NCBI GenBank assembly: GCA_035260845.1
Contig: DATFUL010000008.1
Span: 5,709 to 69,708, forward strand
Direction of reading: 5' to 3'
DNA: 64,000 bases
Source of the DNA: Patescibacteria group bacterium
GTDB taxonomy: Bacteria; Patescibacteriota; Microgenomatia; UBA8517
In this document: positions 1-64,000 of the stretch, piece by piece
Layout of the letters: each line of letters starts with the position of its first letter
Position numbering within the stretch: position 1 is the stretch's first letter
Made by a program: the position numbers and the translations under genes
Notes under the pieces: generated by a model
Databases searched by the model: none
Told to the model about the DNA's origin: nothing
The model's input: the letters and a program-made list of their open reading frames with translations, nothing else

Positions 1-558
1 ATTTTAATCACTGGTGGAATTTTCTTTTTTAAGTCAGGACTAAATTTTAGTGGAACAAAAGTTGAGATTTTAAATGATGCAACAGAAAGTGCTGCACTAA
101 AAAATATAACCGCAGAAATTGCGGGAGCGGTTATTACTCCCGGTGTCTATAAATTAGCAAACGATAGTAGGGTTGACGACTTATTAATTTTGGCGGGGGG
201 ATTTTCTTCCAGTGCGGATAGAACTTGGACCGACAAATACTTAAACCGTGCAAGTGTTATTGCCGACGGACAAAAGATTTATATACCAAACGTTGGTGAG
301 CAGACACTTGGGACGAGTGCTAAAAACGATGGAGGGGATCAAACTACATCATCAAGTTTTTCATCCGATAGTAATGCTATGGTAAATGTTAACACTGCAA
401 GCTTAAATCAGTTGGACTCACTACCGGGAATTGGCCAAGTATACGGCCAAAATATCATTGAACACAGACCTTACTCAACTGGGCAAGAATTGGTGTCAAA
501 AGGTGCAATTAAGCAAAGTTTGTACGAAAAGATTAAAGACAGGATATCTGTTTATTAA
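1..558 (+). CDS. comEA: ComEA-like competence DNA-binding protein (SLBB + helix-hairpin-helix), 5'-partial
   Basis: Frame 1 reads from base 1 as ILITGGIFFFKSGLNFSGTKVEILN...GAVITPGVYKLANDSRVDDLLILAGG (SLBB-like). The C-terminal part reads NVNTASLNQLDSLPGIGQVYGQNIIEHRPY (HhH). The annotated M at 190 is internal, so the gene continues upstream of the window. Confidence 0.75.
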   Translation: MLITGGIFFFKSGLNFSGTKVEILNDATESAALKNITAEIAGAVITPGVYKLANDSRVDDLLILAGGFSSSADRTWTDKYLNRASVIADGQKIYIPNVGEQTLGTSAKNDGGDQTTSSSFSSDSNAMVNVNTASLNQLDSLPGIGQVYGQNIIEHRPYSTGQELVSKGAIKQSLYEKIKDRISVY

Positions 559-643
559 CTACCACATATTGGTATTTCAGTAATTCGGTATTTCGGTTTA
601 CAGTTACCGATGACTGAACTACTGGAGTACTGAAATACTGAAA
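559..643. repeat. Palindromic intergenic repeat, copy A (GGTATTTCAGTA...TACTGAAATACTG)
   Basis: Imperfect inverted repeat with nested hairpins. About 85% identical to copy C at 47605-47689 and shares its core with copy B at 1703-1757. Confidence 0.6.
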
Positions 644-1702
644 ATGAAACACTTAATTTGGCCCTTACTAATTTTCCTAATTGTCTTCCGGTATTTTACA
701 ACCCGTCCCATCTACAATAATGGTGACAAAATAAGAATTACCCAAACTGTTTATACTGACCCCGTCATTTATCCAACTTCTCAGTACATTAATCTTTCTG
801 GACTTAAAGTTTATTTACCTCTTTTTCCAGAGGTTTCTTACGGACAGAAAGTTGTTGTTGAGGGAGTAGTCGAAAAAGGCAAATTAAATAATCCAAAACT
901 CATTAATATTTATGAAAACCACAATTTTGCTGTTAGTTTCAGAAATAAAATAGTTGAACTTTATTTAGAGACACTGCCACAACCTATGGGCGGACTCCTA
1001 TCCGGAATAGTTATTGGTAGTAAAGGCGCCCTAACTCAAGATTTTTATAACCAAACAAAACTAACTGGAGTTGCACACGTAGTTGTAGCATCAGGAACAA
1101 ATATTACTTTTGTGGTTGCATTTTTAATGGGTATATTAACTTTAATTATGCCAAGGAAAAAAGCGATAGCCTTTATTATATTAGGTATTATTTTGTATCT
1201 ATTTATATCGGGTTTTCAAGCACCACTAATTAGGGCTGCAATCATGTCTTCTTTTATATTCCTGGGCCAGACGACAGGTAGAGTAGTCTTAACTTGGCGA
1301 ATTTTCTTTATAACCGGCTTTGGCATGCTTATTTATAGACCGGATTGGATTCTTGATATCGGTTTTATATTATCTTTTGTTTCAACTGCAAGCCTGATGC
1401 TATTTGAGAATAGAATTAGGAATTATCTTAAAAAAGTGCCGGAGGTTATTAAAGAAGGCCTTTCCACCTCTCTTGCGGCGCAAATTGGAGTCGCTCCGAT
1501 ACTATTTGTTACATTTGGACAGTTTAATATACTATCTCCAATCATCAATGCACTTGTTCTTTGGACAGTTCCATATCTAATGATCTTAGGCTCAATTGGA
1601 GGAGTTGTGGGTTTAATTGTGCCTGGCTTGGGCAGAGTTATACTTTATTTGAGCTACCCACTTTTATGGTGGTTTATAACTGTAGTCTCAATTTTCAGTT
1701 AA
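644..1702 (+). CDS. comEC: ComEC/Rec2 N-terminal and polytopic membrane (competence) domain, separate ORF
   Basis: 352-aa multi-TM protein with typical ComEC channel-domain composition. Sits directly after comEA and before a ComEC-type metallo-beta-lactamase ORF in the same frame. Confidence 0.65.
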   Translation: MKHLIWPLLIFLIVFRYFTTRPIYNNGDKIRITQTVYTDPVIYPTSQYINLSGLKVYLPLFPEVSYGQKVVVEGVVEKGKLNNPKLINIYENHNFAVSFRNKIVELYLETLPQPMGGLLSGIVIGSKGALTQDFYNQTKLTGVAHVVVASGTNITFVVAFLMGILTLIMPRKKAIAFIILGIILYLFISGFQAPLIRAAIMSSFIFLGQTTGRVVLTWRIFFITGFGMLIYRPDWILDIGFILSFVSTASLMLFENRIRNYLKKVPEVIKEGLSTSLAAQIGVAPILFVTFGQFNILSPIINALVLWTVPYLMILGSIGGVVGLIVPGLGRVILYLSYPLLWWFITVVSIFS

Positions 1703-1757
1703 TCAGTATTTCAGTAACTGCAAACTGAAATACTGGAATACTGAAGTACCGAAATGC
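1703..1757. repeat. Palindromic repeat copy B (CAGTATTTCAGT-aactgcaa-ACTGAAATACTG), occupying the gap between the comEC halves
   Basis: Perfect 12-bp stem with an 8-nt loop. Same core as copies A and C. The gap is 51 nt (a multiple of 3) and carries three in-frame stops. Confidence 0.55.
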
Positions 1758-2638
1758 AAATTTGGAAATACATCTACGGATTTTTAACTTTGATTCTTGT
1801 AGGTCTAATTATTGCCATATTCCAAATTCCAGATTCTAACCTGCATATAATTGTTTGTGATGTTGGTCAGGGAGACGCAATCCTCATTACTTATAAAAAT
1901 ACACAAGTGTTGACGGATGGCGGCCCAGACCAAAAGGTCATTAGTTGTCTTTCTAAATACATGCCGTTTTGGGATAGAGAAATAGAGCTTGTTATTTCGA
2001 CCCATCCCGATGCTGATCACTCAACAGGGCTTATAGATGTAATTAAAAGATATAACGTGGATAAAATTGCAATTAGCCCAATCGACTCTGGCACTCAGAC
2101 TATCAAAGCGCTAGAGAATGCGGTGGGGGGTCGAGGGGTAGAGGTACTTACACCAGTAGATGGCATGAGGTTGGGGTTGGGTATGATCTATTTGGATATA
2201 GTGAACCCAAGCCATAATCAAATAGGTTCCTTGAGTCAAAAAGTAGATGGCAGTCCGCTTGGTTTTTTTAAGCCAATTGATGCTACAAACGAATACTCAA
2301 TTAGCTACAAACTTAGCTTCGGAAGCTTCTCAGGTCTTTTCACTGGAGACTTTGGCCAGGGGGTAAGTGATAGGCTAGCATTGGAAAACAAAATCGGATC
2401 GGTTAACTATATCAAAGTGCCACACCATGGAAGTCGCAACGGATTAACCGAAAATCTCCTCAAGCAAATCATGCCCAAATTTGCGGTAATCAGTGTAGGC
2501 AAGAATAACCGTTACGGTCATCCACATAAGGAAATCTTGGATATGCTAAATAAATACAATGTAAAAATATTTAGAACAGATGAAGTTGGGGATGTTGGTT
2601 TGGTAACTGATGGAAAGAATTACTGGATTAAAAATTAG
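1754..2638 (+). CDS. comEC: ComEC C-terminal metallo-beta-lactamase (MBL) domain protein
   Basis: VCDVGQGDAILI, STHPDADH and PHHGSRNG motifs of the ComEC/Rec2 MBL domain. N-terminal TM helix. Same reading frame as the 644-1702 ORF. Confidence 0.75.
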   Translation: MQIWKYIYGFLTLILVGLIIAIFQIPDSNLHIIVCDVGQGDAILITYKNTQVLTDGGPDQKVISCLSKYMPFWDREIELVISTHPDADHSTGLIDVIKRYNVDKIAISPIDSGTQTIKALENAVGGRGVEVLTPVDGMRLGLGMIYLDIVNPSHNQIGSLSQKVDGSPLGFFKPIDATNEYSISYKLSFGSFSGLFTGDFGQGVSDRLALENKIGSVNYIKVPHHGSRNGLTENLLKQIMPKFAVISVGKNNRYGHPHKEILDMLNKYNVKIFRTDEVGDVGLVTDGKNYWIKN

Positions 2639-2877
2639 ATCCTTCTTCTTCCTAAGAGACCCATGCCAATACATGCTTCTGTAAATCCGGACAACTTTTC
2701 AGCGGTTATCGAAAGGAGACCTTTAATATCACTTTCAGATAGATTAATTTCTGATATTGGATCAACCAACTTTGCTCTTTCTAGGGCTTGATCGATTCTC
2801 CCATCAAGAAGATGTGCCTCTAGTTCTTTATCAACTACGGCTGCCATTAATAACAAACTTACGTCTTCTGGTGGCAT
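2635..2877 (-). CDS. Hypothetical small protein (80 aa)
   Basis: Only ORF that can occupy the gap between comEC and argS. No recognisable motif. Confidence 0.3.
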   Translation of the reverse strand: MPPEDVSLLLMAAVVDKELEAHLLDGRIDQALERAKLVDPISEINLSESDIKGLLSITAEKLSGFTEACIGMGLLGRRRI

Positions 2878-2923
2878 AGGTAGCGATTATATCATTTTTG
2901 CACTAAAAATACTAAAATGAGAA

Positions 2924-4600
2924 ATGCTTAAAAGTGAGCTTGAGAAAATATTAGGTTACGAGGTTGAAGCTACAGAAAACTCTGATTTTGGTGACTATTC
3001 TAGTAATGTGGCCTTAAGCCACAAACCTCCAAGAGAATTTGCCGAAATGGAATTAGTTAAGTTAAAAGCCAATAAAAAACTTAATGAATTCGTCGATAAA
3101 ATAGAGATTGCCGGCCCAGGATTTATTAACTTTTGGCTAAAACGCGATGTACTAGTAGGCAATTTGACACAGATTGTTGAGGAAAAAGAAAAGTATGGAA
3201 CTAACGACACAGGCAAAGGAAAATTGGCAATTGTTGAGTATTCTTCACCCAATATTGCTAAGCCTTTTACAGTTGGGCACTTAAGGTCAACCATAATTGG
3301 TGATGCTGTTGCCAACTTACTTACCGCTTCAGGTTGGAAAGTTATGCGCGATAATCATCTTGGTGATTGGGGAACACAGTTTGGCAAGCAAATCTATGCA
3401 ATCAAAGCTTGGGGTAACGAGGAAGAAATAGCAAAATCAGAAAATCCTGTTAAGGAGTTGGTTGCTTTATACGTAAAATTTCATGAAGAAGCAGAAAAAG
3501 ATCCTTCAATTGAAGACGGTGCCAGGGCTTGGTTCAAAAAATTAGAAGATGGAGACCAAGAGGCTAAACGGTTGTGGCAAAAGTGTATTGACTGGAGTTT
3601 TGTCGAATTCGACAAAATTTATAGCACTCTTAATGTTTCGTTTAGTGATGAATTTGAAGGTGGCCGCGGCCTTGGAGAAAGTTTTTTTGAGAGCAGAATG
3701 GGAATAGTTATAGATGAACTTACTAAAAAGAGGCTCTTAAAAGTAGGTAAAGAGGGTGCAAAGCTTGTATTTTTCCCCAAAGACAAATATCCGGCGCTTA
3801 TGATTGTTAAAAAAGACGGCGCAACTCTTTACGCAACACGTGACTTGGCAACGGATAAATATAGGAAAGAAAAATACGATCCAGACCTTATTATTAACGA
3901 AGTTGGGAGTGAGCAAGCTTTATATTTTAGACAAATTTACGAGACAGAAAAGCTCTTGGGATGGTTTAAGGATGAGCAAAGGGTTCATATTGGCCATGGA
4001 TTAATTCGTTTTAAGGAAGGTAAGATGTCTACCCGTAAAGGAAATGTTATCTGGATGGAAGAAGTTTTGAATGAAGCCCTTAGTAGGGCCAAAAAACTGG
4101 GCTCTGATAGCGAAAAACTAATTAAAGAAGTTGCAATTGGAGCCTTGAAATATAACGATCTAAAGCGGGATTCAAAAACAGATATTGTTTTTGACTGGGA
4201 CGAAATATTAAACATGGAAGGCAATAGTGGACCTTACTTACAATATACAGTTGCAAGGACAAACTCCGTCCTTTCAAAAGCACGAAGCACGATGCACGAT
4301 GCACGAGATGTTTCGGATTTCGATATTCGGACTTCGAATTTAAACGACGAGGAACTCGGAGTTCTTAGGACTTTAGTCCGATTTCCTGAGGTAATTGCCA
4401 CTGCATCCAAAAATTACTCACCCAACTTATTGTGTAATTATCTTTACGATTTAGCACAAAAATATAATGGTTTCTATAACGCCCACAAGATTATCGGTGG
4501 TGAGAATGAAGAGTTTAAGTTAGAACTAACAAAGGGAGTTGGCCAAGTCCTTAAAAATGGTCTCAAACTTCTTGGAATTCAAACTCCGGAGAAGATGTAG
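2924..4600 (+). CDS. argS: Arginine--tRNA ligase
   Basis: Class I aaRS. PNIAKPFTVGHLRSTIIGD (HIGH-like) and KMSTRKG (KMSKS-like). Length and architecture match ArgRS. Confidence 0.9.
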   Translation: MLKSELEKILGYEVEATENSDFGDYSSNVALSHKPPREFAEMELVKLKANKKLNEFVDKIEIAGPGFINFWLKRDVLVGNLTQIVEEKEKYGTNDTGKGKLAIVEYSSPNIAKPFTVGHLRSTIIGDAVANLLTASGWKVMRDNHLGDWGTQFGKQIYAIKAWGNEEEIAKSENPVKELVALYVKFHEEAEKDPSIEDGARAWFKKLEDGDQEAKRLWQKCIDWSFVEFDKIYSTLNVSFSDEFEGGRGLGESFFESRMGIVIDELTKKRLLKVGKEGAKLVFFPKDKYPALMIVKKDGATLYATRDLATDKYRKEKYDPDLIINEVGSEQALYFRQIYETEKLLGWFKDEQRVHIGHGLIRFKEGKMSTRKGNVIWMEEVLNEALSRAKKLGSDSEKLIKEVAIGALKYNDLKRDSKTDIVFDWDEILNMEGNSGPYLQYTVARTNSVLSKARSTMHDARDVSDFDIRTSNLNDEELGVLRTLVRFPEVIATASKNYSPNLLCNYLYDLAQKYNGFYNAHKIIGGENEEFKLELTKGVGQVLKNGLKLLGIQTPEKM

Positions 4601-4601
4601 C

Positions 4602-5204
4602 TTATTTATTCGGAGAAATTGTCTCTTTCAGTTTTTCTTCAAGTTCGGCCATGGGTTGGACTTCTGATTCTTCCAGTTGTTTATCCAGTTTTCTCTCAAT
4701 ATACCCTGCATCAATTTCTTTAGTCATTTCGTCAAGTTCCGGATCATCTTTTAGATGTTTTTGTTCAGCCAAAATTTGTTTCAGAAGCTGTAGGATCTTT
4801 GTAATTTCCCGCTCAGAAATAAGTTCAACCTGAAGTCCAAGCTCGTTTCTTAAGACATCACGTTGATTTTCCCTGTTTTGACTCATTAGAACTATAACCG
4901 ATAGAATTATAGCTTCAATTGACACAAATGAGTTCATAAATGAATATGGGTAGGGGTCTATCGTAGGGAAGCCTGGAATCTTACCTGTATTGCCCAAAAT
5001 CCAAACTCCATAGACAACGATGTTTAAAAACAAAAAACTAATAGTTCCAAAGTACGAAGTCAAAAAATCTACAACCTTTACGACAAATGGCCTGCGTTTT
5101 AAAGCTTCTGCTTCAAAACTCCTGATTATTTGATGCGATTTGCGATGGTGTTGTTCTGACATCTTTAACATATTTAGAATATACGATATACTGCCTCTAT
5201 GCAA
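4602..5204 (-). CDS. DUF1003-like membrane protein
   Basis: About 200 aa. Two central TM helices and a coiled-coil, acidic C-terminus. Resembles the DUF1003 family. Confidence 0.45.
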   Translation of the reverse strand: MHRGSISYILNMLKMSEQHHRKSHQIIRSFEAEALKRRPFVVKVVDFLTSYFGTISFLFLNIVVYGVWILGNTGKIPGFPTIDPYPYSFMNSFVSIEAIILSVIVLMSQNRENQRDVLRNELGLQVELISEREITKILQLLKQILAEQKHLKDDPELDEMTKEIDAGYIERKLDKQLEESEVQPMAELEEKLKETISPNK

Positions 5205-6476
5205 TATAAATTACAAAAGCTTCCGAATGGTCTTAGAGTTCTAACGGTTCCTATGCAAGGCCTTGAGTCAGTAACTGTTACTGTTTGGGTTAAAACCGGT
5301 AGTCGCTCGGAGGACTTAAAAGTAAATGGAATTAGCCACTTTTTGGAACATATGGTTTTTAAGGGTAGTAAAAAACGCCCAAGTGCAAAAGCAATAAGTC
5401 AGGTGGTTGACTCAATTGGAGGCGAGTTTAATGCCGCAACAAGTAAAGACTGGACCAACTTTTATATTAAGACCAGGGTAGCCAGCATCGAAACTGCAAT
5501 GGACGTACTAAGTGACATGGTTTTGAACCCACTTCTAAAGTCGGACGAGATTGAAAGAGAAAAGGGCACAATTGTTCAGGAAATTGCCATGTATGAAGAC
5601 ACTCCAATGATGCATATTGGAGACGTTTTTGAGGAAGGTGTCTTTGAGGGGAATCCACTAGGCCGTGATACAGCAGGAACTCCAAAATCAGTTAGAGGTA
5701 TCAAAAGAAATGATTTCTTACGATATAGATCGACACATTACAGACCAGACGAAATGATGGTTTCTATTGTCGGCGGAGTAAAAGAAAGTAAAGCCTTAGA
5801 ACTAGCCAAGAAATACTTTAGCTCGCTTAAAAAGTCATCCCAAAAACCTTTTAATATTGAAAAGTTTGCGACTAATCAAACTGCACCAGCTTTCAAACTC
5901 CAAACCAAAAAAGCTGAACAGGCACATCTCATACTTGGTTTCATGTCCGAAGGCCGAAATTACGAAGGCCGTTTTGCACAAAGTCTTCTGGCAACCATTT
6001 TGGGAGGTGGGATGAGTTCACGTATGTTCATTGAGGTCCGCGAGCGTCGTGGACTTGCTTATTCAATTAGAACAGGCCTAGATAGGTACCAGGAAATTGG
6101 CTATTTATCGACTTATGCCGGAGTTGATGTAACTAAAGCCGACCTTGCAATAAAAGTTATTCTTGGTGAATATTACAAAATTCTAGATTCCAAATTTAAA
6201 ATTCAAGCTTCCGAGCTTGTCAAAGCCAAGGAATATCTCAAAGGCCATTTAGCTCTTGCTCTCGAGGATACAAAAGATGTGACATCTTTCTTTTCTGACC
6301 AAGCCTTATTTGCTAATGAAATATTAACTCCCGAAGAAGTCTACAAAAAAGTTGACGCAGTAACTATCGAAGACATACTTTTTGAAGCAAAAAAACTTTT
6401 CGTGCCTTCAAAATTAAATCTAGCCATAATTGGACCTTTTAAGGATAAGGAAAAATTTGTACAATTACTGAAGTAA
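5199..6476 (+). CDS. M16-family zinc peptidase (insulinase/pitrilysin-like)
   Basis: Inverted zinc motif HFLEHMVFKGS (HxxEH) near the N-terminus. About 425 aa with two M16 half-domains. Confidence 0.8.
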   Translation: MQYKLQKLPNGLRVLTVPMQGLESVTVTVWVKTGSRSEDLKVNGISHFLEHMVFKGSKKRPSAKAISQVVDSIGGEFNAATSKDWTNFYIKTRVASIETAMDVLSDMVLNPLLKSDEIEREKGTIVQEIAMYEDTPMMHIGDVFEEGVFEGNPLGRDTAGTPKSVRGIKRNDFLRYRSTHYRPDEMMVSIVGGVKESKALELAKKYFSSLKKSSQKPFNIEKFATNQTAPAFKLQTKKAEQAHLILGFMSEGRNYEGRFAQSLLATILGGGMSSRMFIEVRERRGLAYSIRTGLDRYQEIGYLSTYAGVDVTKADLAIKVILGEYYKILDSKFKIQASELVKAKEYLKGHLALALEDTKDVTSFFSDQALFANEILTPEEVYKKVDAVTIEDILFEAKKLFVPSKLNLAIIGPFKDKEKFVQLLK

Positions 6477-6478
6477 TT

Positions 6479-7075
6479 ATGAATTCAACTGTAGAGCGAA
6501 CAATAGTTTTAGTTAAACCAGACGGTGTTAAGCGTGGCCTAATTGGCGAAATAACTTCTCGTTTTGAGAAACGCGGCCTCAAAGTAGTTGGAATGAAGAT
6601 GGTTTGGGTGGACGAAGCCATGGTTAGAAAGCATTACCCAACAACCCGTAAAGAGTGGGTGAGTGGAATTGGCGAAAAGACTCTTAAAGCTTACGAAGAT
6701 TACGGAACCGACCCCAAAGAACACTTGGGTACAATGGATCCTTATGAAATCGGCCTTTTGGTTTGTAAATGGCTTGTTGAATATTTAACTAGCGGCCCGG
6801 TTGTTGCAATTGTACTTGAAGGCCCGCACGCAATTATTGCTGTTCGTAAGATTGCAGGCTACACATATCCTGATACAGCTATTCCAGGCACTATTCGCGG
6901 TGACTTTTCGGTTGATTCACCCGACCTTGCTAACATGACTAAAAGAAGTGGAATGAATTTGGTTCACGCATCAGGTAATGCCGAAGAAGCTAAGTTTGAG
7001 ATTGAACTTTGGTTTAAAAAATCAGAACTAATGGATTACAAACGCTCCGACGAGGCCATAATGTTTGGCCTTTAA
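6479..7075 (+). CDS. ndk: Nucleoside diphosphate kinase (with internal insertion)
   Basis: ERTIVLVKPDGVKRGLIGEITSRFEKRGLKVVGMK matches the NDK N-terminus. NLVHASGN corresponds to the active-site NxxH region. About 40 aa of extra sequence inserted. Confidence 0.8.
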   Translation: MNSTVERTIVLVKPDGVKRGLIGEITSRFEKRGLKVVGMKMVWVDEAMVRKHYPTTRKEWVSGIGEKTLKAYEDYGTDPKEHLGTMDPYEIGLLVCKWLVEYLTSGPVVAIVLEGPHAIIAVRKIAGYTYPDTAIPGTIRGDFSVDSPDLANMTKRSGMNLVHASGNAEEAKFEIELWFKKSELMDYKRSDEAIMFGL

Positions 7076-7083
7076 TCTTCTTA

Positions 7084-7155
7084 GTCGGGGTGCTGGGAAT
7101 TGAACCCAGTGTCTCTACGTCCCGAACGTAGCGTAATACCGGTTTACTACACCCC
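7084..7155 (-). tRNA. tRNA-Pro (anticodon CGG)
   Basis: Manually folded cloverleaf. Acceptor CGGGGTG/CACCCCG, D-arm GTAA/TTAC, anticodon stem CTACG/CGTAG with loop TTCGGGA, T-arm CTGGG-TTCAATT-CCCAG. Confidence 0.75.
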
Positions 7156-7169
7156 GAGGTGTAACACAT

Positions 7170-7242
7170 GTGCCCTCGGAGGGAATTGAACCTCCATCTT
7201 ACCCTTAGGACGGGTCTGCTCTATCCGTTGAGCTACGAGGGC
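7170..7242 (-). tRNA. tRNA-Arg (anticodon CCT, tentative)
   Basis: Acceptor GCCCTCG/CGAGGGC, D-arm GCTC/GAGC, anticodon loop GTCCTAA, T-loop TTCAATT. One T-stem mismatch, so the anticodon call is less certain. Confidence 0.55.
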
Positions 7243-7279
7243 CTAAAACACAAGCAAATTATATCACGAACGAGGCTGG

Positions 7280-8548
7280 TTACTTTATAGTTAAAGTGTA
7301 AAGATTTGCTGAAGTATTAATGCCTCCAAGGTTTGTCAAAATCAAAAGCCTTGTTGTGTTATTGAATGGGAAAGCGAATGTTGAAATGTAGGATCCTGAA
7401 TAAACGACCTCGCGGTTAGTACCGTCATAATCCATAATTACAATTTGACCAGGCTGAGCTAAAAGAAGATGGCGGCTTGTGGACATCCACCTAATTGCCG
7501 GCACCATGTTTTTGATGTCTGGAATTTTGTCGCTAAGGTTTACGGCTTGGTCATAAACTAAGAAATTTCGATCCTCTTTGATATCGTAAATATACGTGTG
7601 ACCTGTTTGAATAGTTCTTTCTTCTCTTTGGGTTGAAGCACCAGGCAAAGGTTTTATTAGTTTGTCAGTCAAAACTCCAGCCGAACTAGCCGTGTAAAGA
7701 ATCATGTTCTGATCAGGGGAGAAGACAAAATCACTGCTTTTTCTGGTTAAGATATCTGTTAGTTCCGCCGGCAGATTTCTTATTAAACTGATATCTTTTG
7801 CAGATTTTTCTTTTTGCCACTGACGTATGGTTTCTAATTTTTGACTTGCGATATTTACTCTTTGATTTTGGGGTTTAAATGATCCTGCATCGAGCACAAA
7901 TATACCGTTTGATGTTGTTAGCATGATCTGTCGGCCATCTGGTGAAAAGGCATAACTAGTGTTAGTTAAGTCGCCGTCCGTGATTCTTTTAGGATCATTC
8001 GAAAAGCCTAAAGGTAAAGAAAATGTATCAAGCGTCCAAAGTCCGATTTTGTCATCACTTGTGCCGACACCAGGCAGAACAGAATAGGCAATTTTACCGC
8101 CATCAAGCGAAATTGTGGGATTAACAGCTCCCGAGAAGGTTACTGGTGAGAGTGATGGTACATTTCTAAAAAGAGAAACGTTGGCCTGGGTTACGACTTC
8201 TTTTTCGATAGTAAGTCTTTTATACCAAGTAAAGAATCCATCCCTCCTTACTTCAACGTCATATGTTCCAGGGGAAAGGGAAATTGTAGCATTTGTGGCT
8301 GTTTTTAAGTCACCATCAACAAAAACCGAGGCTCCATCGGGCTCGGACTTAATAACGAGGATTCCATTGGGCTGAAATTTTAAGGCCTTAAAATCAAATC
8401 TATAGCCCCGGGCATATAAGGAAACGAGCGTGCCAACGGAACCTACTATTATTACACTTAGAATAAAAGCCCAAAGGCGAACCTTAACCATACTCATATT
8501 ATACAACAGGTTGATTCTGATATGTCGTTTTCCATGAATAAAATTCAT
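7280..8548 (-). CDS. Secreted/anchored PEGA-domain protein with a beta-propeller-like C-terminal region
   Basis: N-terminal TM/signal anchor. GASVFVDGDLKTATNATISLSPGTYDVEVRRDGF matches a PEGA domain. Repetitive beta-rich remainder. Confidence 0.5.
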   Translation of the reverse strand: MNFIHGKRHIRINLLYNMSMVKVRLWAFILSVIIVGSVGTLVSLYARGYRFDFKALKFQPNGILVIKSEPDGASVFVDGDLKTATNATISLSPGTYDVEVRRDGFFTWYKRLTIEKEVVTQANVSLFRNVPSLSPVTFSGAVNPTISLDGGKIAYSVLPGVGTSDDKIGLWTLDTFSLPLGFSNDPKRITDGDLTNTSYAFSPDGRQIMLTTSNGIFVLDAGSFKPQNQRVNIASQKLETIRQWQKEKSAKDISLIRNLPAELTDILTRKSSDFVFSPDQNMILYTASSAGVLTDKLIKPLPGASTQREERTIQTGHTYIYDIKEDRNFLVYDQAVNLSDKIPDIKNMVPAIRWMSTSRHLLLAQPGQIVIMDYDGTNREVVYSGSYISTFAFPFNNTTRLLILTNLGGINTSANLYTLTIK

Positions 8549-8578
8549 GGCTGTTGCGTCTAAACGAAAACGACATAC

Positions 8579-8634
8579 CAGGGTTCAATTCATCTCCAAA
8601 GCAAGTTTGGAGTTTTCTTGAATCCTGTTATAAT
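8579..8634 (+). promoter_or_regulatory. Conserved promoter module: CCAGGGTTCAATTCATC + hairpin + TTCTTGAA + extended -10 TGTTATAAT
   Basis: Same architecture and spacing recur at 19669-19724. -10 at 8626-8634. The downstream mreB ATG is at 8645. Confidence 0.45.
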
Positions 8635-8644
8635 CGTCCTACGT

Positions 8645-9652
8645 ATGCTCCGAAAGAATATTGCAATAGATTTGGGAACCGCAAATACCCTCGTTTGGGT
8701 GGCTGGTGAAGGCTTAGTTGTAAATGAACCCACAGTTGTTGCTATCTCCTCAGAAGACAATAAAGTTGTGGCTGTTGGTGAAGAAGCTAAGCTCATGCTT
8801 GGACGTACCCCCGAGGCTTTAATTGCCAGCCGTCCCATGCGTGACGGGGTTATTGCTGATTACCAAGTAACCGAGGCAATGCTGCGTTATTTTATGGGTA
8901 AAGTTACTGGCCGTTTTCAGTTTTTTAAGCCTGAAGTTATGGTCTGTGTGCCTGCAGGGTGCACTCAAGTTGAACGCCGTGCGGCTTTAGATGCCACTAT
9001 GTCGGCCGGGGCTGCACATGCCTATTTAATTGACGAACCCTTAGCTGCCGCAATTGGTGCTGGAATTCCGGTTTCTGCTCCTTCTGGGCACATGATAGTT
9101 GATATTGGTGGGGGCTCAACTGAGGCTGCTGTTATTTCACTGGGTGGTGTGGTTACCCATAAATCGGTCCGTGTTGCGGGAAACAAAATTGATGAGGCAA
9201 TTCAAAGCTATCTTAAAAAGAAACACAATTTAATAGTGGGGGACCAAACTGCAGAGGAAATTAAGCTCAAAATAGGTTCAGCAACAGCTCTAGCCAAAGA
9301 GGAACGTTTAGAAATTTCCGGCCGCGACCTAGTTTTTGGCCTCCCAAGAAGTGTAGTTATAACAAGTACTGAGGTAACCGAGGCTATTCATCCTGTTTTG
9401 ATGCAAATAATTGGGGGGGTTAAAGGGGTTTTAGAGGACACGCCACCCGAGCTAGCCGCTGATATTATAGATAAAGGCATAGTAATGAGCGGTGGGACTT
9501 CCACTTTAAGAAATTTTGATAAACTAATGACAGAAGAAACTGGAGTTCCAGCCCACGTTGCCGACGAGCCCTTACTTTGTGTTGTTCGTGGCACGGGACT
9601 AGTTTTAGAGAACATTGAACTTTGGAAGAGAAGCATAACTAACAAGAGATAG
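8645..9652 (+). CDS. mreB: Rod-shape-determining actin homologue MreB (paralogue 1)
   Basis: IAIDLGTANTLVWVAGEGLVVNEPTVVAI, DIGGGSTE and actin-fold phosphate motifs. The ORF-track start at 8618 is a TTG; the ATG at 8645 is more likely. Confidence 0.85.
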   Translation: MLRKNIAIDLGTANTLVWVAGEGLVVNEPTVVAISSEDNKVVAVGEEAKLMLGRTPEALIASRPMRDGVIADYQVTEAMLRYFMGKVTGRFQFFKPEVMVCVPAGCTQVERRAALDATMSAGAAHAYLIDEPLAAAIGAGIPVSAPSGHMIVDIGGGSTEAAVISLGGVVTHKSVRVAGNKIDEAIQSYLKKKHNLIVGDQTAEEIKLKIGSATALAKEERLEISGRDLVFGLPRSVVITSTEVTEAIHPVLMQIIGGVKGVLEDTPPELAADIIDKGIVMSGGTSTLRNFDKLMTEETGVPAHVADEPLLCVVRGTGLVLENIELWKRSITNKR

Positions 9653-10089
9653 TCGATAACATGAGTTTCATCTACGCTATGGGGTGTATATGATTTGATA
9701 GACTTTACAAAGTTATAGGTGTTATAAAATCAAGTTATAAAAAGTTATAAAGTAAATAATCTAGAATTTAGGAGCATGTTTGCTCAGTCATAAGTAAATC
9801 GCTCATAGTATTGCATACAGGAAAGCAAAGTATTCTGGATAGATTGAGGATAAGTATTTTTACATAGGATCAAAAAAAGAGTCAAAAAATTGTTCAAAAG
9901 TGTGTATTTAATCGCGTAGGAGTGCACCTATTTTTACCTGTAGTATTAGTGATTTTAGACTAATAAACAATATACTATATACGATATCAGAAATTGAATA
10001 TAGGATACAATGGCCTGCGGTAAAAGTGAGGCTAATAGTAGAAAACTCAAAAGTTATAAGTCAAAAGTCAAAAGTTTAGACAAAATATT

Positions 10090-10974
10090 ATGAAAAATAA
10101 TAATCAAATGTCCCAAAATCACGTCAATATATTGGGAATTCATGTACTTAGCACAACAATTCCTCAACTGCTAACAAGCCTGAGAGAAAAGATGGCCCAT
10201 AATATCAAGTTTTCCATTGTTACACCTAATCCTGAGCTTGTTTTGGCTTCAACTAAGAACCCAGAATTAAAAATTGCACTTAATTCAGCCACCTTTTCGG
10301 TTCCGGATGCAATTGGGCTATCACAAGCCACAAAGTATCAATCACTTAACGCACCTTCTAATATATTTTTAAGATTTCCGGTCACTCTCTTTCAAGGACT
10401 GGTAGTTGGCTCTGCAACTTTTTTTAATCGCGATTGGCTTACGAAAGAGTTAAAACCAATTAAAGGCAGGGTTCTTTTTGAAAAATTAATAGAACTTGCT
10501 AATAAAAAGGAGTGGAAAGTGTTTTTCCTGGGCGGAATAGGGGACGAGGCAGAAAAAGCCGCGGAAAAGTTAAGGAAGAACTATAAAATGGTTAAAATCG
10601 GGACTTTTAAGGGTCCCAAGTTAGATGTTGATGGGGAACCCAAGAGCGAATCAGATAAAAACCTACAAAAAGAAGCATTTAGTCTGATTAATAAGTTTTC
10701 GCCGAAACTACTCTTTGTGGCATTTGGTAATCCTAAGCAGGAAATCTGGATTCATAAGAATCTTAAGTATTTAGATGTTGGTGGGGCAATGGCTGTAGGG
10801 GGAACTCTCCGTTACGTAGCCGGAATAAGTAAGTTGCCACCCAAATGGATGGCTAAGGCTGGACTTGAGTGGGTTTGGAGACTAATTACCGAACCCTATC
10901 GTCTTGGTCGAATCTTTAATGCCTTTCCAATCTTTCCTTTAAGAATTTTTTGGTTCAAAGTTACTGATCGTTGA
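10090..10974 (+). CDS. WecB/TagA/CpsF-family glycosyltransferase
   Basis: VNILGIHVLSTT...FFLGG...LLFVAFGNPKQEIWI matches the WecG/TagA family. Confidence 0.7.
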   Translation: MKNNNQMSQNHVNILGIHVLSTTIPQLLTSLREKMAHNIKFSIVTPNPELVLASTKNPELKIALNSATFSVPDAIGLSQATKYQSLNAPSNIFLRFPVTLFQGLVVGSATFFNRDWLTKELKPIKGRVLFEKLIELANKKEWKVFFLGGIGDEAEKAAEKLRKNYKMVKIGTFKGPKLDVDGEPKSESDKNLQKEAFSLINKFSPKLLFVAFGNPKQEIWIHKNLKYLDVGGAMAVGGTLRYVAGISKLPPKWMAKAGLEWVWRLITEPYRLGRIFNAFPIFPLRIFWFKVTDR

Positions 10975-11475
10975 CCAATTTTTAGCAAAATCCTCCTTGG
11001 CCCTGTAAATTCTGCCTTCAACAGCCCTTTCACTAATACCTAAAATCTTGCCAATTTGTTCGTAAGAGTAGTCCTTCCAATATCTAAACCATAAAAGGCG
11101 GCGTTTTTCGTATGGCAAAAGATTCAAACAATCATTAACCGAAAGCTTTAATTCCTTAAGTGCCAAACTCTCCTCAGGGGACAGATTTGTACTATCAATA
11201 TAGCTCAAACTATCTAGGAGTGGAACAATAAAACGGGAACTTGTGTTCACTTGGTCGTGGTAATAGTCTGCAATTTTGTTTAATGCAATTCGGCAAAGCC
11301 AAGTAAAATAACTACTTTTGTGTCCAAAAGTTTTGTAGCCTTTCCAAGCGGCTACAATTGTTTCTTCAAAAACTTCCTCAACCGCAGCTTCGTCTTTTCT
11401 TAAATGTTTGGCAATGAACTTAAAAAGAATCGGGGAGTATTTTTTATAAAGAGAGTCAAATCGTGGGCTTTTCAT
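10939..11475 (-). CDS. ECF-type RNA polymerase sigma-70 family factor
   Basis: Region 2 (FEETIVAAWKGYKTF) and region 4 HTH (YSYEQIGKILGISERAVEGRIYRAKE). Confidence 0.75.
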   Translation of the reverse strand: MKSPRFDSLYKKYSPILFKFIAKHLRKDEAAVEEVFEETIVAAWKGYKTFGHKSSYFTWLCRIALNKIADYYHDQVNTSSRFIVPLLDSLSYIDSTNLSPEESLALKELKLSVNDCLNLLPYEKRRLLWFRYWKDYSYEQIGKILGISERAVEGRIYRAKEDFAKNWSTISNFEPKNS

Positions 11476-11518
11476 TAAAATACAGACTAATTATATATCA
11501 TGATACAATTCAGCTAAT

Positions 11519-11764
11519 ATGCCAGAAAAATTAATATTTGTTAACCCTGGTGAAGCTCGGCGACTCGGATTGATCATAAAAAGGCTGACTGAGGGGGGAC
11601 TTTTAGAAGAAGGTGAGCAGATCATGGTTGGATCAGATTCCAGTCTGACTTCGTCTAAGGCTGCAACACAAATTAGAGTCGAACATATTTACAGAGATGG
11701 TACAAAAGGGCATGGACCAACAGATGTTGTTTCTGAGAAGGGCAGCGTAAGTTTTCGTAAATAA
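11519..11764 (+). CDS. Hypothetical protein (81 aa)
   Basis: ORF divergent from the sigma factor gene. No motif. Confidence 0.3.
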   Translation: MPEKLIFVNPGEARRLGLIIKRLTEGGLLEEGEQIMVGSDSSLTSSKAATQIRVEHIYRDGTKGHGPTDVVSEKGSVSFRK

Positions 11765-11772
11765 TTCCAAAG

Positions 11773-12294
11773 ATGGCTTCAAATAAAACCCAAATGGTTT
11801 TGGTTGACAAAAACGACCACGTTTTGGGTTTCAAAGAAAAATTTTCCACCCACAAAATTCCGGTACCTCTTCACCGCGCGATCTCGATAATTATATTTAA
11901 TAAAGATAAGAGTGAGATGCTTATTACCAAAAGGGCAAAGATTAAGCCAACCTGGCCATATATTTGGACAAATGCAGTTTGCTCTCATCCGTATCCAAAC
12001 GAAACATACAAAAAAGCAGCAGAAAGGCGACTTTACGAAGAACTTGGCTTTAAAACTCCAATTAAAGAGGTTTTTAGATTTACATATAAAGCCGAAATGG
12101 ATAATAAAGTTTGGGGAGAGCACGAGTATGATGTTTCATTTGTTGGGAGGTATGAGGGGAAAGTTCATCCCAATTCCAATGAAGTTGCAGGCTATGAGTG
12201 GATAAAAATAGTGGATCTCAAAAAAGATCTAAGAAAGAGTCCTAAAAAATACTCTCCCTGGTTTAAAATAATTCTAAAGAAACTAAAGGTTTAA
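11773..12294 (+). CDS. idi: Isopentenyl-diphosphate delta-isomerase type 1 (Nudix)
   Basis: LHRAISIIIFNKDKSEMLITKRAKIKPTWPYIWTNAVCSHP matches the IDI-1 core, including the conserved Cys and the Nudix box (ERRLYEELG). Confidence 0.8.
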   Translation: MASNKTQMVLVDKNDHVLGFKEKFSTHKIPVPLHRAISIIIFNKDKSEMLITKRAKIKPTWPYIWTNAVCSHPYPNETYKKAAERRLYEELGFKTPIKEVFRFTYKAEMDNKVWGEHEYDVSFVGRYEGKVHPNSNEVAGYEWIKIVDLKKDLRKSPKKYSPWFKIILKKLKV

Positions 12295-13172
12295 TATTTT
12301 CTATCTAAGATGAAATCAGTCAGTTCCTTTAGCTCAGTTCTTGCAGGTTCGCTATTTAAAAATCCCAAATCTTTTTCAAAAATGTCTTTTGCTTTTTGCT
12401 TCATCTCTTCTGCTAATTTTCTTGTATAGTCCACTCCCTGTGTGTTGGCCAAAGTTACTTTACTTTCCTTTTTATCTTGTTCCAAATCAAGTATGTCATC
12501 AACTAATTGGAAACATCTGCCTAAATACAAACCAAACTCAGTAATTTTATCAATTTGATCTTTTGAGGCCCCTGCTACAATTGCTCCAAGCCTCATAGGC
12601 CCTGCAATTGAGTAATAAGCACTTTTACTGTCTGCCACAAAAAAGTATTGATCGTTATCGATTTTGCCTGATTTTTCATTGTTCCACATTTGCTCAACTC
12701 CTTGCCCCAAGGCTGTTCGCATTAGCATTTTGTAAAATTCATCGCTTACCTCTTTAGAGCCAACATCATTTACCATTTTCCACATAATCATATGCAAAGC
12801 GTCACCCGCATTTATGGCAAGTTCTGGTCCATAAATTTTGTGGAGGCTGGCTTTACCGCGTCTTTCATCTGAATTATCCTCGATATCATCGTGAATCAAA
12901 ATCCATTCTTCAGAAAGCTGCATTGCCGCAGCCACGGCAACCGCCTTTTTAATATCACCATTAAGTGCTTGGGCGATTAGTAAAACTGCAGTAGGCCTTA
13001 AATATTTACCTTTTCGCTCTGGATATTCGCGATTAATTTTCCAATATGTGTCAACTTCTTTTTTGAACTTTTCGGGGATTGTGAACTGAATGGGGAACAG
13101 TGGGTCTTTTAAATACTTATCAATATCTGGCCAAACGAGAGCCTTTGTCTTTTCTAGCGTGTCAGTTATCAT
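12291..13172 (-). CDS. Short-chain (E)-polyprenyl diphosphate synthase (FPP/GGPP synthase family)
   Basis: First DDxxD (ILIHDDIEDNSDERRG) and second DDxxD (FQLVDDILD) motifs. Confidence 0.85.
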   Translation of the reverse strand: MITDTLEKTKALVWPDIDKYLKDPLFPIQFTIPEKFKKEVDTYWKINREYPERKGKYLRPTAVLLIAQALNGDIKKAVAVAAAMQLSEEWILIHDDIEDNSDERRGKASLHKIYGPELAINAGDALHMIMWKMVNDVGSKEVSDEFYKMLMRTALGQGVEQMWNNEKSGKIDNDQYFFVADSKSAYYSIAGPMRLGAIVAGASKDQIDKITEFGLYLGRCFQLVDDILDLEQDKKESKVTLANTQGVDYTRKLAEEMKQKAKDIFEKDLGFLNSEPARTELKELTDFILDRKY

Positions 13173-13217
13173 AATCTAAGTATATCAGCTTGTGTCACTA
13201 TGATATAATTTCTAGGC

Positions 13218-14468
13218 ATGACAGACGTGATCAGCCTCCCCAAAGGTACTGTAATTCCTAACCACATAGCCATGATTCTCGATGGCAACAGACGCTGGGC
13301 CAGAAGCCGTGGTCTTGCTCCTTGGAAAGGGCATTATTATGGCTATAAAGCTGTTAACGCCCTGGCGCACGCCACACGTAAATTAGGAATCCATACTTTT
13401 ACTGTTTGGGCTTTTTCTACCGAAAACTGGGAGAGGCCCCAAAAAGAAATTGACGAGATTATGAACATTTTTAGACAAGCCCTTAAAGAAACCGAAAAAG
13501 ACTTTCATAAAGAACATGTTGCTATGGTTCACTTAGGCCGTAAAGACAGATTACCTGCCGATATCCGTGCCGAAGTCATAAGGATTGAAAATGAAACTGC
13601 CAAATATTCAAAAGAGCACATTTTTAATATGGCGATAGACTACGGTGGCAGGGATGAAATTGTTAGGGCAGTTCAAAAAATAGTTAGTGAAGGCGTTCCG
13701 GCCGAGAAAATCACCGAAAAGAAATTTGCAGAATATTTGGACACTTATAATCAACCATACCCGGATCCGGACTTATTTATTCGCACAAGCGGGGAACAAA
13801 GAACTAGCGGACTTTTGCCCTGGCAAATGGCTTACACAGAATTTTATTTTGAACCAGAACACTTGCCGGACTTTTCTCCAACAAAGCTAAAAGAGGCAAT
13901 TTTGGACTATTCAAGGCGCAGGCGTAGGTTTGGCGGCAATGATGCAGTCGAGCATTTTGGATTTGATCCGCAAGTTTTGGCACACCTGGAACTTAAATGG
14001 TGGCGCTTGGGTAATATTCCGGAAGGAATGAAATTCCGCGAATATGCAATGAAGCATTTATCCGAACAATTTGGCCTTTCTAAAAGTTTAGCGGGGGAGG
14101 CAGCCCATTTACTTCTCGAAGCTATAAAGGAGGAAAACGACAACAAACTGGAAAAAGCTACCAATAAACTTAAAAAATTCTATACCTTAATTAAAAATGA
14201 AGTTAAATTGGCTTTTGAACCGGAGATTGTGGCCTCTTTGGAAGTTAGAATGCGCAACGAAAAAGGAGAATCAGAAGACACAACTCGCGAATATTTGGCG
14301 GAGGTTTATAGAATTAGTCTTTTCCAAGCCGCAAAAGCGGCCCACCTTAAAGTTTTGGCAGCAGTTGAAAGGAATCTTGCTCAAGCCGGAATGGGGGAAA
14401 ATCATTGGGCCAAGGCAGAAGACTACCTCACTAAATATTATATGGCGCTTAAGGAAAGGGTGGCCTAA
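13218..14468 (+). CDS. uppS: Undecaprenyl-diphosphate synthase (cis-prenyltransferase) with ~170-aa helical C-terminal extension
   Basis: PNHIAMILDGNRRWA, FSTENWERP and RTSGEQRTSG motifs in the first ~245 aa. The ORF then continues uninterrupted for ~170 aa with no UppS counterpart. Confidence 0.8.
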   Translation: MTDVISLPKGTVIPNHIAMILDGNRRWARSRGLAPWKGHYYGYKAVNALAHATRKLGIHTFTVWAFSTENWERPQKEIDEIMNIFRQALKETEKDFHKEHVAMVHLGRKDRLPADIRAEVIRIENETAKYSKEHIFNMAIDYGGRDEIVRAVQKIVSEGVPAEKITEKKFAEYLDTYNQPYPDPDLFIRTSGEQRTSGLLPWQMAYTEFYFEPEHLPDFSPTKLKEAILDYSRRRRRFGGNDAVEHFGFDPQVLAHLELKWWRLGNIPEGMKFREYAMKHLSEQFGLSKSLAGEAAHLLLEAIKEENDNKLEKATNKLKKFYTLIKNEVKLAFEPEIVASLEVRMRNEKGESEDTTREYLAEVYRISLFQAAKAAHLKVLAAVERNLAQAGMGENHWAKAEDYLTKYYMALKERVA

Positions 14469-14472
14469 TTTT

Positions 14473-15492
14473 ATGTCTGAACCCATTTCACGAAGAGATT
14501 TTCTAAAAATAGTTGGGGTTGGTTTGGGGGCCGGGGCTTTGATTGCTGCTAAAGTCGAAGCAAATATAAATCCACATTTTGCAAATGGCTTAAAAGTTGT
14601 TAAAGAACTAACTACCGCCGAGCTAAGTCGCGATCCCGAAAAAATATTAGAATCAAAAAAATTAGCAATGGTTTGGTTGTTTGCAGAAACTGCCACAAAA
14701 TACAGTAAAGAAATGGGCCTCGGAGGGGCTGGGTTAGGAATGGAGCACTTTTTATATGGTAATGGTCAACCTCTAGATATTACACCTTTGTTAGAAAAAG
14801 TAGTCAAAATAGAACCAGAAAGATTTGTTGGTAAGTTAGTAAATGCCGCCATTACTGATAAGGAAGATGATTACAAGCGTGTTTCACCCGAAAAGGATTA
14901 TCAATTTACAAATAGGGCACTTAAAGAACTTAAAAGTACAACTGGACTTAATACAGCTCTTGATGCTCGGGAGTGGGATATGGGGTGGGAAGAACAATTC
15001 AATGCGTTCGGTGGGGCAAGATACGTTCTTCATGCCCAAGAGGCGGATATTGTATCCCAAGATGGGTGGGGGGAGACGGTTATTCTAGAAAAAGGGATCG
15101 ATATCGCAGCTACAGACAGGTATTATTGGCAGTTAAACAATCCAGTATTTTTGCCTTCAGATGTTGGACAGGTTGCAGAAAAAGGGGCAGAAACGTTGTT
15201 TGATCAATTTTATAAATCTCATGACGTTGTTGAAAAAACACTTAGAGAATTGAAACTTCCAGAGGACTCAGTAATTAAGATTATGAATATATATTCAAGC
15301 GATCAAAGAGATGAATTTACATCTAATTTAGCACCAAGTGCATATAAATTAGCGGAAAAGATTGATCAGTCATTAATTGGGGCGCCAGATTTAGTTGAAA
15401 ATGACTTAAATTTATTAAAGAAAATTGGAGCAATGGAATACGATATGACTGGACACATAAATATTTCCAATAGACTTAAAGTTGTTGTATAG
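14473..15492 (+). CDS. Predicted Tat-exported protein of unknown function
   Basis: MSEPISRRDFLKIVGVGLGAGALIAAKVEA is a twin-arginine motif plus h-region. The ORF-track start at 14197 overlaps uppS and is rejected. Confidence 0.5.
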   Translation: MSEPISRRDFLKIVGVGLGAGALIAAKVEANINPHFANGLKVVKELTTAELSRDPEKILESKKLAMVWLFAETATKYSKEMGLGGAGLGMEHFLYGNGQPLDITPLLEKVVKIEPERFVGKLVNAAITDKEDDYKRVSPEKDYQFTNRALKELKSTTGLNTALDAREWDMGWEEQFNAFGGARYVLHAQEADIVSQDGWGETVILEKGIDIAATDRYYWQLNNPVFLPSDVGQVAEKGAETLFDQFYKSHDVVEKTLRELKLPEDSVIKIMNIYSSDQRDEFTSNLAPSAYKLAEKIDQSLIGAPDLVENDLNLLKKIGAMEYDMTGHINISNRLKVVV

Positions 15493-15516
15493 CCCTATCT
15501 AGAGTAGAATCGCTTC

Positions 15517-16977
15517 ATGCAGGCTTTCAAAAACAAAACCATTCTCCAAATCTTAGATAAATATAAAGATCTTTGGGCCATAGGCCATGTATCCGCAGTT
15601 TCCCATTGGGACTTGGAAACTTACATGCCACAAAAGGGAGCTGGAGCAAGAGGACAGGCACTTGGCCGGCTAGCAACTATCCGCCAAAGATTGTTCCTCG
15701 ACCCAGCCTTCACCAAATTGTTGGTTTCGGCGGGCAAGCAAAAGTTAAACGATCAGGAAAAAGCAGTTGTGAGAACACTTGTTAGGGCCTTAAAGTTTTA
15801 TGAGAAGCTGCCATCAAAATTTATAGAGGACTTTGAGATTTTAACCAATAAGGCTACAGTTGTTTGGCGTGAGGCTAAGGAAAAGAATAACTTTAAAATC
15901 TTTGAAAAAGACTTGGCCAAAATATTCGACATGAATAAGCAGGCGGCAGAGTACTTGGGTTACAAAGATTCGCCCTATGATGCACTTTTAGATCAATTTG
16001 AAGAAGACTTAACTAGTAAGGAAGTCGAATCATTCTTCAGTGAAATAAAACAACCACTTAAAGACCTGTTGGGGAAGATCAAGAACTCTAAAAATTATCA
16101 AAAAACACACTTCCTTGAAAAGGCAAAATATGATCGCTCAAAAATAGAAACTCTTAACACTAAGATACTAAAAACTCTCTGGAGCGATATGGAACGGTTT
16201 AGACTAGATATCTCAAGTCATCCTTTTACAACCTCCTTTTCTAATACGGACACCCGTATAACTACATGGTATCACAAGACCGATTTCGGTAGAAGTCTCC
16301 TCGCCACTGTTCATGAATTTGGCCACGCGCTTTATGACTTGCAATCTGCGGATGAACTCGAGATGACTCCTATTGAAGGAGGTTCGTCCCTCGTAATTCA
16401 TGAATCACAAAGCAGATTTTGGGAAAACTTTATAGGTAGAAGTGAACCTTTTATCCAATTTATATTAAAAGATGCAAGAGAAGCTGTTAAAACAAACATT
16501 TCAGCTTCCGATATTTATTCCTATTTTAATAAAGTTAGACCTGGACTTCTAAGAGTTGAGGCCGATGAAGTTACCTACCACTTCCACATAATGCTTAGGT
16601 ATGAGATCGAAAAAGGATTAATTGAAGGTAAACTCAAAGTCCGTGATTTACCCGAGATTTGGAATGCAAAAATGAAGGAATATTTAGGTGTTACCCCCAA
16701 AAAAGACTCAGATGGAGTTTTACAGGATATTCACTGGAGCGGGGGAATGGTGGGGTACTTTCCAACTTATTCACTCGGAACGTTCTTAGGAGCGCAGTGG
16801 GAGGAGAAGATGAATCTAGAATCTGGAATCAAGAATATAGGGAAGATAGAAAGCTGGCTCAAGGAACACATACATAAATATGGTTCAACTTACACAATGC
16901 TGGAGCTCCTCACGAAAAATAAAATGAAGTTTGATCCTAGTGTGAACTTAAATTATTTAAACAAGAAGTACTCTTAA
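15517..16977 (+). CDS. M32 carboxypeptidase (Taq-type metallocarboxypeptidase)
   Basis: HEFGHALYD (HExxH), HESQSRFWEN, LLRVEADEVTYHFHIMLRYEIE and DIHWSGG are M32 signatures. Confidence 0.8.
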   Translation: MQAFKNKTILQILDKYKDLWAIGHVSAVSHWDLETYMPQKGAGARGQALGRLATIRQRLFLDPAFTKLLVSAGKQKLNDQEKAVVRTLVRALKFYEKLPSKFIEDFEILTNKATVVWREAKEKNNFKIFEKDLAKIFDMNKQAAEYLGYKDSPYDALLDQFEEDLTSKEVESFFSEIKQPLKDLLGKIKNSKNYQKTHFLEKAKYDRSKIETLNTKILKTLWSDMERFRLDISSHPFTTSFSNTDTRITTWYHKTDFGRSLLATVHEFGHALYDLQSADELEMTPIEGGSSLVIHESQSRFWENFIGRSEPFIQFILKDAREAVKTNISASDIYSYFNKVRPGLLRVEADEVTYHFHIMLRYEIEKGLIEGKLKVRDLPEIWNAKMKEYLGVTPKKDSDGVLQDIHWSGGMVGYFPTYSLGTFLGAQWEEKMNLESGIKNIGKIESWLKEHIHKYGSTYTMLELLTKNKMKFDPSVNLNYLNKKYS

Positions 16978-17210
16978 ATTCTTTCGCCTCGAGCTGTTGA
17001 TTCCCTATGATCTTTTCTATTACTCATGATTTCTTTATGATGCATCAACTGAGAATAAAATTTTTCGATTCTAGCATGACCCATATTAAGAAGAGCTACT
17101 GGGTCAAGATCTGTATGTGCCTGATTTGAGTCACTTAAGACAGGGATTGTTGTTCTATTTTGACCGCCGATTACAACTGTATAAGTTCTAGGTTTCATTT
17201 GAAGAATCAT
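16974..17210 (-). CDS. Hypothetical small protein (78 aa)
   Basis: ORF only. Confidence 0.25.
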   Translation of the reverse strand: MILQMKPRTYTVVIGGQNRTTIPVLSDSNQAHTDLDPVALLNMGHARIEKFYSQLMHHKEIMSNRKDHRESTARGERI

Positions 17211-17328
17211 AACTCAGGCATTTAAAAAATCAACTACTAAAAAACACAAAATGACACTTGACACTCTTGTGGCGCTTTGATATCTTCTGACTAGGAAAGA
17301 TAAAGGACAGGCAGGGGACTATAACAAA

Positions 17329-17547
17329 ATGGAACCAACTACTAAAAAGAAAGTCAGATTAGAAAATCTTCCAGATTTACTTACCGTGCGCGAGGTTGCA
17401 GATATATTAAGAGTCTCACCACTCACAATTAAACGGTGGGGCAAACGCGGCAAACTTCCAGCTATAAGAATAAACAGTAGAGGTGATAGGCGCTATAAGA
17501 AAGAAGCCGTACTTTGGTTATTGGGGATGCAGTCCAAGGAAGAGTAG
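17329..17547 (+). CDS. Small helix-turn-helix DNA-binding protein (excisionase/MerR-like HTH)
   Basis: LLTVREVADILRVSPLTIKRWGKRGKLPAIRI is an HTH_17-type motif. A TTGACA-17-TATCTT promoter sits at ~17262-17290. Confidence 0.55.
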   Translation: MEPTTKKKVRLENLPDLLTVREVADILRVSPLTIKRWGKRGKLPAIRINSRGDRRYKKEAVLWLLGMQSKEE

Positions 17548-17744
17548 TCTTCTTTCTTGGCTCCGAGCTTTGCTCGTAGTAAAAAAGAAGCTGTCCTCTG
17601 GCTTCTAGGCATGCAAAGTAAGGAAGAAAAACTCTTCAAATTCGAAGTACGAAGTACGAATTTCGAAACAAATTCCAAACGTTTTGAAAATTCAAATTTA
17701 GAAATTTGACACTGTTTCGATATTAGAATTTCGTATTTAATATC

Positions 17745-19475
17745 TTAATCTAATTTGATCTGTAAATTCCAAAAATGAGAGTAGAGGCTGCCTTTTTTGG
17801 CTACTAGCTCTTTGTGAGTTCCAACTTCTTTTATCTTTCCATTCTCCATGACTACAATTTTATCCGCTCTCATAATTGTACTTAGCCTGTGAGCAATAAT
17901 AATGGTAGTTTTGCCGCGTCTAGCCTTCCAGAACGCATCCTGAATAAGTTTTTCCGATTCGGAGTCAAGATGGCTTGTAGCTTCATCAAAGACAACAATG
18001 TCAGGATCACTTAGAATCATGCGTGCAATTGCTAAGCGCTGCTTTTGGCCTCCGGAAAGTTTAACTCCACGCTCACCAACCTCTGTATTGTATTTAAGTT
18101 TTAAGCTATCAATAAAAGTGTCGATATTTGCAAGCTTTGAGGCCGATTTAATCTCGCTTAACTTTGGATTATCCTTTCCATAACCAATGTTGTAAGCAAT
18201 TGTGTTATTAAAAAGAATTGGTTCTTGGGGAACTACTCCCACAAAACTTCTTAAAGTGCTTTTGTTAAAATCTTTAATGTTAATGCCGTCGACCGTAATC
18301 TCACCCGAGTCCAAATCATAAAATCTCATGAGTAATTTAGCTAGGGTGGTCTTACCACTTCCGCTTCTTCCCACTAAGGCTATCGACTGGCCTTCCTCAA
18401 CTTTCAGGTTAATTCCATTAATAGCGTTTTTACTGCGGCCGTTATAAGTAAAATGAACGTTATTAAAATTAATAATACCGGAAACTCGGCTGATATTAAC
18501 TGGTTTTGAGGGATCTTTTACCTCAATTGCGTAGTCAAGTAAGCCAAAATATTTTTGCAGATCAGTGAATGATTTTGAGATATCTCTTAAACTCCAGACT
18601 AAATCCCAAAGTCTTGGAAACAGGATACTGATAAATGCAGTTACCAAGACGAAACTACCAACAGTCATGTGTAGATTTGTTGTGCTCACAATGCTAAAAA
18701 ATAAAATTGCAAAAATAGTAATATTAAAAAGAGTTCCAAGAGTAATATCTATATAGCGGTAGGTTAGGGTAAAGTCCCAAAGAGATTTGTACCAGGGTTT
18801 AAAAGCATTTGCTAGCCTGGTTTTTTCGAACTTTTCTCTGGCAAAAAGCTTAACTGTTTCATAATTAAGCATGTTGTCAGTAATAATGTCTGATACATTA
18901 TCTTCTTCTTCATTAAAAATTCTTCGTCTTTTGACATTTAAGGAGATAAAGAAATTGGCAATAATTAGAGTAAGTATGATTGAGACGCCTGCAATAATTG
19001 CAATTCGGAAGTCCAGGGCAATAAAGAAACAGAACATGACTATTATACTTACCGTAATGTCTAAGATCCTGTGGTGTAGGATAAAGAACAAGTCAAAGAA
19101 TGCATTGTCACCACGTTTAAAGGCAGATATTAAAGAGCCCGTGCTTTTATTAGAATGAAATACAAAATCAAGATCTTGTACCCAGGCAAAAATTTCTTGC
19201 CTAGCTAGTTTTGCGGCATCGAATGTTGCTTTATCACCAAACCAAAAGCTGATCTCAACAAAGAAAAGAGAAAGAACACTTGTTGCAATATAAAAAATAA
19301 GGATTCTAAGTAAGGTTGGGTAATTAAGTGTTGGAATTGCGTCCACAAAAAGTTTATAAAAATAGGGAATTAGGTTGTCTAGGGCCCCAGCCATAATCGC
19401 ACCAGCCACGAGCATTGTGTAGCCTAAACGGTTTGTTGTAGCAAACCTGAAAAATGTCTTTAAGATTTTATACAT
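17745..19475 (-). CDS. ABC exporter, fused permease/ATPase (MsbA-like)
   Basis: Six-TM N-terminal domain. Walker A GRSGSGKTT, signature LSGGQKQRLAIAR, Walker B IVVFDEATS. Confidence 0.85.
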   Translation of the reverse strand: MYKILKTFFRFATTNRLGYTMLVAGAIMAGALDNLIPYFYKLFVDAIPTLNYPTLLRILIFYIATSVLSLFFVEISFWFGDKATFDAAKLARQEIFAWVQDLDFVFHSNKSTGSLISAFKRGDNAFFDLFFILHHRILDITVSIIVMFCFFIALDFRIAIIAGVSIILTLIIANFFISLNVKRRRIFNEEEDNVSDIITDNMLNYETVKLFAREKFEKTRLANAFKPWYKSLWDFTLTYRYIDITLGTLFNITIFAILFFSIVSTTNLHMTVGSFVLVTAFISILFPRLWDLVWSLRDISKSFTDLQKYFGLLDYAIEVKDPSKPVNISRVSGIINFNNVHFTYNGRSKNAINGINLKVEEGQSIALVGRSGSGKTTLAKLLMRFYDLDSGEITVDGINIKDFNKSTLRSFVGVVPQEPILFNNTIAYNIGYGKDNPKLSEIKSASKLANIDTFIDSLKLKYNTEVGERGVKLSGGQKQRLAIARMILSDPDIVVFDEATSHLDSESEKLIQDAFWKARRGKTTIIIAHRLSTIMRADKIVVMENGKIKEVGTHKELVAKKGSLYSHFWNLQIKLD

Positions 19476-19668
19476 ATTTTTCGACGCAAAATTCGCCTCC
19501 TTCGATTCCGCTTCCTTAAGCGGTTTCTTATGAGGTAAAAGTACGGTGAGGCTTTATTATATAGTATATGACGCTCCTCAGGCAAGTCTTTAAGCGAAAA
19601 TAAAGTAAGTCTGGTATATGATTCTCCTCGGACAGGCCCTCGGCAGGCGCCTAAGCAAGAATCATATT

Positions 19669-19724
19669 CCAGGTTCAATTCATCCGTGAATAAATTCACG
19701 GTCTTCTTGAAAATCTGGTATAAT
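19669..19724 (+). promoter_or_regulatory. Second copy of the conserved promoter module (CCAGGTTCAATTCATC + hairpin CGTGAAT-aa-ATTCACG + TTCTTGAA + TGGTATAAT)
   Basis: Aligns with 8579-8634. The conserved block sits at the same distance (31-32 nt) from the extended -10. The hairpin differs in sequence but keeps its pairing. Confidence 0.45.
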
Positions 19725-19748
19725 ATCAGTACTTTCAAACAACTTTCC

Positions 19749-20645
19749 ATGCGGAAACTAATCTACCCTTTACTTTTAGTGCTTTTGAGCCTGGTCTTTG
19801 TGGCTCCAGGGCATGTTTTAGCTAAAACCACACCTAGCACAAGTCCATTGCCATCAGCCTCCGCAAGCGCCACAGTTGTAGCTACCGCAACACCAACAAC
19901 CGTGCCAGACATTACTCGAAAGAGTGAGGAAACTTTAGGCCCCTTGGAGACTCTAATGATGTCGCAACAATTGACCTCAGTCTGGCCATATAACCCCATT
20001 AAATATGCAATTAGAGGAGCAGTAGGTTCAGGAGTTCCGGTGAACACAATAGTACTCTTACTTCTTTTGCCAATAATGACTTTTGTTATTGCCTTTACCA
20101 GGAACGTCGTTGGTATCCGGGGATTTGGAATTTTTCTGCCAGCAGCCTTATCCGTGGTATTTGTAGCCACCGGGCCAATTGTTGGAATTGGACTCTTCCT
20201 TATAATCGTTGTTGTTTCGACCATCTTTAGGCTGATTCTTAGAACACTCAAGATTAAGCTTCAATATTTGCCAAGAATGGCACTTATTCTTTGGGGAGTT
20301 GTTCTTGGAGTCTTGGGAGCACTATTCTTGGCTCCTTACCTAAAGTTTTCGGCTCTTTCCAATGTTTCTATATTTGCAGTTTTAATTCTTATTCTTCTTT
20401 CGGAAGATTTTACCCGCGTCCAGCTTGGGAAAAGTGCTAAAACAGCCGTAAGTCTTACTTTTCAAACCCTTGTGCTTTCACTGATATCTTTCTTCTTTTT
20501 GACCCTAAAGCCTTTGCAGGAGTATGTGTTACTCAACCCCGAAATTTCTTTGATTGGTGTAGCTATTCTTGATCTTGCCCTTGGTAAATATACAGGACTC
20601 CGGGTTATGGAATTCTACAGGTTTAGGAAATTAATTCAGTCATAA
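19749..20645 (+). CDS. 7-TM membrane protein with signal peptide and Thr/Pro/Ala-rich extracytoplasmic N-terminus
   Basis: MRKLIYPLLLVLLSLVFVAPGHVLA signal. Low-complexity TPSTSPLPSASASATVVATATPTT stretch. Seven hydrophobic helices. First gene of the ATP-grasp island. Confidence 0.55.
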   Translation: MRKLIYPLLLVLLSLVFVAPGHVLAKTTPSTSPLPSASASATVVATATPTTVPDITRKSEETLGPLETLMMSQQLTSVWPYNPIKYAIRGAVGSGVPVNTIVLLLLLPIMTFVIAFTRNVVGIRGFGIFLPAALSVVFVATGPIVGIGLFLIIVVVSTIFRLILRTLKIKLQYLPRMALILWGVVLGVLGALFLAPYLKFSALSNVSIFAVLILILLSEDFTRVQLGKSAKTAVSLTFQTLVLSLISFFFLTLKPLQEYVLLNPEISLIGVAILDLALGKYTGLRVMEFYRFRKLIQS

Positions 20646-20651
20646 TTTACA

Positions 20652-21968
20652 ATGAAGATATCTTCAATTTTAGGCTTAAATGCAAGAAGTCAGTTATTTG
20701 CTTACCGCTATAATAGTCGGCGTGGTAAAAACATTGCTGACAGTAAGTTGCAAACCGCCGGGGTCCTAAAGCGCGCTGGTGTACTTCACCCAAAAATATA
20801 TAAGATTCTTAGGGACCCAACTGGAATTACAACTTTTGACTGGAATAGTTTACCCGATAGATTTGCACTTAAACCCAGCCGGGGATTAGGTGGAGAAGGC
20901 ATTATTGTTGTTAAAAAGAAGCTTAAAGATGGAGGATGGCTAACAACTCAAAAAGAAAAAGTCACTATTAGCGATCTCAAACTTCATTCACTAGATATTT
21001 TGGAAGGCGCTTATTCAATGGGCAACGTACCTGATGTAGCATTTGTGCAGGAGTATGTGGGTAGGCATCCGGTTTTTAGGCGCTACGCTTACCGCGGAAC
21101 TCCCGATATCCGCATTATTATTTTTAATAAAGTTCCTGTTATGGCCATGCTTCGCTTGCCAACAAAAGAGTCCGGTGGCCGTGCCAATTTGCATCAAGGA
21201 GCGGTTGGAGTTGGGGTTGATATTGCAACAGGAATCACAACTAAGGCTATATGGCATGGGAATCAAATTGTATTCAAACCCGGTACAAATAGAAAACTTA
21301 GAGGAATAAAAATACCCAATTGGAATCAGATTCTTGAAACTGCAGTGAATACTCAAATAGCCTCGCACTTAGGCTATATAGGCGTCGACATTGTTCTACA
21401 TCCAGATAAAGGGCCAATGGTTCTTGAAATGAATGCTCAGCCCGGGCTTCAGATTCAACTCGCTAATATGGAGGGCTTAAGGCGTAGACTTGAACGTATT
21501 GATGACCTTGAAGTACGTGACGCTGAACATGGAGTTAAGATTGCTAAAGCCTTGTTTGCAGGCCGCTTCGCTGATCGCGCAGCCGCAATTGAAGGAATTA
21601 GAACAATCAAAGCAGTTGAGGAGGTTAAGGTTTTATCATCCGATTTAAAGCGCATCCCTGTTTTAGCCAAAATTGATACTGGTGCCTGGAGCAGTGCGAT
21701 TGATAAAAAATTTGCCAAGGAAATCGGAATCCTGGATAAAAGTAAGATACTTTGGTATAAACGTAAACTTAGTGCATTAGGTGAGGAAGAGCGTCCTGTT
21801 ATTCCGGTAACTTTTTGGATTGCGGGCCGAAAGATTAAAACTGACATGACGGTAGCCGATCGCAAACTTCTTAGATACCAAATACTTATTGGCCGCGAAG
21901 ATTTGCAGGGGTTCTTGGTAAGCCCTGAGATAGATATGGAAAATTTAAGGGAGGCTAAGTGGAAGTAA
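20652..21968 (+). CDS. ATP-grasp amide ligase (RimK/alpha-L-glutamate-ligase-related) fused to C-terminal retropepsin-like aspartic peptidase domain
   Basis: N-terminal ~300 aa has ATP-grasp composition. The C-terminal ~120 aa contains VLAKIDTGAWSSAID (D-T-G-A aspartyl protease signature) and ILIGREDLQGF. Confidence 0.6.
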   Translation: MKISSILGLNARSQLFAYRYNSRRGKNIADSKLQTAGVLKRAGVLHPKIYKILRDPTGITTFDWNSLPDRFALKPSRGLGGEGIIVVKKKLKDGGWLTTQKEKVTISDLKLHSLDILEGAYSMGNVPDVAFVQEYVGRHPVFRRYAYRGTPDIRIIIFNKVPVMAMLRLPTKESGGRANLHQGAVGVGVDIATGITTKAIWHGNQIVFKPGTNRKLRGIKIPNWNQILETAVNTQIASHLGYIGVDIVLHPDKGPMVLEMNAQPGLQIQLANMEGLRRRLERIDDLEVRDAEHGVKIAKALFAGRFADRAAAIEGIRTIKAVEEVKVLSSDLKRIPVLAKIDTGAWSSAIDKKFAKEIGILDKSKILWYKRKLSALGEEERPVIPVTFWIAGRKIKTDMTVADRKLLRYQILIGREDLQGFLVSPEIDMENLREAKWK

Positions 21969-21972
21969 CCCC

Positions 21973-22866
21973 ATGAAGAAGATTTTGATTCTCACTAGTG
22001 GCAAGAAGAAAAAACTTACACCTTTTAAGTTGTCTCTCCGAAATCTCCAAATAGACTTAACTACGGCCTCATTCAACGATGTCTATTCTGATTCAGTAAG
22101 CGGCGACCTTTTACTTAAGAAAGGCCCAGCTATTTCTAGATTTGAAATAATTTACTTTAGATTAGTTGGGAAGAGCCTGGAAACTGCCTTACTCGTTGCT
22201 GCTTATGCCAAGAAAAATGGAATACAAATTGTAGACAAAATATACGAAAATGCCCAAGTTCTGCCCATTACTCAAAGTAAGATTAAGGAAATGCAGGCTT
22301 TGAAAGATGCTAAAATCACAATCCCTAAAACTATTTTTGGATCTTTGGATCAAATTGCCCAAAAAGGTCCCACTGTTTTTAGGTTCCCCTTTGTAATTAA
22401 AAGTTCAACAGGGAGCCGCGGTCGTGAAGTATATAGCCCAAATAATACTACGGAACTTAAGTCACTCATTACAGTTCTTTCCAAAGAAGAAAAATTAGGT
22501 AAACAATTTTTTGCCCAGGAGTTTGTACCAACTACAAAAAGAATTAGGGTACTTATTGTTGGCGGCCAAATAATTGGTTCCATTGTCCAACTCACTAAGT
22601 GGAGAAAAAGAGTAACAGGTTATATGCCACAAGAAGACGAAAAAAAGATAGACAAATTTACTCCAACTATTGAAATGCAAAACTTGGCGAAGTTGGCTGT
22701 TGTTGCCGTTGGAATTGACATTGCTGGAGTTGATATTTTAGTTAACGAACAGACTGGTCAGAGTCTTGTTATCGAAGTTAATGCAGCGCCCAGTTGGAAG
22801 CTTATTAAAAAATACTGCAAAGTAAATGTTGAATATGAAATCCTTAAATTTATTGCAAAGATCTAA
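21973..22866 (+). CDS. RimK-like ATP-grasp ligase
   Basis: FPFVIKSSTGSRGREVY, LIVGGQIIGS and AGVDILV match RimK/GshB-type ATP-grasp motifs. Confidence 0.65.
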   Translation: MKKILILTSGKKKKLTPFKLSLRNLQIDLTTASFNDVYSDSVSGDLLLKKGPAISRFEIIYFRLVGKSLETALLVAAYAKKNGIQIVDKIYENAQVLPITQSKIKEMQALKDAKITIPKTIFGSLDQIAQKGPTVFRFPFVIKSSTGSRGREVYSPNNTTELKSLITVLSKEEKLGKQFFAQEFVPTTKRIRVLIVGGQIIGSIVQLTKWRKRVTGYMPQEDEKKIDKFTPTIEMQNLAKLAVVAVGIDIAGVDILVNEQTGQSLVIEVNAAPSWKLIKKYCKVNVEYEILKFIAKI

Positions 22867-22870
22867 ATCA

Positions 22871-23485
22871 ATGAAAAGCAAAAGCGAAAGCTTATATCAA
22901 AATAAATTCCATAAGTTTGGGTTTAGTCCAAAATCTCTTTTATGGAAAACCCCTGGCGCTGCACACCAAAGGTTCAGGCAGTTTTGGGCCGAGATTGATT
23001 TTACAAATAAAAAAGTTCTTGATATCGGCTGCGGATTTGGGGAGTTTGGTAAATTTATTTTGAAAAGATATAAGGGAGTTACATATACCGGTATTGATAT
23101 AAACTCTGATTTTATTGAAACCGCAAAGAGGGAAGTTCCGGATGGGAAGTTTATTAATGCTGATTTTTTGAAAGAAAAAGTAAATGGTACTTATGACATC
23201 GTCATTGCTAGTGGGGTCTTAAATTCGAACATGGGAAGTCAAAACCTAACCTTTCGAAAAAAAGCAATCAAAAAAATGTTTTCACTAACTAAAAATATTT
23301 TGGCATTCAATATGTTAGGTGGTCACCCGACCCAAATAAGCAAAAAAGGGAGTAATGTTTGGTATTCAGATAGCCTTGTTATCCTTGATTTTTGTATGAG
23401 TTTAACCCGCCGTGTGGTTTTGCGTACCAATTACCACCCTAAAGACTTTACAATAATAATGTACAAAGTTAAGTCTTCAGGATAA
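22871..23485 (+). CDS. Class I SAM-dependent methyltransferase
   Basis: VLDIGCGFGEFGKFI (motif I) and TYTGIDIN. Start moved to the ATG at 22871, just after the upstream stop. Confidence 0.6.
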   Translation: MKSKSESLYQNKFHKFGFSPKSLLWKTPGAAHQRFRQFWAEIDFTNKKVLDIGCGFGEFGKFILKRYKGVTYTGIDINSDFIETAKREVPDGKFINADFLKEKVNGTYDIVIASGVLNSNMGSQNLTFRKKAIKKMFSLTKNILAFNMLGGHPTQISKKGSNVWYSDSLVILDFCMSLTRRVVLRTNYHPKDFTIIMYKVKSSG

Positions 23486-23491
23486 ATATAT

Positions 23492-24421
23492 ATGAAAAAA
23501 ATTTTAGTACTAGCCGCTAAAAGAAGTGAAAATAAAGAAAAGCTAATTGCTTTCCTCCAAAGATATTTTGATAAAAAAGCAGAAGTTGTTTTAGGTATTT
23601 TCTCTGATGTAATATTCCAAATTGAAGGCGGTAAAATCCTCGTCGAAATTGATGGCCGTAATATTAATGATTTTGATTTAGTCTATTTTAGAAACACCTC
23701 CGGTTTCCAAGCAATGGCTGCAACCCTTTCGATTTATTTGGAAAGCACAGGGGTTAAATTTTTTGATAAATCTCATATTAGCGGCAGTTTTATGGGCGAT
23801 AAATTTACATCCCTTATGCGTTTAGCTGTAAACGGTTTGCCAATTGTTCCATCTTTTCTTTGTTGGAAGGGAGCAATTAAAAAAACCAAAAAAAGAATTG
23901 CTAAGGAATTTGGGTTTCCCATTGTTGCTAAAGAAGTTACAACTCAAAGAATGCAAAGTGTTTTCTTACTTAAATCATTACGTGATTTTGACAAATTACC
24001 GGACAAAACCGGACATGGTAACAATGCACGTTACTTGTTCCAAAAATTTATAACCTTCGATAAAGAATTTAGGATTTTAGTATTGGGTGAGAAAATTGGA
24101 ATAATTCATACAAAAACAGTGAGGGATAATACCGGTTTCCAAGTTGGGTATAACGATATGACTGAATACCCCAAGTTTTTAAGACCGGAAGAAATATCTA
24201 GTGTTATTAAAGAGACAGCAGTTAAAGCTGCAAAAGTTCTTAAAATTCAAATTGCCGGAGTAGACATTTGTAGGGAAGAGGCAACTGGCAAGACTTTTGT
24301 CTTTGAAGTAAATCGTGGCCCGGGACTCGAATACGACACAGCCGTTTCACAGGAGATGCCAAAGATCGCAGAATTCTTTGCTTATGAGCTTGGTATTAAA
24401 TTGCCGAAAAATAGGAGTTAA
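23492..24421 (+). CDS. RimK-like ATP-grasp ligase (third in island)
   Basis: FGFPIVAKEVTTQRMQSVFLL, ILVLGEKIG and IAGVDICREEATGKTFVFEVN. Confidence 0.6.
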   Translation: MKKILVLAAKRSENKEKLIAFLQRYFDKKAEVVLGIFSDVIFQIEGGKILVEIDGRNINDFDLVYFRNTSGFQAMAATLSIYLESTGVKFFDKSHISGSFMGDKFTSLMRLAVNGLPIVPSFLCWKGAIKKTKKRIAKEFGFPIVAKEVTTQRMQSVFLLKSLRDFDKLPDKTGHGNNARYLFQKFITFDKEFRILVLGEKIGIIHTKTVRDNTGFQVGYNDMTEYPKFLRPEEISSVIKETAVKAAKVLKIQIAGVDICREEATGKTFVFEVNRGPGLEYDTAVSQEMPKIAEFFAYELGIKLPKNRS

Positions 24422-24590
24422 ATAATATCATTGGATACTTTCATTACTCTCCAAAGTGTGAAAATATTAAGTATTTCACGAACCAAACAAAATACGAAGA
24501 TAATTTTTGATTCCACCCCAGACATGCTTATCTTTCGCCTTCAGGTACTATTCGTACACGGCTCAAGATGTGCTTATGTCGGGGCGCACA

Positions 24591-24622
24591 AAAAATCCCG
24601 CAATTTCTTACGGGATCATTTG
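24591..24622 (-). terminator. Rho-independent terminator of rplL (minus strand)
   Basis: On the minus strand: ATCCCG-(10 nt loop)-CGGGAT followed by TTTTTTGTG. Confidence 0.6.
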
Positions 24623-24680
24623 AAGTCACTTAAATATATTATTCAAACTTTGCGTTAGCAAAGCAGTGAACAAGCTGTGC

Positions 24681-25064
24681 TTATTTAAGTTCGACTGTTG
24701 CACCTGCAGCTTTAAGTTTGTCTGCTGCATTTTTAACCTCATCAGGTTTTGCATCTTTCAAAACTTCTGCTGGAACTGCTTCTGTCATTCCTTTTGCATC
24801 CATTAGAGTTAAATTTGGATTTATCTCTCTTAGAGCTTTGATGACATTAATTTTTTGGTCGCCTGCAGCTGTCATTACAACTGTTTGGTTTCCACCTGCG
24901 GCTTCCGCTGCTGGAGCTTCTCCTGCTGCGGCTGCTGGTGCGGCTGCTGCCATAGGCATAGCTGTAACACCAAGTTTATCTTGAAGTGCGGTAACAAGTT
25001 CTGATAACTCAAGAACTGTTAACTTTGAAACTTCTTCTACTAAATCATTTACTTTATTTGCCAT
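24681..25064 (-). CDS. rplL: 50S ribosomal protein L7/L12
   Basis: ELSELVTALQDKLGV, Ala-rich hinge and C-terminal KAAGATVELK. Confidence 0.9.
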   Translation of the reverse strand: MANKVNDLVEEVSKLTVLELSELVTALQDKLGVTAMPMAAAAPAAAAGEAPAAEAAGGNQTVVMTAAGDQKINVIKALREINPNLTLMDAKGMTEAVPAEVLKDAKPDEVKNAADKLKAAGATVELK

Positions 25065-25591
25065 TAAGTTTCACCCCCTTCAGATTTTGCTTTCAAAATA
25101 TATACTAACTTTTGTAAATTTCCTTGTAAGGTTGCGACTAATCCATATTCAGATGCAAGTAAAGCTCCAAGAAGCTGACCTAAAAGAACATCTCGGCCCG
25201 GAAGAGTGGAAAGCTTGCTAAGAGCTGCACTATCTTGAAAAGTTCCTTCAACTACTCCTACTTTAAATTTAGGGAGTTCATTTTCTTTAGCAAATTTACC
25301 TAAAACTTGAATTGGAGCAATTGCGTCCTCATCTGCTATAACTATTGCAGTTTGGCCTGAAAGAATTTCGTCAGTAGCCATTTGATCATCCAATTTGGCT
25401 GATTCAATTGCGCGCTTAAGAAGTGTGTTTTTAACAACAACCATGCGTCCATTTACTTCTTTAAGTTTGCCTTTTAATTCTTGCTGAGCTTTAACGTTTA
25501 AGCCTGTGTAGTTGACCAAAACTAAAGACTTAGCGTTTTTGAGTTCGCCAGTTAAATCGTCTACTAATGTAACTTTTTGTGCCTTTAACAT
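25064..25591 (-). CDS. rplJ: 50S ribosomal protein L10
   Basis: Directly upstream of rplL. Typical L10 length and composition. Confidence 0.85.
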   Translation of the reverse strand: MLKAQKVTLVDDLTGELKNAKSLVLVNYTGLNVKAQQELKGKLKEVNGRMVVVKNTLLKRAIESAKLDDQMATDEILSGQTAIVIADEDAIAPIQVLGKFAKENELPKFKVGVVEGTFQDSAALSKLSTLPGRDVLLGQLLGALLASEYGLVATLQGNLQKLVYILKAKSEGGET

Positions 25592-25732
25592 TTTTTGTGA
25601 ACCTAAGATAGGGGAAAAGAAGCTAAAAACTGTAGTTTCTTCCTCCGGAGCGACTTATCTTTTATGCGCACCTTCTTAGGACTAACGGTATTCTAACACT
25701 CTAAACGGATAAAATCCAGCCTAAAAATTAGA
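25592..25732 (-). promoter_or_regulatory. Putative rplJ 5' leader (L10 autoregulatory leader region)
   Basis: 140-nt untranslated region immediately upstream of rplJ. Position only; no fold was computed. Confidence 0.25.
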
Positions 25733-25951
25733 CTAGTTTCCGCTTGGCTTTAATGTTCTTTCAAGATCAGTTCCACCCGTTGGAGTACCTGACTGCTTTT
25801 TCTTTTTTGCTTCCTCTTCCAGTTTTCTTTCTAAATCAACATTTCCAGTTGGGGTTCCACCGGGCTTTTTATTATCAATAACCCTTGTAAGATCCACCTT
25901 TCCCGTACCTGTACCCGTACTTACTTTGTTTTCGAATTCATTTTTATCCAT
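25733..25951 (-). CDS. Small repeat protein (72 aa) inserted between rplA and rplJ
   Basis: Three internal repeats: GTGTGKVDLTRVID, GTPTGNVDLERKLEE and GTPTGGTDLERTLK. Confidence 0.4.
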   Translation of the reverse strand: MDKNEFENKVSTGTGTGKVDLTRVIDNKKPGGTPTGNVDLERKLEEEAKKKKQSGTPTGGTDLERTLKPSGN

Positions 25952-25978
25952 GGCTTTAGTTTATATTTTTTACTAATT

Positions 25979-26773
25979 TTAAGCAACTTGAATCTTGACT
26001 GAAGGGCTCATTGTGGATTTGATAAACACTCTAACTATTTGTTTTGCCCCTCCCAAGGCTTTAAGTACTGCTTCTGTATTTTCTATGATTTCTTCGTCTT
26101 TTTGGCTATTTTTACCAACTACGGTATGAATAAGTGGGGCTTCTTTTTCTGTTTTCAAAGTTACTGAACCTGCGCCATATGCCTTGGCTTTTTTAAGGTC
26201 GGCAACAAGTGTTCCATTTTTAGGATTTGGCATTAAGCCTTTTGGACCCAAAAGTCTGGCAAAAGGAACCAACTTTGGCATCATGTCTGCGGTTGATACT
26301 AAAATATCAAAGTCAACTTTACCTGCTTGAAGTTTTTTAACAGTATCTTCATCTGCAATTTCTACTTTCTTCTGTCTTCCTGCTTGGAAGGGAAGTGCTA
26401 CTTGGGTTACTGTGCCTGTCTTTTTAACAACTATATGGAGTTCCATTGTACCGTCGAATTTTGAATATGAAGCACTTTTAACCAATTTTACGGCTTCGCT
26501 CACTTTGTATGATTTTTCGCGGTCAAATTTAGCCTTGGCTTCTATATATTTTTTGCCACGAACCTTTTCAATTATCTTTTTATCTGTTGTTTTCTTGGCA
26601 CCCTCATCAATAATTGGAGCTTCTTCCGTTACGGCTGCATCAACAACTTTTACGCGTTGACCACCTTTTAAGCCTGCAACATGAACTTTTGACTCATCTG
26701 CTTTGTGAGCTTGATCCTGCTTTTTCTTGTTTTTGTTTTCTTCGCCTACCAAGGCTGTTTTCATTTTTCCCAT
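25979..26773 (-). CDS. rplA: 50S ribosomal protein L1 with Lys-rich N-terminal extension
   Basis: GKKYIEAKAKFD...LLGPKGLMPNPKNGT matches the L1 core. About 50 extra N-terminal residues. Confidence 0.85.
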   Translation of the reverse strand: MGKMKTALVGEENKNKKKQDQAHKADESKVHVAGLKGGQRVKVVDAAVTEEAPIIDEGAKKTTDKKIIEKVRGKKYIEAKAKFDREKSYKVSEAVKLVKSASYSKFDGTMELHIVVKKTGTVTQVALPFQAGRQKKVEIADEDTVKKLQAGKVDFDILVSTADMMPKLVPFARLLGPKGLMPNPKNGTLVADLKKAKAYGAGSVTLKTEKEAPLIHTVVGKNSQKDEEIIENTEAVLKALGGAKQIVRVFIKSTMSPSVKIQVA

Positions 26774-26857
26774 AATATTCTTAATGTTATATAAAATTCA
26801 TCTTTAGAGATTCTTTGAATCGTTTAATCCCTCCTGACAGAATTTTATATTATTTTC

Positions 26858-27280
26858 TTATTCTGTTTTAACTCCCATTGAACGAGCTGTTCCTGCAACT
26901 ATTTTCATAGCAGCTTCAACGTCTTTAGTATTTAAGTCGTCTAATTTGTCTTCTGCAATTTGTCTTAATTGAGCTTGGGTTAGGGTTCCGGCGGTTTCCC
27001 TTGGGGCTTTGCCTGAACCTTTTTCTATACCTAAAACCTTCTTGATCATGTCGGCAACTGGGGCTTTTTTGATAATAAACTCGAAACTACGATCCTCGTA
27101 AATTGTGATTACGGCTGGGGCGACCTGGCCCTTCATGTCTTTAGTTTTATCGTTGTACTGCTTAACAAACTCCATAATGGCAACGCCGTGTTGTCCAAGC
27201 GCGGTTCCAACTGGAGGAGCAGGGGTGGCCTCAGCCGCCTTAAGATTGATTTTAACTATTGTTTTTACTTTTTTCGCCAT
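26858..27280 (-). CDS. rplK: 50S ribosomal protein L11
   Basis: [33 protein letters not shown]. Start trimmed to the ATG at 27280. Confidence 0.9.
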
Positions 27281-27409
27281 TCTATTTGGGTACGCAAACG
27301 AAGCTTTTTTGGAAGTTTCGACTTGCGTCTGCCACCTGAATTTCAAGTGGTAAGGCTATTGTAGCAAATCAAGATTGATTATTCAATATTAAACATATAT
27401 TATCCTGTT

Positions 27410-27676
27410 ATGGCTAAAGGAGAGTTTATCAATGTAAATAAAGTGGGCCCGGGCGATACCCTGCAAATTCGAACTTTTGGGCAGAAACCCAAACTACTTG
27501 AAGTTTTAAAAGTGGAGGCATATGGGGTTAAAAAACCTCGAGATCCGCTTGCAAGTACATTAATTCAAGTCTTCCTTCCAAAGGAGGGTGTCTATGGTAA
27601 GATATTAAGACCAAATAAGAGTAAGATAAGTCGTATATCAACAGTCGATAGTGACGGAAATATTAAGTACCCCTAA
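27410..27676 (+). CDS. Hypothetical small protein (88 aa), opposite strand between rplK and nusG
   Basis: ORF with a plausible upstream A/T-rich promoter. No motif. Confidence 0.3.
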   Translation: MAKGEFINVNKVGPGDTLQIRTFGQKPKLLEVLKVEAYGVKKPRDPLASTLIQVFLPKEGVYGKILRPNKSKISRISTVDSDGNIKYP

Positions 27677-27684
27677 ACATTAAA

Positions 27685-27894
27685 GTGGCACAAGATAAAA
27701 ACGAACAAGACACTGGCTTTCATGAAGTAACATCGCCTGGATCGTTTGATGTTACAGACGACAGCACAGAAATGCTTCAAAGGGTAACGAAAGAAACCGG
27801 AACTGAACTGAGTATTAAAAGAAATAAGGAAGGTAGGCTAATCGCTAAAATTGTGGCTATAGCTGTGAAACCTGCGAAAAAGAAAAGTATTTAA
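27685..27894 (+). CDS. Hypothetical small protein (69 aa)
   Basis: ORF only. Confidence 0.25.
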   Translation: MAQDKNEQDTGFHEVTSPGSFDVTDDSTEMLQRVTKETGTELSIKRNKEGRLIAKIVAIAVKPAKKKSI

Positions 27895-28520
27895 ACCTTC
27901 TGGATTTGAAGAAAATCTAACTCAACTGGAGTCTCACGGCCGAAGATACTAACCAAAACTTTAACTTTTCCTTTTTCTTCATCCATTTCGTGGATTGTTC
28001 CCAAGAAATCTGCAAATGGGCCATCAGTGATTTTAATAGCTTCACCAACGCTGAACTTAGTCTTAAATCTTGGTGCCGGGGAACTTATAAACTTTTGAAT
28101 GTTGTTGACCTCAGCTTCTGATAATGGGGTTGGGTTATTGCCGGCACCAACGAAACCAGTGATTCCTGCGGTTGTTCTTACTGCCAACCAAGTTGGATCG
28201 TCCAAGATCATTTTAACTAATAAATAACCAGGGAAAATCTTCTCTTTAACTGTGGCTTTTTTACCCCCACGGATAATGACGCGGTCTTGGGTAGGGACCA
28301 ACATTTCAAAAATGCGGCCGTTCAAATTCATGGTTTCGATTCTTTGCCTTAGAGTTTCCATGACTCGGACTTCATGTCCCGAGGAAGTGTGAACTACATA
28401 CCATTTGGCTTTAGGGTCTTCCGTTACCGCCACGATAATGTGTCCAGGAATTTTCTTTTTTCCTGTTCCACGCTCTGAAACTCCTGCGACAACTGCTGGT
28501 TCTTGAGTAATATCGTCCAT
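27891..28520 (-). CDS. nusG: Transcription termination/antitermination factor NusG
   Basis: KWYVVHTSSGHE (NGN domain) and C-terminal KOW (GEAIKITDGPFADFLGTI). Confidence 0.9.
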   Translation of the reverse strand: MDDITQEPAVVAGVSERGTGKKKIPGHIIVAVTEDPKAKWYVVHTSSGHEVRVMETLRQRIETMNLNGRIFEMLVPTQDRVIIRGGKKATVKEKIFPGYLLVKMILDDPTWLAVRTTAGITGFVGAGNNPTPLSEAEVNNIQKFISSPAPRFKTKFSVGEAIKITDGPFADFLGTIHEMDEEKGKVKVLVSIFGRETPVELDFLQIQKV

Positions 28521-28705
28521 TATTTTGTAACTAATTTAGTTAAGAGAGTGGTAAAAAGGTAATCTAGCCCTCCTACGTAGGCTCCTAAGATGCCTGAAAC
28601 CAAAAAGACGGTTAATGTAAGCTTGACTACTTCATCCCGGCTTGGCCAGGTAACTCTACTAAGTTCAAGTCTTACTTCACCAAAAAAATTGGTAACAGCT
28701 TTCAT
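28520..28705 (-). CDS. secE: Preprotein translocase subunit SecE
   Basis: 61-aa single-TM protein immediately upstream of nusG. FFGEVRLELSRVTWPSRDEV. Confidence 0.75.
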   Translation of the reverse strand: MKAVTNFFGEVRLELSRVTWPSRDEVVKLTLTVFLVSGILGAYVGGLDYLFTTLLTKLVTK

Positions 28706-28769
28706 TCGAGATTGTATTGTAGCAAAAAGGAAGGGTAAATAAAAGTGGAAGCTTGCAAGGCCTGGTATA

Positions 28770-29252
28770 ATGGGTTTTATGACAAGAACTGAAGATCAAG
28801 CCTCAATTTTCGGAAAGCGTATCATCCCTGGAAAAAACGGGGGTTTTGGAGTTACGGGTCCTAATGGTGCCACAATAGATAGTTTTAAAAACCCAGTTAA
28901 AGAGATAAAAATTCCATCTGAACTTCTTGGCAATCTTGTGGGACTCGTGATAGAGGCTTTTCCGGATGAATTTCAGGGATCTGAAGGCCAATCTCGCGAG
29001 GATCAATTAACAGAAGGAATATTTAAGATATTTCCTGAGGAACAAGCTATCGAAGTGGCGAATAGAACATTGCCTGTGTTGATGCATCTTGGTATAGATG
29101 GTAAAAGAGTGGCCAGAGAGATCATGCAAACGAGTGAAGTGGTTCGTACTGCTTTGAAGCTTGATACAATGCCCAAGACTGATAAAGATAAAATGATCGA
29201 ACGGCTTGGGGAAGTTGTATCTAATCATTGGCCATCTTCTGGTAAAAAGTAA
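28770..29252 (+). CDS. Hypothetical protein (160 aa)
   Basis: ORF preceded by TGGTATAAT at ~28755. No motif. Confidence 0.35.
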   Translation: MGFMTRTEDQASIFGKRIIPGKNGGFGVTGPNGATIDSFKNPVKEIKIPSELLGNLVGLVIEAFPDEFQGSEGQSREDQLTEGIFKIFPEEQAIEVANRTLPVLMHLGIDGKRVAREIMQTSEVVRTALKLDTMPKTDKDKMIERLGEVVSNHWPSSGKK

Positions 29253-29902
29253 TGGCTCTTCCAGATTTCTCCTTTGAAAATAAACTCCATAAGTTGGGTT
29301 ATAAATTAATTGCCGGGGTGGATGAAGTTGGACGCGGCTCATTCGCTGGTCCGGTTGTTGCAGGAGCAGTCATTCTGAATAACCAAATCTACAAATCTGC
29401 AAATCTACAAATTAAGATTAATGACAGTAAAAAACTTTCAAAGAAGCAAAGAGAAGTTGCGGATAAATGGATTCGGAAAAATGCGATCGCTTTTGGAATT
29501 GGCCAGGCCAGTGTTGCCCAAATAAATAAATTTGGGATCAAGAAAGCAACTGAAATTGCATTCAGAAAAGCCATAAAAAATTGTGGAATTAGAATAGATT
29601 ATCTTTTAATCGATGCTTTTTACATTCCGTACGTCAAAGGCTTAAGGCGTAAAAATCAAAAGGCGATAATAAAAGGGGATTCAAAATCAGTTTCCATTGC
29701 AGCGGCCTCAATTATTGCCAAGGTTTACAGGGATGATTTGATGACTCGTTTATCAAAACAATCAAAGTATAAAAAATATAGCTGGCACAAAAATATGGGC
29801 TACGGCACAAAAGACCACAGAAATGCAATCCAAAAATATGGGGCTACTAAACTACATAGGAAGTTATTCGTTAGAAACTGCGTTTCTTCTCAAGTTGAAT
29901 AG
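29252..29902 (+). CDS. rnhB: Ribonuclease HII
   Basis: LIAGVDEVGRGSFAGPVVAGAVIL and DSKKLS are RNase HII active-site motifs. Confidence 0.85.
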   Translation: MALPDFSFENKLHKLGYKLIAGVDEVGRGSFAGPVVAGAVILNNQIYKSANLQIKINDSKKLSKKQREVADKWIRKNAIAFGIGQASVAQINKFGIKKATEIAFRKAIKNCGIRIDYLLIDAFYIPYVKGLRRKNQKAIIKGDSKSVSIAAASIIAKVYRDDLMTRLSKQSKYKKYSWHKNMGYGTKDHRNAIQKYGATKLHRKLFVRNCVSSQVE

Positions 29903-30065
29903 AATGCGCAATTCTGTACTTGGCTTCTTTTCTTTTTTCTGAGGGTTTTTTGTATTGGGCACGATCCCTGTATTCTTGCATTACACCTTCATCAATGGTT
30001 TTTTTACGAAATCGGGCAATAAGCTTATCGTCGCTTTCTCCCTTTTTCTTTTTAAGTATGAACAT
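29871..30065 (-). CDS. rpsU: 30S ribosomal protein S21
   Basis: LIARFRKKTIDEGVMQEYRDRAQYKKPSEKRKEAK resembles S21. Confidence 0.7.
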   Translation of the reverse strand: MFILKKKKGESDDKLIARFRKKTIDEGVMQEYRDRAQYKKPSEKRKEAKYRIAHSIQLEKKRSF

Positions 30066-30170
30066 ATTTTTTCAAAATCTGTTCCCACTTGCGTGGTAAA
30101 CATTTCATAGTTTGTGAGTCACCTCCAAGTCGTATTTTAGCACATCGTAGCTAATCTTTGAACCAACAAA

Positions 30171-31745
30171 TTAGATAGGATTTTGTGGATAAGTTGGGGG
30201 AGGGGGAGTTTTAAATGAACTTACAAGCACCGAAATGCCAAATCCAAGAGCAATTATGCTAAAAGTAATAATCGCAATATATTTAAGGTCAAGGCCGTTT
30301 GATGGCTTTGATGTTAATGTTGGGGCAGGAGTAGGTGTATTTACAAAACTCTCGTTTACTGCCGATTGTGATGCGGGCTTTGTTGTTACTTCACCTTTAT
30401 AGTAAACAACTTCTGGAGTTTGACTAGCCTTTGGTGTTGCCGGTTTTGCTGTTGGAGTAGGGGTTGTTTGACCACAACTTGCGTCATTTGGATAAAGGGG
30501 GTTTCTACAATAACCATTGTAACAGAAGTAATTTGCCTGACAATTACTGTTACTGCCACAGGTCCCGTTGCAAGAATTTGGATTGTCATATGTGTTTGAC
30601 AGGTTGGTTGGAGTAGGTGTTACTGTTGGGGTATTGGTTGGAAGTGGAGTATCTGTGGCAGTTGGAATGGGAGTATCGGTTGGTGTAGCACTGGGAGTAT
30701 TTGTAGGAACTCCAGCTATTGCATTATCGTAATCAAAAACATATTTCCACCAATTATCCCAAGTACCAGAAGTGGTTGAGGCAACTTTTGGGATATGGTT
30801 CAACCAAAATTCTTTCCAACCAAGACCTGTACAACCCCACCTTTCGCAGCCAAAAGTTTGCGTTTGTGTTGTTAGTGTGGGGTAGTTTGCATAATCCTCA
30901 CAACTTGATTCAGTTTGATTAGTGTTTGACCAATCATAATCAGTAGTACCGTTTGGTGGAATGTGAACTGTTCCGCAAGCAGAGTGGGATGTAAAATTTG
31001 TCCAAAAATCTATTGTGTTGTTTGTAAACACATGTGTCATTGTTCCTTCGAACCTGTGACCAAAGTCTTCCAGCATTTCGGACAGCCCTCTTTCGTAACT
31101 GAATCCCATTATGTGGAGATTTTTTGTACAACTTGACCCGAGTAGGGGCGGAGAATTTGTATTAAACGCGTCTGGTCCAGTCATTTCTGCTTCATAATAA
31201 CCAAACCATGGTCCACCCCAAAGCCAAAGTTCGTCAATTTCTCCTGAATTAACCTTTTCGCATACTTGATTGTCGCTCAAGATCTTTAGGTAGTTTACCA
31301 GCCATGGGTCATGACAATTTTGACTATTTGCAAGACAGGAAAGATATGAACTTTCTGTATAAATAAATCCGTCGTTTAAGTCTGGAAAAGAATTAGCATC
31401 AACTCTATCAACAATTTGAAAATTCGCATAGCCATTACTTAATTGATTTAAAGTTGAAGAGTAGGATGCTTCAAGCGCTTGTGGATCGTTCCAATTTTCA
31501 TACTCACTTAATTTTTGATTACCATGATTAACTAAAATCGGATCAAAATCGATAATCATAACCTTAATATTTTTTTGCCCAATTCCTGGAATTTGTTGAG
31601 CCTTATTTAACGGGTTAAAATTTTGTGTGACAACTGCCCAAATAAAAAGTGGGAGGGCAACCGCAAAGCCTACAACGAGCCCAAGTCCCAAAAGTCTTTT
31701 AGTTGATACTGGGAGATTTTTAAGATTGTTAAAAAACCGCTTCAC
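30171..31745 (-). CDS. Cell-surface protein with N-terminal signal anchor, Thr/Pro-rich linker, Cys-rich module and C-terminal TM anchor
   Basis: N-terminal TM, a large globular domain, then PTNTPSATPTDTPIPTATDTPLPTNTPTVTPTPT. A 10-Cys module (CNGTCGSNSNCQANYFCYNGYCRNP) follows, then a second TP-rich stretch and a C-terminal hydrophobic helix. Confidence 0.5.
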   Translation of the reverse strand: MKRFFNNLKNLPVSTKRLLGLGLVVGFAVALPLFIWAVVTQNFNPLNKAQQIPGIGQKNIKVMIIDFDPILVNHGNQKLSEYENWNDPQALEASYSSTLNQLSNGYANFQIVDRVDANSFPDLNDGFIYTESSYLSCLANSQNCHDPWLVNYLKILSDNQVCEKVNSGEIDELWLWGGPWFGYYEAEMTGPDAFNTNSPPLLGSSCTKNLHIMGFSYERGLSEMLEDFGHRFEGTMTHVFTNNTIDFWTNFTSHSACGTVHIPPNGTTDYDWSNTNQTESSCEDYANYPTLTTQTQTFGCERWGCTGLGWKEFWLNHIPKVASTTSGTWDNWWKYVFDYDNAIAGVPTNTPSATPTDTPIPTATDTPLPTNTPTVTPTPTNLSNTYDNPNSCNGTCGSNSNCQANYFCYNGYCRNPLYPNDASCGQTTPTPTAKPATPKASQTPEVVYYKGEVTTKPASQSAVNESFVNTPTPAPTLTSKPSNGLDLKYIAIITFSIIALGFGISVLVSSFKTPPPPTYPQNPI

Positions 31746-31808
31746 ATATTCATACTATCTTTTTACAGCGTATTGCACAACTATTTTGTTGAGTATAGAA
31801 TAACGGAA

Positions 31809-32819
31809 ATGGCAAGCAAAAAGTCTGCACTTATTACAGGGATTACAGGCCAAGATGGCAGTTATTTAGCCGAGCTCCTTCTTAAAAAAGACTATGAGGT
31901 CTCCGGAATTGTAAGAAAAACCTCGCACGAAGAATACGCTAACATAGGCCACATCCAAGATGACCTAAAACTTTACCAAGGGGATTTGCTTGACCCGGTT
32001 TCCTTACGCGAAATTATTCAAAAAGTTGAACCTGACGAAGTTTATAATTTAGCTGCACAATCTTCTCCAGCCGAGTCTTTTAAACAGCCAATCCATACAG
32101 CAGAAATAACAGCAATTGGGGCCCACAGAGTATTAGATGCAACTCTCGACGTAAATCCAAAAACAAAATTCTACCAGGCTTCTTCAAGCGAAATGTTCGG
32201 TTGGGTAAAAGAAATTCCGCAAACAGAAGAAACACCTTTTAATCCCGCAAATCCATATGCTGTTGCTAAACTTTACGCTTTTTGCATGACCAAAATTTAC
32301 AGAGAAAGCTACGATATGTTTGCAACAAACGGAATTTTATTTAATCATGAGAGTCCACGCAGACACTTGGGTTTTGTAACTCAAAAAGTGGCCTATGCAG
32401 CAGCTTGTGCCAAACTTGGAATTAAAACTTCACAGAATCTGAATGAAGCAGGTGAGCCGGTTTACAAAAATGGCAAAGTTAGTTTGGGAAACTTGGAAGC
32501 AAAACGTGATTGGGGCTTTGCAGGCGACTATGTTGAAGCAATGTATTTAATGATGCAAGCTGCTACTCCTGACGATTTTGTTGTTGCAACAGGGGAAACC
32601 CATACAATAAAAGAGCTTTGTCAGGAATCGTTCTCATATGTTGGTCTAAACTGGGAAGATCACGTAATAATTGATAAAAGATTTGTAAGGCCCACTGAAA
32701 CTGGACCATTGGTTGGGGATGCTACAAAAATCAAAAAAGTCTTGAATTGGACTCCAAAAACTAATTTTAAAGAATTAGTTCACATCATGGTTGATGCGCA
32801 CCTAGCCCGATTGAAATAG
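31809..32819 (+). CDS. gmd: GDP-mannose 4,6-dehydratase
   Basis: ALITGITGQDGSYLAELLL (Rossmann), YAVAKLYAF (YxxxK) and NHESPRR. Start trimmed to the M at 31809. Confidence 0.9.
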   Translation: MASKKSALITGITGQDGSYLAELLLKKDYEVSGIVRKTSHEEYANIGHIQDDLKLYQGDLLDPVSLREIIQKVEPDEVYNLAAQSSPAESFKQPIHTAEITAIGAHRVLDATLDVNPKTKFYQASSSEMFGWVKEIPQTEETPFNPANPYAVAKLYAFCMTKIYRESYDMFATNGILFNHESPRRHLGFVTQKVAYAAACAKLGIKTSQNLNEAGEPVYKNGKVSLGNLEAKRDWGFAGDYVEAMYLMMQAATPDDFVVATGETHTIKELCQESFSYVGLNWEDHVIIDKRFVRPTETGPLVGDATKIKKVLNWTPKTNFKELVHIMVDAHLARLK

Positions 32820-33101
32820 ATGGAAAGAAAAGTCGTAAGAAAATCGTCGAGATTATCAATAAGTCAGTCCGAATTCGCCTCCCAAACGGGAGTAACAGTT
32901 AACTTTCTTACTCAACTAGTTGATGCCGGATTGGTAACCCCAGATTACAAGACAAATAATGTAAACAATTATGGCGACGGTTATAGGACTTCTCAACTCT
33001 GGAAAGTGAAAGAAGCCAAAAAGATAAAAGACAAACATAAAAATTGGACTGCAGAAGATATTACCTTTTTAGTACCAAAGATGAAGCCCTCTCGATATTG
33101 A
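32820..33101 (+). CDS. Hypothetical small protein (93 aa), possible HTH
   Basis: ORF only. Confidence 0.25.
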   Translation: MERKVVRKSSRLSISQSEFASQTGVTVNFLTQLVDAGLVTPDYKTNNVNNYGDGYRTSQLWKVKEAKKIKDKHKNWTAEDITFLVPKMKPSRY

Positions 33102-33132
33102 TCTTTTACCCCGAAGTCATCATTATTAGACT

Positions 33133-34377
33133 GTGAAACGCTATCTTTTGATGTTCAAAGAAAATCCGGTGTGGCAGAAAATCTTTATTTTTTCTTTAAT
33201 TTTGTTTTTTATTCGTTTGGCAGATTCAATAATCTCTTTTTGGGCTCCCAATCAAATTCAAGAATCATTAGGTAATCCAATTATTATGGGTGCGATAATT
33301 GGTTTGCAGTCAGTTGTTGGTCTTTTGGCAGATTTAGTTTTCCCCAAAATTTTTAGAACCATTACTGCACGCAGGCTTGCATTTTTTGCAATAGTTATCT
33401 CAGCCTTAACTTCGCTTTCGTTAACAGCCGGTTTCTATTTACCGTATGTTGCTGTTTTTGTAATAACAATGATACTTTGGGGAATTTATTATGAACTTAT
33501 TAATTTTGCCAACTTTCAATTTATGGGAAGCGCGGTTCCAACACACATTAGGACTGCGGCATGGGGTTTTACGGGGATATTTTTAAGTCTTGCCTATTTT
33601 CTTGGGCCATTTATAGCGTCGGCCGCTTTATTACATGGAATTTTTATTACCCAAGGTTCAATAATAATTTTTCTATTAGCCGCTTTTGTTTTGTTATCTT
33701 TAACAAAAAAAACACACGAGGCGGTAGCATTCCAACCCGTTGATTTTTCGGATCTTAACCCTTTAAGTGAATTTAAACATTGGCTAACTTTATCTGAATA
33801 TATTTGGCCAATAATAATTATTAGCCTGGTTTTAGGATTTATTGATTCCACCTTTTATACCATTGGATCTGTGTGGACTGAAAAACTGGCTCACATTAAT
33901 CCTTGGGGTATTTGGTTTTTGCCTCTATACCTTCTTCCTTCAATATGTTTAGGAATTCCGCTATCACAGTGGCAAATCGAGAGTGGCAAGAAAAAATTGA
34001 GCGAAAAATTTATGGCGCTTGCCGGAATTATTTTGGCAGGAATTGCTTTCAGTGACAGTTTACCCTGGCAACTTACCATTGTTTGTTTAAGTTCAAGTGC
34101 ACTTGCTATTTGTTATCCGCTTTTGAACGGGGTTTACTGCGATATGATTGCTAGAATGGGAAGAGAGAAAAAAGATATGATTGGTTTAACAAATTCAGTT
34201 ACAAATCTATCTTATATTGTCTGGCCTATATTTGCAGGACTTTTAACTTCTAGAGTTGGGGAGAGATTAACGTTTGCTTGGGTTGGAATAGGAGTTTTTG
34301 TTGTTGCTGTAATTTTACTTTTTATAACTCCCAAAAAGCTAAAATTGCCTCAGGAAGAAATTAAAAGTTGGGAATAA
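33133..34377 (+). CDS. Polytopic membrane transporter (MFS-like, ~12 TM)
   Basis: Twelve hydrophobic helices in 414 aa. No strong signature motif. Confidence 0.5.
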   Translation: MKRYLLMFKENPVWQKIFIFSLILFFIRLADSIISFWAPNQIQESLGNPIIMGAIIGLQSVVGLLADLVFPKIFRTITARRLAFFAIVISALTSLSLTAGFYLPYVAVFVITMILWGIYYELINFANFQFMGSAVPTHIRTAAWGFTGIFLSLAYFLGPFIASAALLHGIFITQGSIIIFLLAAFVLLSLTKKTHEAVAFQPVDFSDLNPLSEFKHWLTLSEYIWPIIIISLVLGFIDSTFYTIGSVWTEKLAHINPWGIWFLPLYLLPSICLGIPLSQWQIESGKKKLSEKFMALAGIILAGIAFSDSLPWQLTIVCLSSSALAICYPLLNGVYCDMIARMGREKKDMIGLTNSVTNLSYIVWPIFAGLLTSRVGERLTFAWVGIGVFVVAVILLFITPKKLKLPQEEIKSWE

Positions 34378-34382
34378 TCTTA

Positions 34383-34811
34383 CTATTCAAGGCCAATAAG
34401 TTTGGCGAGTTTTGTAGAAGAAAGGTCACTAATTTTCTTGATTTCAACTAATTTGGCTTTTACTAAATCTGCGTGTCTTTTTTTTTTGCTTTTCATGTTA
34501 TCGCCTTCGGTAATTGCAATTATATTGGGTTTAATTTTTTCAACTAATTTTTTGTAATCTTCATCAGAATTCATTTCTGGCAAAGATATTACTTCATCAA
34601 CAAAGTTCAAAGATTCCAACATTTCGCGTCTTTGCTTTTGGTTATGAACTGGGCGGCCCGGCCCTTTTAATCTCTTTGTAGTTTCATCGCTTTCCAGTGC
34701 AACGACTAGATAATCTCCATTTTTTTTCGCCTCTTTAAGAAAATTAACATGCCCATGGTGAAGGATATCGAATACTCCGCCAACCAAAACTTTTATCATT
34801 CTTTTTAGCAT
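34383..34811 (-). CDS. Cytidylyltransferase-like nucleotidyltransferase (HxGH family)
   Basis: LVGGVFDILHHGHVNFLKEAKKNGDYLVVAL is an (H/T)xGH nucleotidyltransferase motif as in TagD/RfaE-II/RibL. 142 aa. Confidence 0.6.
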   Translation of the reverse strand: MLKRMIKVLVGGVFDILHHGHVNFLKEAKKNGDYLVVALESDETTKRLKGPGRPVHNQKQRREMLESLNFVDEVISLPEMNSDEDYKKLVEKIKPNIIAITEGDNMKSKKKRHADLVKAKLVEIKKISDLSSTKLAKLIGLE

Positions 34812-34884
34812 TATACGGTTTGGGTTTCTAATTATAAAGAATAGAACATTAATCCTCTAATTATTTTGTGGTACTATAAATGAT

Positions 34885-35964
34885 ATGCCCAATGTAAAGG
34901 ATACTGAAGACGCTCCAAAAATAAAAAAACCTGTTATTAGAGATAGGATAAAACTTGCCATCGACCGTACTGTACTTAAAAAATTCCGTTTGGTTGTTGT
35001 TGCTTACTCAAGTGTTCAGCGGGAACATTTCGCTACAAAGGATGCCTATGAAGCAGAAATTGAAGTCGAACAGAGAGCAATAGAAGTTGCCGAAGAAGTT
35101 AGAAAATTGGGAATCCCGGTAAGGACTCTTCCCGGAGATCAATATTTTTATACAAATTTACTTGTAGATAAACCGGACCTTGTAATTAATTTAGTTGACA
35201 CACTTAAAGGTCGAGACCAACTCCAGCCCTCAGTACCAGCAGCTCTTGAGCTCGCCAACATTCCTTATACCGGGGCTGGAATGGAAGGATTGATAATAGG
35301 TAACAATCGCAATTTAACCAAAAGGCTTTTAATTGCATATGATGTTCCAACTCCACCCTTTCAGTTTATTCGCAGGGCTGGAACAAATATCGATGAAGAT
35401 TTGGGTGTTCCTTTGATAGTTAAACTTAATGAAGGCGGGGGAAGTGTGGGAATTAATAATAATGCCGTTAAAGATACCGAACGCGCCGCAAAGCTTCGCG
35501 CAAATAGCATGATTTCTACCTACCATTTTCCTGTAATTGTTGAGAAGTTTGTCGATGGCCCAGAAGTCACGGTTGTTGTGTTTGATGATGGGGTAAAAAG
35601 ACACGTTGTTATGGCCCAGAAGAAGTTTGGCATAAAGCCTGACGGCAAACATGAATTCACAAGTATCGAGTCATACGATAACTGGAAGTCATATAAATAT
35701 ATCCCGGTTGACGAGAGCAGTAAGTTTGAGATTAAAAAATTGGCGGTTCGGGCTTTTGGGGGACTTCAACATAAAGATTATGCAAAGTTTGATGTTAGGG
35801 TGGATGCAGATACCGGAATCCCATATTTTACAGACAGTAACCCAAATACAGCATTTGGCCCAGATAGAGGACTGCCAATGACAGAGGTATTGGCCATGAA
35901 TGGAGTAGAATTTTCGGATGTTTTGGCCTCTTTACTCTCCAAATATGCCAAGGATTTAGGCTGA
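34885..35964 (+). CDS. D-Ala-D-Ala-ligase-like ATP-grasp amide ligase
   Basis: N-terminal pre-ATP-grasp domain, central PLIVKLNEGGGSVGI and C-terminal Ddl-type arrangement. Confidence 0.6.
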   Translation: MPNVKDTEDAPKIKKPVIRDRIKLAIDRTVLKKFRLVVVAYSSVQREHFATKDAYEAEIEVEQRAIEVAEEVRKLGIPVRTLPGDQYFYTNLLVDKPDLVINLVDTLKGRDQLQPSVPAALELANIPYTGAGMEGLIIGNNRNLTKRLLIAYDVPTPPFQFIRRAGTNIDEDLGVPLIVKLNEGGGSVGINNNAVKDTERAAKLRANSMISTYHFPVIVEKFVDGPEVTVVVFDDGVKRHVVMAQKKFGIKPDGKHEFTSIESYDNWKSYKYIPVDESSKFEIKKLAVRAFGGLQHKDYAKFDVRVDADTGIPYFTDSNPNTAFGPDRGLPMTEVLAMNGVEFSDVLASLLSKYAKDLG

Positions 35965-35987
35965 ACCCATACTCGACAATTTATATT

Positions 35988-36683
35988 TTGTGTCGTAGAA
36001 TAGGCCAATATATGGTACTCGAGAAAAACCCCAAAACACGTCCAATTGCCAAAAGACTTCTTCAGCTTGAGGATAAAGTCAAAGGCAAACCTTTTGCTTC
36101 GATGGCTAGGGTGCTTGAACTTTCAAACTACAGCTGTGGACCAGCAACTCTTGAGATGTTACTTTCATTTGTTGGCTCTAAAGCTACCCAAAAAGAGCTA
36201 ATTAAGTCAATTCGTGTTCAAAAGACAATCAAACTCTATGGAATTAATATAAATGATATGGGACATGCCGTAAAAATCGTAAGCCGCGGCAAACTTGTAT
36301 TTTGGAGAAAACATCGAGCCAACGTTAGTGATATTGCTTTAACTATCGACAAGTTTAAATACCCAGTTGGAGTCGAGTGGCAGGGTGATTTTTATGAAAA
36401 TGAGGATGAGGACAGAGGTCATTACTCTGTTGTTACTAGTGTAAACAAAGAGTCGGGATTCTTAAGGATTGCAGACCCTTATTTTAATAGTTTTTTTAAA
36501 TATAAAGATCTTGATCGAAAGTACGCAATTAACGACTTTGTTAAAAAATGGTGGGATATAAATGAAATCAAAGTTGCAGGGTCGCCAAAAAGGCGCAAAA
36601 TTAAAGATACTCGAGTTATGTTTGTAATTGTTCCAAAAGGGGAAAACTGGCCCAAGAAACTAGGGATGGTAAAAGCCTCTTAA
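35988..36683 (+). CDS. Papain-like C39/BtrH-like cysteine peptidase or acyltransferase domain protein
   Basis: LSNYSCGPATLEMLLSFVG (catalytic Cys context) and RGHYSVVTSVNKESGFLRIADPY (catalytic His context). The start could instead be the M at 36012. Confidence 0.5.
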   Translation: MCRRIGQYMVLEKNPKTRPIAKRLLQLEDKVKGKPFASMARVLELSNYSCGPATLEMLLSFVGSKATQKELIKSIRVQKTIKLYGININDMGHAVKIVSRGKLVFWRKHRANVSDIALTIDKFKYPVGVEWQGDFYENEDEDRGHYSVVTSVNKESGFLRIADPYFNSFFKYKDLDRKYAINDFVKKWWDINEIKVAGSPKRRKIKDTRVMFVIVPKGENWPKKLGMVKAS

Positions 36684-36702
36684 ATCAATATACTTTCTTC
36701 AT

Positions 36703-37728
36703 ATGCGTGTAGCTCTTGCCTATAACGTCAAGAAAAACAAACCTTCTTCTGATCTTTCCAAGCAAACTGACTTGGAATTTGATCTTCCTTATGTAATTAA
36801 CGAAATCAAAAAATCTATTGAAGAATTAGGGCACACTATAATTAAAGTCGAAGCAGACGAAAATGCTTTTACCAAACTTAAGAAACTAAAAGGAAAAATA
36901 GATATTGTTTTTAATATTGCCGAAGGCTTGTGGGGTGAAGCCCGGGAAACTCAAATTCCAATAATCTGCGAAATACTTAAAATTCCATATACTCATTCGG
37001 GTCCAACCACTCACACAATTTCGCTTGATAAATCATTTACGAATTTAATTCTAAAGGGGGCGGAGGGCATAAATGTTCCGGAGTCACATGTTGTTAAAGA
37101 AAAAAACTGGGTTCTACCCAGTCGGCTTAAGTTTCCATTGATCGTAAAACCCAATAGCGAGGGTTCAAGTAAAGGTGTACTTGATGCCAATGTGGTTAAT
37201 AATCAACGTGACCTAAAAAAACGTGTGGAATTTGTTTCAGAAAAGTTCACGAAAGAGGTATTAATTGAAGAATACGTTGATGGCCGTGAATTTACTGTCG
37301 CTGTGATGGGTAATGAAGAATTAACAGTCCTCCCAATTATTGAGCAAAAGTTTGATTTTCTGCCCAAAGGAATGAACAAAATTGCCAGTTTTGAACTTAA
37401 ATGGCTTTACGAAGATTCTCTGACAGATCTGCATGATGCCTACGATTGTCCGGCAAAATTATCAACGAGTCAAAGAAAAGAGATAGAGCGTGTTACAAAA
37501 GAGGTTTATAGAATTTTGGACGTAAAAGATTGTGCAAGGCTGGACTTTAGAATGAATAAAAAAGGCAAACTTTATTTTATCGAAATAAATACAATACCTG
37601 GAATTAACCCAAGTTTAGACGGAATTTCTTATTTTCCACTTGCAGCAAGAACAGCAGGCATTAATTATAAAGAGATGGTAGGCAAGATTCTTGAAATGGC
37701 AGAGAAAAGGTATAAAATTCTGGGATAG
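36703..37728 (+). CDS. D-Ala-D-Ala-ligase-like ATP-grasp amide ligase (second)
   Basis: FPLIVKPNSEGSSKGV, EEYVDGREFTVAV and a C-terminal Ddl_C-like region (ARLDFRMNKKGKLYFIEINTIPG). Confidence 0.65.
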   Translation: MRVALAYNVKKNKPSSDLSKQTDLEFDLPYVINEIKKSIEELGHTIIKVEADENAFTKLKKLKGKIDIVFNIAEGLWGEARETQIPIICEILKIPYTHSGPTTHTISLDKSFTNLILKGAEGINVPESHVVKEKNWVLPSRLKFPLIVKPNSEGSSKGVLDANVVNNQRDLKKRVEFVSEKFTKEVLIEEYVDGREFTVAVMGNEELTVLPIIEQKFDFLPKGMNKIASFELKWLYEDSLTDLHDAYDCPAKLSTSQRKEIERVTKEVYRILDVKDCARLDFRMNKKGKLYFIEINTIPGINPSLDGISYFPLAARTAGINYKEMVGKILEMAEKRYKILG

Positions 37729-37730
37729 TT

Positions 37731-38882
37731 ATGCCAGCGGAACAAAATCCAAATAGTGAAAAATTTTCTGCCCGGAAAGTTCGTGCTGGTGCAATTGCTT
37801 ACTACTATCAAGGCTTCATCGAGTCAGCCCAAGAAAATGGGATAGAACTTAATGATCAACATAAAATTGTTAAAGGTGTAAAAAGATTCTTGGATGAATA
37901 TAAAACATTAATGGGTGGAGTAATGCCCACAATGGATCAACTCCTTGAATTTAAGGAGCAGACAATGGCTGTTGCAGAACTTCAGAAAAAAGAAAGTCAT
38001 TTGAGTCAGCGTGATTTTATAAGAGCCAATAAAGACAAATTTGACATAGATTTACTGGGAAGTGCAGCAAACACAAGGCTTATCCGTTCGTATCAAGACT
38101 TTGAAAATAAAGGCGGATTTTTAATGAATTTACTTCCTATTTATTTAGGTAAGCTTACATATGGCATAGGCGGCGATATTGACCGCGATCCAGATGAAAA
38201 CGCATGGGCAAGTGCTTTTTTGATGGATAAAGCAACCGACAGAATAATTAACGACTTGGCCTTTGAATTTAGTGGTTACAATACCGTTCTAGAGTTGGGT
38301 GCAGGCAGTGGCAATTTTTCCAAAAAGTTTTTAAATAAACATGAAGATGGATATGCAGTTGTAACAGACAAAAATCCTGAAACTCAAAAAACGGTAAGAG
38401 AAAATTTAAAGTCATCAGAATCATTTGAAGGGATAGATTTTGATGTTTCGGAATTGGATATGAAAGATACTGAGGGGTTAAAAAGAATAGCAGAGAAACT
38501 AGGGAACCAGAAAATTATTTTACATATTGGTTATATTCTTCATGAGAATTGGGAATTGGCGCTTGAGACTCTGAACTCTCTTTCAGAAGTTTTTAAAGAA
38601 AAAAATGTAATTTTTGCTTTCTCAGAATATTATTTACAGGATGAAATAACAGATGAAGTCCCATTGGATTTTCAAGGTCTTCATTATCCAACTCAAGATT
38701 TACTCAGTAGAGATGAACTTATGGTAATTGCAAATCACTATGGTTTTGTAAGGTGTAGAGATAGAAAAGGGAATGATATGGAAACTGTTCATAACTACAC
38801 AACTCGCATTAATCCAGATGGCTCAGAATCAAGGGAAATAATGAATTCCACCACTTACTGGACACTCTCTTCTCCTGTATAA
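37731..38882 (+). CDS. Two-domain protein: N-terminal unknown domain + C-terminal class I SAM methyltransferase
   Basis: VLELGAGSGNFSKKF (motif I) at ~aa 185. The N-terminal ~180 aa have no recognisable motif. Confidence 0.55.
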   Translation: MPAEQNPNSEKFSARKVRAGAIAYYYQGFIESAQENGIELNDQHKIVKGVKRFLDEYKTLMGGVMPTMDQLLEFKEQTMAVAELQKKESHLSQRDFIRANKDKFDIDLLGSAANTRLIRSYQDFENKGGFLMNLLPIYLGKLTYGIGGDIDRDPDENAWASAFLMDKATDRIINDLAFEFSGYNTVLELGAGSGNFSKKFLNKHEDGYAVVTDKNPETQKTVRENLKSSESFEGIDFDVSELDMKDTEGLKRIAEKLGNQKIILHIGYILHENWELALETLNSLSEVFKEKNVIFAFSEYYLQDEITDEVPLDFQGLHYPTQDLLSRDELMVIANHYGFVRCRDRKGNDMETVHNYTTRINPDGSESREIMNSTTYWTLSSPV

Positions 38883-38911
38883 TGGGAACTTCGTGAGGAA
38901 TATTTACCCGT

Positions 38912-40102
38912 ATGTTTAAAGGAAACAGAAACTTACTAATCATTGCCCTTATCGCGCTTGTAAACATGCTTGGCTATGGAATTATTATTCCAATTCTTTA
39001 TTCTTATTCCAAAAAGTTTGGCCTAACAGATTTTCAAAATGGCCTTCTTTTCGCATTATTTTCCATTTGTCAGTTTATATCAACCCCGATTATCGGAAGA
39101 CTTTCAGACAAGTACGGCAGGCGGCCAATGCTTTTAATTTCGATAATTGGAACCGCAGTCTCATTTTTTGTAATGGCCTTTGCTCCGAGCGCAATTTTTC
39201 TTTTTATAGCGCGTGCTGTTGATGGACTTACAGCAGGCAACATCCCAGTCATTTTTGCTGTTATTTCTGATTCAACTAAACCCGAGGAACGTGCCAAAGC
39301 ATTTGGTTTAATTAGCGCCGCATTTAATTTTGGCTTTATTTTTGGCCCTGCAACGGCCGCATTAACTATTCATTTTGGAACTCCCGTACCTTTTATTATT
39401 GCGGGAACAATCACTGTAATTGCCGCAACTCTTACTGCGATTTATTTGCCGGAAACAAACAAACACATGAATGAAGGCGTTGTAAAGCATAGTAAATTAA
39501 TCGATTTTCCAAAGCTTTGGCACACCTTGTTTGATCCAAATGTCGGAATGACGTTTCTTATTTCTTTAGTCTTTTTCTTAGCATTTTCCTGCGCCGTTAT
39601 TTATGGCTTTCAACCGTTCTTAATCAATGTCTTAAAAATTTCGGCTTCAACTAATGCGGTTTTGTTTACTATTTTTGGCATAATCGGTCTTATTTCGCAA
39701 ACTTTCTTTGTTGAGATGGTTTCCAAAAAGTTAGGGATGAAGAAAGCTTTTACAGTCTCGATTCTTTTTACTTTTGTAGCATTTGTGATTATGTATTTGT
39801 CCCACGCACTGCCTATTTTTATTGTTGCCATGGTAATCCTGTCTTTATTTAATAGTGTTGTTCAAACTTTGATTCCAACAATTTTATCTAACGAAGCAGA
39901 TGCAAGTTCCCAGGGCTCTGTAATGGGACTTAATTCTTCGTATCAGAGTATTGGCATGATTATTGGCCCAATTTTAGGTGGGCTAGTTGCGACCATTTCT
40001 GTTCCACTTCCATTTTTGGTTGGAGCCCTTCTTGTTTTGGTTTGCTATTTTATGTCCTCCAAAATTCTAAGGCCTGGAGTTAAAAAAGAATCAGCCTTTT
40101 AG
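38912..40102 (+). CDS. MFS transporter (drug/metabolite:H+ antiporter-type exporter)
   Basis: GRLSDKYGRRPML (MFS motif A), 12 TM helices and motif-C-like GPILGG. Confidence 0.8.
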   Translation: MFKGNRNLLIIALIALVNMLGYGIIIPILYSYSKKFGLTDFQNGLLFALFSICQFISTPIIGRLSDKYGRRPMLLISIIGTAVSFFVMAFAPSAIFLFIARAVDGLTAGNIPVIFAVISDSTKPEERAKAFGLISAAFNFGFIFGPATAALTIHFGTPVPFIIAGTITVIAATLTAIYLPETNKHMNEGVVKHSKLIDFPKLWHTLFDPNVGMTFLISLVFFLAFSCAVIYGFQPFLINVLKISASTNAVLFTIFGIIGLISQTFFVEMVSKKLGMKKAFTVSILFTFVAFVIMYLSHALPIFIVAMVILSLFNSVVQTLIPTILSNEADASSQGSVMGLNSSYQSIGMIIGPILGGLVATISVPLPFLVGALLVLVCYFMSSKILRPGVKKESAF

Positions 40103-40151
40103 AATAAATCTTCTAGAGTATAGACATCAAATGTTAAAATAAAATGAGGAG

Positions 40152-40343
40152 GTGATAGTTATGGCCAAGTATGGAAAACTAGCCCAAAAAAAAGTTGAGA
40201 GGGCAGTAAAAGAATACAAAAAAGGAAATCTCAAAAGCGGAAGAAGCGGACTAAAAGTTAAAAAGCTTAAACAAGCTGTCGCAATTGGACTTTCAGAAGC
40301 GCGGAAAATGGGAGCAAAAATGCCCCCTTATCCCAAGAAGTAA
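40152..40343 (+). CDS. Small basic protein (63 aa)
   Basis: Strong SD (AGGAGGTGA) 7 nt upstream. Lys-rich. No family assigned. Confidence 0.35.
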   Translation: MIVMAKYGKLAQKKVERAVKEYKKGNLKSGRSGLKVKKLKQAVAIGLSEARKMGAKMPPYPKK

Positions 40344-40382
40344 GACATAGCGACAGCGTTATCCTCAAAGTTAAATCGAAGA

Positions 40383-40808
40383 TTATTTTAGTAATGACTG
40401 GGGGTCGACCAATTCCCATTCTTGTTCGATTAGCTTTTCGTCGAGTGGATTTGCCTTTTGCCAGTCCACGCCAGACTTTGGAATCCAAACACCCTTAACG
40501 GGAAATCTACTACCTTTCGGTATTTCCCTACCATATTTAGTGTTTAGGTCTTCTGACAACTCGCCTTGTAATACAGCTGGGGAGTGGTGGAGCTCTTTTG
40601 CTCTTAATATGGATAACACCATTGCCCATCCAGGAGCGTCTCCAACATATTGGATTACATTAGGTTCAACATGTTTATTCTCTTTTGATTTATCAAAAAA
40701 GACGCCATCTTTTTCTACGACTGCACATTTTTTATAGTTTTCAAGCGTAGTTGCAAAGTGAATTGTTGTTTGCGGTTCTATTTCACTCCTATCTGGGCTT
40801 TTAGGCAT
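40383..40808 (-). CDS. Hypothetical protein (141 aa)
   Basis: ORF only. Confidence 0.3.
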   Translation of the reverse strand: MPKSPDRSEIEPQTTIHFATTLENYKKCAVVEKDGVFFDKSKENKHVEPNVIQYVGDAPGWAMVLSILRAKELHHSPAVLQGELSEDLNTKYGREIPKGSRFPVKGVWIPKSGVDWQKANPLDEKLIEQEWELVDPQSLLK

Positions 40809-40893
40809 AATTAGATTTTAACATATTGAATTAGTTCGATTCCTTTTGCTGGTTGATCTATCTTGGTATATAAGCTGAGTTCGAGAAAAGCTG

Positions 40894-40964
40894 CAGGGTC
40901 GGATGGAATCGAACCATCATTAGCGGTTTTGGAGACCGCTGTCCTGCCGTTGAACGACGACCCT
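40894..40964 (-). tRNA. tRNA-Trp (anticodon CCA)
   Basis: Acceptor AGGGTCG/CGACCCT, anticodon stem GCGGT/ACCGC with loop CTCCAAA, T-arm GATGG-TTCGATT-CCATC. Confidence 0.75.
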
Positions 40965-41014
40965 ATAAAGTGAATTATATCAAGGCTAGGGAACAAAAGC
41001 TAAAGAAAAGTGGA

Positions 41015-41200
41015 TTATTTAAGTTTTGAGGACTCTTTATGAAGCTGGACTTTCTTGCAAAATCTACAATACTTTTTAAGACCAAGTTTACCTTTGCCTT
41101 TTACATCCATGTTAATTTTATTCCTGTCTGTAACATAATTTTGGTTTTTACAGATAGAACAAACTAATGCAACAATTTCGCGAGCTCCTTTTTTAGCCAT
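41015..41200 (-). CDS. rpmG: 50S ribosomal protein L33
   Basis: MAKKGAREIVALVCSICKNQNYVTDRNKIN...KKYCRFCKKVQLHKE shows the L33 zinc-ribbon pattern. Confidence 0.8.
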   Translation of the reverse strand: MAKKGAREIVALVCSICKNQNYVTDRNKINMDVKGKGKLGLKKYCRFCKKVQLHKESSKLK

Positions 41201-41252
41201 GAGAGTATTCTAACACAGGCACTAGCCTCTAGGGAATAGTCACTACGATATG

Positions 41253-41324
41253 AGCCTGAAGTGGGAATCGGACCCACGACCCCGTTCTTACCAAGAACGT
41301 GCTCTGCCACTGAGCTACCCAGGC
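41253..41324 (-). tRNA. tRNA-Thr (anticodon GGT)
   Basis: GCCTGGGTAGCTCAGTGGCAGAGCACGTTCTTGGTAAGAACG...: anticodon loop TTGGTAA. Confidence 0.75.
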
Positions 41325-41328
41325 ACTG

Positions 41329-41413
41329 TGCTGAGGACAGGATTCGAACCTATGTAGCCCTTTCGGGCGAGAGATTTACAGTCTCTTGCGATTGTCCACT
41401 CCGCCACCTCAGC
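41329..41413 (-). tRNA. tRNA-Tyr (anticodon GTA), type II with long variable arm
   Basis: Acceptor GCTGAGG/CCTCAGC, anticodon stem AGAGA/TCTCT with loop CTGTAAA, long variable arm CGCCCGAAAGGGC. Confidence 0.8.
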
Positions 41414-41414
41414 C

Positions 41415-41490
41415 TGGAGCCGGGAAGAGGATTCGAACCCCCGACCTTTGCTTTACAAAAGCATTGCTCTACCAGCTGAGCTATCCCGGC
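41415..41490 (-). tRNA. tRNA-Thr (anticodon TGT), CCA encoded
   Basis: GCCGGGATAGCTCAGCTGGTAGAGCAATGCTTTTGTAAAGCAA...TCCCGGCTCCA: anticodon loop TTTGTAA. Confidence 0.75.
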
Positions 41491-41713
41491 TTAAAAAACT
41501 TACTGGCAAGGAGAATTATATCAAATTTTGAAGCAAAATTGACCCCATCATCAAGGGGCCGGCACTCTTCCTGGAATTCTCCAGGTGGGTAGGCTGCCTT
41601 CCATCGATTGCTCTTTGGCCGGACTCCGCCTTCCCAATTAAATAAAATAGTCAGAAAGATTGACCGGAACACCTTTTTAACAGGGTCAATTAATTATACC
41701 ATCCGAAGCAAGC

Positions 41714-42349
41714 TCAGATTGTTCCGAATCCTGGGACTAATAAGTTCAAAACGAAGCTAATTGCTGGGTCTATTACTGCTGTAATTAAAGAAGTTCCGCC
41801 GAATGGAAATATTAAAACCAGAAGCATAATCATTCCATATTTAGATAAAAACATATCAACTTCATTGGCTTCTTTTTTAGGTAAAATTCCAACTAAAATT
41901 TTACCTCCATCTAGGGGGTGAACTGGAACAAGATTAAATACCGCAAGGGCTACATTAAGTAAAATAACAGGGTAGGTTAGAGCAAAAATAGCTTCTGTTG
42001 GAAAAATCCTAAGTATTATTGCGAGCAGAGTGGCCAAAAGCATATTACTTAGCGGGCCGGCCAGAGAAATCAGAGCAGAATCTTTTTTGGGATTTTCTAA
42101 GTTGTATGGGTCAATCGGTACGGGTTTTGCCCAACCAAAAGGGATAACTGGGATACCAATCGAGCGCATTATGACAAGAACTAAGAGTAGGGTAGTGCCC
42201 ACAGGGTCATAATGTTTTATAGGGTTAAGGCTGAGGCGTCCAAGGAGCCTAGCTGTAGGGTCTCCGAGCCTGTCTGCCATCCAGGCATGGGAGGCCTCGT
42301 GGATTGTTATAGTTATGGCAAAAGCGGCTATCCAAATTATGATTTCCAT
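41714..42349 (-). CDS. M50-family site-2 protease-like membrane metalloprotease (small form)
   Basis: ITIHEASHAWMADRLGD (HExxH in TM1) and GRLSLNPIKHYDPVGT, typical of small SpoIVFB-like M50 proteins. Confidence 0.7.
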   Translation of the reverse strand: MEIIIWIAAFAITITIHEASHAWMADRLGDPTARLLGRLSLNPIKHYDPVGTTLLLVLVIMRSIGIPVIPFGWAKPVPIDPYNLENPKKDSALISLAGPLSNMLLATLLAIILRIFPTEAIFALTYPVILLNVALAVFNLVPVHPLDGGKILVGILPKKEANEVDMFLSKYGMIMLLVLIFPFGGTSLITAVIDPAISFVLNLLVPGFGTI

Positions 42350-42397
42350 TGCGATCAGGGTCGATTAATAGTATAATCTACCACAGCTAAAAATTAT

Positions 42398-42646
42398 ATG
42401 GCATACATTTGCGACAATTGCGGAAAAGGCATGGTTTACGGCAGACAAAGCACTCACCACAGAGGGGTAGCTGGAAAACGTTGGAAAAAACGTGCCCAAG
42501 TTACTCTTAGAACCTTTAAGCCCAACTTACAAAAGGTTTCTATTATGCTCTCTGGAGTTAAGACCCAAATGAGACTTTGTACAGATTGTATTAGCAGATT
42601 CAAGAAAGACGGAAAAATGGGAGCTTCAAAATTTGCCGCAGTTTAG
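42398..42646 (+). CDS. rpmB: 50S ribosomal protein L28
   Basis: MAYICDNCGKG...RTFKPNLQKV fits the L28 pattern (RxFxPNLQ). Confidence 0.8.
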   Translation: MAYICDNCGKGMVYGRQSTHHRGVAGKRWKKRAQVTLRTFKPNLQKVSIMLSGVKTQMRLCTDCISRFKKDGKMGASKFAAV

Positions 42647-42651
42647 GCTAG

Positions 42652-42882
42652 TTATTTAGCATCTTTTCCACCACTGAGTTTTCCTTGGCCTTTTAGTCTT
42701 GGTGGATGAAATCTTATTGCCGTAGTGTTTGTGGTTCCAGATACTTTGCCATCTCTTTTGTGCTGGAGAGCTATACCTGGAGGCAAGTGTAATGCATCTA
42801 CTTTGTCGTCATTGCTGTTTAGACACAAATCTCGTTGTTCACAGATATTTCTAATAAATGGACTACAATGTTCACAAATCAT
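42652..42882 (-). CDS. Small zinc-ribbon protein (possible divergent L31-like fragment)
   Basis: N-terminal CEHCSPF...CEQRDLC is a four-Cys cluster reminiscent of L31 CxxCHPF. The rest does not align confidently. Confidence 0.3.
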   Translation of the reverse strand: MICEHCSPFIRNICEQRDLCLNSNDDKVDALHLPPGIALQHKRDGKVSGTTNTTAIRFHPPRLKGQGKLSGGKDAK

Positions 42883-42906
42883 AATCAGCTATTATACATA
42901 TTTTTT

Positions 42907-43761
42907 TTATCCCAATTTGAAGTCCTTATAGGCCTCTTTGAATTGTTTATAAGGAACAGGCAGTTTTCCCTCAAGTTGAACCTCATCTAACACTAATTTT
43001 CCATCTTCAACATGGCTTCTAAGGAATTTTAACCTTTTCTCGTTTGGTAAATATGTCCAAGCTCCTGGCCAGGGGAACATGGCGCGAATAAAACGTTCTG
43101 CCTCAGTAGCACTTTTTTCTTTAAGATCAATAAAACCATCTTGCTTGGTAACTAATTTTGTATATGTTGCTTCGTCTTCATCCTGTTTTTTTAACTTTAT
43201 TTTTCCTTGCATGTATGGAGTAAGAGTCTCGATTAATACCTGAGCGCTTTTTTCAAATAATCTATCTCTTAAGACGTCAGAAGTATCTGATTCAAGAATA
43301 TCTTCCTTAAATTGGGTAATTATTGGGCCGTGGTCCATTTTGCTGTCCATTTTAAGAATAGTGACACCTGTTTTTTCATCGCCATTTTTAATAGCGGCAG
43401 GAACTGGGGAAGCACCCCTATATTTAGGTAATAGAGAGGGGTGAATTACCAAAATTCCCTGGGGGAACAAATTGATTACTTCCTGGGTAATAATTTCACC
43501 GTATGAAGCTAAAACTCCAAGCTCAATATCTAAATTTGCATCCAATAATTCGTTGGCTGAATAGAATGTCGGAACTTTATGCTCATGTGCCCATTTATCA
43601 ATCGGGGAATAAGAAAGATATTGTTTGCGTCCAACTGGTTTTGGGGAAGCAGTTACAACCCCAGCAATAGGGGAAGTTCCAGGGCCTGTAACAAATTCAT
43701 GATGAATTTTGGTCAAAATTGGCAAAATGTAATCTGGTGTACCAAAAAAGACTATTTTCAT
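42907..43761 (-). CDS. fmt: Methionyl-tRNA formyltransferase
   Basis: MKIVFFGTPDYILPIL and the HPSLLPKYRG (SLLP) motif. Directly downstream of def. Confidence 0.85.
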   Translation of the reverse strand: MKIVFFGTPDYILPILTKIHHEFVTGPGTSPIAGVVTASPKPVGRKQYLSYSPIDKWAHEHKVPTFYSANELLDANLDIELGVLASYGEIITQEVINLFPQGILVIHPSLLPKYRGASPVPAAIKNGDEKTGVTILKMDSKMDHGPIITQFKEDILESDTSDVLRDRLFEKSAQVLIETLTPYMQGKIKLKKQDEDEATYTKLVTKQDGFIDLKEKSATEAERFIRAMFPWPGAWTYLPNEKRLKFLRSHVEDGKLVLDEVQLEGKLPVPYKQFKEAYKDFKLG

Positions 43762-43765
43762 TTCG

Positions 43766-44305
43766 TTAGATTAATTCCACCTCTTCCCATTCGTCATTTT
43801 CCACTTTATATAGTGGTTTTTTCTCTTCCAATAAATGGTCTACAAAAAGTATACCGTTTAAGTGATCGATTTCGTGAAGAATAATTTGTGCGTCAAAATC
43901 TCTAAATTCCTCTATCATTTTTTCGCCTTTTTCGTTCAAATAGTCAATTTTTACAGCTTTGGCACGTTTTAATGGGCCATAATAAAAAGGCAAAGAAAGG
44001 CAGCCTTCTAAAATTTCTTTCTTAGTCTTTTTCTCTTTTTCAGCTTTAGACATGTCGGTAACTTTTAAGATTTTTGGATTTATAACAACCTTATTGAAAG
44101 ATTTGTAGTTACAAATAAAAACCTGTAAGTTTTTGCCGATTTGGGGAGCTGCTAGGCCAATTCCTTCCGGATCTTTTTGTACCGCCAAAGTGTCTTTTAG
44201 GTCGCGAATTAACTGCAAAACCTTTTTATCCACCTTGCCGACAGCTTTGGATTTGGTTCTAAGTATTGTGTTTCCCGACTGTAGAATTTTCTGAATCATG
44301 CTCAA
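43766..44305 (-). CDS. def: Peptide deformylase
   Basis: GIGLAAPQIG, EGCLSLP and HEIDHLNG are the three PDF motifs. Confidence 0.9.
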   Translation of the reverse strand: MSMIQKILQSGNTILRTKSKAVGKVDKKVLQLIRDLKDTLAVQKDPEGIGLAAPQIGKNLQVFICNYKSFNKVVINPKILKVTDMSKAEKEKKTKKEILEGCLSLPFYYGPLKRAKAVKIDYLNEKGEKMIEEFRDFDAQIILHEIDHLNGILFVDHLLEEKKPLYKVENDEWEEVELI

Positions 44306-44360
44306 TTATAGCATGATTGCCGAAAACACGGAACAATTCAATATCTGAATTGTTGACGAT

Positions 44361-46370
44361 CTATTTGATATTTGCCAAAGCTTGGATAGCAGTTTGATTT
44401 TTTGGATCAAGGTTGGCCAAAATATAATTAAGCTGATTTTTGGCCTCATTATTATTGCCTAAATGCACAAGAAGTGCTGCATATTCAATTCTGGCATCTG
44501 TGTAATTTGCCTTAAGATCAACGGCAGTTTTAAGAGTCTCACTAGCCGATTTATAATCACCGAGGTTGGCCTGAGTAATACCGAGGTTGTAGAAAAGTTT
44601 GGCGTCGGTTGGTGCTAGTTTTATGGCTGTTAAAAGCATATCTCTTGCATCATTAAGATATTTTTCATCAACTATAGAAAGTCTTATATAAACACTAAAA
44701 GCGCTGCGCCATAAATTAATATTTGCAGGTGCCAAACTAACAGCCTTTTGTATTGCTAGAGCGCTGCAGTTTGTAAATTCGGCAGTACTGCTTGCGTCTT
44801 TGGCTTGATTATAAGCTAAAGCAACTGCAGTGTATGAGTTTGCCATCTCTCCGTAATACATTGCTTGCGAAGGTGCAAGTTTTACAGCCTTAGTTATTGC
44901 CGGAATTGCAAGATCAGGCCTTGGAACACTATTTAGGGCGTGGGCTTTGCTGTACAAAACATCTGCATACCAATAACGGGATATCAAAGTTAAAAGGCAA
45001 AAGGTAAAAATTAAAAGTATTGAAATAGTAATTTTTTGTGAAGAATCTAGTTGTGTAACATTTTTACTTTTTCCTTCCTCGATTTTAGCTACGGCAAATG
45101 CAACTGCTGGGAATAAAAATAATTCTAATTGAGTAGGAACTACGGAAAATCCAAAGAAGTTTGAGACAGATAAACTTACAAAACCTGCAAAAATTGCAAA
45201 ATTTAGGGTTTTATTTTCACCTTTAGTTTTAAGAATGACAAAACCAAAAAAACCCAAAAGTGTTAAGTACGAAAGTAATCCGACAGTACCTGTAGTTGCT
45301 GCGAAGTTTAAAAATTCATTGTGGGCTTTGTTGTAAATAAAATCCCACTCAGAAGTTAAATTATGTGCGGCGGGTCTATAAAGATAGTAGGAATAGGCGA
45401 AAGTTTCGACTCCTGTTCCAAAAATTGGGTAGTGAAGCCAAACTTGTAGGGCTCCCTGCCAGACAATTTTTCTTATTGTGCCTGATTCTGTGCCACCAGT
45501 CTCAAGCGCGGTTCCTTGTGGTTTAGCAACTTGTTGGATTTTAGATTTATTCAATAATTCATTAATACTTGGAGTGAACTGTGTTCCGGAAATTAAACCA
45601 ATTGCAAGAAATGAAAAACCAATAATTAAAAGTGGACTCAAAATAGACTTTATATTTTTTCGCTCTTGCCAAAGATAAAAAGTCCAGAAAACAATGGAAG
45701 CTACGGCAAAGCCTAAAAGGCCGGATCTAGACTTAGTAAATATTAGTGTCCAGGAAAAAAGTATTGAAATTACAAAATAACCCCAGAAACTTAAAGATTT
45801 TACTTTTGATTTAATTAGAAGTGCCCAAGCAATTGGAATTAAAGCTGTAAGCCATGCCGCAAGCCAGTTAGGTTGCCCAAGAGATGAAAAAACACGGGAT
45901 TGCACATCTTGTACCCAAACATCTTTATCTATTCCAAAATGTTCTAAAACACCATATGTGGTCACAAGAACGCCTGATGCAAGCCAGATTTTTATTAGTT
46001 TTAATGTATCATCTTTTTCAAAATTGCTTACAAAAGCCCAGTAGAGCAATGAGTAACAAATAATGGAGAGGAGACCCCCGTTAAAGCGTGAGTAATAACC
46101 AAAAACAGAAGTGTAAAAATCAATTGAAAAAATAGTTGAAACAATCTGAGATCCCAAGAATATTAAAAGTGGAATATCTAACATTGTGCGACGGAATATT
46201 ATTTTTCCTTCTCTAATACATCTAATTGCCCAGGCACTTGCAATTAATGTGCTTAATATATAAACCAAAACAATTTTATTGAATTCAAAAACCTCGGAAG
46301 TATACGGCCACAGAACCAAAGGAACAAAAAACATCAATATGGCAAAAAGATAGAAGATTAACTTTCGCAT
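44361..46370 (-). CDS. O-antigen ligase/polymerase-like (Wzy_C) polytopic membrane protein with C-terminal TPR repeats
   Basis: About 12 TM helices with a Wzy_C-like loop, then about 200 aa of TPR-like repeats (AxxYxxLG...). Confidence 0.6.
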   Translation of the reverse strand: MRKLIFYLFAILMFFVPLVLWPYTSEVFEFNKIVLVYILSTLIASAWAIRCIREGKIIFRRTMLDIPLLIFLGSQIVSTIFSIDFYTSVFGYYSRFNGGLLSIICYSLLYWAFVSNFEKDDTLKLIKIWLASGVLVTTYGVLEHFGIDKDVWVQDVQSRVFSSLGQPNWLAAWLTALIPIAWALLIKSKVKSLSFWGYFVISILFSWTLIFTKSRSGLLGFAVASIVFWTFYLWQERKNIKSILSPLLIIGFSFLAIGLISGTQFTPSINELLNKSKIQQVAKPQGTALETGGTESGTIRKIVWQGALQVWLHYPIFGTGVETFAYSYYLYRPAAHNLTSEWDFIYNKAHNEFLNFAATTGTVGLLSYLTLLGFFGFVILKTKGENKTLNFAIFAGFVSLSVSNFFGFSVVPTQLELFLFPAVAFAVAKIEEGKSKNVTQLDSSQKITISILLIFTFCLLTLISRYWYADVLYSKAHALNSVPRPDLAIPAITKAVKLAPSQAMYYGEMANSYTAVALAYNQAKDASSTAEFTNCSALAIQKAVSLAPANINLWRSAFSVYIRLSIVDEKYLNDARDMLLTAIKLAPTDAKLFYNLGITQANLGDYKSASETLKTAVDLKANYTDARIEYAALLVHLGNNNEAKNQLNYILANLDPKNQTAIQALANIK

Positions 46371-46527
46371 TTAGCCATTCTAACGTACTTGAATAAGCAA
46401 ATCTACAAATAAGCAAATATTTGCAGATTTTGAATTTGGATATTTGAATATTTTGTCTGAGTGGGTATACTGCGTTGCGTATAAGCAGAGCTTGGCAAAA
46501 TAATATTTATATGAAAGGAGAAGTTTT

Positions 46528-47601
46528 GTGAAATTTAAATTAATTAATCCAATTGATCGCTTCTTAGGACTTTTCTCGCACGATATTGGAATAGATTTGG
46601 GAACTGCAAACACTTTAGTTTATGTACTGGGTAAAGGAGTTGTAATTCGTGAACCTTCAGCTGTTGCACGGCATAAAAAAACAAAAGAAATTTTAGCAAT
46701 TGGGGCTTCCGCTAAAAAGATGTATGGCAGAGCGCCTTCGACAATTGAGGCAATTAGGCCACTACGAGACGGGGTTATTGCAGACTTTGACGCAACGGCC
46801 GCAATGCTTAAGTATTACATTAAAAGAGTTCACGAGGGGGGTACCGTTATACCAAAGATTCCGCGCCCCAGGGTAATTGTTGGAATCCCATCAGGAGTCA
46901 CCGAAGTTGAAAGACGGGCCGTTGCTGATGCTGTAATGGACGCCGGGGCCCGAGAAGTTTATTTAATAGAAGAACCTATGGCTGCTGCAATCGGAGCAAA
47001 ATTGCCCGTAGAAAGCCCCGAGGGCAATTTTATAGTCGACATTGGTGGCGGAACTTCTGAAATTGCTGTAATTTCTTTGGGAGGAATTGTTTTGGGCCGC
47101 TCCGTGCGCGTTGCGGGGGATGAAATGGACGAGGCAATAATTAATTATGTAAGGCTTAAATACTCTCTTCTTTTAGGTCAACCAACCGCCGAGGCTGTAA
47201 AAATTGGGATTGCCTCAGTTGTAACAGAAAGCGGGGAAGCAAAACAAAAGTTTACTGTTGTACGCGGGCGTGACCTGGAAACTGGTTTACCCAAATCAAT
47301 AAAACTTACAAATAACGAAATTGGGGAAGCCCTCTCCCCAATAATTCAAGAAATTATAGTTAATATCGTGGATACTTTGGAAGAAACTCCACCCGAACTT
47401 ACAAGTGACATAATGGAGCGGGGAATTACACTTGCAGGAGGAGGCTCACTTTTGCCTGGAATCGATAAAGCAATTTCAGAAGCCACTCATATGCCGGTTT
47501 GGATCGCCGAGGACCCGTTAACCTGCGTAGTTAGGGGTTGCGGTGCGCTTCTGGAAAATCCAGAACTATTAAAAAGAGTTAGAGTAACAAAAGGTCTCTA
47601 A
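46528..47601 (+). CDS. mreB: MreB (paralogue 2), adjacent to PBP2
   Basis: IGIDLGTANTLVYVLGKGVVIREPSAVA, DIGGGTSE and LAGGGSLLPG. Confidence 0.85.
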   Translation: MKFKLINPIDRFLGLFSHDIGIDLGTANTLVYVLGKGVVIREPSAVARHKKTKEILAIGASAKKMYGRAPSTIEAIRPLRDGVIADFDATAAMLKYYIKRVHEGGTVIPKIPRPRVIVGIPSGVTEVERRAVADAVMDAGAREVYLIEEPMAAAIGAKLPVESPEGNFIVDIGGGTSEIAVISLGGIVLGRSVRVAGDEMDEAIINYVRLKYSLLLGQPTAEAVKIGIASVVTESGEAKQKFTVVRGRDLETGLPKSIKLTNNEIGEALSPIIQEIIVNIVDTLEETPPELTSDIMERGITLAGGGSLLPGIDKAISEATHMPVWIAEDPLTCVVRGCGALLENPELLKRVRVTKGL

Positions 47602-47604
47602 AAT

Positions 47605-47689
47605 CGGTATTTCAGTAGTTCGGTATTTCTGTTTGCAGTTTACCGATAACTGAATTACTGGAATACCGGAATACTGATAAAATGAGTAT
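47605..47689. repeat. Palindromic intergenic repeat, copy C
   Basis: CGGTATTTCAGTAGTTCGGTATTTC...GGAATACCGGAATACTG. About 85% identical to copy A over ~72 nt. Confidence 0.6.
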
Positions 47690-49312
47690 ATGAATTCTTT
47701 TTCTTCTAATAATGATTCCTGGCTTTCTTGGTTTTTAAGGGGAACTTTAATTCTTCTTTTTTTAATCCTTTTTGCCAAACTTTTTGAAGTTCAAATAATT
47801 AAGGGGAACTTTTATAGAAGTCTTTCCGAAGAAAATAGAATTCGCCATATTCCGCTTCCCGCAGCTCGTGGGAAAATAATGGCCCGCGGCGGGGAAGCAC
47901 TAGCTGATAACGTTGCAATTAAAAAAGCAGTTAAATTTACTCCGGGGGCCCCGGCTGTTCTTTCTGAAGATCTAACAAATGCGAATCCAGATGAAATTGT
48001 TACGGATTATAAAAGAGTTTACCCATTGGCTGAAAACTTTGCCCATGCATCTGGGTATTTGTCAGTAGTATCCGATAAAGAGGTTGGTACAGTGGACCCA
48101 GATTGTCCAGAGAAAGGAATAAGACCAAGTGGAATGTTGGTAGGAGTCACCGGACTTGAACAAGAATATGAATGTCAGCTCTTGGGAATTCCAGGGGAGG
48201 AACTGGTAGAAGTTAATACTGCAGGCAAAAAAATTAGAGTTTTGGGAGTCAAGAATCCTGTTCCTGGAACCAACTTAAAAACATCAATTGACTTCGGGCT
48301 TCAAAAGGAACTTGCTATTAATATGGATAAAAAAGGGGCAGCTATTGTGACTGATCCAAATGGTCAAATCTTAGCTTTTTACTCAAGCCCCAGTTTTGAT
48401 CCAAATCTTTTAATAAATAAAGATAATCCCGAAAAAGTTTCGGCACTTCTTAAAAATTCTGACCTTCCATTTTTTGACCGGGTAATAAGCGGAACTTTCC
48501 ATCCAGGGTCGGTTTTTAAGCCATTAGTTGCAATTGCAGCACTTGAAGAAGGCGCAATCGATAAAGATTTTACGTTTAACGATCCGGGAATAATTACTGT
48601 TAATAAATTTACCTACACCAATTGGTATTTTACGGAATATGGAAGACTGGAAGGTGTAGTTAACTTAGTTAAAGCACTGGCCCGCTCTACTGACACATTC
48701 TTTTATAAAGTTGGGGAAATGGTTGGACCAGTTAACATTGCCAAATGGGCCGATGTTTTTGATTTAGACAAACAAACTGGAGTGGATTTGCCTGGAGAAG
48801 CAAAAGGGTTAATCCCAACTCCTGAATGGAAACAAAAAACAATTCATGAGGGCTGGTTTTTAGGCAATACTTACAACATGTCTATTGGCCAGGGTGACGT
48901 TTCTGTAACCCCGATTGAACTCAATACTTATATTTCAGCAATTGCCAGTAATGGGAAGCTTTGCCAGCCACAATTTATTTTTTCTTCGTCTCCGGTTTGT
49001 AGGCAAATAAGAATTGCTCAAAATAATTTAGACTTAGTAAAAGAAGGCATGCGTGCAGCTTGTACAACAGGCGGAACCGCTTACACTTTTTTTGATTTTA
49101 GTGCCAAGCACGGTGGAACCACAGTAGCCTGCAAAACTGGAACCGCTGAAGTTGGAGTAACGGGAGAACCAAATGCCTGGTTTACATTTTTTAGCCCAAT
49201 CGAAAACCCTCAAATAGTTTCAACAATTGTTTTTGAAAAGGGTGGGCAAGGATCAGAAGTTGCGGGCCCGGTTGCTAGGAAAATTGCAGATTATTACTTC
49301 TCTTCACGATAA
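47690..49312 (+). CDS. mrdA: Penicillin-binding protein 2 (elongasome transpeptidase)
   Basis: N-terminal TM. SVFKP (SxxK), a SxN-like motif and KTGTAEV (KTG). Confidence 0.85.
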   Translation: MNSFSSNNDSWLSWFLRGTLILLFLILFAKLFEVQIIKGNFYRSLSEENRIRHIPLPAARGKIMARGGEALADNVAIKKAVKFTPGAPAVLSEDLTNANPDEIVTDYKRVYPLAENFAHASGYLSVVSDKEVGTVDPDCPEKGIRPSGMLVGVTGLEQEYECQLLGIPGEELVEVNTAGKKIRVLGVKNPVPGTNLKTSIDFGLQKELAINMDKKGAAIVTDPNGQILAFYSSPSFDPNLLINKDNPEKVSALLKNSDLPFFDRVISGTFHPGSVFKPLVAIAALEEGAIDKDFTFNDPGIITVNKFTYTNWYFTEYGRLEGVVNLVKALARSTDTFFYKVGEMVGPVNIAKWADVFDLDKQTGVDLPGEAKGLIPTPEWKQKTIHEGWFLGNTYNMSIGQGDVSVTPIELNTYISAIASNGKLCQPQFIFSSSPVCRQIRIAQNNLDLVKEGMRAACTTGGTAYTFFDFSAKHGGTTVACKTGTAEVGVTGEPNAWFTFFSPIENPQIVSTIVFEKGGQGSEVAGPVARKIADYYFSSR

Positions 49313-49351
49313 GTTATAGTTATTAGATCTCACTTTTTACTATTAGTTAGT

Positions 49352-50434
49352 ATGACTGATAAGGAATATCTAATTGCTCTAAGTACCTTCGTCTCGATTG
49401 GTCCAATGCGGACAAAGCTCCTTCTTTCTTATTTTAAGTCAGCTAGCAAAGTTTGGAAGGCAACCCAAAAAGATTTGTTGGAAGTAGGTCTTCCGGCAAA
49501 ATTAGTAGATAAATTTATTGACCACCGCAGTAAATTTGATATTCAAAAATATCTTGATAATTTAAAAAAAGAGTCAGTTTCGGCTTTAACAATTAATGAT
49601 TCTGATTATCCTGAAAACTTAAAAAGTATTGATGATAATCCATACGTTTTGTATGTTAAGGGCAAATTACTAAAATCGGATTCCCGGGCAGTCGCAATTG
49701 TTGGGACAAGATTAATGACTAGCTACGGGCGGGAAGTAACCCAGAAAATTGCAACAGAACTTGCCAATTTCGGCATAACTGTAATTTCTGGTTTAGCGCT
49801 TGGGGTTGATGCTGAGTCTCAAAGAGCAACCCTTAATGCGGGTGGGCGTACTATTGCTGTTCTTGCCTCGGGACTTGATATTATTTCACCATTAACCAAT
49901 AAAGCTCTCGCCCTGGAGTTTATTAAGAAGAACGGCGCTATTGTTTCAGAATATCCTTTAGGGCATACTCCTTTTCCATCGGATTTTCCGGTTCGGGACC
50001 GTTTAATTTCCGGACTTTCAAAGGCTGTAGTTGTAATTGAAGGCAGAATGAAAAGTGGAACTTTTTATACCGTTCACGCAGCTGCGAGTCAGAACCGGCC
50101 AGTATTTGCTGTTCCCGGGCCAATCACTTCACCCGCTTCGGAGGGACCAAATTATTTAATTCAAAATGGGGCAAGACCAATTACGTCAGCCCGGGATGTT
50201 CTGGATGAACTGCATATGCAGTTAAAAGTTGATACTCGCGCTATTGAAAAAATTATGCCAACAAGTGGAGTTGAGGCTAAAATTGTGGAAATATTGGAGG
50301 TTGAACCTTTACATCTTGACGAGCTTGTTAGAATATCAGGTATAACGACCTCTGAAGTTTCTGCTAGACTTACTATCATGGAAATGAAGGGACTAGTAAG
50401 AAATATGGGCGGGGGCATCTATAAAAGAATCTAG
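49352..50434 (+). CDS. dprA: DNA processing protein A (DprA/Smf)
   Basis: AIVGTRLMTSYGREVTQKIATELANFGITVISGLALGVDAESQRA (Rossmann-like DprA core) plus a C-terminal winged-helix domain. Confidence 0.85.
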   Translation: MTDKEYLIALSTFVSIGPMRTKLLLSYFKSASKVWKATQKDLLEVGLPAKLVDKFIDHRSKFDIQKYLDNLKKESVSALTINDSDYPENLKSIDDNPYVLYVKGKLLKSDSRAVAIVGTRLMTSYGREVTQKIATELANFGITVISGLALGVDAESQRATLNAGGRTIAVLASGLDIISPLTNKALALEFIKKNGAIVSEYPLGHTPFPSDFPVRDRLISGLSKAVVVIEGRMKSGTFYTVHAAASQNRPVFAVPGPITSPASEGPNYLIQNGARPITSARDVLDELHMQLKVDTRAIEKIMPTSGVEAKIVEILEVEPLHLDELVRISGITTSEVSARLTIMEMKGLVRNMGGGIYKRI

Positions 50435-50469
50435 AATCTAGTAGCTAGTATCTAGTTTCTAATACGAAT

Positions 50470-52419
50470 ATGAATTTGATTATTGTTGAGTCACCAACTA
50501 AAGCTAGAACTCTGGGGAAGTTCCTTGGAGAGGGTTTTGACGTGGAAGCAACAACGGGGCATATTAAAGATTTGCCCAAGAGTACTCTTGGAATCGACAT
50601 TGAACATGACTTTGCTCCAGATTATGTTGATGTAGTTAAGCGAAAAGATACAATTGCACTTCTCAAATCAAAAGCCAAAAAAGCAAAGGAAATTTATATA
50701 GCAACTGACCCTGACCGTGAGGGAGAAGCTATAGCATCACACGTTGAAGAGATTTTATCGGGACATAGCAAAACCTTAATGCATCGCATCTCGTTTCACG
50801 AAATCACAAAAGAAGCAGTCGATGAGGCTATTAAAAATCCACACGCCATAAATAAAGATTTAGTGGATGCCCAAATTGGGCGCCGTGTTTTAGATCGCCT
50901 TGTGGGTTACAAACTCTCTCCACTTCTTTGGAAAAAGGTAAGACGGGGGCTCTCTGCAGGGCGAGTGCAATCGGTTGCGGTACGTTTGATTGTAGAAAAG
51001 GAACGCGAGATTGAAAAATTTAAACCTGAAGAATATTGGGATCTTTTTTCGATTGTTAAAAGTAGTAAAGAGAAAAAAGAATTTACAGTTCAACTTGTAA
51101 AGGAGGAGGTTAAGGACAAAAAAACCGCTGATGAGATTTTAAAAGATCTTAAAAGCGCAAAATATAAAGTTAACGATGTAAGAAAGCGTCAGGTTACTAA
51201 AAATCCATATCCTCCTTTCACTACTTCTACAATGACTCAAGCGGCAAGCAGAATCATGGGTTGGTCATCCAAAAAAACAATGTCTGTAGCCCAAAAACTT
51301 TATGAAGAAGGGCTTATTACTTATCATAGAACAGACTCTCTTAATTTATCGCTTCCGGCAGTTATGAAAGCACGTGACTTTATTAAGAAAGATTATGGAG
51401 TTACCTATCTTCCGGAAGCTCCGAGGTTTTATAAGACTACAAATAAATCGGCACAAGAAGCCCATGAAGCAATTCGTCCAACCAGCTTAAATGCAAAATT
51501 GGAAAAAACGGATGATAAATTTTTTGATGACGAGCAAAAGCTATATGAGTTAATTTGGGGAAGATTTGTTGCTTGTCAAATGAATCCTTCCATCTACGAT
51601 GAGACATCGATTGATGTTGAGGCAGATAAACACATACTTCGTGCAAGCGGGCAAATAATGAAATTTGATGGATGGCGACGAATTGTACCCGCCAAGAAGA
51701 ACAGCGAAGAAGAAATTGTAGTTCTTCCGGATGTAGAAAAAGGTGAAGATTTGGATTTAGTTAAAACCTGGGGAGATCAAAAGTTTACCCTTCCTCCTGC
51801 GCGTTATAACGAGGCATCGTTAATTAAAACGTTAGAAAAGTTGGGAATTGGAAGGCCGTCTACATATGCTCCAACGATTTCTGTTATTCAAATAAGAAGT
51901 TATGTAGAAAAAAATGATAACAAACAATTTGTGCCGACTTCTGTTGGAATCGCGGTCAACGACTTTTTAATGATGAACTTTCCCGAAACCTTTGATTATC
52001 AGTTTACCGCAGATATGGAAAGTGACCTTGATCGGGTTGCCGAAGGCAAGTTGCCTTGGGTTAAAACAATTAAGGATTTTTGGAAGCCATTTGAAAAGAA
52101 ATTGGTTGATGTTGAAAAGAATTCAAAGCGGGTAAAAATTGAAGTAGAAAAGTTAGGAATAAAATGCCCAGACTGTAAAGAGGGGGAACTAGTAATTCGC
52201 ACGGGGCGGTTTGGAAAATTTATTTCCTGCTCCAGGTTTCCAGATTGCAAACACACTGAAAAATATTTAGAAAAAATTGGCGTTAAATGCCCTGAGTGTA
52301 AAGTCGGGGACGTGATTGTTAAGAAATCTAAAAAAGGAAAGTTCTTTGGTTGTTCCCGTTACCCAGAGTGTAAATATGCTAGTTGGCGAAGTCCTAAGAA
52401 GGAAGAAGCTTCTGTATAA
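50470..52419 (+). CDS. topA: DNA topoisomerase I
   Basis: Toprim (LIIVESPTKARTL), an active-site Tyr region and two C-terminal C4 zinc ribbons (CPDCKEG...CSRFPDCKH; CPECKVG...CSRYPECKY). Confidence 0.9.
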   Translation: MNLIIVESPTKARTLGKFLGEGFDVEATTGHIKDLPKSTLGIDIEHDFAPDYVDVVKRKDTIALLKSKAKKAKEIYIATDPDREGEAIASHVEEILSGHSKTLMHRISFHEITKEAVDEAIKNPHAINKDLVDAQIGRRVLDRLVGYKLSPLLWKKVRRGLSAGRVQSVAVRLIVEKEREIEKFKPEEYWDLFSIVKSSKEKKEFTVQLVKEEVKDKKTADEILKDLKSAKYKVNDVRKRQVTKNPYPPFTTSTMTQAASRIMGWSSKKTMSVAQKLYEEGLITYHRTDSLNLSLPAVMKARDFIKKDYGVTYLPEAPRFYKTTNKSAQEAHEAIRPTSLNAKLEKTDDKFFDDEQKLYELIWGRFVACQMNPSIYDETSIDVEADKHILRASGQIMKFDGWRRIVPAKKNSEEEIVVLPDVEKGEDLDLVKTWGDQKFTLPPARYNEASLIKTLEKLGIGRPSTYAPTISVIQIRSYVEKNDNKQFVPTSVGIAVNDFLMMNFPETFDYQFTADMESDLDRVAEGKLPWVKTIKDFWKPFEKKLVDVEKNSKRVKIEVEKLGIKCPDCKEGELVIRTGRFGKFISCSRFPDCKHTEKYLEKIGVKCPECKVGDVIVKKSKKGKFFGCSRYPECKYASWRSPKKEEASV

Positions 52420-52954
52420 TCTTGTCAACTTTCTCGTTTAGTTCTTTAATCGTTCCATTGTTCATAATCTTAAAGTCGGAAATCTCAATACATTTCTTTA
52501 GATTTTGTTTGTTTGGATCGGCTGAAGTCATCTCGCGTGTTTCATTTGCTAAAAACTCTGCATAGCTAATTTTATCTGTTGAACTAGCTCGTTTTACAAT
52601 TCTTTCATATCTCGTTTTAACATCAGCATCAATTGCAAATAAATAGAACTCAGCCTTCTTTCTTAATGACTCAATTTCTCCAGAAGTTCTAATACTTTCT
52701 ATAATGCAATTACTACTTGCATCAGTAGCTAGTTTGTAAAGTTCATCTACTATATAACTTGGTCCAAACTCAGCTCTTAATTCATTGGCTTTATTGGTCA
52801 TTGAGTCTCTATTTACAATATTCCCATCTTTTTTGATTTCTTTTATTAAATACTCTCGAACGGAGAAGTGTTTGAAGTTTTTATTCTTAACCAAGTAATC
52901 AACAGCAGTTCCTTTTCCGGCACCAAGTGTTCCTGTAATTCCAATTATTATCAC
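52394..52954 (-). CDS. P-loop nucleoside/nucleotide kinase-like protein (dephospho-CoA kinase / NMP kinase fold), function unassigned
   Basis: MIIIGITGTLGAGKGT (Walker A) and FAIDADVKTRYERIVKR. 186 aa. Confidence 0.45.
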   Translation of the reverse strand: MIIIGITGTLGAGKGTAVDYLVKNKNFKHFSVREYLIKEIKKDGNIVNRDSMTNKANELRAEFGPSYIVDELYKLATDASSNCIIESIRTSGEIESLRKKAEFYLFAIDADVKTRYERIVKRASSTDKISYAEFLANETREMTSADPNKQNLKKCIEISDFKIMNNGTIKELNEKVDKIIQKLLPS

Positions 52955-53024
52955 TTCCGTATTTTTATCAAATAAATTAGATATTGACTAGTGTCACATC
53001 TACTGATAAAAATCATTAGTCATT

Positions 53025-53633
53025 ATGAAAGATATTTTTGGAACTCTTCCGGATTGGGTAATTAAAGATTTTATTAAACGAAAAGTAATTAAAATCAAAA
53101 ATCTTTCCAAAAATTGGGAAAAGGATTTAGATCAGGTCTCCATTGATTTTCATTTAGGTCACAGAGTTTTAATGCCCTCGATGGGACGCCATATTGTTAT
53201 CGATATAAGAAAAGGAGTTACTGAGCAAATGTATGAAAAGATTAATCTTAAAGAAGGTGAGTCATTTGTAATTAGACCAGGACAATTCTTTATTGGAGAA
53301 ACTTTGGAAGATTTTACATTACCGGCAGATATTATTGGCAGACTTGAAGGTAAAAGTAGTTTGGCCCGTTTAGGTATTGTTATTCACCAAACTTCTGCAA
53401 GGTTTGACCCAGGCTGGAGTGGAACCGCAGCACTTGAACTCAGAAACAATAGTGATAATGATGTAATACTTTATTGTGGAGATAAAATTTGTGCCTTTGC
53501 GTTTGAGAGATTAATGTCGCCGGTTGCAAAACCTTGGCAGAAGAAAGGTTATAGAAATCACGGCAACAAAACTTTACACAGTAGGATCAACGAAGACAAT
53601 TTATCTAGAGTTAGTGGCAAGAAAGATAAATGA
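53025..53633 (+). CDS. dcd: dCTP deaminase
   Basis: LPADIIGRLEGKSSLARLGIVIHQTSARFDPGWSG closely matches the Dcd core. Confidence 0.8.
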   Translation: MKDIFGTLPDWVIKDFIKRKVIKIKNLSKNWEKDLDQVSIDFHLGHRVLMPSMGRHIVIDIRKGVTEQMYEKINLKEGESFVIRPGQFFIGETLEDFTLPADIIGRLEGKSSLARLGIVIHQTSARFDPGWSGTAALELRNNSDNDVILYCGDKICAFAFERLMSPVAKPWQKKGYRNHGNKTLHSRINEDNLSRVSGKKDK

Positions 53634-54064
53634 TCAAAAAGACTGTCAAATTCACTCTTCTCAGTAAAAACGCAAAGCTACCATCTTATGCACACAATGA
53701 TGACGCTGGATTTGATATCTATACAAACGAAACAACCATTCTTAAAAAGGGAGAATATAAAGGAATTTCTACGGGTGTTTCCTCAGAAATTCCAAAGGGC
53801 TATTTTGTTTCATTTCGCGATAAAAGCGGTCTAGCTTTTAATTTTGGTTTACACACCTTAGGTGGGGTAATAGATGCTGGGTATCGCGGTGAATGGAAAG
53901 TCATTATGGTAAATCTTGGTAAAAAGAATTATAAATTTGAAAACGGAGACAAAGTAGCTCAAGGAATTTTACAAATAGTTCCACACGCAAACATAGTGAA
54001 CTCTAAAAGCCTATCAACAAGTAAAAGAGGAAAAGGTGGTTTTGGAAGTACAGGTAAAAAATAA
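53630..54064 (+). CDS. dut: dUTP diphosphatase
   Basis: AGFDIY, GVIDAGYRGE and the C-terminal GGFGSTG are dUTPase motifs. Confidence 0.85.
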   Translation: MIKKTVKFTLLSKNAKLPSYAHNDDAGFDIYTNETTILKKGEYKGISTGVSSEIPKGYFVSFRDKSGLAFNFGLHTLGGVIDAGYRGEWKVIMVNLGKKNYKFENGDKVAQGILQIVPHANIVNSKSLSTSKRGKGGFGSTGKK

Positions 54065-54072
54065 GTTAACAC

Positions 54073-55050
54073 ATGACAAAAAAACATCCAGAATATCAAT
54101 ACTTAGATCTTCTAAAAGAACTTGTTGAACATGGAGTTGTTCAAACAGACAAGGGAACCGGAGTTAAAACATACAGTAAGTTTGGCGCACAAATAAGGTT
54201 CGATCTTTCGGAAGGGTTCCCATTATTAACAACTAAAAAAGTTTGGTGGAAAGGTGTTGTTGCAGAACTTTATTGGTTCCTGTCAGGTCAATCAAATATA
54301 AAATATTTAGTAGATAACGATGTCCATATCTGGGATGACTATCCATACAAAATATATAAAGAAAAAATGGCTAAAGGTAAAGTTCCAGAACTAACTAAGG
54401 ATGAATTTATTGCAAAAATAAAAAGCGACAAAAAATATGCGGCAAAATATGGCGAGTTACCACATATTTATGGTGAGCTTTGGAGAAAGTGGCCGGCAAA
54501 AGGTAGAACAATTGATCAAGTTAAATGGATTTTAAAAGAAATCAAAGACGATCCAGATGCGCATAATTTGATAGTTACCTCGTGGAATCCGGAATATTTA
54601 TATAGAATGGCCAAGCCCGAAGAGGCTTCAAGGTTTCCGATTTGCCACAATATGTATCAGGTTAACGTTAAAAATGGCAGGCTTTGTTTGCAGCTTTATC
54701 AACGTAGTGCAGATATTTTTCTTGGAGTCCCTTTTAATATTGCCAGCTACGCTTTGTTAACAATAGTTTTAGCCAAAGTATTGGGCTTAAAACCTGGTGA
54801 ATTTATTCATACATTTGGGGACGTACACATTTACGAAAATCATTTCGCAGCTGCTAAAGAACAATTGGCAAGAAAACCCAAAAAATTCCCAATGGTCAAA
54901 ATTGATCCAAAAGTAAAAACTGTAGATGGATTTAGACCAAAACATGTAATTTTAGAGAGTTATGATCCACACCCTCCGATTAAAGCAGAACTTACAGTCT
55001 CTGGGGGTTATAATTCTAAATTAGGAAAATCAAAAAAGTCCAAAAAGTAA
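54073..55050 (+). CDS. thyA: Thymidylate synthase (ThyA type, with insertion)
   Basis: ICHNMYQVNVKNGRLCLQLYQRSADIFLGVPFNIASYALL shows the active-site Cys and the conserved core. Confidence 0.9.
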   Translation: MTKKHPEYQYLDLLKELVEHGVVQTDKGTGVKTYSKFGAQIRFDLSEGFPLLTTKKVWWKGVVAELYWFLSGQSNIKYLVDNDVHIWDDYPYKIYKEKMAKGKVPELTKDEFIAKIKSDKKYAAKYGELPHIYGELWRKWPAKGRTIDQVKWILKEIKDDPDAHNLIVTSWNPEYLYRMAKPEEASRFPICHNMYQVNVKNGRLCLQLYQRSADIFLGVPFNIASYALLTIVLAKVLGLKPGEFIHTFGDVHIYENHFAAAKEQLARKPKKFPMVKIDPKVKTVDGFRPKHVILESYDPHPPIKAELTVSGGYNSKLGKSKKSKK

Positions 55051-55562
55051 TGTCTCCAACAATTAGTATTATTGCAGCTCTTGATAAAAAGAATGGAATA
55101 GGAAAAGGCAACAAGATGGCCTGGCGGATTCGTGAAGACCTGATCCGATTAGCCAAAAGAACAAAGGATGGGGTTGTGATTTTAGGTAGAAATACTTATG
55201 AATCAATGGCAGGCTATTATGATATTAGTGGTAAACCCATGCCTGCTAGAGAATACATCGTCGTTACAAGACAAAAAGACTTTAAAAGTAAAAGAGATAA
55301 TACTTATATGGTAAATTCGATTGAGGGGGCATTAAAAAGAGCTAAAGAAAGTGGGGAGAGGGAAGTTTTTATAATTGGAGGGGCGGAAATATTTAGGCAA
55401 ACAATTAGTCTTTCCGACAGATTATATTTAACTTTAGTGGATGGGGATTTTGATTGCGATACATTTTTCCCTGATTATTCTGATTTCAAGAAAGTAATTT
55501 CAGAAGAAGTCGGCTCCGACGAAAGTCTCACTTTTACTTATAAAGTGTTAGAGAAAGACTAA
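55050..55562 (+). CDS. folA: Dihydrofolate reductase
   Basis: ISIIAALDKKNGIGKGNKMAWRIREDL and the VILGRNTYES and FIIGGAEIF blocks. Confidence 0.8.
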   Translation: MSPTISIIAALDKKNGIGKGNKMAWRIREDLIRLAKRTKDGVVILGRNTYESMAGYYDISGKPMPAREYIVVTRQKDFKSKRDNTYMVNSIEGALKRAKESGEREVFIIGGAEIFRQTISLSDRLYLTLVDGDFDCDTFFPDYSDFKKVISEEVGSDESLTFTYKVLEKD

Positions 55563-55900
55563 TGGGTTTTAGGAGAGGCTAGTTCAAGCAATTTGTCTAC
55601 CGTTCTTTCCTCAAGCGGCAAAAAACCCAACACTTCGTTTGTAAGAACGTCCAATTTTATATGATCATTTCCTTTTCTTTCTTTAATTTCAGATCCTTGT
55701 ACTTCGTAGGCATAAGTATCGTCGATAACTAATAATGATACTTCTCGGGGACTGCGTTTCTTTCCATGGCCAGCAGAGTAGCTGGTAAAAGAAATTAATC
55801 GAACACGGCTTCTTACGGGATCGTTTTCATCTGCTTCATCTCTAATCTGTCTAAGTATCTCTTTTTGATATTGTTTATATCCATCAAATTCTGTAGTCAT
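55559..55900 (-). CDS. Hypothetical protein (113 aa)
   Basis: ORF only. Confidence 0.3.
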   Translation of the reverse strand: MTTEFDGYKQYQKEILRQIRDEADENDPVRSRVRLISFTSYSAGHGKKRSPREVSLLVIDDTYAYEVQGSEIKERKGNDHIKLDVLTNEVLGFLPLEERTVDKLLELASPKTH

Positions 55901-55966
55901 TTTCGGATTTTATCATATTAAAAACTACCATTGGAAAAAGTTATAATAGTTTATATACTCATCCAA

Positions 55967-57268
55967 ATGACAAAAATTCAGGAATTAATTAAAAAAGAAG
56001 AAGTTAGACAACAGGATACTTTAATGATGATTCCATCGGAGAATTATGCTTCAAAAGCTGTGCGGGAAGCTGTTGGGTCGGTTTTAATGAATAAATATTC
56101 TGAAGGTTATTCACACAAACGTTATTATCAAGGCAACGAGATAGTTGACGAGATTGAAGACTTTGCTATAGAAAAAGCTAAAGAACTCTTTAAAGTAGAA
56201 CATGTTAATGTTCAACCATATTCGGGTAGTCCTGCAAATTCAGCCGTTCTTTTTGCACTACTTAATCAGGGAGATAAAATAATGGGCTTAAAGCTTTCTA
56301 GTGGTGGGCATTTAACTCACGGCCACCCTGACATTACCTTTTCTGGTAAGTTTTTTAAATCCGTCCAATTTGGAACAAAAGACGATGGAATTATTGATTA
56401 CCAAGAAGTTGAAAAATTGGCCAAACAAGAAAAGCCTAATTTAATGTTTATAGGTACAACTGCTTACCCGCTTGCACTCGACTGGAAAAGACTTGGGGAA
56501 ATTGCTGACTCGATTAACGCTTGGCTTGTAGCTGACATTTCCCATGTTTCAGGCCTTGTTCTAGCAGATGCATATCCTTCTCCCGTTCCGTATGCAGATG
56601 TAATTACAACAACTACTCATAAAACTTTGAGGGGACCAAGGGGGGCAATGATAATGGTGACTAAAAAGGGAATGGCAAAAGATGCCGAACTTTCGGCCAA
56701 AATCGATAGGGCGGTTTTCCCTGGGCTTCAGGGTGGGCCGCACAATAATACAACAGCAGGAATTGCACAGGCACTGGTTGAAGCAGAAACTCCTGAATTT
56801 AAAAAATATGGCAAACAAGTTGTTGTTAATGCAAAATATTTAGCCCAAGAACTTAAAAGGGGCGGACTAACTGTTGTTACTGGTAAAACAGAATGTCATC
56901 TAATTGTTGTAGATCTTCGTCCGTTAAATCTTTCTGGAAATGTTGTTGCAGAAGCACTGGAAGCGGCTGGAATTGTTGTAAATCGTAATTCGGTACCAAA
57001 TGACGCTGCACCCCCATTTATACCATCAGGAATCCGTTTGGGGACTCCTGGAATAACAACTCGTGGAATGATGGAAAACGAAATGAAAACTATCGCAAGT
57101 TGGATTCTTCAAGTTATCGATCACGTCAAAGATCAAAGACTTCCAGAGGACAAAGAGAAACGCATCGAATTTATGAAGTTGTTCCGCGCAAACCTTTCAA
57201 AAGATAAGTTCTTAGCTAAAATTGCCTCTGAAGTAAAATCACTCAACAGCAAATTTCCAACTCCATAG
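55967..57268 (+). CDS. glyA: Serine hydroxymethyltransferase
   Basis: LMMIPSENYAS, TTTTHKTLRGPRG (PLP Lys). Start trimmed to the M at 55967. Confidence 0.9.
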   Translation: MTKIQELIKKEEVRQQDTLMMIPSENYASKAVREAVGSVLMNKYSEGYSHKRYYQGNEIVDEIEDFAIEKAKELFKVEHVNVQPYSGSPANSAVLFALLNQGDKIMGLKLSSGGHLTHGHPDITFSGKFFKSVQFGTKDDGIIDYQEVEKLAKQEKPNLMFIGTTAYPLALDWKRLGEIADSINAWLVADISHVSGLVLADAYPSPVPYADVITTTTHKTLRGPRGAMIMVTKKGMAKDAELSAKIDRAVFPGLQGGPHNNTTAGIAQALVEAETPEFKKYGKQVVVNAKYLAQELKRGGLTVVTGKTECHLIVVDLRPLNLSGNVVAEALEAAGIVVNRNSVPNDAAPPFIPSGIRLGTPGITTRGMMENEMKTIASWILQVIDHVKDQRLPEDKEKRIEFMKLFRANLSKDKFLAKIASEVKSLNSKFPTP

Positions 57269-57335
57269 AAATTGCTGGACGCAATTTGTAGCATCTTGCT
57301 TTAGCAAGCTGTGAAAACTGGTATAATCGGGCAAT

Positions 57336-58133
57336 ATGGCAATAATTTTTGATGGTAGAAAGTTTGCAGCAGAAAAGGAAGTGGCTCTACAAATCCGTGT
57401 CTTAGGCCTTAAAACTCGTGGAGTCCACCCTAAACTTGCCTCAATTTTGGTAGGTAAAGACCTGGCAAGTGAACTTTATGTGAATTTAAAGAAAAAGGCA
57501 GCAGAAAGAATCGGCGCCGAGGTTGATATTTACAAAATTTCAGAAAATTCTAAATTGGAAGATCTTAAGTTGCTTATAAAGACATTAAACGAAGACGAAA
57601 TGGTAAATGGAATAATGATTCAGATGCCAATTCCAGGAAAATTAGGAGAATCTAAAGAAGAAATTGTGTCAGAAATTGATTCCGAAAAGGATGTTGATGG
57701 CCTTAAGGAAGATAGTCAATTTCTTCACCCCACAAGTAAGGCAATTATGGAAGTACTTAAAGTTGCCGAAAGGCAGCTGGACCGCAAAATGAAGTCTGTT
57801 TGTGTGGTTGGCGCAACAGGAATGGTGGGTAAACCCCTTGTTAAGGAGCTTAAAGAGGAAAATTACGAAGTAATTGAGTGTAATACAAAAACCCCCGATC
57901 TAAAGGCAAAAACTTTAGAAACAGATGTTGTGGTCAGTGTTACTGGTAGTCAAAATATAATTACAGGGGAAATGGTTAAAGATGGAGTAGTTGTAATCGA
58001 CGTAGGTTCACCCCAGGGGGATGTGGACTTTGCCTCTGTATCTAAAAAGGCTGATTTTATTTCTCCGGTCCCAGGTGGGGTTGGTCCTGTCACAATTACT
58101 TGCCTACTTGAGAATTTGATCTCAGCATGTTAA
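57336..58133 (+). CDS. folD: Bifunctional methylene-THF dehydrogenase / methenyl-THF cyclohydrolase
   Basis: LASILVGKDLASELYV, VVGATGMVGKPL and SPVPGGVGPVT. Confidence 0.85.
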   Translation: MAIIFDGRKFAAEKEVALQIRVLGLKTRGVHPKLASILVGKDLASELYVNLKKKAAERIGAEVDIYKISENSKLEDLKLLIKTLNEDEMVNGIMIQMPIPGKLGESKEEIVSEIDSEKDVDGLKEDSQFLHPTSKAIMEVLKVAERQLDRKMKSVCVVGATGMVGKPLVKELKEENYEVIECNTKTPDLKAKTLETDVVVSVTGSQNIITGEMVKDGVVVIDVGSPQGDVDFASVSKKADFISPVPGGVGPVTITCLLENLISAC

Positions 58134-58209
58134 TATTCCCATACACACGCAGGTTATGTTTCCTGGATAACTTCCAACTTGCGGCGGATTAAGGAAACAA
58201 CAAAATTTC

Positions 58210-58917
58210 ATGGCAGTTAAAGTATCACTTGAAGATTTAGTTAATGCTGGGGCTCATTTTGGCCACCAAACAAAGCGTTGGAACCCAAAAATGGGTGAGT
58301 ATCTTTATGGCTCCGATAATGGGGTTCATATCTTCGATTTAACAAAAACCAAACCCCTTATTGAAGAAGCTTTGGAGTTTTTGGCAAAGTCAGTAAAAGA
58401 AGGTAAAACAGTTTTACTTCTTGGAACCAAAAAACAAATTAAAGACAAAGTAGCCGAAGTTGGTGAGGAACTTGGAATTCCATACGTTAATGAACGTTGG
58501 CTTGGAGGAACAATTTCCAATTTCTACCAAATGCAAAAATCTCTTAAAAAGATGGAAGAAATGGCCGAAAATATGGCCTCAGGTTTTTATAACAAAAACA
58601 CCAAAAAAGAAAGACTTTTGATTGACCGCGAAATAACACGTCTTCAAAGATTTTTTGGAGGAGTTAAAATTCTTAAAGGAGTACCAGATGTCCTTTTTGT
58701 AATAGACACAAAACGCGAGGCAGGAGCTGTTCACGAAGCAAATGCCAGAAAAGTACCAGTTATAGGCATAGTAGATAGTAATAGCGATCCAGACGCAATT
58801 GATTACCCGATTCCAATGAACGATGACGCTTCAAAAGCTTTGGAATATATGCTTGAATTATTTAAAGCTACTGTTTCTGAAGCCCAAAAGAAAGTTAAGC
58901 CAGCTGAAGTTAAATAA
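58210..58917 (+). CDS. rpsB: 30S ribosomal protein S2
   Basis: LVNAGAHFGHQTKRWNPKM and VLLLGTKKQ. Confidence 0.9.
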   Translation: MAVKVSLEDLVNAGAHFGHQTKRWNPKMGEYLYGSDNGVHIFDLTKTKPLIEEALEFLAKSVKEGKTVLLLGTKKQIKDKVAEVGEELGIPYVNERWLGGTISNFYQMQKSLKKMEEMAENMASGFYNKNTKKERLLIDREITRLQRFFGGVKILKGVPDVLFVIDTKREAGAVHEANARKVPVIGIVDSNSDPDAIDYPIPMNDDASKALEYMLELFKATVSEAQKKVKPAEVK

Positions 58918-58920
58918 CAC

Positions 58921-59376
58921 ATGGCAAACAAGATCGATATTGAACAAATCAAAAGATTAAGGGAAGAAACTGGCGTTGCTATAATTCGTATCCGAGAAGT
59001 CCTCAAAGAAGTTAAAGACGACGAAAAAAAAGCTTTGGCAATTTTAAAAAAGGAAGGCTTGGAAAAGGCAGAAAGACGAGAAGGTAGAGAAACTAGTCAA
59101 GGAAAAATCTTCGTTTATGCGCACCACACCGGACAAGTTGTTGGAATCGTTGAACTTCTTTGTGAGACAGATTTTGTTGCCAAAAACGAACTTTTCGAAA
59201 AATTAGGCAAAGATTTGGCTATGCAAGCCGCATCAATGGGAGAAGAAAAGTTTGAAGATCAAGATTTTGTAAAAGACGGAAGTCACAAAGTAAAAGATTT
59301 AGTAAAAGAATTAATTGCAAAAACTGGTGAGAATGTTAAGCTGGGTAGAGTTCAAAGACTTGAACTCGGTAAATAA
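58921..59376 (+). CDS. tsf: Elongation factor Ts (short form)
   Basis: IKRLREETGVAIIRIREVLKE (UBA-like) and LLCETDFVAKNE. 151 aa. Confidence 0.8.
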   Translation: MANKIDIEQIKRLREETGVAIIRIREVLKEVKDDEKKALAILKKEGLEKAERREGRETSQGKIFVYAHHTGQVVGIVELLCETDFVAKNELFEKLGKDLAMQAASMGEEKFEDQDFVKDGSHKVKDLVKELIAKTGENVKLGRVQRLELGK

Positions 59377-59930
59377 TGGACGATTCTTCAATAACTTCTA
59401 AAATGCAGTCAGCTGTTAATGTTTTGGCGAGCGATATTGCTGGTGTTCGAACTGGTCGTGCTACTCCTGCACTTGTGGAAAATATTATTGTTCCTGCATA
59501 TGGTGGGACTCAAAGACTTCGGGTAATGGAAGTTGCAAGTATCACTTCTCCCGACCCAACTTCCTTGGTAATTAATCCATGGGACAAAAGTATAATTGGC
59601 GACATTAGAAAAGGGATAGAAGCAGCAAATATTGGCATGAATCCATCCATTGATGGGGAAATAATTAGGATTATTATTCCACCAATGACCACTGAAGACA
59701 GAGAAAAATATGTTAAGATTTTGTCTCAAAAACTGGAAAACGGAAAAGTCATGGTTAGGGGAGTAAGGGCGGACGAAATGCACGAAATCAAAAAGAAGTT
59801 TGAGGCCAAAGAGATTACAGAGGACGATAAAAAAGATCAGGAAAAGAAACTTCAGGAAGCTACTGATTCCTTTATCGCAAAGATTGAAGAAATGGGTGAG
59901 AAGAAGAAAGTTGAACTCCTACAAATCTGA
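59376..59930 (+). CDS. frr: Ribosome recycling factor
   Basis: Length and position fit frr. MNPSIDGEIIRIIIPPMTTEDRE. Follows tsf with no pyrH in between. Confidence 0.85.
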   Translation: MDDSSITSKMQSAVNVLASDIAGVRTGRATPALVENIIVPAYGGTQRLRVMEVASITSPDPTSLVINPWDKSIIGDIRKGIEAANIGMNPSIDGEIIRIIIPPMTTEDREKYVKILSQKLENGKVMVRGVRADEMHEIKKKFEAKEITEDDKKDQEKKLQEATDSFIAKIEEMGEKKKVELLQI

Positions 59931-59945
59931 TATACTCTTCATAGA

Positions 59946-61055
59946 ATGTTTTCGACTATTCTTTATTCTTTAGGAATTCTTTTAGTTCTTTCGGTTTTAA
60001 TTTTGCTTCACGAATTTGGCCATTTTTGGGTTGCTAAAAAATCCGGAGTTTGGGTTGAAGAATTTGGATTTGGACTTCCACCCCGCATGATTGGTAAAAA
60101 AATAGGCGAGACGATCTATTCACTTAATTGGTTGCCGTTTGGTGGATTTGTAAAACTTCATGGCGAGCAAAGCGATGATGGAGTTTCTAATCCCGCTCGT
60201 GCGTTCTTGGGCAAAAGCAAATTAACCCGTGCCAAAATTGTTGTTGCTGGAATTGTGATGAACTTACTTTTAGGATTAGTTTGTTTTGCCATTGTTTATT
60301 CGTTCCTCGGGATCCCTAAAGAGCAAGGTTTTGTGCAAATTGTTGATGTGGCCATGGATTCTCCAGCCGCTACTGCCGGAATTGCACCAAACGACATTGT
60401 AGTTTCTTTTAATAAAAATCCAGTCACAAAATCTGCTGACTTTACAAATCTAACCAAAGAAAATGCAGGTAAAAAGATAGTTTTACAGATTAAACGTGGG
60501 GAACAGGTTATAAATTTTAATATTACGCTTCGTGATAAGCCAGCCGATGGTAAATCTTTCCTTGGTATTGTGGTTAGCTCACAGACTACTTATTACCCGC
60601 CAGTTTGGCAGAGACCATTTTACGGGGCTTATTACGGCACAATTGCGAGCTACGACACAACAATAATGGTAATTCAAGGCCTTTGGGGAACAGTTGCTCT
60701 GGCCGCACATGGTAAAGCCCCACAAGATACGGTTGGCCCTGTTGGAATATTCGCGATTATTTATTTTGTCCTAAAACAGGGGATTTTACCCGTACTTAAT
60801 TTGATGGGACTCATATCAATAAATCTTGCAGTTCTTAACATTTTGCCAATTCCGGCGCTTGATGGCGGTAGACTTCTATTTATTGGAATCGAAACTGTAT
60901 TTGGTAAAAAAGTTTTGCCAAAAGTGGAGGCTATGTTTCATTCAATTGGCTTTGTTGTTCTTTTAGCTCTAATTATTGTAGTTTCCTTTTTTGATATTAA
61001 ACGCGTTATTGCAGCAGGTGGATTTACTGGCTTCATTAATTCGTTTACGAAATGA
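59946..61055 (+). CDS. rseP: RseP-type site-2 protease (M50 with PDZ domain)
   Basis: LLHEFGHFWVAKK (HExxH), PDZ-like middle and a C-terminal LDGG motif (PIPALDGGRL). Confidence 0.8.
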   Translation: MFSTILYSLGILLVLSVLILLHEFGHFWVAKKSGVWVEEFGFGLPPRMIGKKIGETIYSLNWLPFGGFVKLHGEQSDDGVSNPARAFLGKSKLTRAKIVVAGIVMNLLLGLVCFAIVYSFLGIPKEQGFVQIVDVAMDSPAATAGIAPNDIVVSFNKNPVTKSADFTNLTKENAGKKIVLQIKRGEQVINFNITLRDKPADGKSFLGIVVSSQTTYYPPVWQRPFYGAYYGTIASYDTTIMVIQGLWGTVALAAHGKAPQDTVGPVGIFAIIYFVLKQGILPVLNLMGLISINLAVLNILPIPALDGGRLLFIGIETVFGKKVLPKVEAMFHSIGFVVLLALIIVVSFFDIKRVIAAGGFTGFINSFTK

Positions 61056-61067
61056 TACAATGGCTTC

Positions 61068-62267
61068 ATGCGACAATCAGAACTATTTCCTAAAACACGT
61101 AAAGAGGCACCCAAAGATGCAGAAAGCGTTAACCATAAACTTTTAGTTCGGGGTGGATTTATAGACCAACTTATGGCAGGTAGCTGGACTCTTCTTCCTT
61201 TGGGCTTTCGAGTTGTTGCCAAAATTAATCAAATAATCCGTGAAGAAATAAATGCAGTTGGAGGACAGGAGATGCTAATGCCGCTACTTCACCCGAAAGA
61301 AATTTGGAATGAAACGGGTAGATGGGACAAAGCAGACGAGGTAATGTATAAATTGACCGATACACGAAAAAAAGAATTCGCTCTCTCATTCACCCATGAA
61401 GAAATCGTAATGGATCTTCTTCGTAAAAATATAACCAGCTATCAGGACTTGCCGGTTGCTATTTACCATTTTTCTACAAAGTTTAGGAATGAACTTAGAG
61501 CCAAAAGCGGAATCTTAAGGGGGCGAGAATTTATGATGAAGGATCTTTATTCGGCGCACACAACAGAGGCCGATTTAATGGATTATTACGAAAAAGTTAA
61601 AGATGCTTATTCAAAAATATTTACCCGTCTTGGATTTAATTTTAAGATTGCCAAGGCGTCCGGAGGTGTATTTACGGATAAATTTACTCACGAGTTCCAA
61701 GTAATTGCTGGCGCAGGTGAAGACACTATCTACTGGAAAAAAGGTGATAAAGAGGCAGTTAACGAAGAAGTAATGGAGGGCAATAAAGAAGATTATGAAA
61801 GTGCAAAATCAATTGAAGTAGGCAATATTTTTCCTTTAGGAACTTGGTATTCAGAAAGAATGAGATTTTATTATACAGATGAAAAAGGCCTAAAAAACCC
61901 TGTTTGGTTTGGGAGCTATGGAATTGGGTCCACCCGTGTAATGGGAACTTGGGTTGAAGTTTCACACGACGACCGCGGTATTATTTGGTCTAAAGAAATT
62001 TCTCCGTTTGATGTGCATTTGGTTGAACTCCCTGGTGGAAACGGAAAAGAAGTTTATGATAAATTAACTAAAATGGGAATCGATGTTTTGTGGGACGATA
62101 GAAATGTTCCTGCAGGGCAAAAATTTGCAGACAGTGATTTAATCGGAATTCCTTTTAGACTTGTAGTCTCCACAAAGACTGCTGATAAAATTGAATTTAA
62201 GGAACGCACTTCTGACAAATCAGAACTCTTTAGTCTAGAAGAAGTTGTCCAAAAATTGGGAAAGTGA
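61068..62267 (+). CDS. proS: Proline--tRNA ligase (short form lacking editing insertion)
   Basis: Class II motifs. FRNELRAKSGILRGREFMMKD (motif 2 region) and N-terminal ELFPKTRKEAPKDAESVNHKLLVRGGFI. Confidence 0.8.
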   Translation: MRQSELFPKTRKEAPKDAESVNHKLLVRGGFIDQLMAGSWTLLPLGFRVVAKINQIIREEINAVGGQEMLMPLLHPKEIWNETGRWDKADEVMYKLTDTRKKEFALSFTHEEIVMDLLRKNITSYQDLPVAIYHFSTKFRNELRAKSGILRGREFMMKDLYSAHTTEADLMDYYEKVKDAYSKIFTRLGFNFKIAKASGGVFTDKFTHEFQVIAGAGEDTIYWKKGDKEAVNEEVMEGNKEDYESAKSIEVGNIFPLGTWYSERMRFYYTDEKGLKNPVWFGSYGIGSTRVMGTWVEVSHDDRGIIWSKEISPFDVHLVELPGGNGKEVYDKLTKMGIDVLWDDRNVPAGQKFADSDLIGIPFRLVVSTKTADKIEFKERTSDKSELFSLEEVVQKLGK

Positions 62268-63303
62268 TACTATAGCTATCACGCTCGTGAATAAAACCCG
62301 TAAAAAGAAAATAGTAGTTATTGGTGGAGGAACGGGAACTTTTACTATTCTCTCAGGCCTCAAAAAGTATCCTCAACTCGATCTTTCAGTAATAGTTTCC
62401 ATGATGGATGATGGCGGCAGTAACCGTGTAATCAGAGACGAATTTGGACTTTTGCCAACTAGCGACCTTCGGCAATGTATGGTTGCCCTGGCTTCCGATA
62501 GCGTAGACGAAACTTTAAGAAAACTTTTTACATACAGATACGGTCAGGGTGTTGGAATAACGGGTATGACTTTCGGGAACCTTTTTATGGCGGCACTCAC
62601 CGATATTTATAAAGGTAATCAAAAGAAAGCGATTGAGGAAACTTGCGAAGTTTTAGGGGTTAAGGGTAGTGTTATTCCTGTGACTTTTGATAAAGCACAT
62701 CTTGTAGCTACTTATTCAAATGGCAAACAAGTTTTGGGTGAGCACAGTATTGACGAACCAACTCCCGAACAAGGGAAGTATAAAATCACAAATTTGGAAG
62801 TTATTCCAAAAGCAAAAGTTAATAAAGAGGCAACAGGCGCCATAGAATCGGCCGATTTTGTAATACTGGGGCCTGGGGACTTTTATACCAGTGTTTTACC
62901 CAATGTGATAATCAAAGGAGTTGCAGACTCACTCCAAAAAACTAAAGCAAAGATTATTTTTGTAATGAATTTGATGACTAAATTTGGCCAAACTTCTGGT
63001 TTTGCTGCTAGTAATTTTATTGATGAAATAAACAAGTATTCTGGACGAAATCCGGATATTGTAATAATTAATAATTCAGATAACTTTCCAAAGAGTATCT
63101 TGGCAAAATATAAAAAAGAAAGCGCTAAACCTGTAAAAGATGATTTGGATGGCGATAAAACCATAAAAATAGTTAGAAGAAATTTAATTTCGAGTAAAAC
63201 TTACAAAAAGCCGAAAAGCGATAAATTAGTTAGAAGTCTAATCCGTCACGACTCAGAAAAACTGGCAAAAGCTGTTCTTGATCTTATTTTGACTTCCAAT
63301 TAG
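62245..63303 (+). CDS. YvcK/CofD-like (UPF0052) gluconeogenesis-factor family protein
   Basis: KKIVVIGGGTGTFTILSGLKKY and VSMMDDGGS. The start may be the internal GTG at ~62287 rather than 62245, which overlaps proS. Confidence 0.7.
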   Translation: MSKNWESDTIAITLVNKTRKKKIVVIGGGTGTFTILSGLKKYPQLDLSVIVSMMDDGGSNRVIRDEFGLLPTSDLRQCMVALASDSVDETLRKLFTYRYGQGVGITGMTFGNLFMAALTDIYKGNQKKAIEETCEVLGVKGSVIPVTFDKAHLVATYSNGKQVLGEHSIDEPTPEQGKYKITNLEVIPKAKVNKEATGAIESADFVILGPGDFYTSVLPNVIIKGVADSLQKTKAKIIFVMNLMTKFGQTSGFAASNFIDEINKYSGRNPDIVIINNSDNFPKSILAKYKKESAKPVKDDLDGDKTIKIVRRNLISSKTYKKPKSDKLVRSLIRHDSEKLAKAVLDLILTSN

Positions 63304-63314
63304 ACTAAATAGCT

Positions 63315-63674
63315 ATGAATAACGAAGATTGTATTTTTTGCAAAATCATAAATAGAGAACTTCCCTCCAAGATTGAATATGAGGATGAAGATTTGTTGGT
63401 CTTTCAGAACATTGAACCAGTCGCTCCGGTCCATGTACTAATTATTCCCAAAAAACACATCGTTAATCTCTCTGAGGTTTCTGAATCGGATAAGGAAGTT
63501 TTGGGAAAAATCCTTTTAGTTACAAAAGACATAGCAAAAAAACTTGGAATCTTTGATGCATTTAGGGTTTCAGTGGGAAATGGAGAAAACGCAGGACAAT
63601 CCGTATTTCATCTGCATTTTCATCTAACCGGAGGTTGGAAAGAGAAGTATAATAGAAACGAAGACGGCTCATAA
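63315..63674 (+). CDS. HIT-family (histidine triad) nucleotide hydrolase
   Basis: CIFCKII and HLHFHLTGG (HxHxHxx). Confidence 0.85.
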   Translation: MNNEDCIFCKIINRELPSKIEYEDEDLLVFQNIEPVAPVHVLIIPKKHIVNLSEVSESDKEVLGKILLVTKDIAKKLGIFDAFRVSVGNGENAGQSVFHLHFHLTGGWKEKYNRNEDGS

Positions 63675-63676
63675 AC

Positions 63677-64000
63677 ATGATTGCACAAACACTACAAGCA
63701 AAAATAGGTGAAGCCATGAAGGCACACAATGAAGTAAGACTTTCTACGTTAAGAATGCTATCAAGTGCTTTTGGTTATGAAAAAATTGCCAAGCAGCATG
63801 AGCTAACTGACGAGGAAGAAATGGTTGTTATTCAAAAGCAAGCCAAGCAGAGGAGGGACTCAATCGAAGCCTACAAAAAAGCTGGTTCCCCGGAGCGCGC
63901 CGCAAGTGAAGAAGCTGAACTTAAAATTCTACAGGAATATCTCCCACCAGAAATTAGCGAAGAAGAGCTTTCCAAATTGGTCACCGATGCTATAACTCAA
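63677..64000 (+). CDS. GatB/YqeY-domain protein, 3'-partial
   Basis: MIAQTLQAKIGEAMKAHNEVRLSTLRMLSSAF...LKILQEYLP is typical of YqeY. It runs off the window end and is not in the supplied ORF track. Confidence 0.55.
   Translation, partial: MIAQTLQAKIGEAMKAHNEVRLSTLRMLSSAFGYEKIAKQHELTDEEEMVVIQKQAKQRRDSIEAYKKAGSPERAASEEAELKILQEYLPPEISEEELSKLVTDAITQ

Follow-up and report, generated by a model that had tools for sequence, protein, structure and literature searches.

Ddl, from the D-alanine–D-alanine ligase family to which VanA/VanC also belong, is the best sequence relative of AG1 and AG2, the two ATP-grasp ligases of the locus analysed here, and has the ATP/Mg residues and the equivalent of Glu15 in common with them. 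The locus also follows the VanA-VanX/VanXY logic of a Ddl-like ligase of altered specificity combined with a peptidase; alr, murF-like and ddl genes are located beside the pair in Shapirobacteria and VanW-like genes elsewhere. AG1 and AG2, however, score below the Ddl cut-offs and their specificity residues are altered. VanX and VanY are Zn-dependent peptidases, whereas the partner of AG1 is a papain-fold thiol enzyme, and VanH, VanR and VanS are absent here. In GspSA and trypanothione synthetase-amidase, an amide ligase is coupled or fused to a papain-superfamily Cys-His amidase that acts on the same bond. In GspSA the amidase is an N-terminal CHAP domain and the ligase is of the GSP_synth type. 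One AG1-C39 fusion resembles this arrangement, but the peptidase here is C39_2-like, the ligase is Ddl-like and the GspSA families were unmatched. The thiotemplated routes to butirosin (BtrJ/BtrH) and closthioamide (CtaD/CtaG) depend on PCP/ACP carriers and on a decarboxylase; in contrast, no carrier motif was found at any locus here.

Double-glycine leader peptidases (Peptidase C39, of ABC exporters) have the same fold and the same catalytic Gln-Cys-His-Asp as the C39-like protein, which by contrast is stand-alone, with neither an ABC transporter nor a conserved leader-peptide gene. Pseudomurein endoisopeptidase (PeiR/PeiW), whose context is archaeal or phage, is the top structural match, at only 17% identity and with a marginal lead over other C39-like folds. 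GNAT fusions, found in the C39-like family, also occur in assemblies, predicted from comparative genomics, of DUF3335, Guanylate_cyc_2 or C39_2 with GNAT and ATP-grasp amidoligases, although the ligase partner here is Ddl-like and not RimK-like. A passage in PMC10318531 mentions that DUF3335-GNAT fusions may be peptide ligase systems and cites Iyer et al. 2009 for the proposal that papain-like peptidase, GNAT and ATP-grasp proteins together act in peptide tagging.

Gene layout and genomic context

The window (the whole 64 kb stretch of DNA analysed) contains the six predicted open reading frames at the expected coordinates and strands. A small HxGH nucleotidyltransferase (34383..34811, minus strand; CTP_transf_like, 66 bits), with the motif HHGH, is transcribed divergently from AG1 across a gap of 73 nt. 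AG1, a Ddl-like ATP-grasp amide ligase (34885..35964, plus strand; Dala_Dala_lig_C, 55 bits), is followed on the same strand by a C39-like papain-fold Cys-His-Asp enzyme (36012..36683; Peptidase_C39_2, 30 bits; Peptidase_C39, 21.5 bits), the second Ddl-like ligase AG2 (36703..37728; Dala_Dala_lig_C, 134 bits), a putative SAM methyltransferase (37731..38882) and a DHA1-type, Tet(A)/(B)/(C)-like MFS transporter (38912..40102; MFS_1, 250 bits; 10 hydrophobic segments). The longest frame of the C39-like gene begins at TTG 35988, and the product of 35988-36683 contains the motifs NYSCGPATLEML and GHYSVVT, as predicted. The true start is probably ATG 36012 (product 223 aa), which matches the database copy P0001 and all close homologues. 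The co-directional spacers are as short as had been claimed (23 nt, or 47 nt from the ATG, then 19, 2 and 29 nt), and no convincing internal terminator was found among the five genes. The Pfam assignments held for CTP_transf_like, both Dala_Dala_lig_C domains, Peptidase_C39_2 and MFS_1; BtrH_N was unmatched and the methyltransferase matches were all below their cut-offs (best 19.6 bits versus 27).

The original prediction described a five- or six-gene island. A character of secondary metabolism or horizontal acquisition is not supported: the locus is part of a conserved core synteny (L1/L11/NusG/SecE/RNase HII/S21 ... M50/fmt/def), its GC content is normal (0.371 versus 0.383 for the window), and it is no compositional island. 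PADLOC gave no match for AG1, the C39-like protein or AG2, and a single lone relative was found in 2.9 M viral contigs. The view of the locus as an antibiotic island gained by horizontal transfer does not hold. The cluster at 19.7-24.4 kb, proposed as its paralogue, does not repeat the arrangement: it encodes 7TM_transglut, an ATPgrasp_ST protein whose tail is Zn_protease-like, RimK, a methyltransferase and a second RimK. Its ATP-grasp proteins belong to different families, and a papain-like gene is absent.

Conservation of the AG1-C39 pair

The comparison spanned 82 related loci, which come from Patescibacteria and from the Anaerolineales of the Chloroflexota. In 79 of the 82, AG1 immediately precedes the C39-like gene and shares its strand; two others have an AG1 fragment at the contig edge, leaving one true exception. 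The pair occurs in Woese-, Shapiro-, Gottesman- and Roizmanbacteria, WWE3, Paceibacterota, Saccharibacteria and Anaerolineales. At no fewer than 20 loci, the C39 frame offers a single start codon ahead of the catalytic Cys, an ATG that overlaps the AG1 stop by 17–38 nt, and in one metagenomic protein, P0273, the two are fused. Adjacency, overlapping frames and fusion together bear out the predicted functional link between ATP-grasp and C39-like proteins. AG1 is 51–90% identical to the window copy across loci (median 66%), always above the value for C39, and is conserved about as well as the metabolic enzyme Gmd in the same genomes (77–83% versus 77–90%). Chance cannot account for so strict a linkage.

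Beyond the pair there is no consistent neighbour, and no conserved transporter, precursor-supply, precursor-peptide or leader-peptide gene accompanies it; a carrier-protein motif is absent within 5 kb at all 82 loci. Only AG1 and the C39-like gene always travel together. They are the core of the locus, an uncharacterised pair inherited together in Patescibacteria and Anaerolineae, and the literature searched held no description of the family or of the strict two-gene operon in these groups.

Synteny did not extend to the predicted island as a unit. An AG2-like gene is located directly 3' of C39 at 10 of the 82 loci, plus L087 and L088; that at L080 is only 26% identical. AG2 is a lineage-specific third module member of Woesebacteria-like genomes. 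The nucleotidyltransferase, present at 16 of the 82 loci, is limited together with an upstream MFS gene to a Woesebacteria-like subset, falls short of all equivalog cut-offs (RfaE domain II 101 versus 181; TagD 69 versus 165) and is a neighbour outside the core. No homologue of the second MFS gene (38912-40102) lies beside the pair at any other locus. The methyltransferase, found at 2–3 of the 82 loci, has an approximately 160-aa helical region at its N-terminus, the motif I LELGAGSG and weak similarity to the small-molecule methyltransferase Plu4894 (E 0.05). Its two homologues (33–34% identity), which keep motif I, occur only at L009 and L010, in a different position between the nucleotidyltransferase and AG1. 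It is a sporadic accessory whose membership of the module is uncertain, and with the exporter it is a lineage-specific neighbour of the pair.

Ligase specificity and the C39-like active site

The NCBIfam Ddl model gives 96 bits for AG1 and 194 bits for AG2 against a cut-off of 243 bits, whereas bona fide Ddl from CPR bacteria reaches 334–345 bits. Aligned to Escherichia coli DdlB, AG1 retains E15, K144, E180, E187, D257 and N272. Its ATP and Mg ligands are intact, as is the Glu that binds the α-amino group of the acyl donor. The D-Ala2-site and ω-loop residues are swapped for others that are invariant in the family (76 sequences): K97R, S150G, deletion of K215, Y216S, R255K, E270D and G276A/S. 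Since the retained Glu binds the α-amino group in Ddl, AG1 would activate a free amino acid rather than a protein carboxylate. Judged by its sequence, AG1 does not qualify as a D-Ala-D-Ala ligase. Among solved structures its closest matches are exclusively Ddl (E about 1e-14 to 1e-18); the structure prediction is of low confidence (pLDDT 44.7), and no TM segment is predicted. AG2 retains E15, K97, K144, S150, K215, R255, D257, E270, N272 and G276, but its ω-loop is an invariant ELKW (Y216W) with a six-residue insertion, the N-terminal motif GGxSxEREVS is missing and identity to bona fide CPR Ddl is 26–31%. Neither ligase is the housekeeping Ddl.

The fold of the C39-like protein was confirmed. 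Its Cys and His do not vary among 41 diverse homologues (24–52% identity), and the oxyanion Gln and the Asp are conserved in at least 90% of these. The original prediction was to fall if the ligases were housekeeping enzymes or if the Cys and His were not conserved; the ligases are non-Ddl and both residues are retained. BtrH_N is unmatched in the window protein and in all 41 family members, and the window protein resembles CtaG less closely in structure than it does C39 and PeiR. Weak Pfam matches in the family are to Guanylate_cyc_2 (nine members), Phytochelatin (five) and DUF3335 (one). In the sequence, the catalytic His is flanked by the acidic loop EDEDxGHY and by the conserved motifs PVGVEWQG and RWWD, both rich in Trp, which would fit a cationic substrate. 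Elsewhere in the family the place of AG1 is taken by a RimJ/RimL-type (Acetyltransf_3) GNAT, fused either before or after the C39-like domain; as GNATs are N-acyltransferases, the common job of the partner would be amine acylation. The C39-like protein is cytoplasmic and stand-alone.

Proposed function and alternatives

Our preferred reading, held with modest confidence (a probability of roughly one in three, 0.35), is that the cytoplasmic pair forms a single amide bond on an amine acceptor and afterwards trims or transfers it. The functional unit would be a co-translated two-gene module with a vertically inherited housekeeping function in Patescibacteria and Anaerolineae. AG1 would convert the carboxylate of a free α-amino acid to an acyl-phosphate and then to an amide with the amine acceptor, which would be other than the D-Ala of the Ddl reaction and may be cationic. 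The C39-like protein, as an active Gln-Cys-His-Asp thiol enzyme, would form an acyl-enzyme intermediate in acting on this linkage, which it would trim as an amidase or isopeptidase or else hand on as a transpeptidase. AG2 would add a second Ddl-like ligation in Woesebacteria-like genomes, including that of the window. A ligase and a hydrolase for one bond, produced in a 1:1 ratio, would constitute a futile cycle unless regulated, a point against the scheme.

The likeliest substrate class would be a cell-wall precursor, for example a stem peptide whose diamino acid bears an amino-acid branch on its ε-amine, or one that ends in an alternative terminus. The acceptor may be a peptidoglycan stem-peptide precursor because of the gene order in Shapirobacteria. 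At L046, a bona fide, divergent ddl (345 bits) precedes alr (303 bits), a murF-like gene, AG1 and C39, with the murF-like gene running 8 nt into the AG1 start. L075 has ddl and murF-like-AG1-C39, and L052 and L042 have murF-like-AG1-C39. PBP1A-like or VanW-like genes adjoin the pair at six other loci, and the pseudomurein endoisopeptidase that is the top structural match also speaks for a cell-wall role. The peptidoglycan link draws on four related loci of one lineage and on scattered neighbours; as small CPR genomes carry many wall genes, overall enrichment near the pair is not demonstrable.

In an unlikely alternative, the pair would serve small-molecule conjugate metabolism. AG1 would make a dipeptide or amino-acyl-amine (such as a thiol peptide, an amino-acyl polyamine or a compatible-solute dipeptide) and the C39-like protein would be its amidase or transpeptidase, by analogy with glutathionylspermidine synthetase/amidase and with glutathione synthetase and phytochelatin synthase. 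P0273, a ligase and a papain-fold amidase in a single polypeptide, mirrors the GspSA architecture, but CHAP, GSP_synth and glutathione-synthetase are all unmatched and the Phytochelatin matches are marginal. The methyltransferase, which would methylate the product in the window genome, has weakly the two-domain look of small-molecule methyltransferases, yet is present at only 3 of the 82 loci. The acidic loop suggests a cationic ligand and AG1 evolves slowly like Gmd; however, the pair lacks the conserved transporter or precursor-supply gene noted above.

We also doubt a tail cycle that modifies a conserved protein after translation, in which the peptidase would expose or trim a terminus or side chain and the cap would be an amino acid added by the ligase or, in other lineages, an acetyl group added by the fused GNAT. 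The analogies are RimK/RimB, which act on ribosomal protein S6, and the pairing of tubulin tyrosine ligase with vasohibin. The RimJ/RimL type of the GNATs, the peptide-tagging proposal cited in that passage of PMC10318531 and the fact that C39 and UfSP-type relatives cleave proteins agree with such a cycle, but the retained Glu of AG1 argues for activation of a free amino acid and no conserved candidate substrate gene is located nearby. In Woesebacteria-like genomes the locus adjoins the ribosomal-protein/NusG block, a proximity that is lost outside this one lineage.

A biosynthetic island that exports a modified peptide, as antibiotic or signal, is very improbable and already largely refuted by the comparative data. 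The five tightly spaced co-directional genes (with two ligases, a supposed BtrH/C39-like acyltransferase and a methyltransferase), the drug-efflux type of the MFS exporter and the precedent of ATP-grasp and papain-like transacylase pathways for closthioamide and butirosin (PMC7183216) would fit. However, the exporter is unique to the window genome and the methyltransferase nearly so, the butirosin logic fails on BtrH_N and carrier proteins, there is no conserved precursor peptide, and vertical inheritance, core synteny and normal GC characterise the core pair.

That AG2 (or AG1) is the housekeeping D-Ala-D-Ala ligase and the C39-like gene an unrelated neighbour is barely credible: the best matches of both ligases are Ddl models and structures, JGI labels homologues D-alanine-D-alanine ligase, AG2 retains most Ddl catalytic residues and the window holds no other, canonical ddl, but the specificity residues differ as described, AG2 is missing from most related genomes at the corresponding locus, NCBI gives it only the name 'ATP-grasp domain-containing protein', the AG1-C39 linkage is too strict and bona fide CPR Ddl is encoded at the same loci as AG1.

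Gene content of the locus and conservation of the AG1-C39 pair

The locus contains all six open reading frames of the original prediction: a divergent cytidylyltransferase (34383-34811, minus strand) with its HxGH motif present as HHGH, the Ddl-like ATP-grasp protein AG1 (34885-35964), a papain-fold C39-like protein (35988-36683) with the predicted Cys context NYSCGPATLEML and His context GHYSVVT, a second Ddl-like ATP-grasp protein, AG2 (36703-37728), a methyltransferase (37731-38882) and a second MFS transporter (38912-40102). The co-directional genes are as tightly spaced as had been claimed (23, 19, 2 and 29 nt), and AG1 is separated from the divergent cytidylyltransferase by a 73-nt gap. 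The spacer between AG1 and the C39-like gene becomes 47 nt if translation starts at ATG 36012, the start used by the database copy of the protein and by all close homologues. Most of the predicted domains were recovered, namely CTP_transf_like, Dala_Dala_lig_C in both ligases (Pfam, 55 bits for AG1 and 134 bits for AG2), Peptidase_C39_2 (30 bits) and a Tet(A)-like MFS; BtrH_N was not, and the methyltransferase call is carried by a conserved motif I, but its profile matches are all below threshold. The soluble proteins of the locus have no hydrophobic segment and are therefore predicted to be cytoplasmic. The GC content of the locus (0.371) is indistinguishable from that of the window (0.383). 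Database copies with 100% identity come from a Patescibacteria MAG, and the other named homologues are mostly from Patescibacteria. Scans of the locus for promoters and terminators gave no signal above shuffled expectation. The locus is flanked by a 93-aa (32820-33101) and a 141-aa (40383-40808, minus strand) reading frame without a Pfam or NCBIfam match; in related genomes, frames of similar size without a Pfam match occupy the position of the former between Gmd and the upstream MFS gene.

Related loci were collected by exact protein look-up (L001-L006, L087 and L088) and by a scan for the family motif PVG[VI]EWQG, derived from a 10-sequence alignment, in a single genome of each species (80 loci). 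Every reading frame at these loci was classified against the window proteins, and the non-redundant set comprises 82 loci. AG1 lies immediately 5' of the C39-like gene on the same strand in 79 of them, and its C-terminus is visible at the contig edge in two more; the sole exception is a very divergent Anaerolineaceae copy of the C39-like gene (L086) without AG1. As only these two genes are constant across the set, the five- or six-gene island does not hold as a unit, and what looked like a biosynthetic island proves to be a two-gene core with chance neighbours. The pair occurs in Woese-, Shapiro-, Gottesman- and Roizmanbacteria, WWE3, Paceibacterota, Saccharibacteria and Chloroflexota (Anaerolineales). 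Across lineages as distant as Woesebacteria and Anaerolineales, AG1 is 51-90% identical, a level close to that of Gmd, a metabolic enzyme encoded in the same genomes. Compared with the window copies, AG1 has a median identity of 66% and the C39-like protein one of 35%, and AG1 is the more conserved at every one of the 79 loci. In genomes other than the Woesebacteria-like ones, the N-terminal ~20 residues of the C39-like protein are missing, and in at least 20 loci the sole in-frame start 5' of the catalytic Cys is an ATG overlapping the end of AG1 by 17-38 nt. Such an overlap is a sequence signature of translational coupling; the two genes would always be transcribed together and are probably often coupled in translation.

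In one locus (L045, 5974-7243) AG1 is followed by two C39-like genes in tandem. The L086 copy (locus 1966-5123), at 30% identity the most divergent of the set, is flanked by a multi-TM transporter-like protein of 448 aa and a Methyltransf_11 methyltransferase. Several records titled 'uncultured Gammaproteobacteria/Pseudomonadales' or 'Bacteroidota' (e.g. L008-L010, L016, L021 and L065) show the synteny of Woesebacteria or Anaerolineales, and their proteins share 80-90% identity with the window AG1; for these two reasons the titles of such MAGs are probably wrong.

The other neighbours do not travel with the pair. An AG2-like gene follows the C39-like gene in 10 of the 82 loci, and also in L087 and L088; the AG2-like protein of L080 is only 26% identical to AG2. 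The cytidylyltransferase occurs in 16, the upstream MFS gene in 14 and GDP-mannose dehydratase in 19 loci. The Tet(A)-like MFS occurs in this genome alone, with no homologue at any of the 81 other loci. Pfam assignments for 42 putative operon mates gave a heterogeneous mix with no consistent third partner. The cytidylyltransferase, which scores below every NCBIfam equivalog cut-off, is a neighbour specific to its lineage, with guanylate kinase next to it in some cases. The methyltransferase has a homologue at two of the 82 loci, in both placed before AG1, and since it abuts AG1 in these two genomes it may be a genuine, if only occasional, accessory gene; a weak resemblance of its product to two-domain small-molecule methyltransferases hints at a possible small product in these genomes. 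A 409-aa gene after AG2 in L088 was considered as a further homologue and rejected (15% identity). In the Woesebacteria-like genomes the locus has L1/L11/NusG/SecE/RNase HII/S21 upstream and M50/L28/fmt/def downstream. Since the locus sits in conserved core synteny and has normal GC, horizontal acquisition of an island was rejected.

The C39-like enzyme and the two ligases

The C39-like protein has the papain-like fold and the catalytic Gln, Cys, His and Asp characteristic of Peptidase C39. Cys42 and His137 are invariant among 41 homologues (24-52% identity), as the original prediction required, and Gln36 and Asp155 are each kept in at least 90% of them; judged by its residues, the protein is a predicted intact thiol enzyme. 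Its AlphaFold2 model is confident (pLDDT 85.3), and the top structural match is PeiR. The family-specific motifs PVGVEWQG and RWWD, together with a strongly acidic, low-confidence loop directly before the catalytic His, hint by inference at a cationic substrate. Whereas Peptidase C39 exporters carry the peptidase as the N-terminal domain of an ABC exporter, the protein here is stand-alone and soluble (223 aa), and no ABC transporter or conserved small reading frame that could encode a leader peptide was found among the 82 loci.

The nearest solved relatives of AG1 and AG2 are Ddl enzymes. Both proteins have the ATP-binding Lys/Glu residues and Mg2+ ligands of the ATP-grasp superfamily, yet they score below the PRK01372 Ddl cut-off of 243 bits (AG1 96.3, AG2 194.4). 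Two Shapirobacteria loci encode a bona fide CPR Ddl beside AG1; these proteins reach 345 bits (L046) and 334 bits (L075) and retain the GGxSSEREVS and YEAKY motifs. Residues are numbered after an E. coli DdlB sequence whose length and key residues were checked and which matches the PDB alignment from residue 40. The equivalents of K144, E180, E187, D257, E270 and N272 are invariant in both families, with E270 replaced by Asp in AG1. Glu15, which in Ddl contacts the alpha-amino group of the activated amino acid, is retained in the alignment of both. AG1 carries invariant changes in 76 sequences (K97R, S150G, deletion of K215, Y216S, R255K, E270D and G276A/S). AG2 retains S150, K215, R255 and G276, and shows an invariant Y216W (ELKW), a six-residue insertion in the omega-loop and loss of the N-terminal GGxSxEREVS motif. 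The AG1 model, built with 22 close homologues, has a pLDDT of 44.7 and is unusable for fold comparison. We conclude that AG1 and AG2 are probably amino-acid-activating amide ligases with a second substrate that would differ from D-Ala, because the ATP/Mg and Glu15 sites are kept, the specificity residues are changed and the scores fall below the cut-off. Neither is thus a housekeeping Ddl, as had been anticipated, and the 64-kb window contains no canonical ddl. The labels 'D-alanine-D-alanine ligase' and 'bacteriocin exporter peptidase domain' that these genes carry are shown to be wrong.

Relation to known systems

Pairings of an amide ligase with a papain-superfamily protein are known in kind (GspSA, BtrJ/BtrH and CtaD/CtaG). 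The thiotemplated butirosin and closthioamide pathways combine ATP-grasp and papain-like enzymes and are a functional precedent for the pair (PMC7183216). A carrier protein defines those pathways, whereas at the AG1-C39 loci no phosphopantetheine-attachment motif was found: none of 2053 small reading frames within 5 kb of the loci has a GxDS[LIVM]-type motif, as judged by a crude regular expression, and no PP-binding family is among the operon-mate families listed. The proposed kinship with BtrH has to be given up as well, as BtrH_N (PF14399) matches neither the window protein nor 41 family members at E <= 0.1. A thiotemplated BtrH-type pathway was rejected on these two grounds.

Neither Pfam nor NCBIfam gave a match to the CHAP amidase or GSP_synth ligase domains in the locus proteins or the C39-like family, and the likeness to GspSA is one of architecture only, by way of an AG1-C39 fusion protein (P0273). 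Pfam Phytochelatin (phytochelatin synthase, C83) had no significant match. A graspetide/microviridin RiPP system of the MdnB/MdnC type was rejected; there is no microviridin-type NCBIfam model among the best 25 matches of each protein, and related loci have no conserved small reading frame for a precursor peptide. PADLOC gave no match for AG1, the C39-like protein, AG2 or the cytidylyltransferase, and a weak, generic one for the methyltransferase (mad2, 21.8 bits); 2.9 million viral contigs yielded one lone C39-like relative without AG1. As the core genes have no PADLOC match and the viral relative is single, an origin of the pair in defence or phage is unlikely. The viral relative (L091, IMG/VR, 3959-4468; 169 aa) has the motifs YTCGPASL, GHYSVIVG and HWWD, no ATP-grasp partner, and lies two genes 5' of a 548-aa frame resembling a terminase large subunit.

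The cluster at 19.7-24.4 kb had been taken for a paralogous system, but it is a different, RimK-type amidoligase system. It encodes (19686-24421) a 7TM_transglut protein, an ATPgrasp_ST protein with a C-terminal Zn_protease-like region, a RimK-like protein, a SAM methyltransferase and a second RimK-like protein, and resembles RimK/RimB-type peptide-tail systems.

The AG1-C39 pair is distinct in joining a Ddl-derived ligase to a C39_2-type cytoplasmic enzyme in a strict, often overlapping bicistron of Patescibacteria and Anaerolineae. The known pairings of this kind also include predicted DUF3335-GNAT-ATP-grasp systems, noted in PMC10318531, which cites Iyer et al. 2009. We found no description of the AG1-C39 pair in the searchable literature.

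Proposed substrate and function of the pair

The sole recurrent functional theme among the neighbours of the pair is the D-Ala branch of cell-wall synthesis. In a Shapirobacteria locus (L046, 1071-5925) a divergent bona fide ddl is followed by alr (303 bits), a murF-like gene, AG1 and the C39-like gene, with the murF-like gene overlapping the AG1 start by 8 nt. A second Shapirobacteria locus (L075, 2850-6624) has the same order without alr, and L052 and L042 have murF-like, AG1 and C39-like genes in series. The murF-like proteins may themselves be paralogues, because they score only 156-180 bits (156 in L046) against a cut-off of 289. In L035, L043 and L048 the pair has PBP1A-like genes beside it, VanW-like genes lie 5' of it in L045, L055 and L070, and the third gene of the module in the window lineage is the Ddl-like AG2. 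The diamino acid of the stem peptide can carry an amino-acid branch on its epsilon-amine, added by an ATP-grasp ligase (the Enterococcus D-aspartate ligase is one) or by a Fem transferase of the GNAT fold, and PeiR cuts an isopeptide bond on a Lys epsilon-amine. By analogy, this branch biology and the activity of PeiR would fit the D-Ala and wall theme.

The best explanation of the data, to which we give a probability of about 0.35, is that AG1 and the C39-like protein form a cytoplasmic pair whose acceptor is a cationic amine, most likely a stem-peptide precursor of peptidoglycan. AG1 would make the amino-acyl-amine bond, the C39-like enzyme would trim or transfer it, and AG2 would contribute a second Ddl-like ligation in the lineage of the window. 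It is a tentative proposal that the pair constitutes an undescribed, ancient two-enzyme pathway, common to Patescibacteria and Anaerolineae, by which a cell-wall precursor or a conserved protein would receive an amino-acid branch in (iso)peptide linkage and have it edited.

The partners of the C39-like domain bear on the alternatives. A search of 1.84 billion representative proteins gave 389 clusters of the C39-like family, among which one metagenomic protein (P0273) is an in-frame AG1-C39 fusion, and in at least five others a RimJ/RimL-type GNAT precedes or follows the C39-like domain in the same chain. The GNAT was assigned by Pfam in P0277, P0284, P0288 and P0330; for P0268 and P0283 the assignment rests on a source's RimJ/RimL name, and P0294 has an unassigned extra domain that is GNAT-like by resemblance only. 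An NCBIfam search of the GNAT-C39 fusions returned no matches. Two of them have readable contigs (L089 and L090) and stand alone without AG1. The C39-like domain thus partners an ATP-grasp ligase or a GNAT, and the trait common to both is acylation of an amine. The GNAT-C39 fusions are a second, uncharacterised architecture of the family.

The P0273 architecture and a PCS-like structural similarity of the C39-like protein would suit a small-molecule conjugate system resembling glutathionylspermidine synthetase/amidase or glutathione/phytochelatin, which we consider unlikely. A cycle of protein-tail modification, as in RimK/RimB or TTL/vasohibin, is also improbable: it would accommodate the RimJ/L-type GNAT fusions, but AG1 has kept the site at which the alpha-amino group of a free amino acid would bind. 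The antibiotic or exported-peptide reading with which the locus was first explained should be dropped; in bacilysin-type clusters ligase and exporter are conserved together, whereas here the second MFS recurs at none of the other loci and the upstream one at few, which leaves an exported natural product very unlikely. A plain housekeeping Ddl beside an unrelated gene is the least credible reading, given the sub-cut-off scores and altered specificity residues.

CPR genomes are tiny, and most of the conserved genes in them that have no assigned function are expected to be key to their unusual biology; AG1-C39 is one conserved gene pair of that kind. Should peptidoglycan precursors be the target, it would represent a reaction so far overlooked in the wall chemistry of CPR and Chloroflexi, as well as a Ddl paralogue of new specificity; with a small molecule or protein as target, it would be a new ligase/amidase system. 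If the two-enzyme branch pathway is real, the candidate phyla radiation would gain a new core step of envelope or proteome modification, in which the ligase, of new specificity, derives from Ddl and the cytoplasmic isopeptidase or transpeptidase from C39 enzymes. The conserved pair is a worthwhile and directly testable target. Elsewhere in the window, two MreB paralogues are encoded within the 64 kb (8618-9652 and 46528-47601), the second adjoining a PBP2-type transpeptidase (47690-49312). The frame at 30171-31745 (minus strand) encodes a predicted 524-aa surface protein with a hydrophobic segment at each end, a long Thr/Pro-rich linker and a Cys-rich module.
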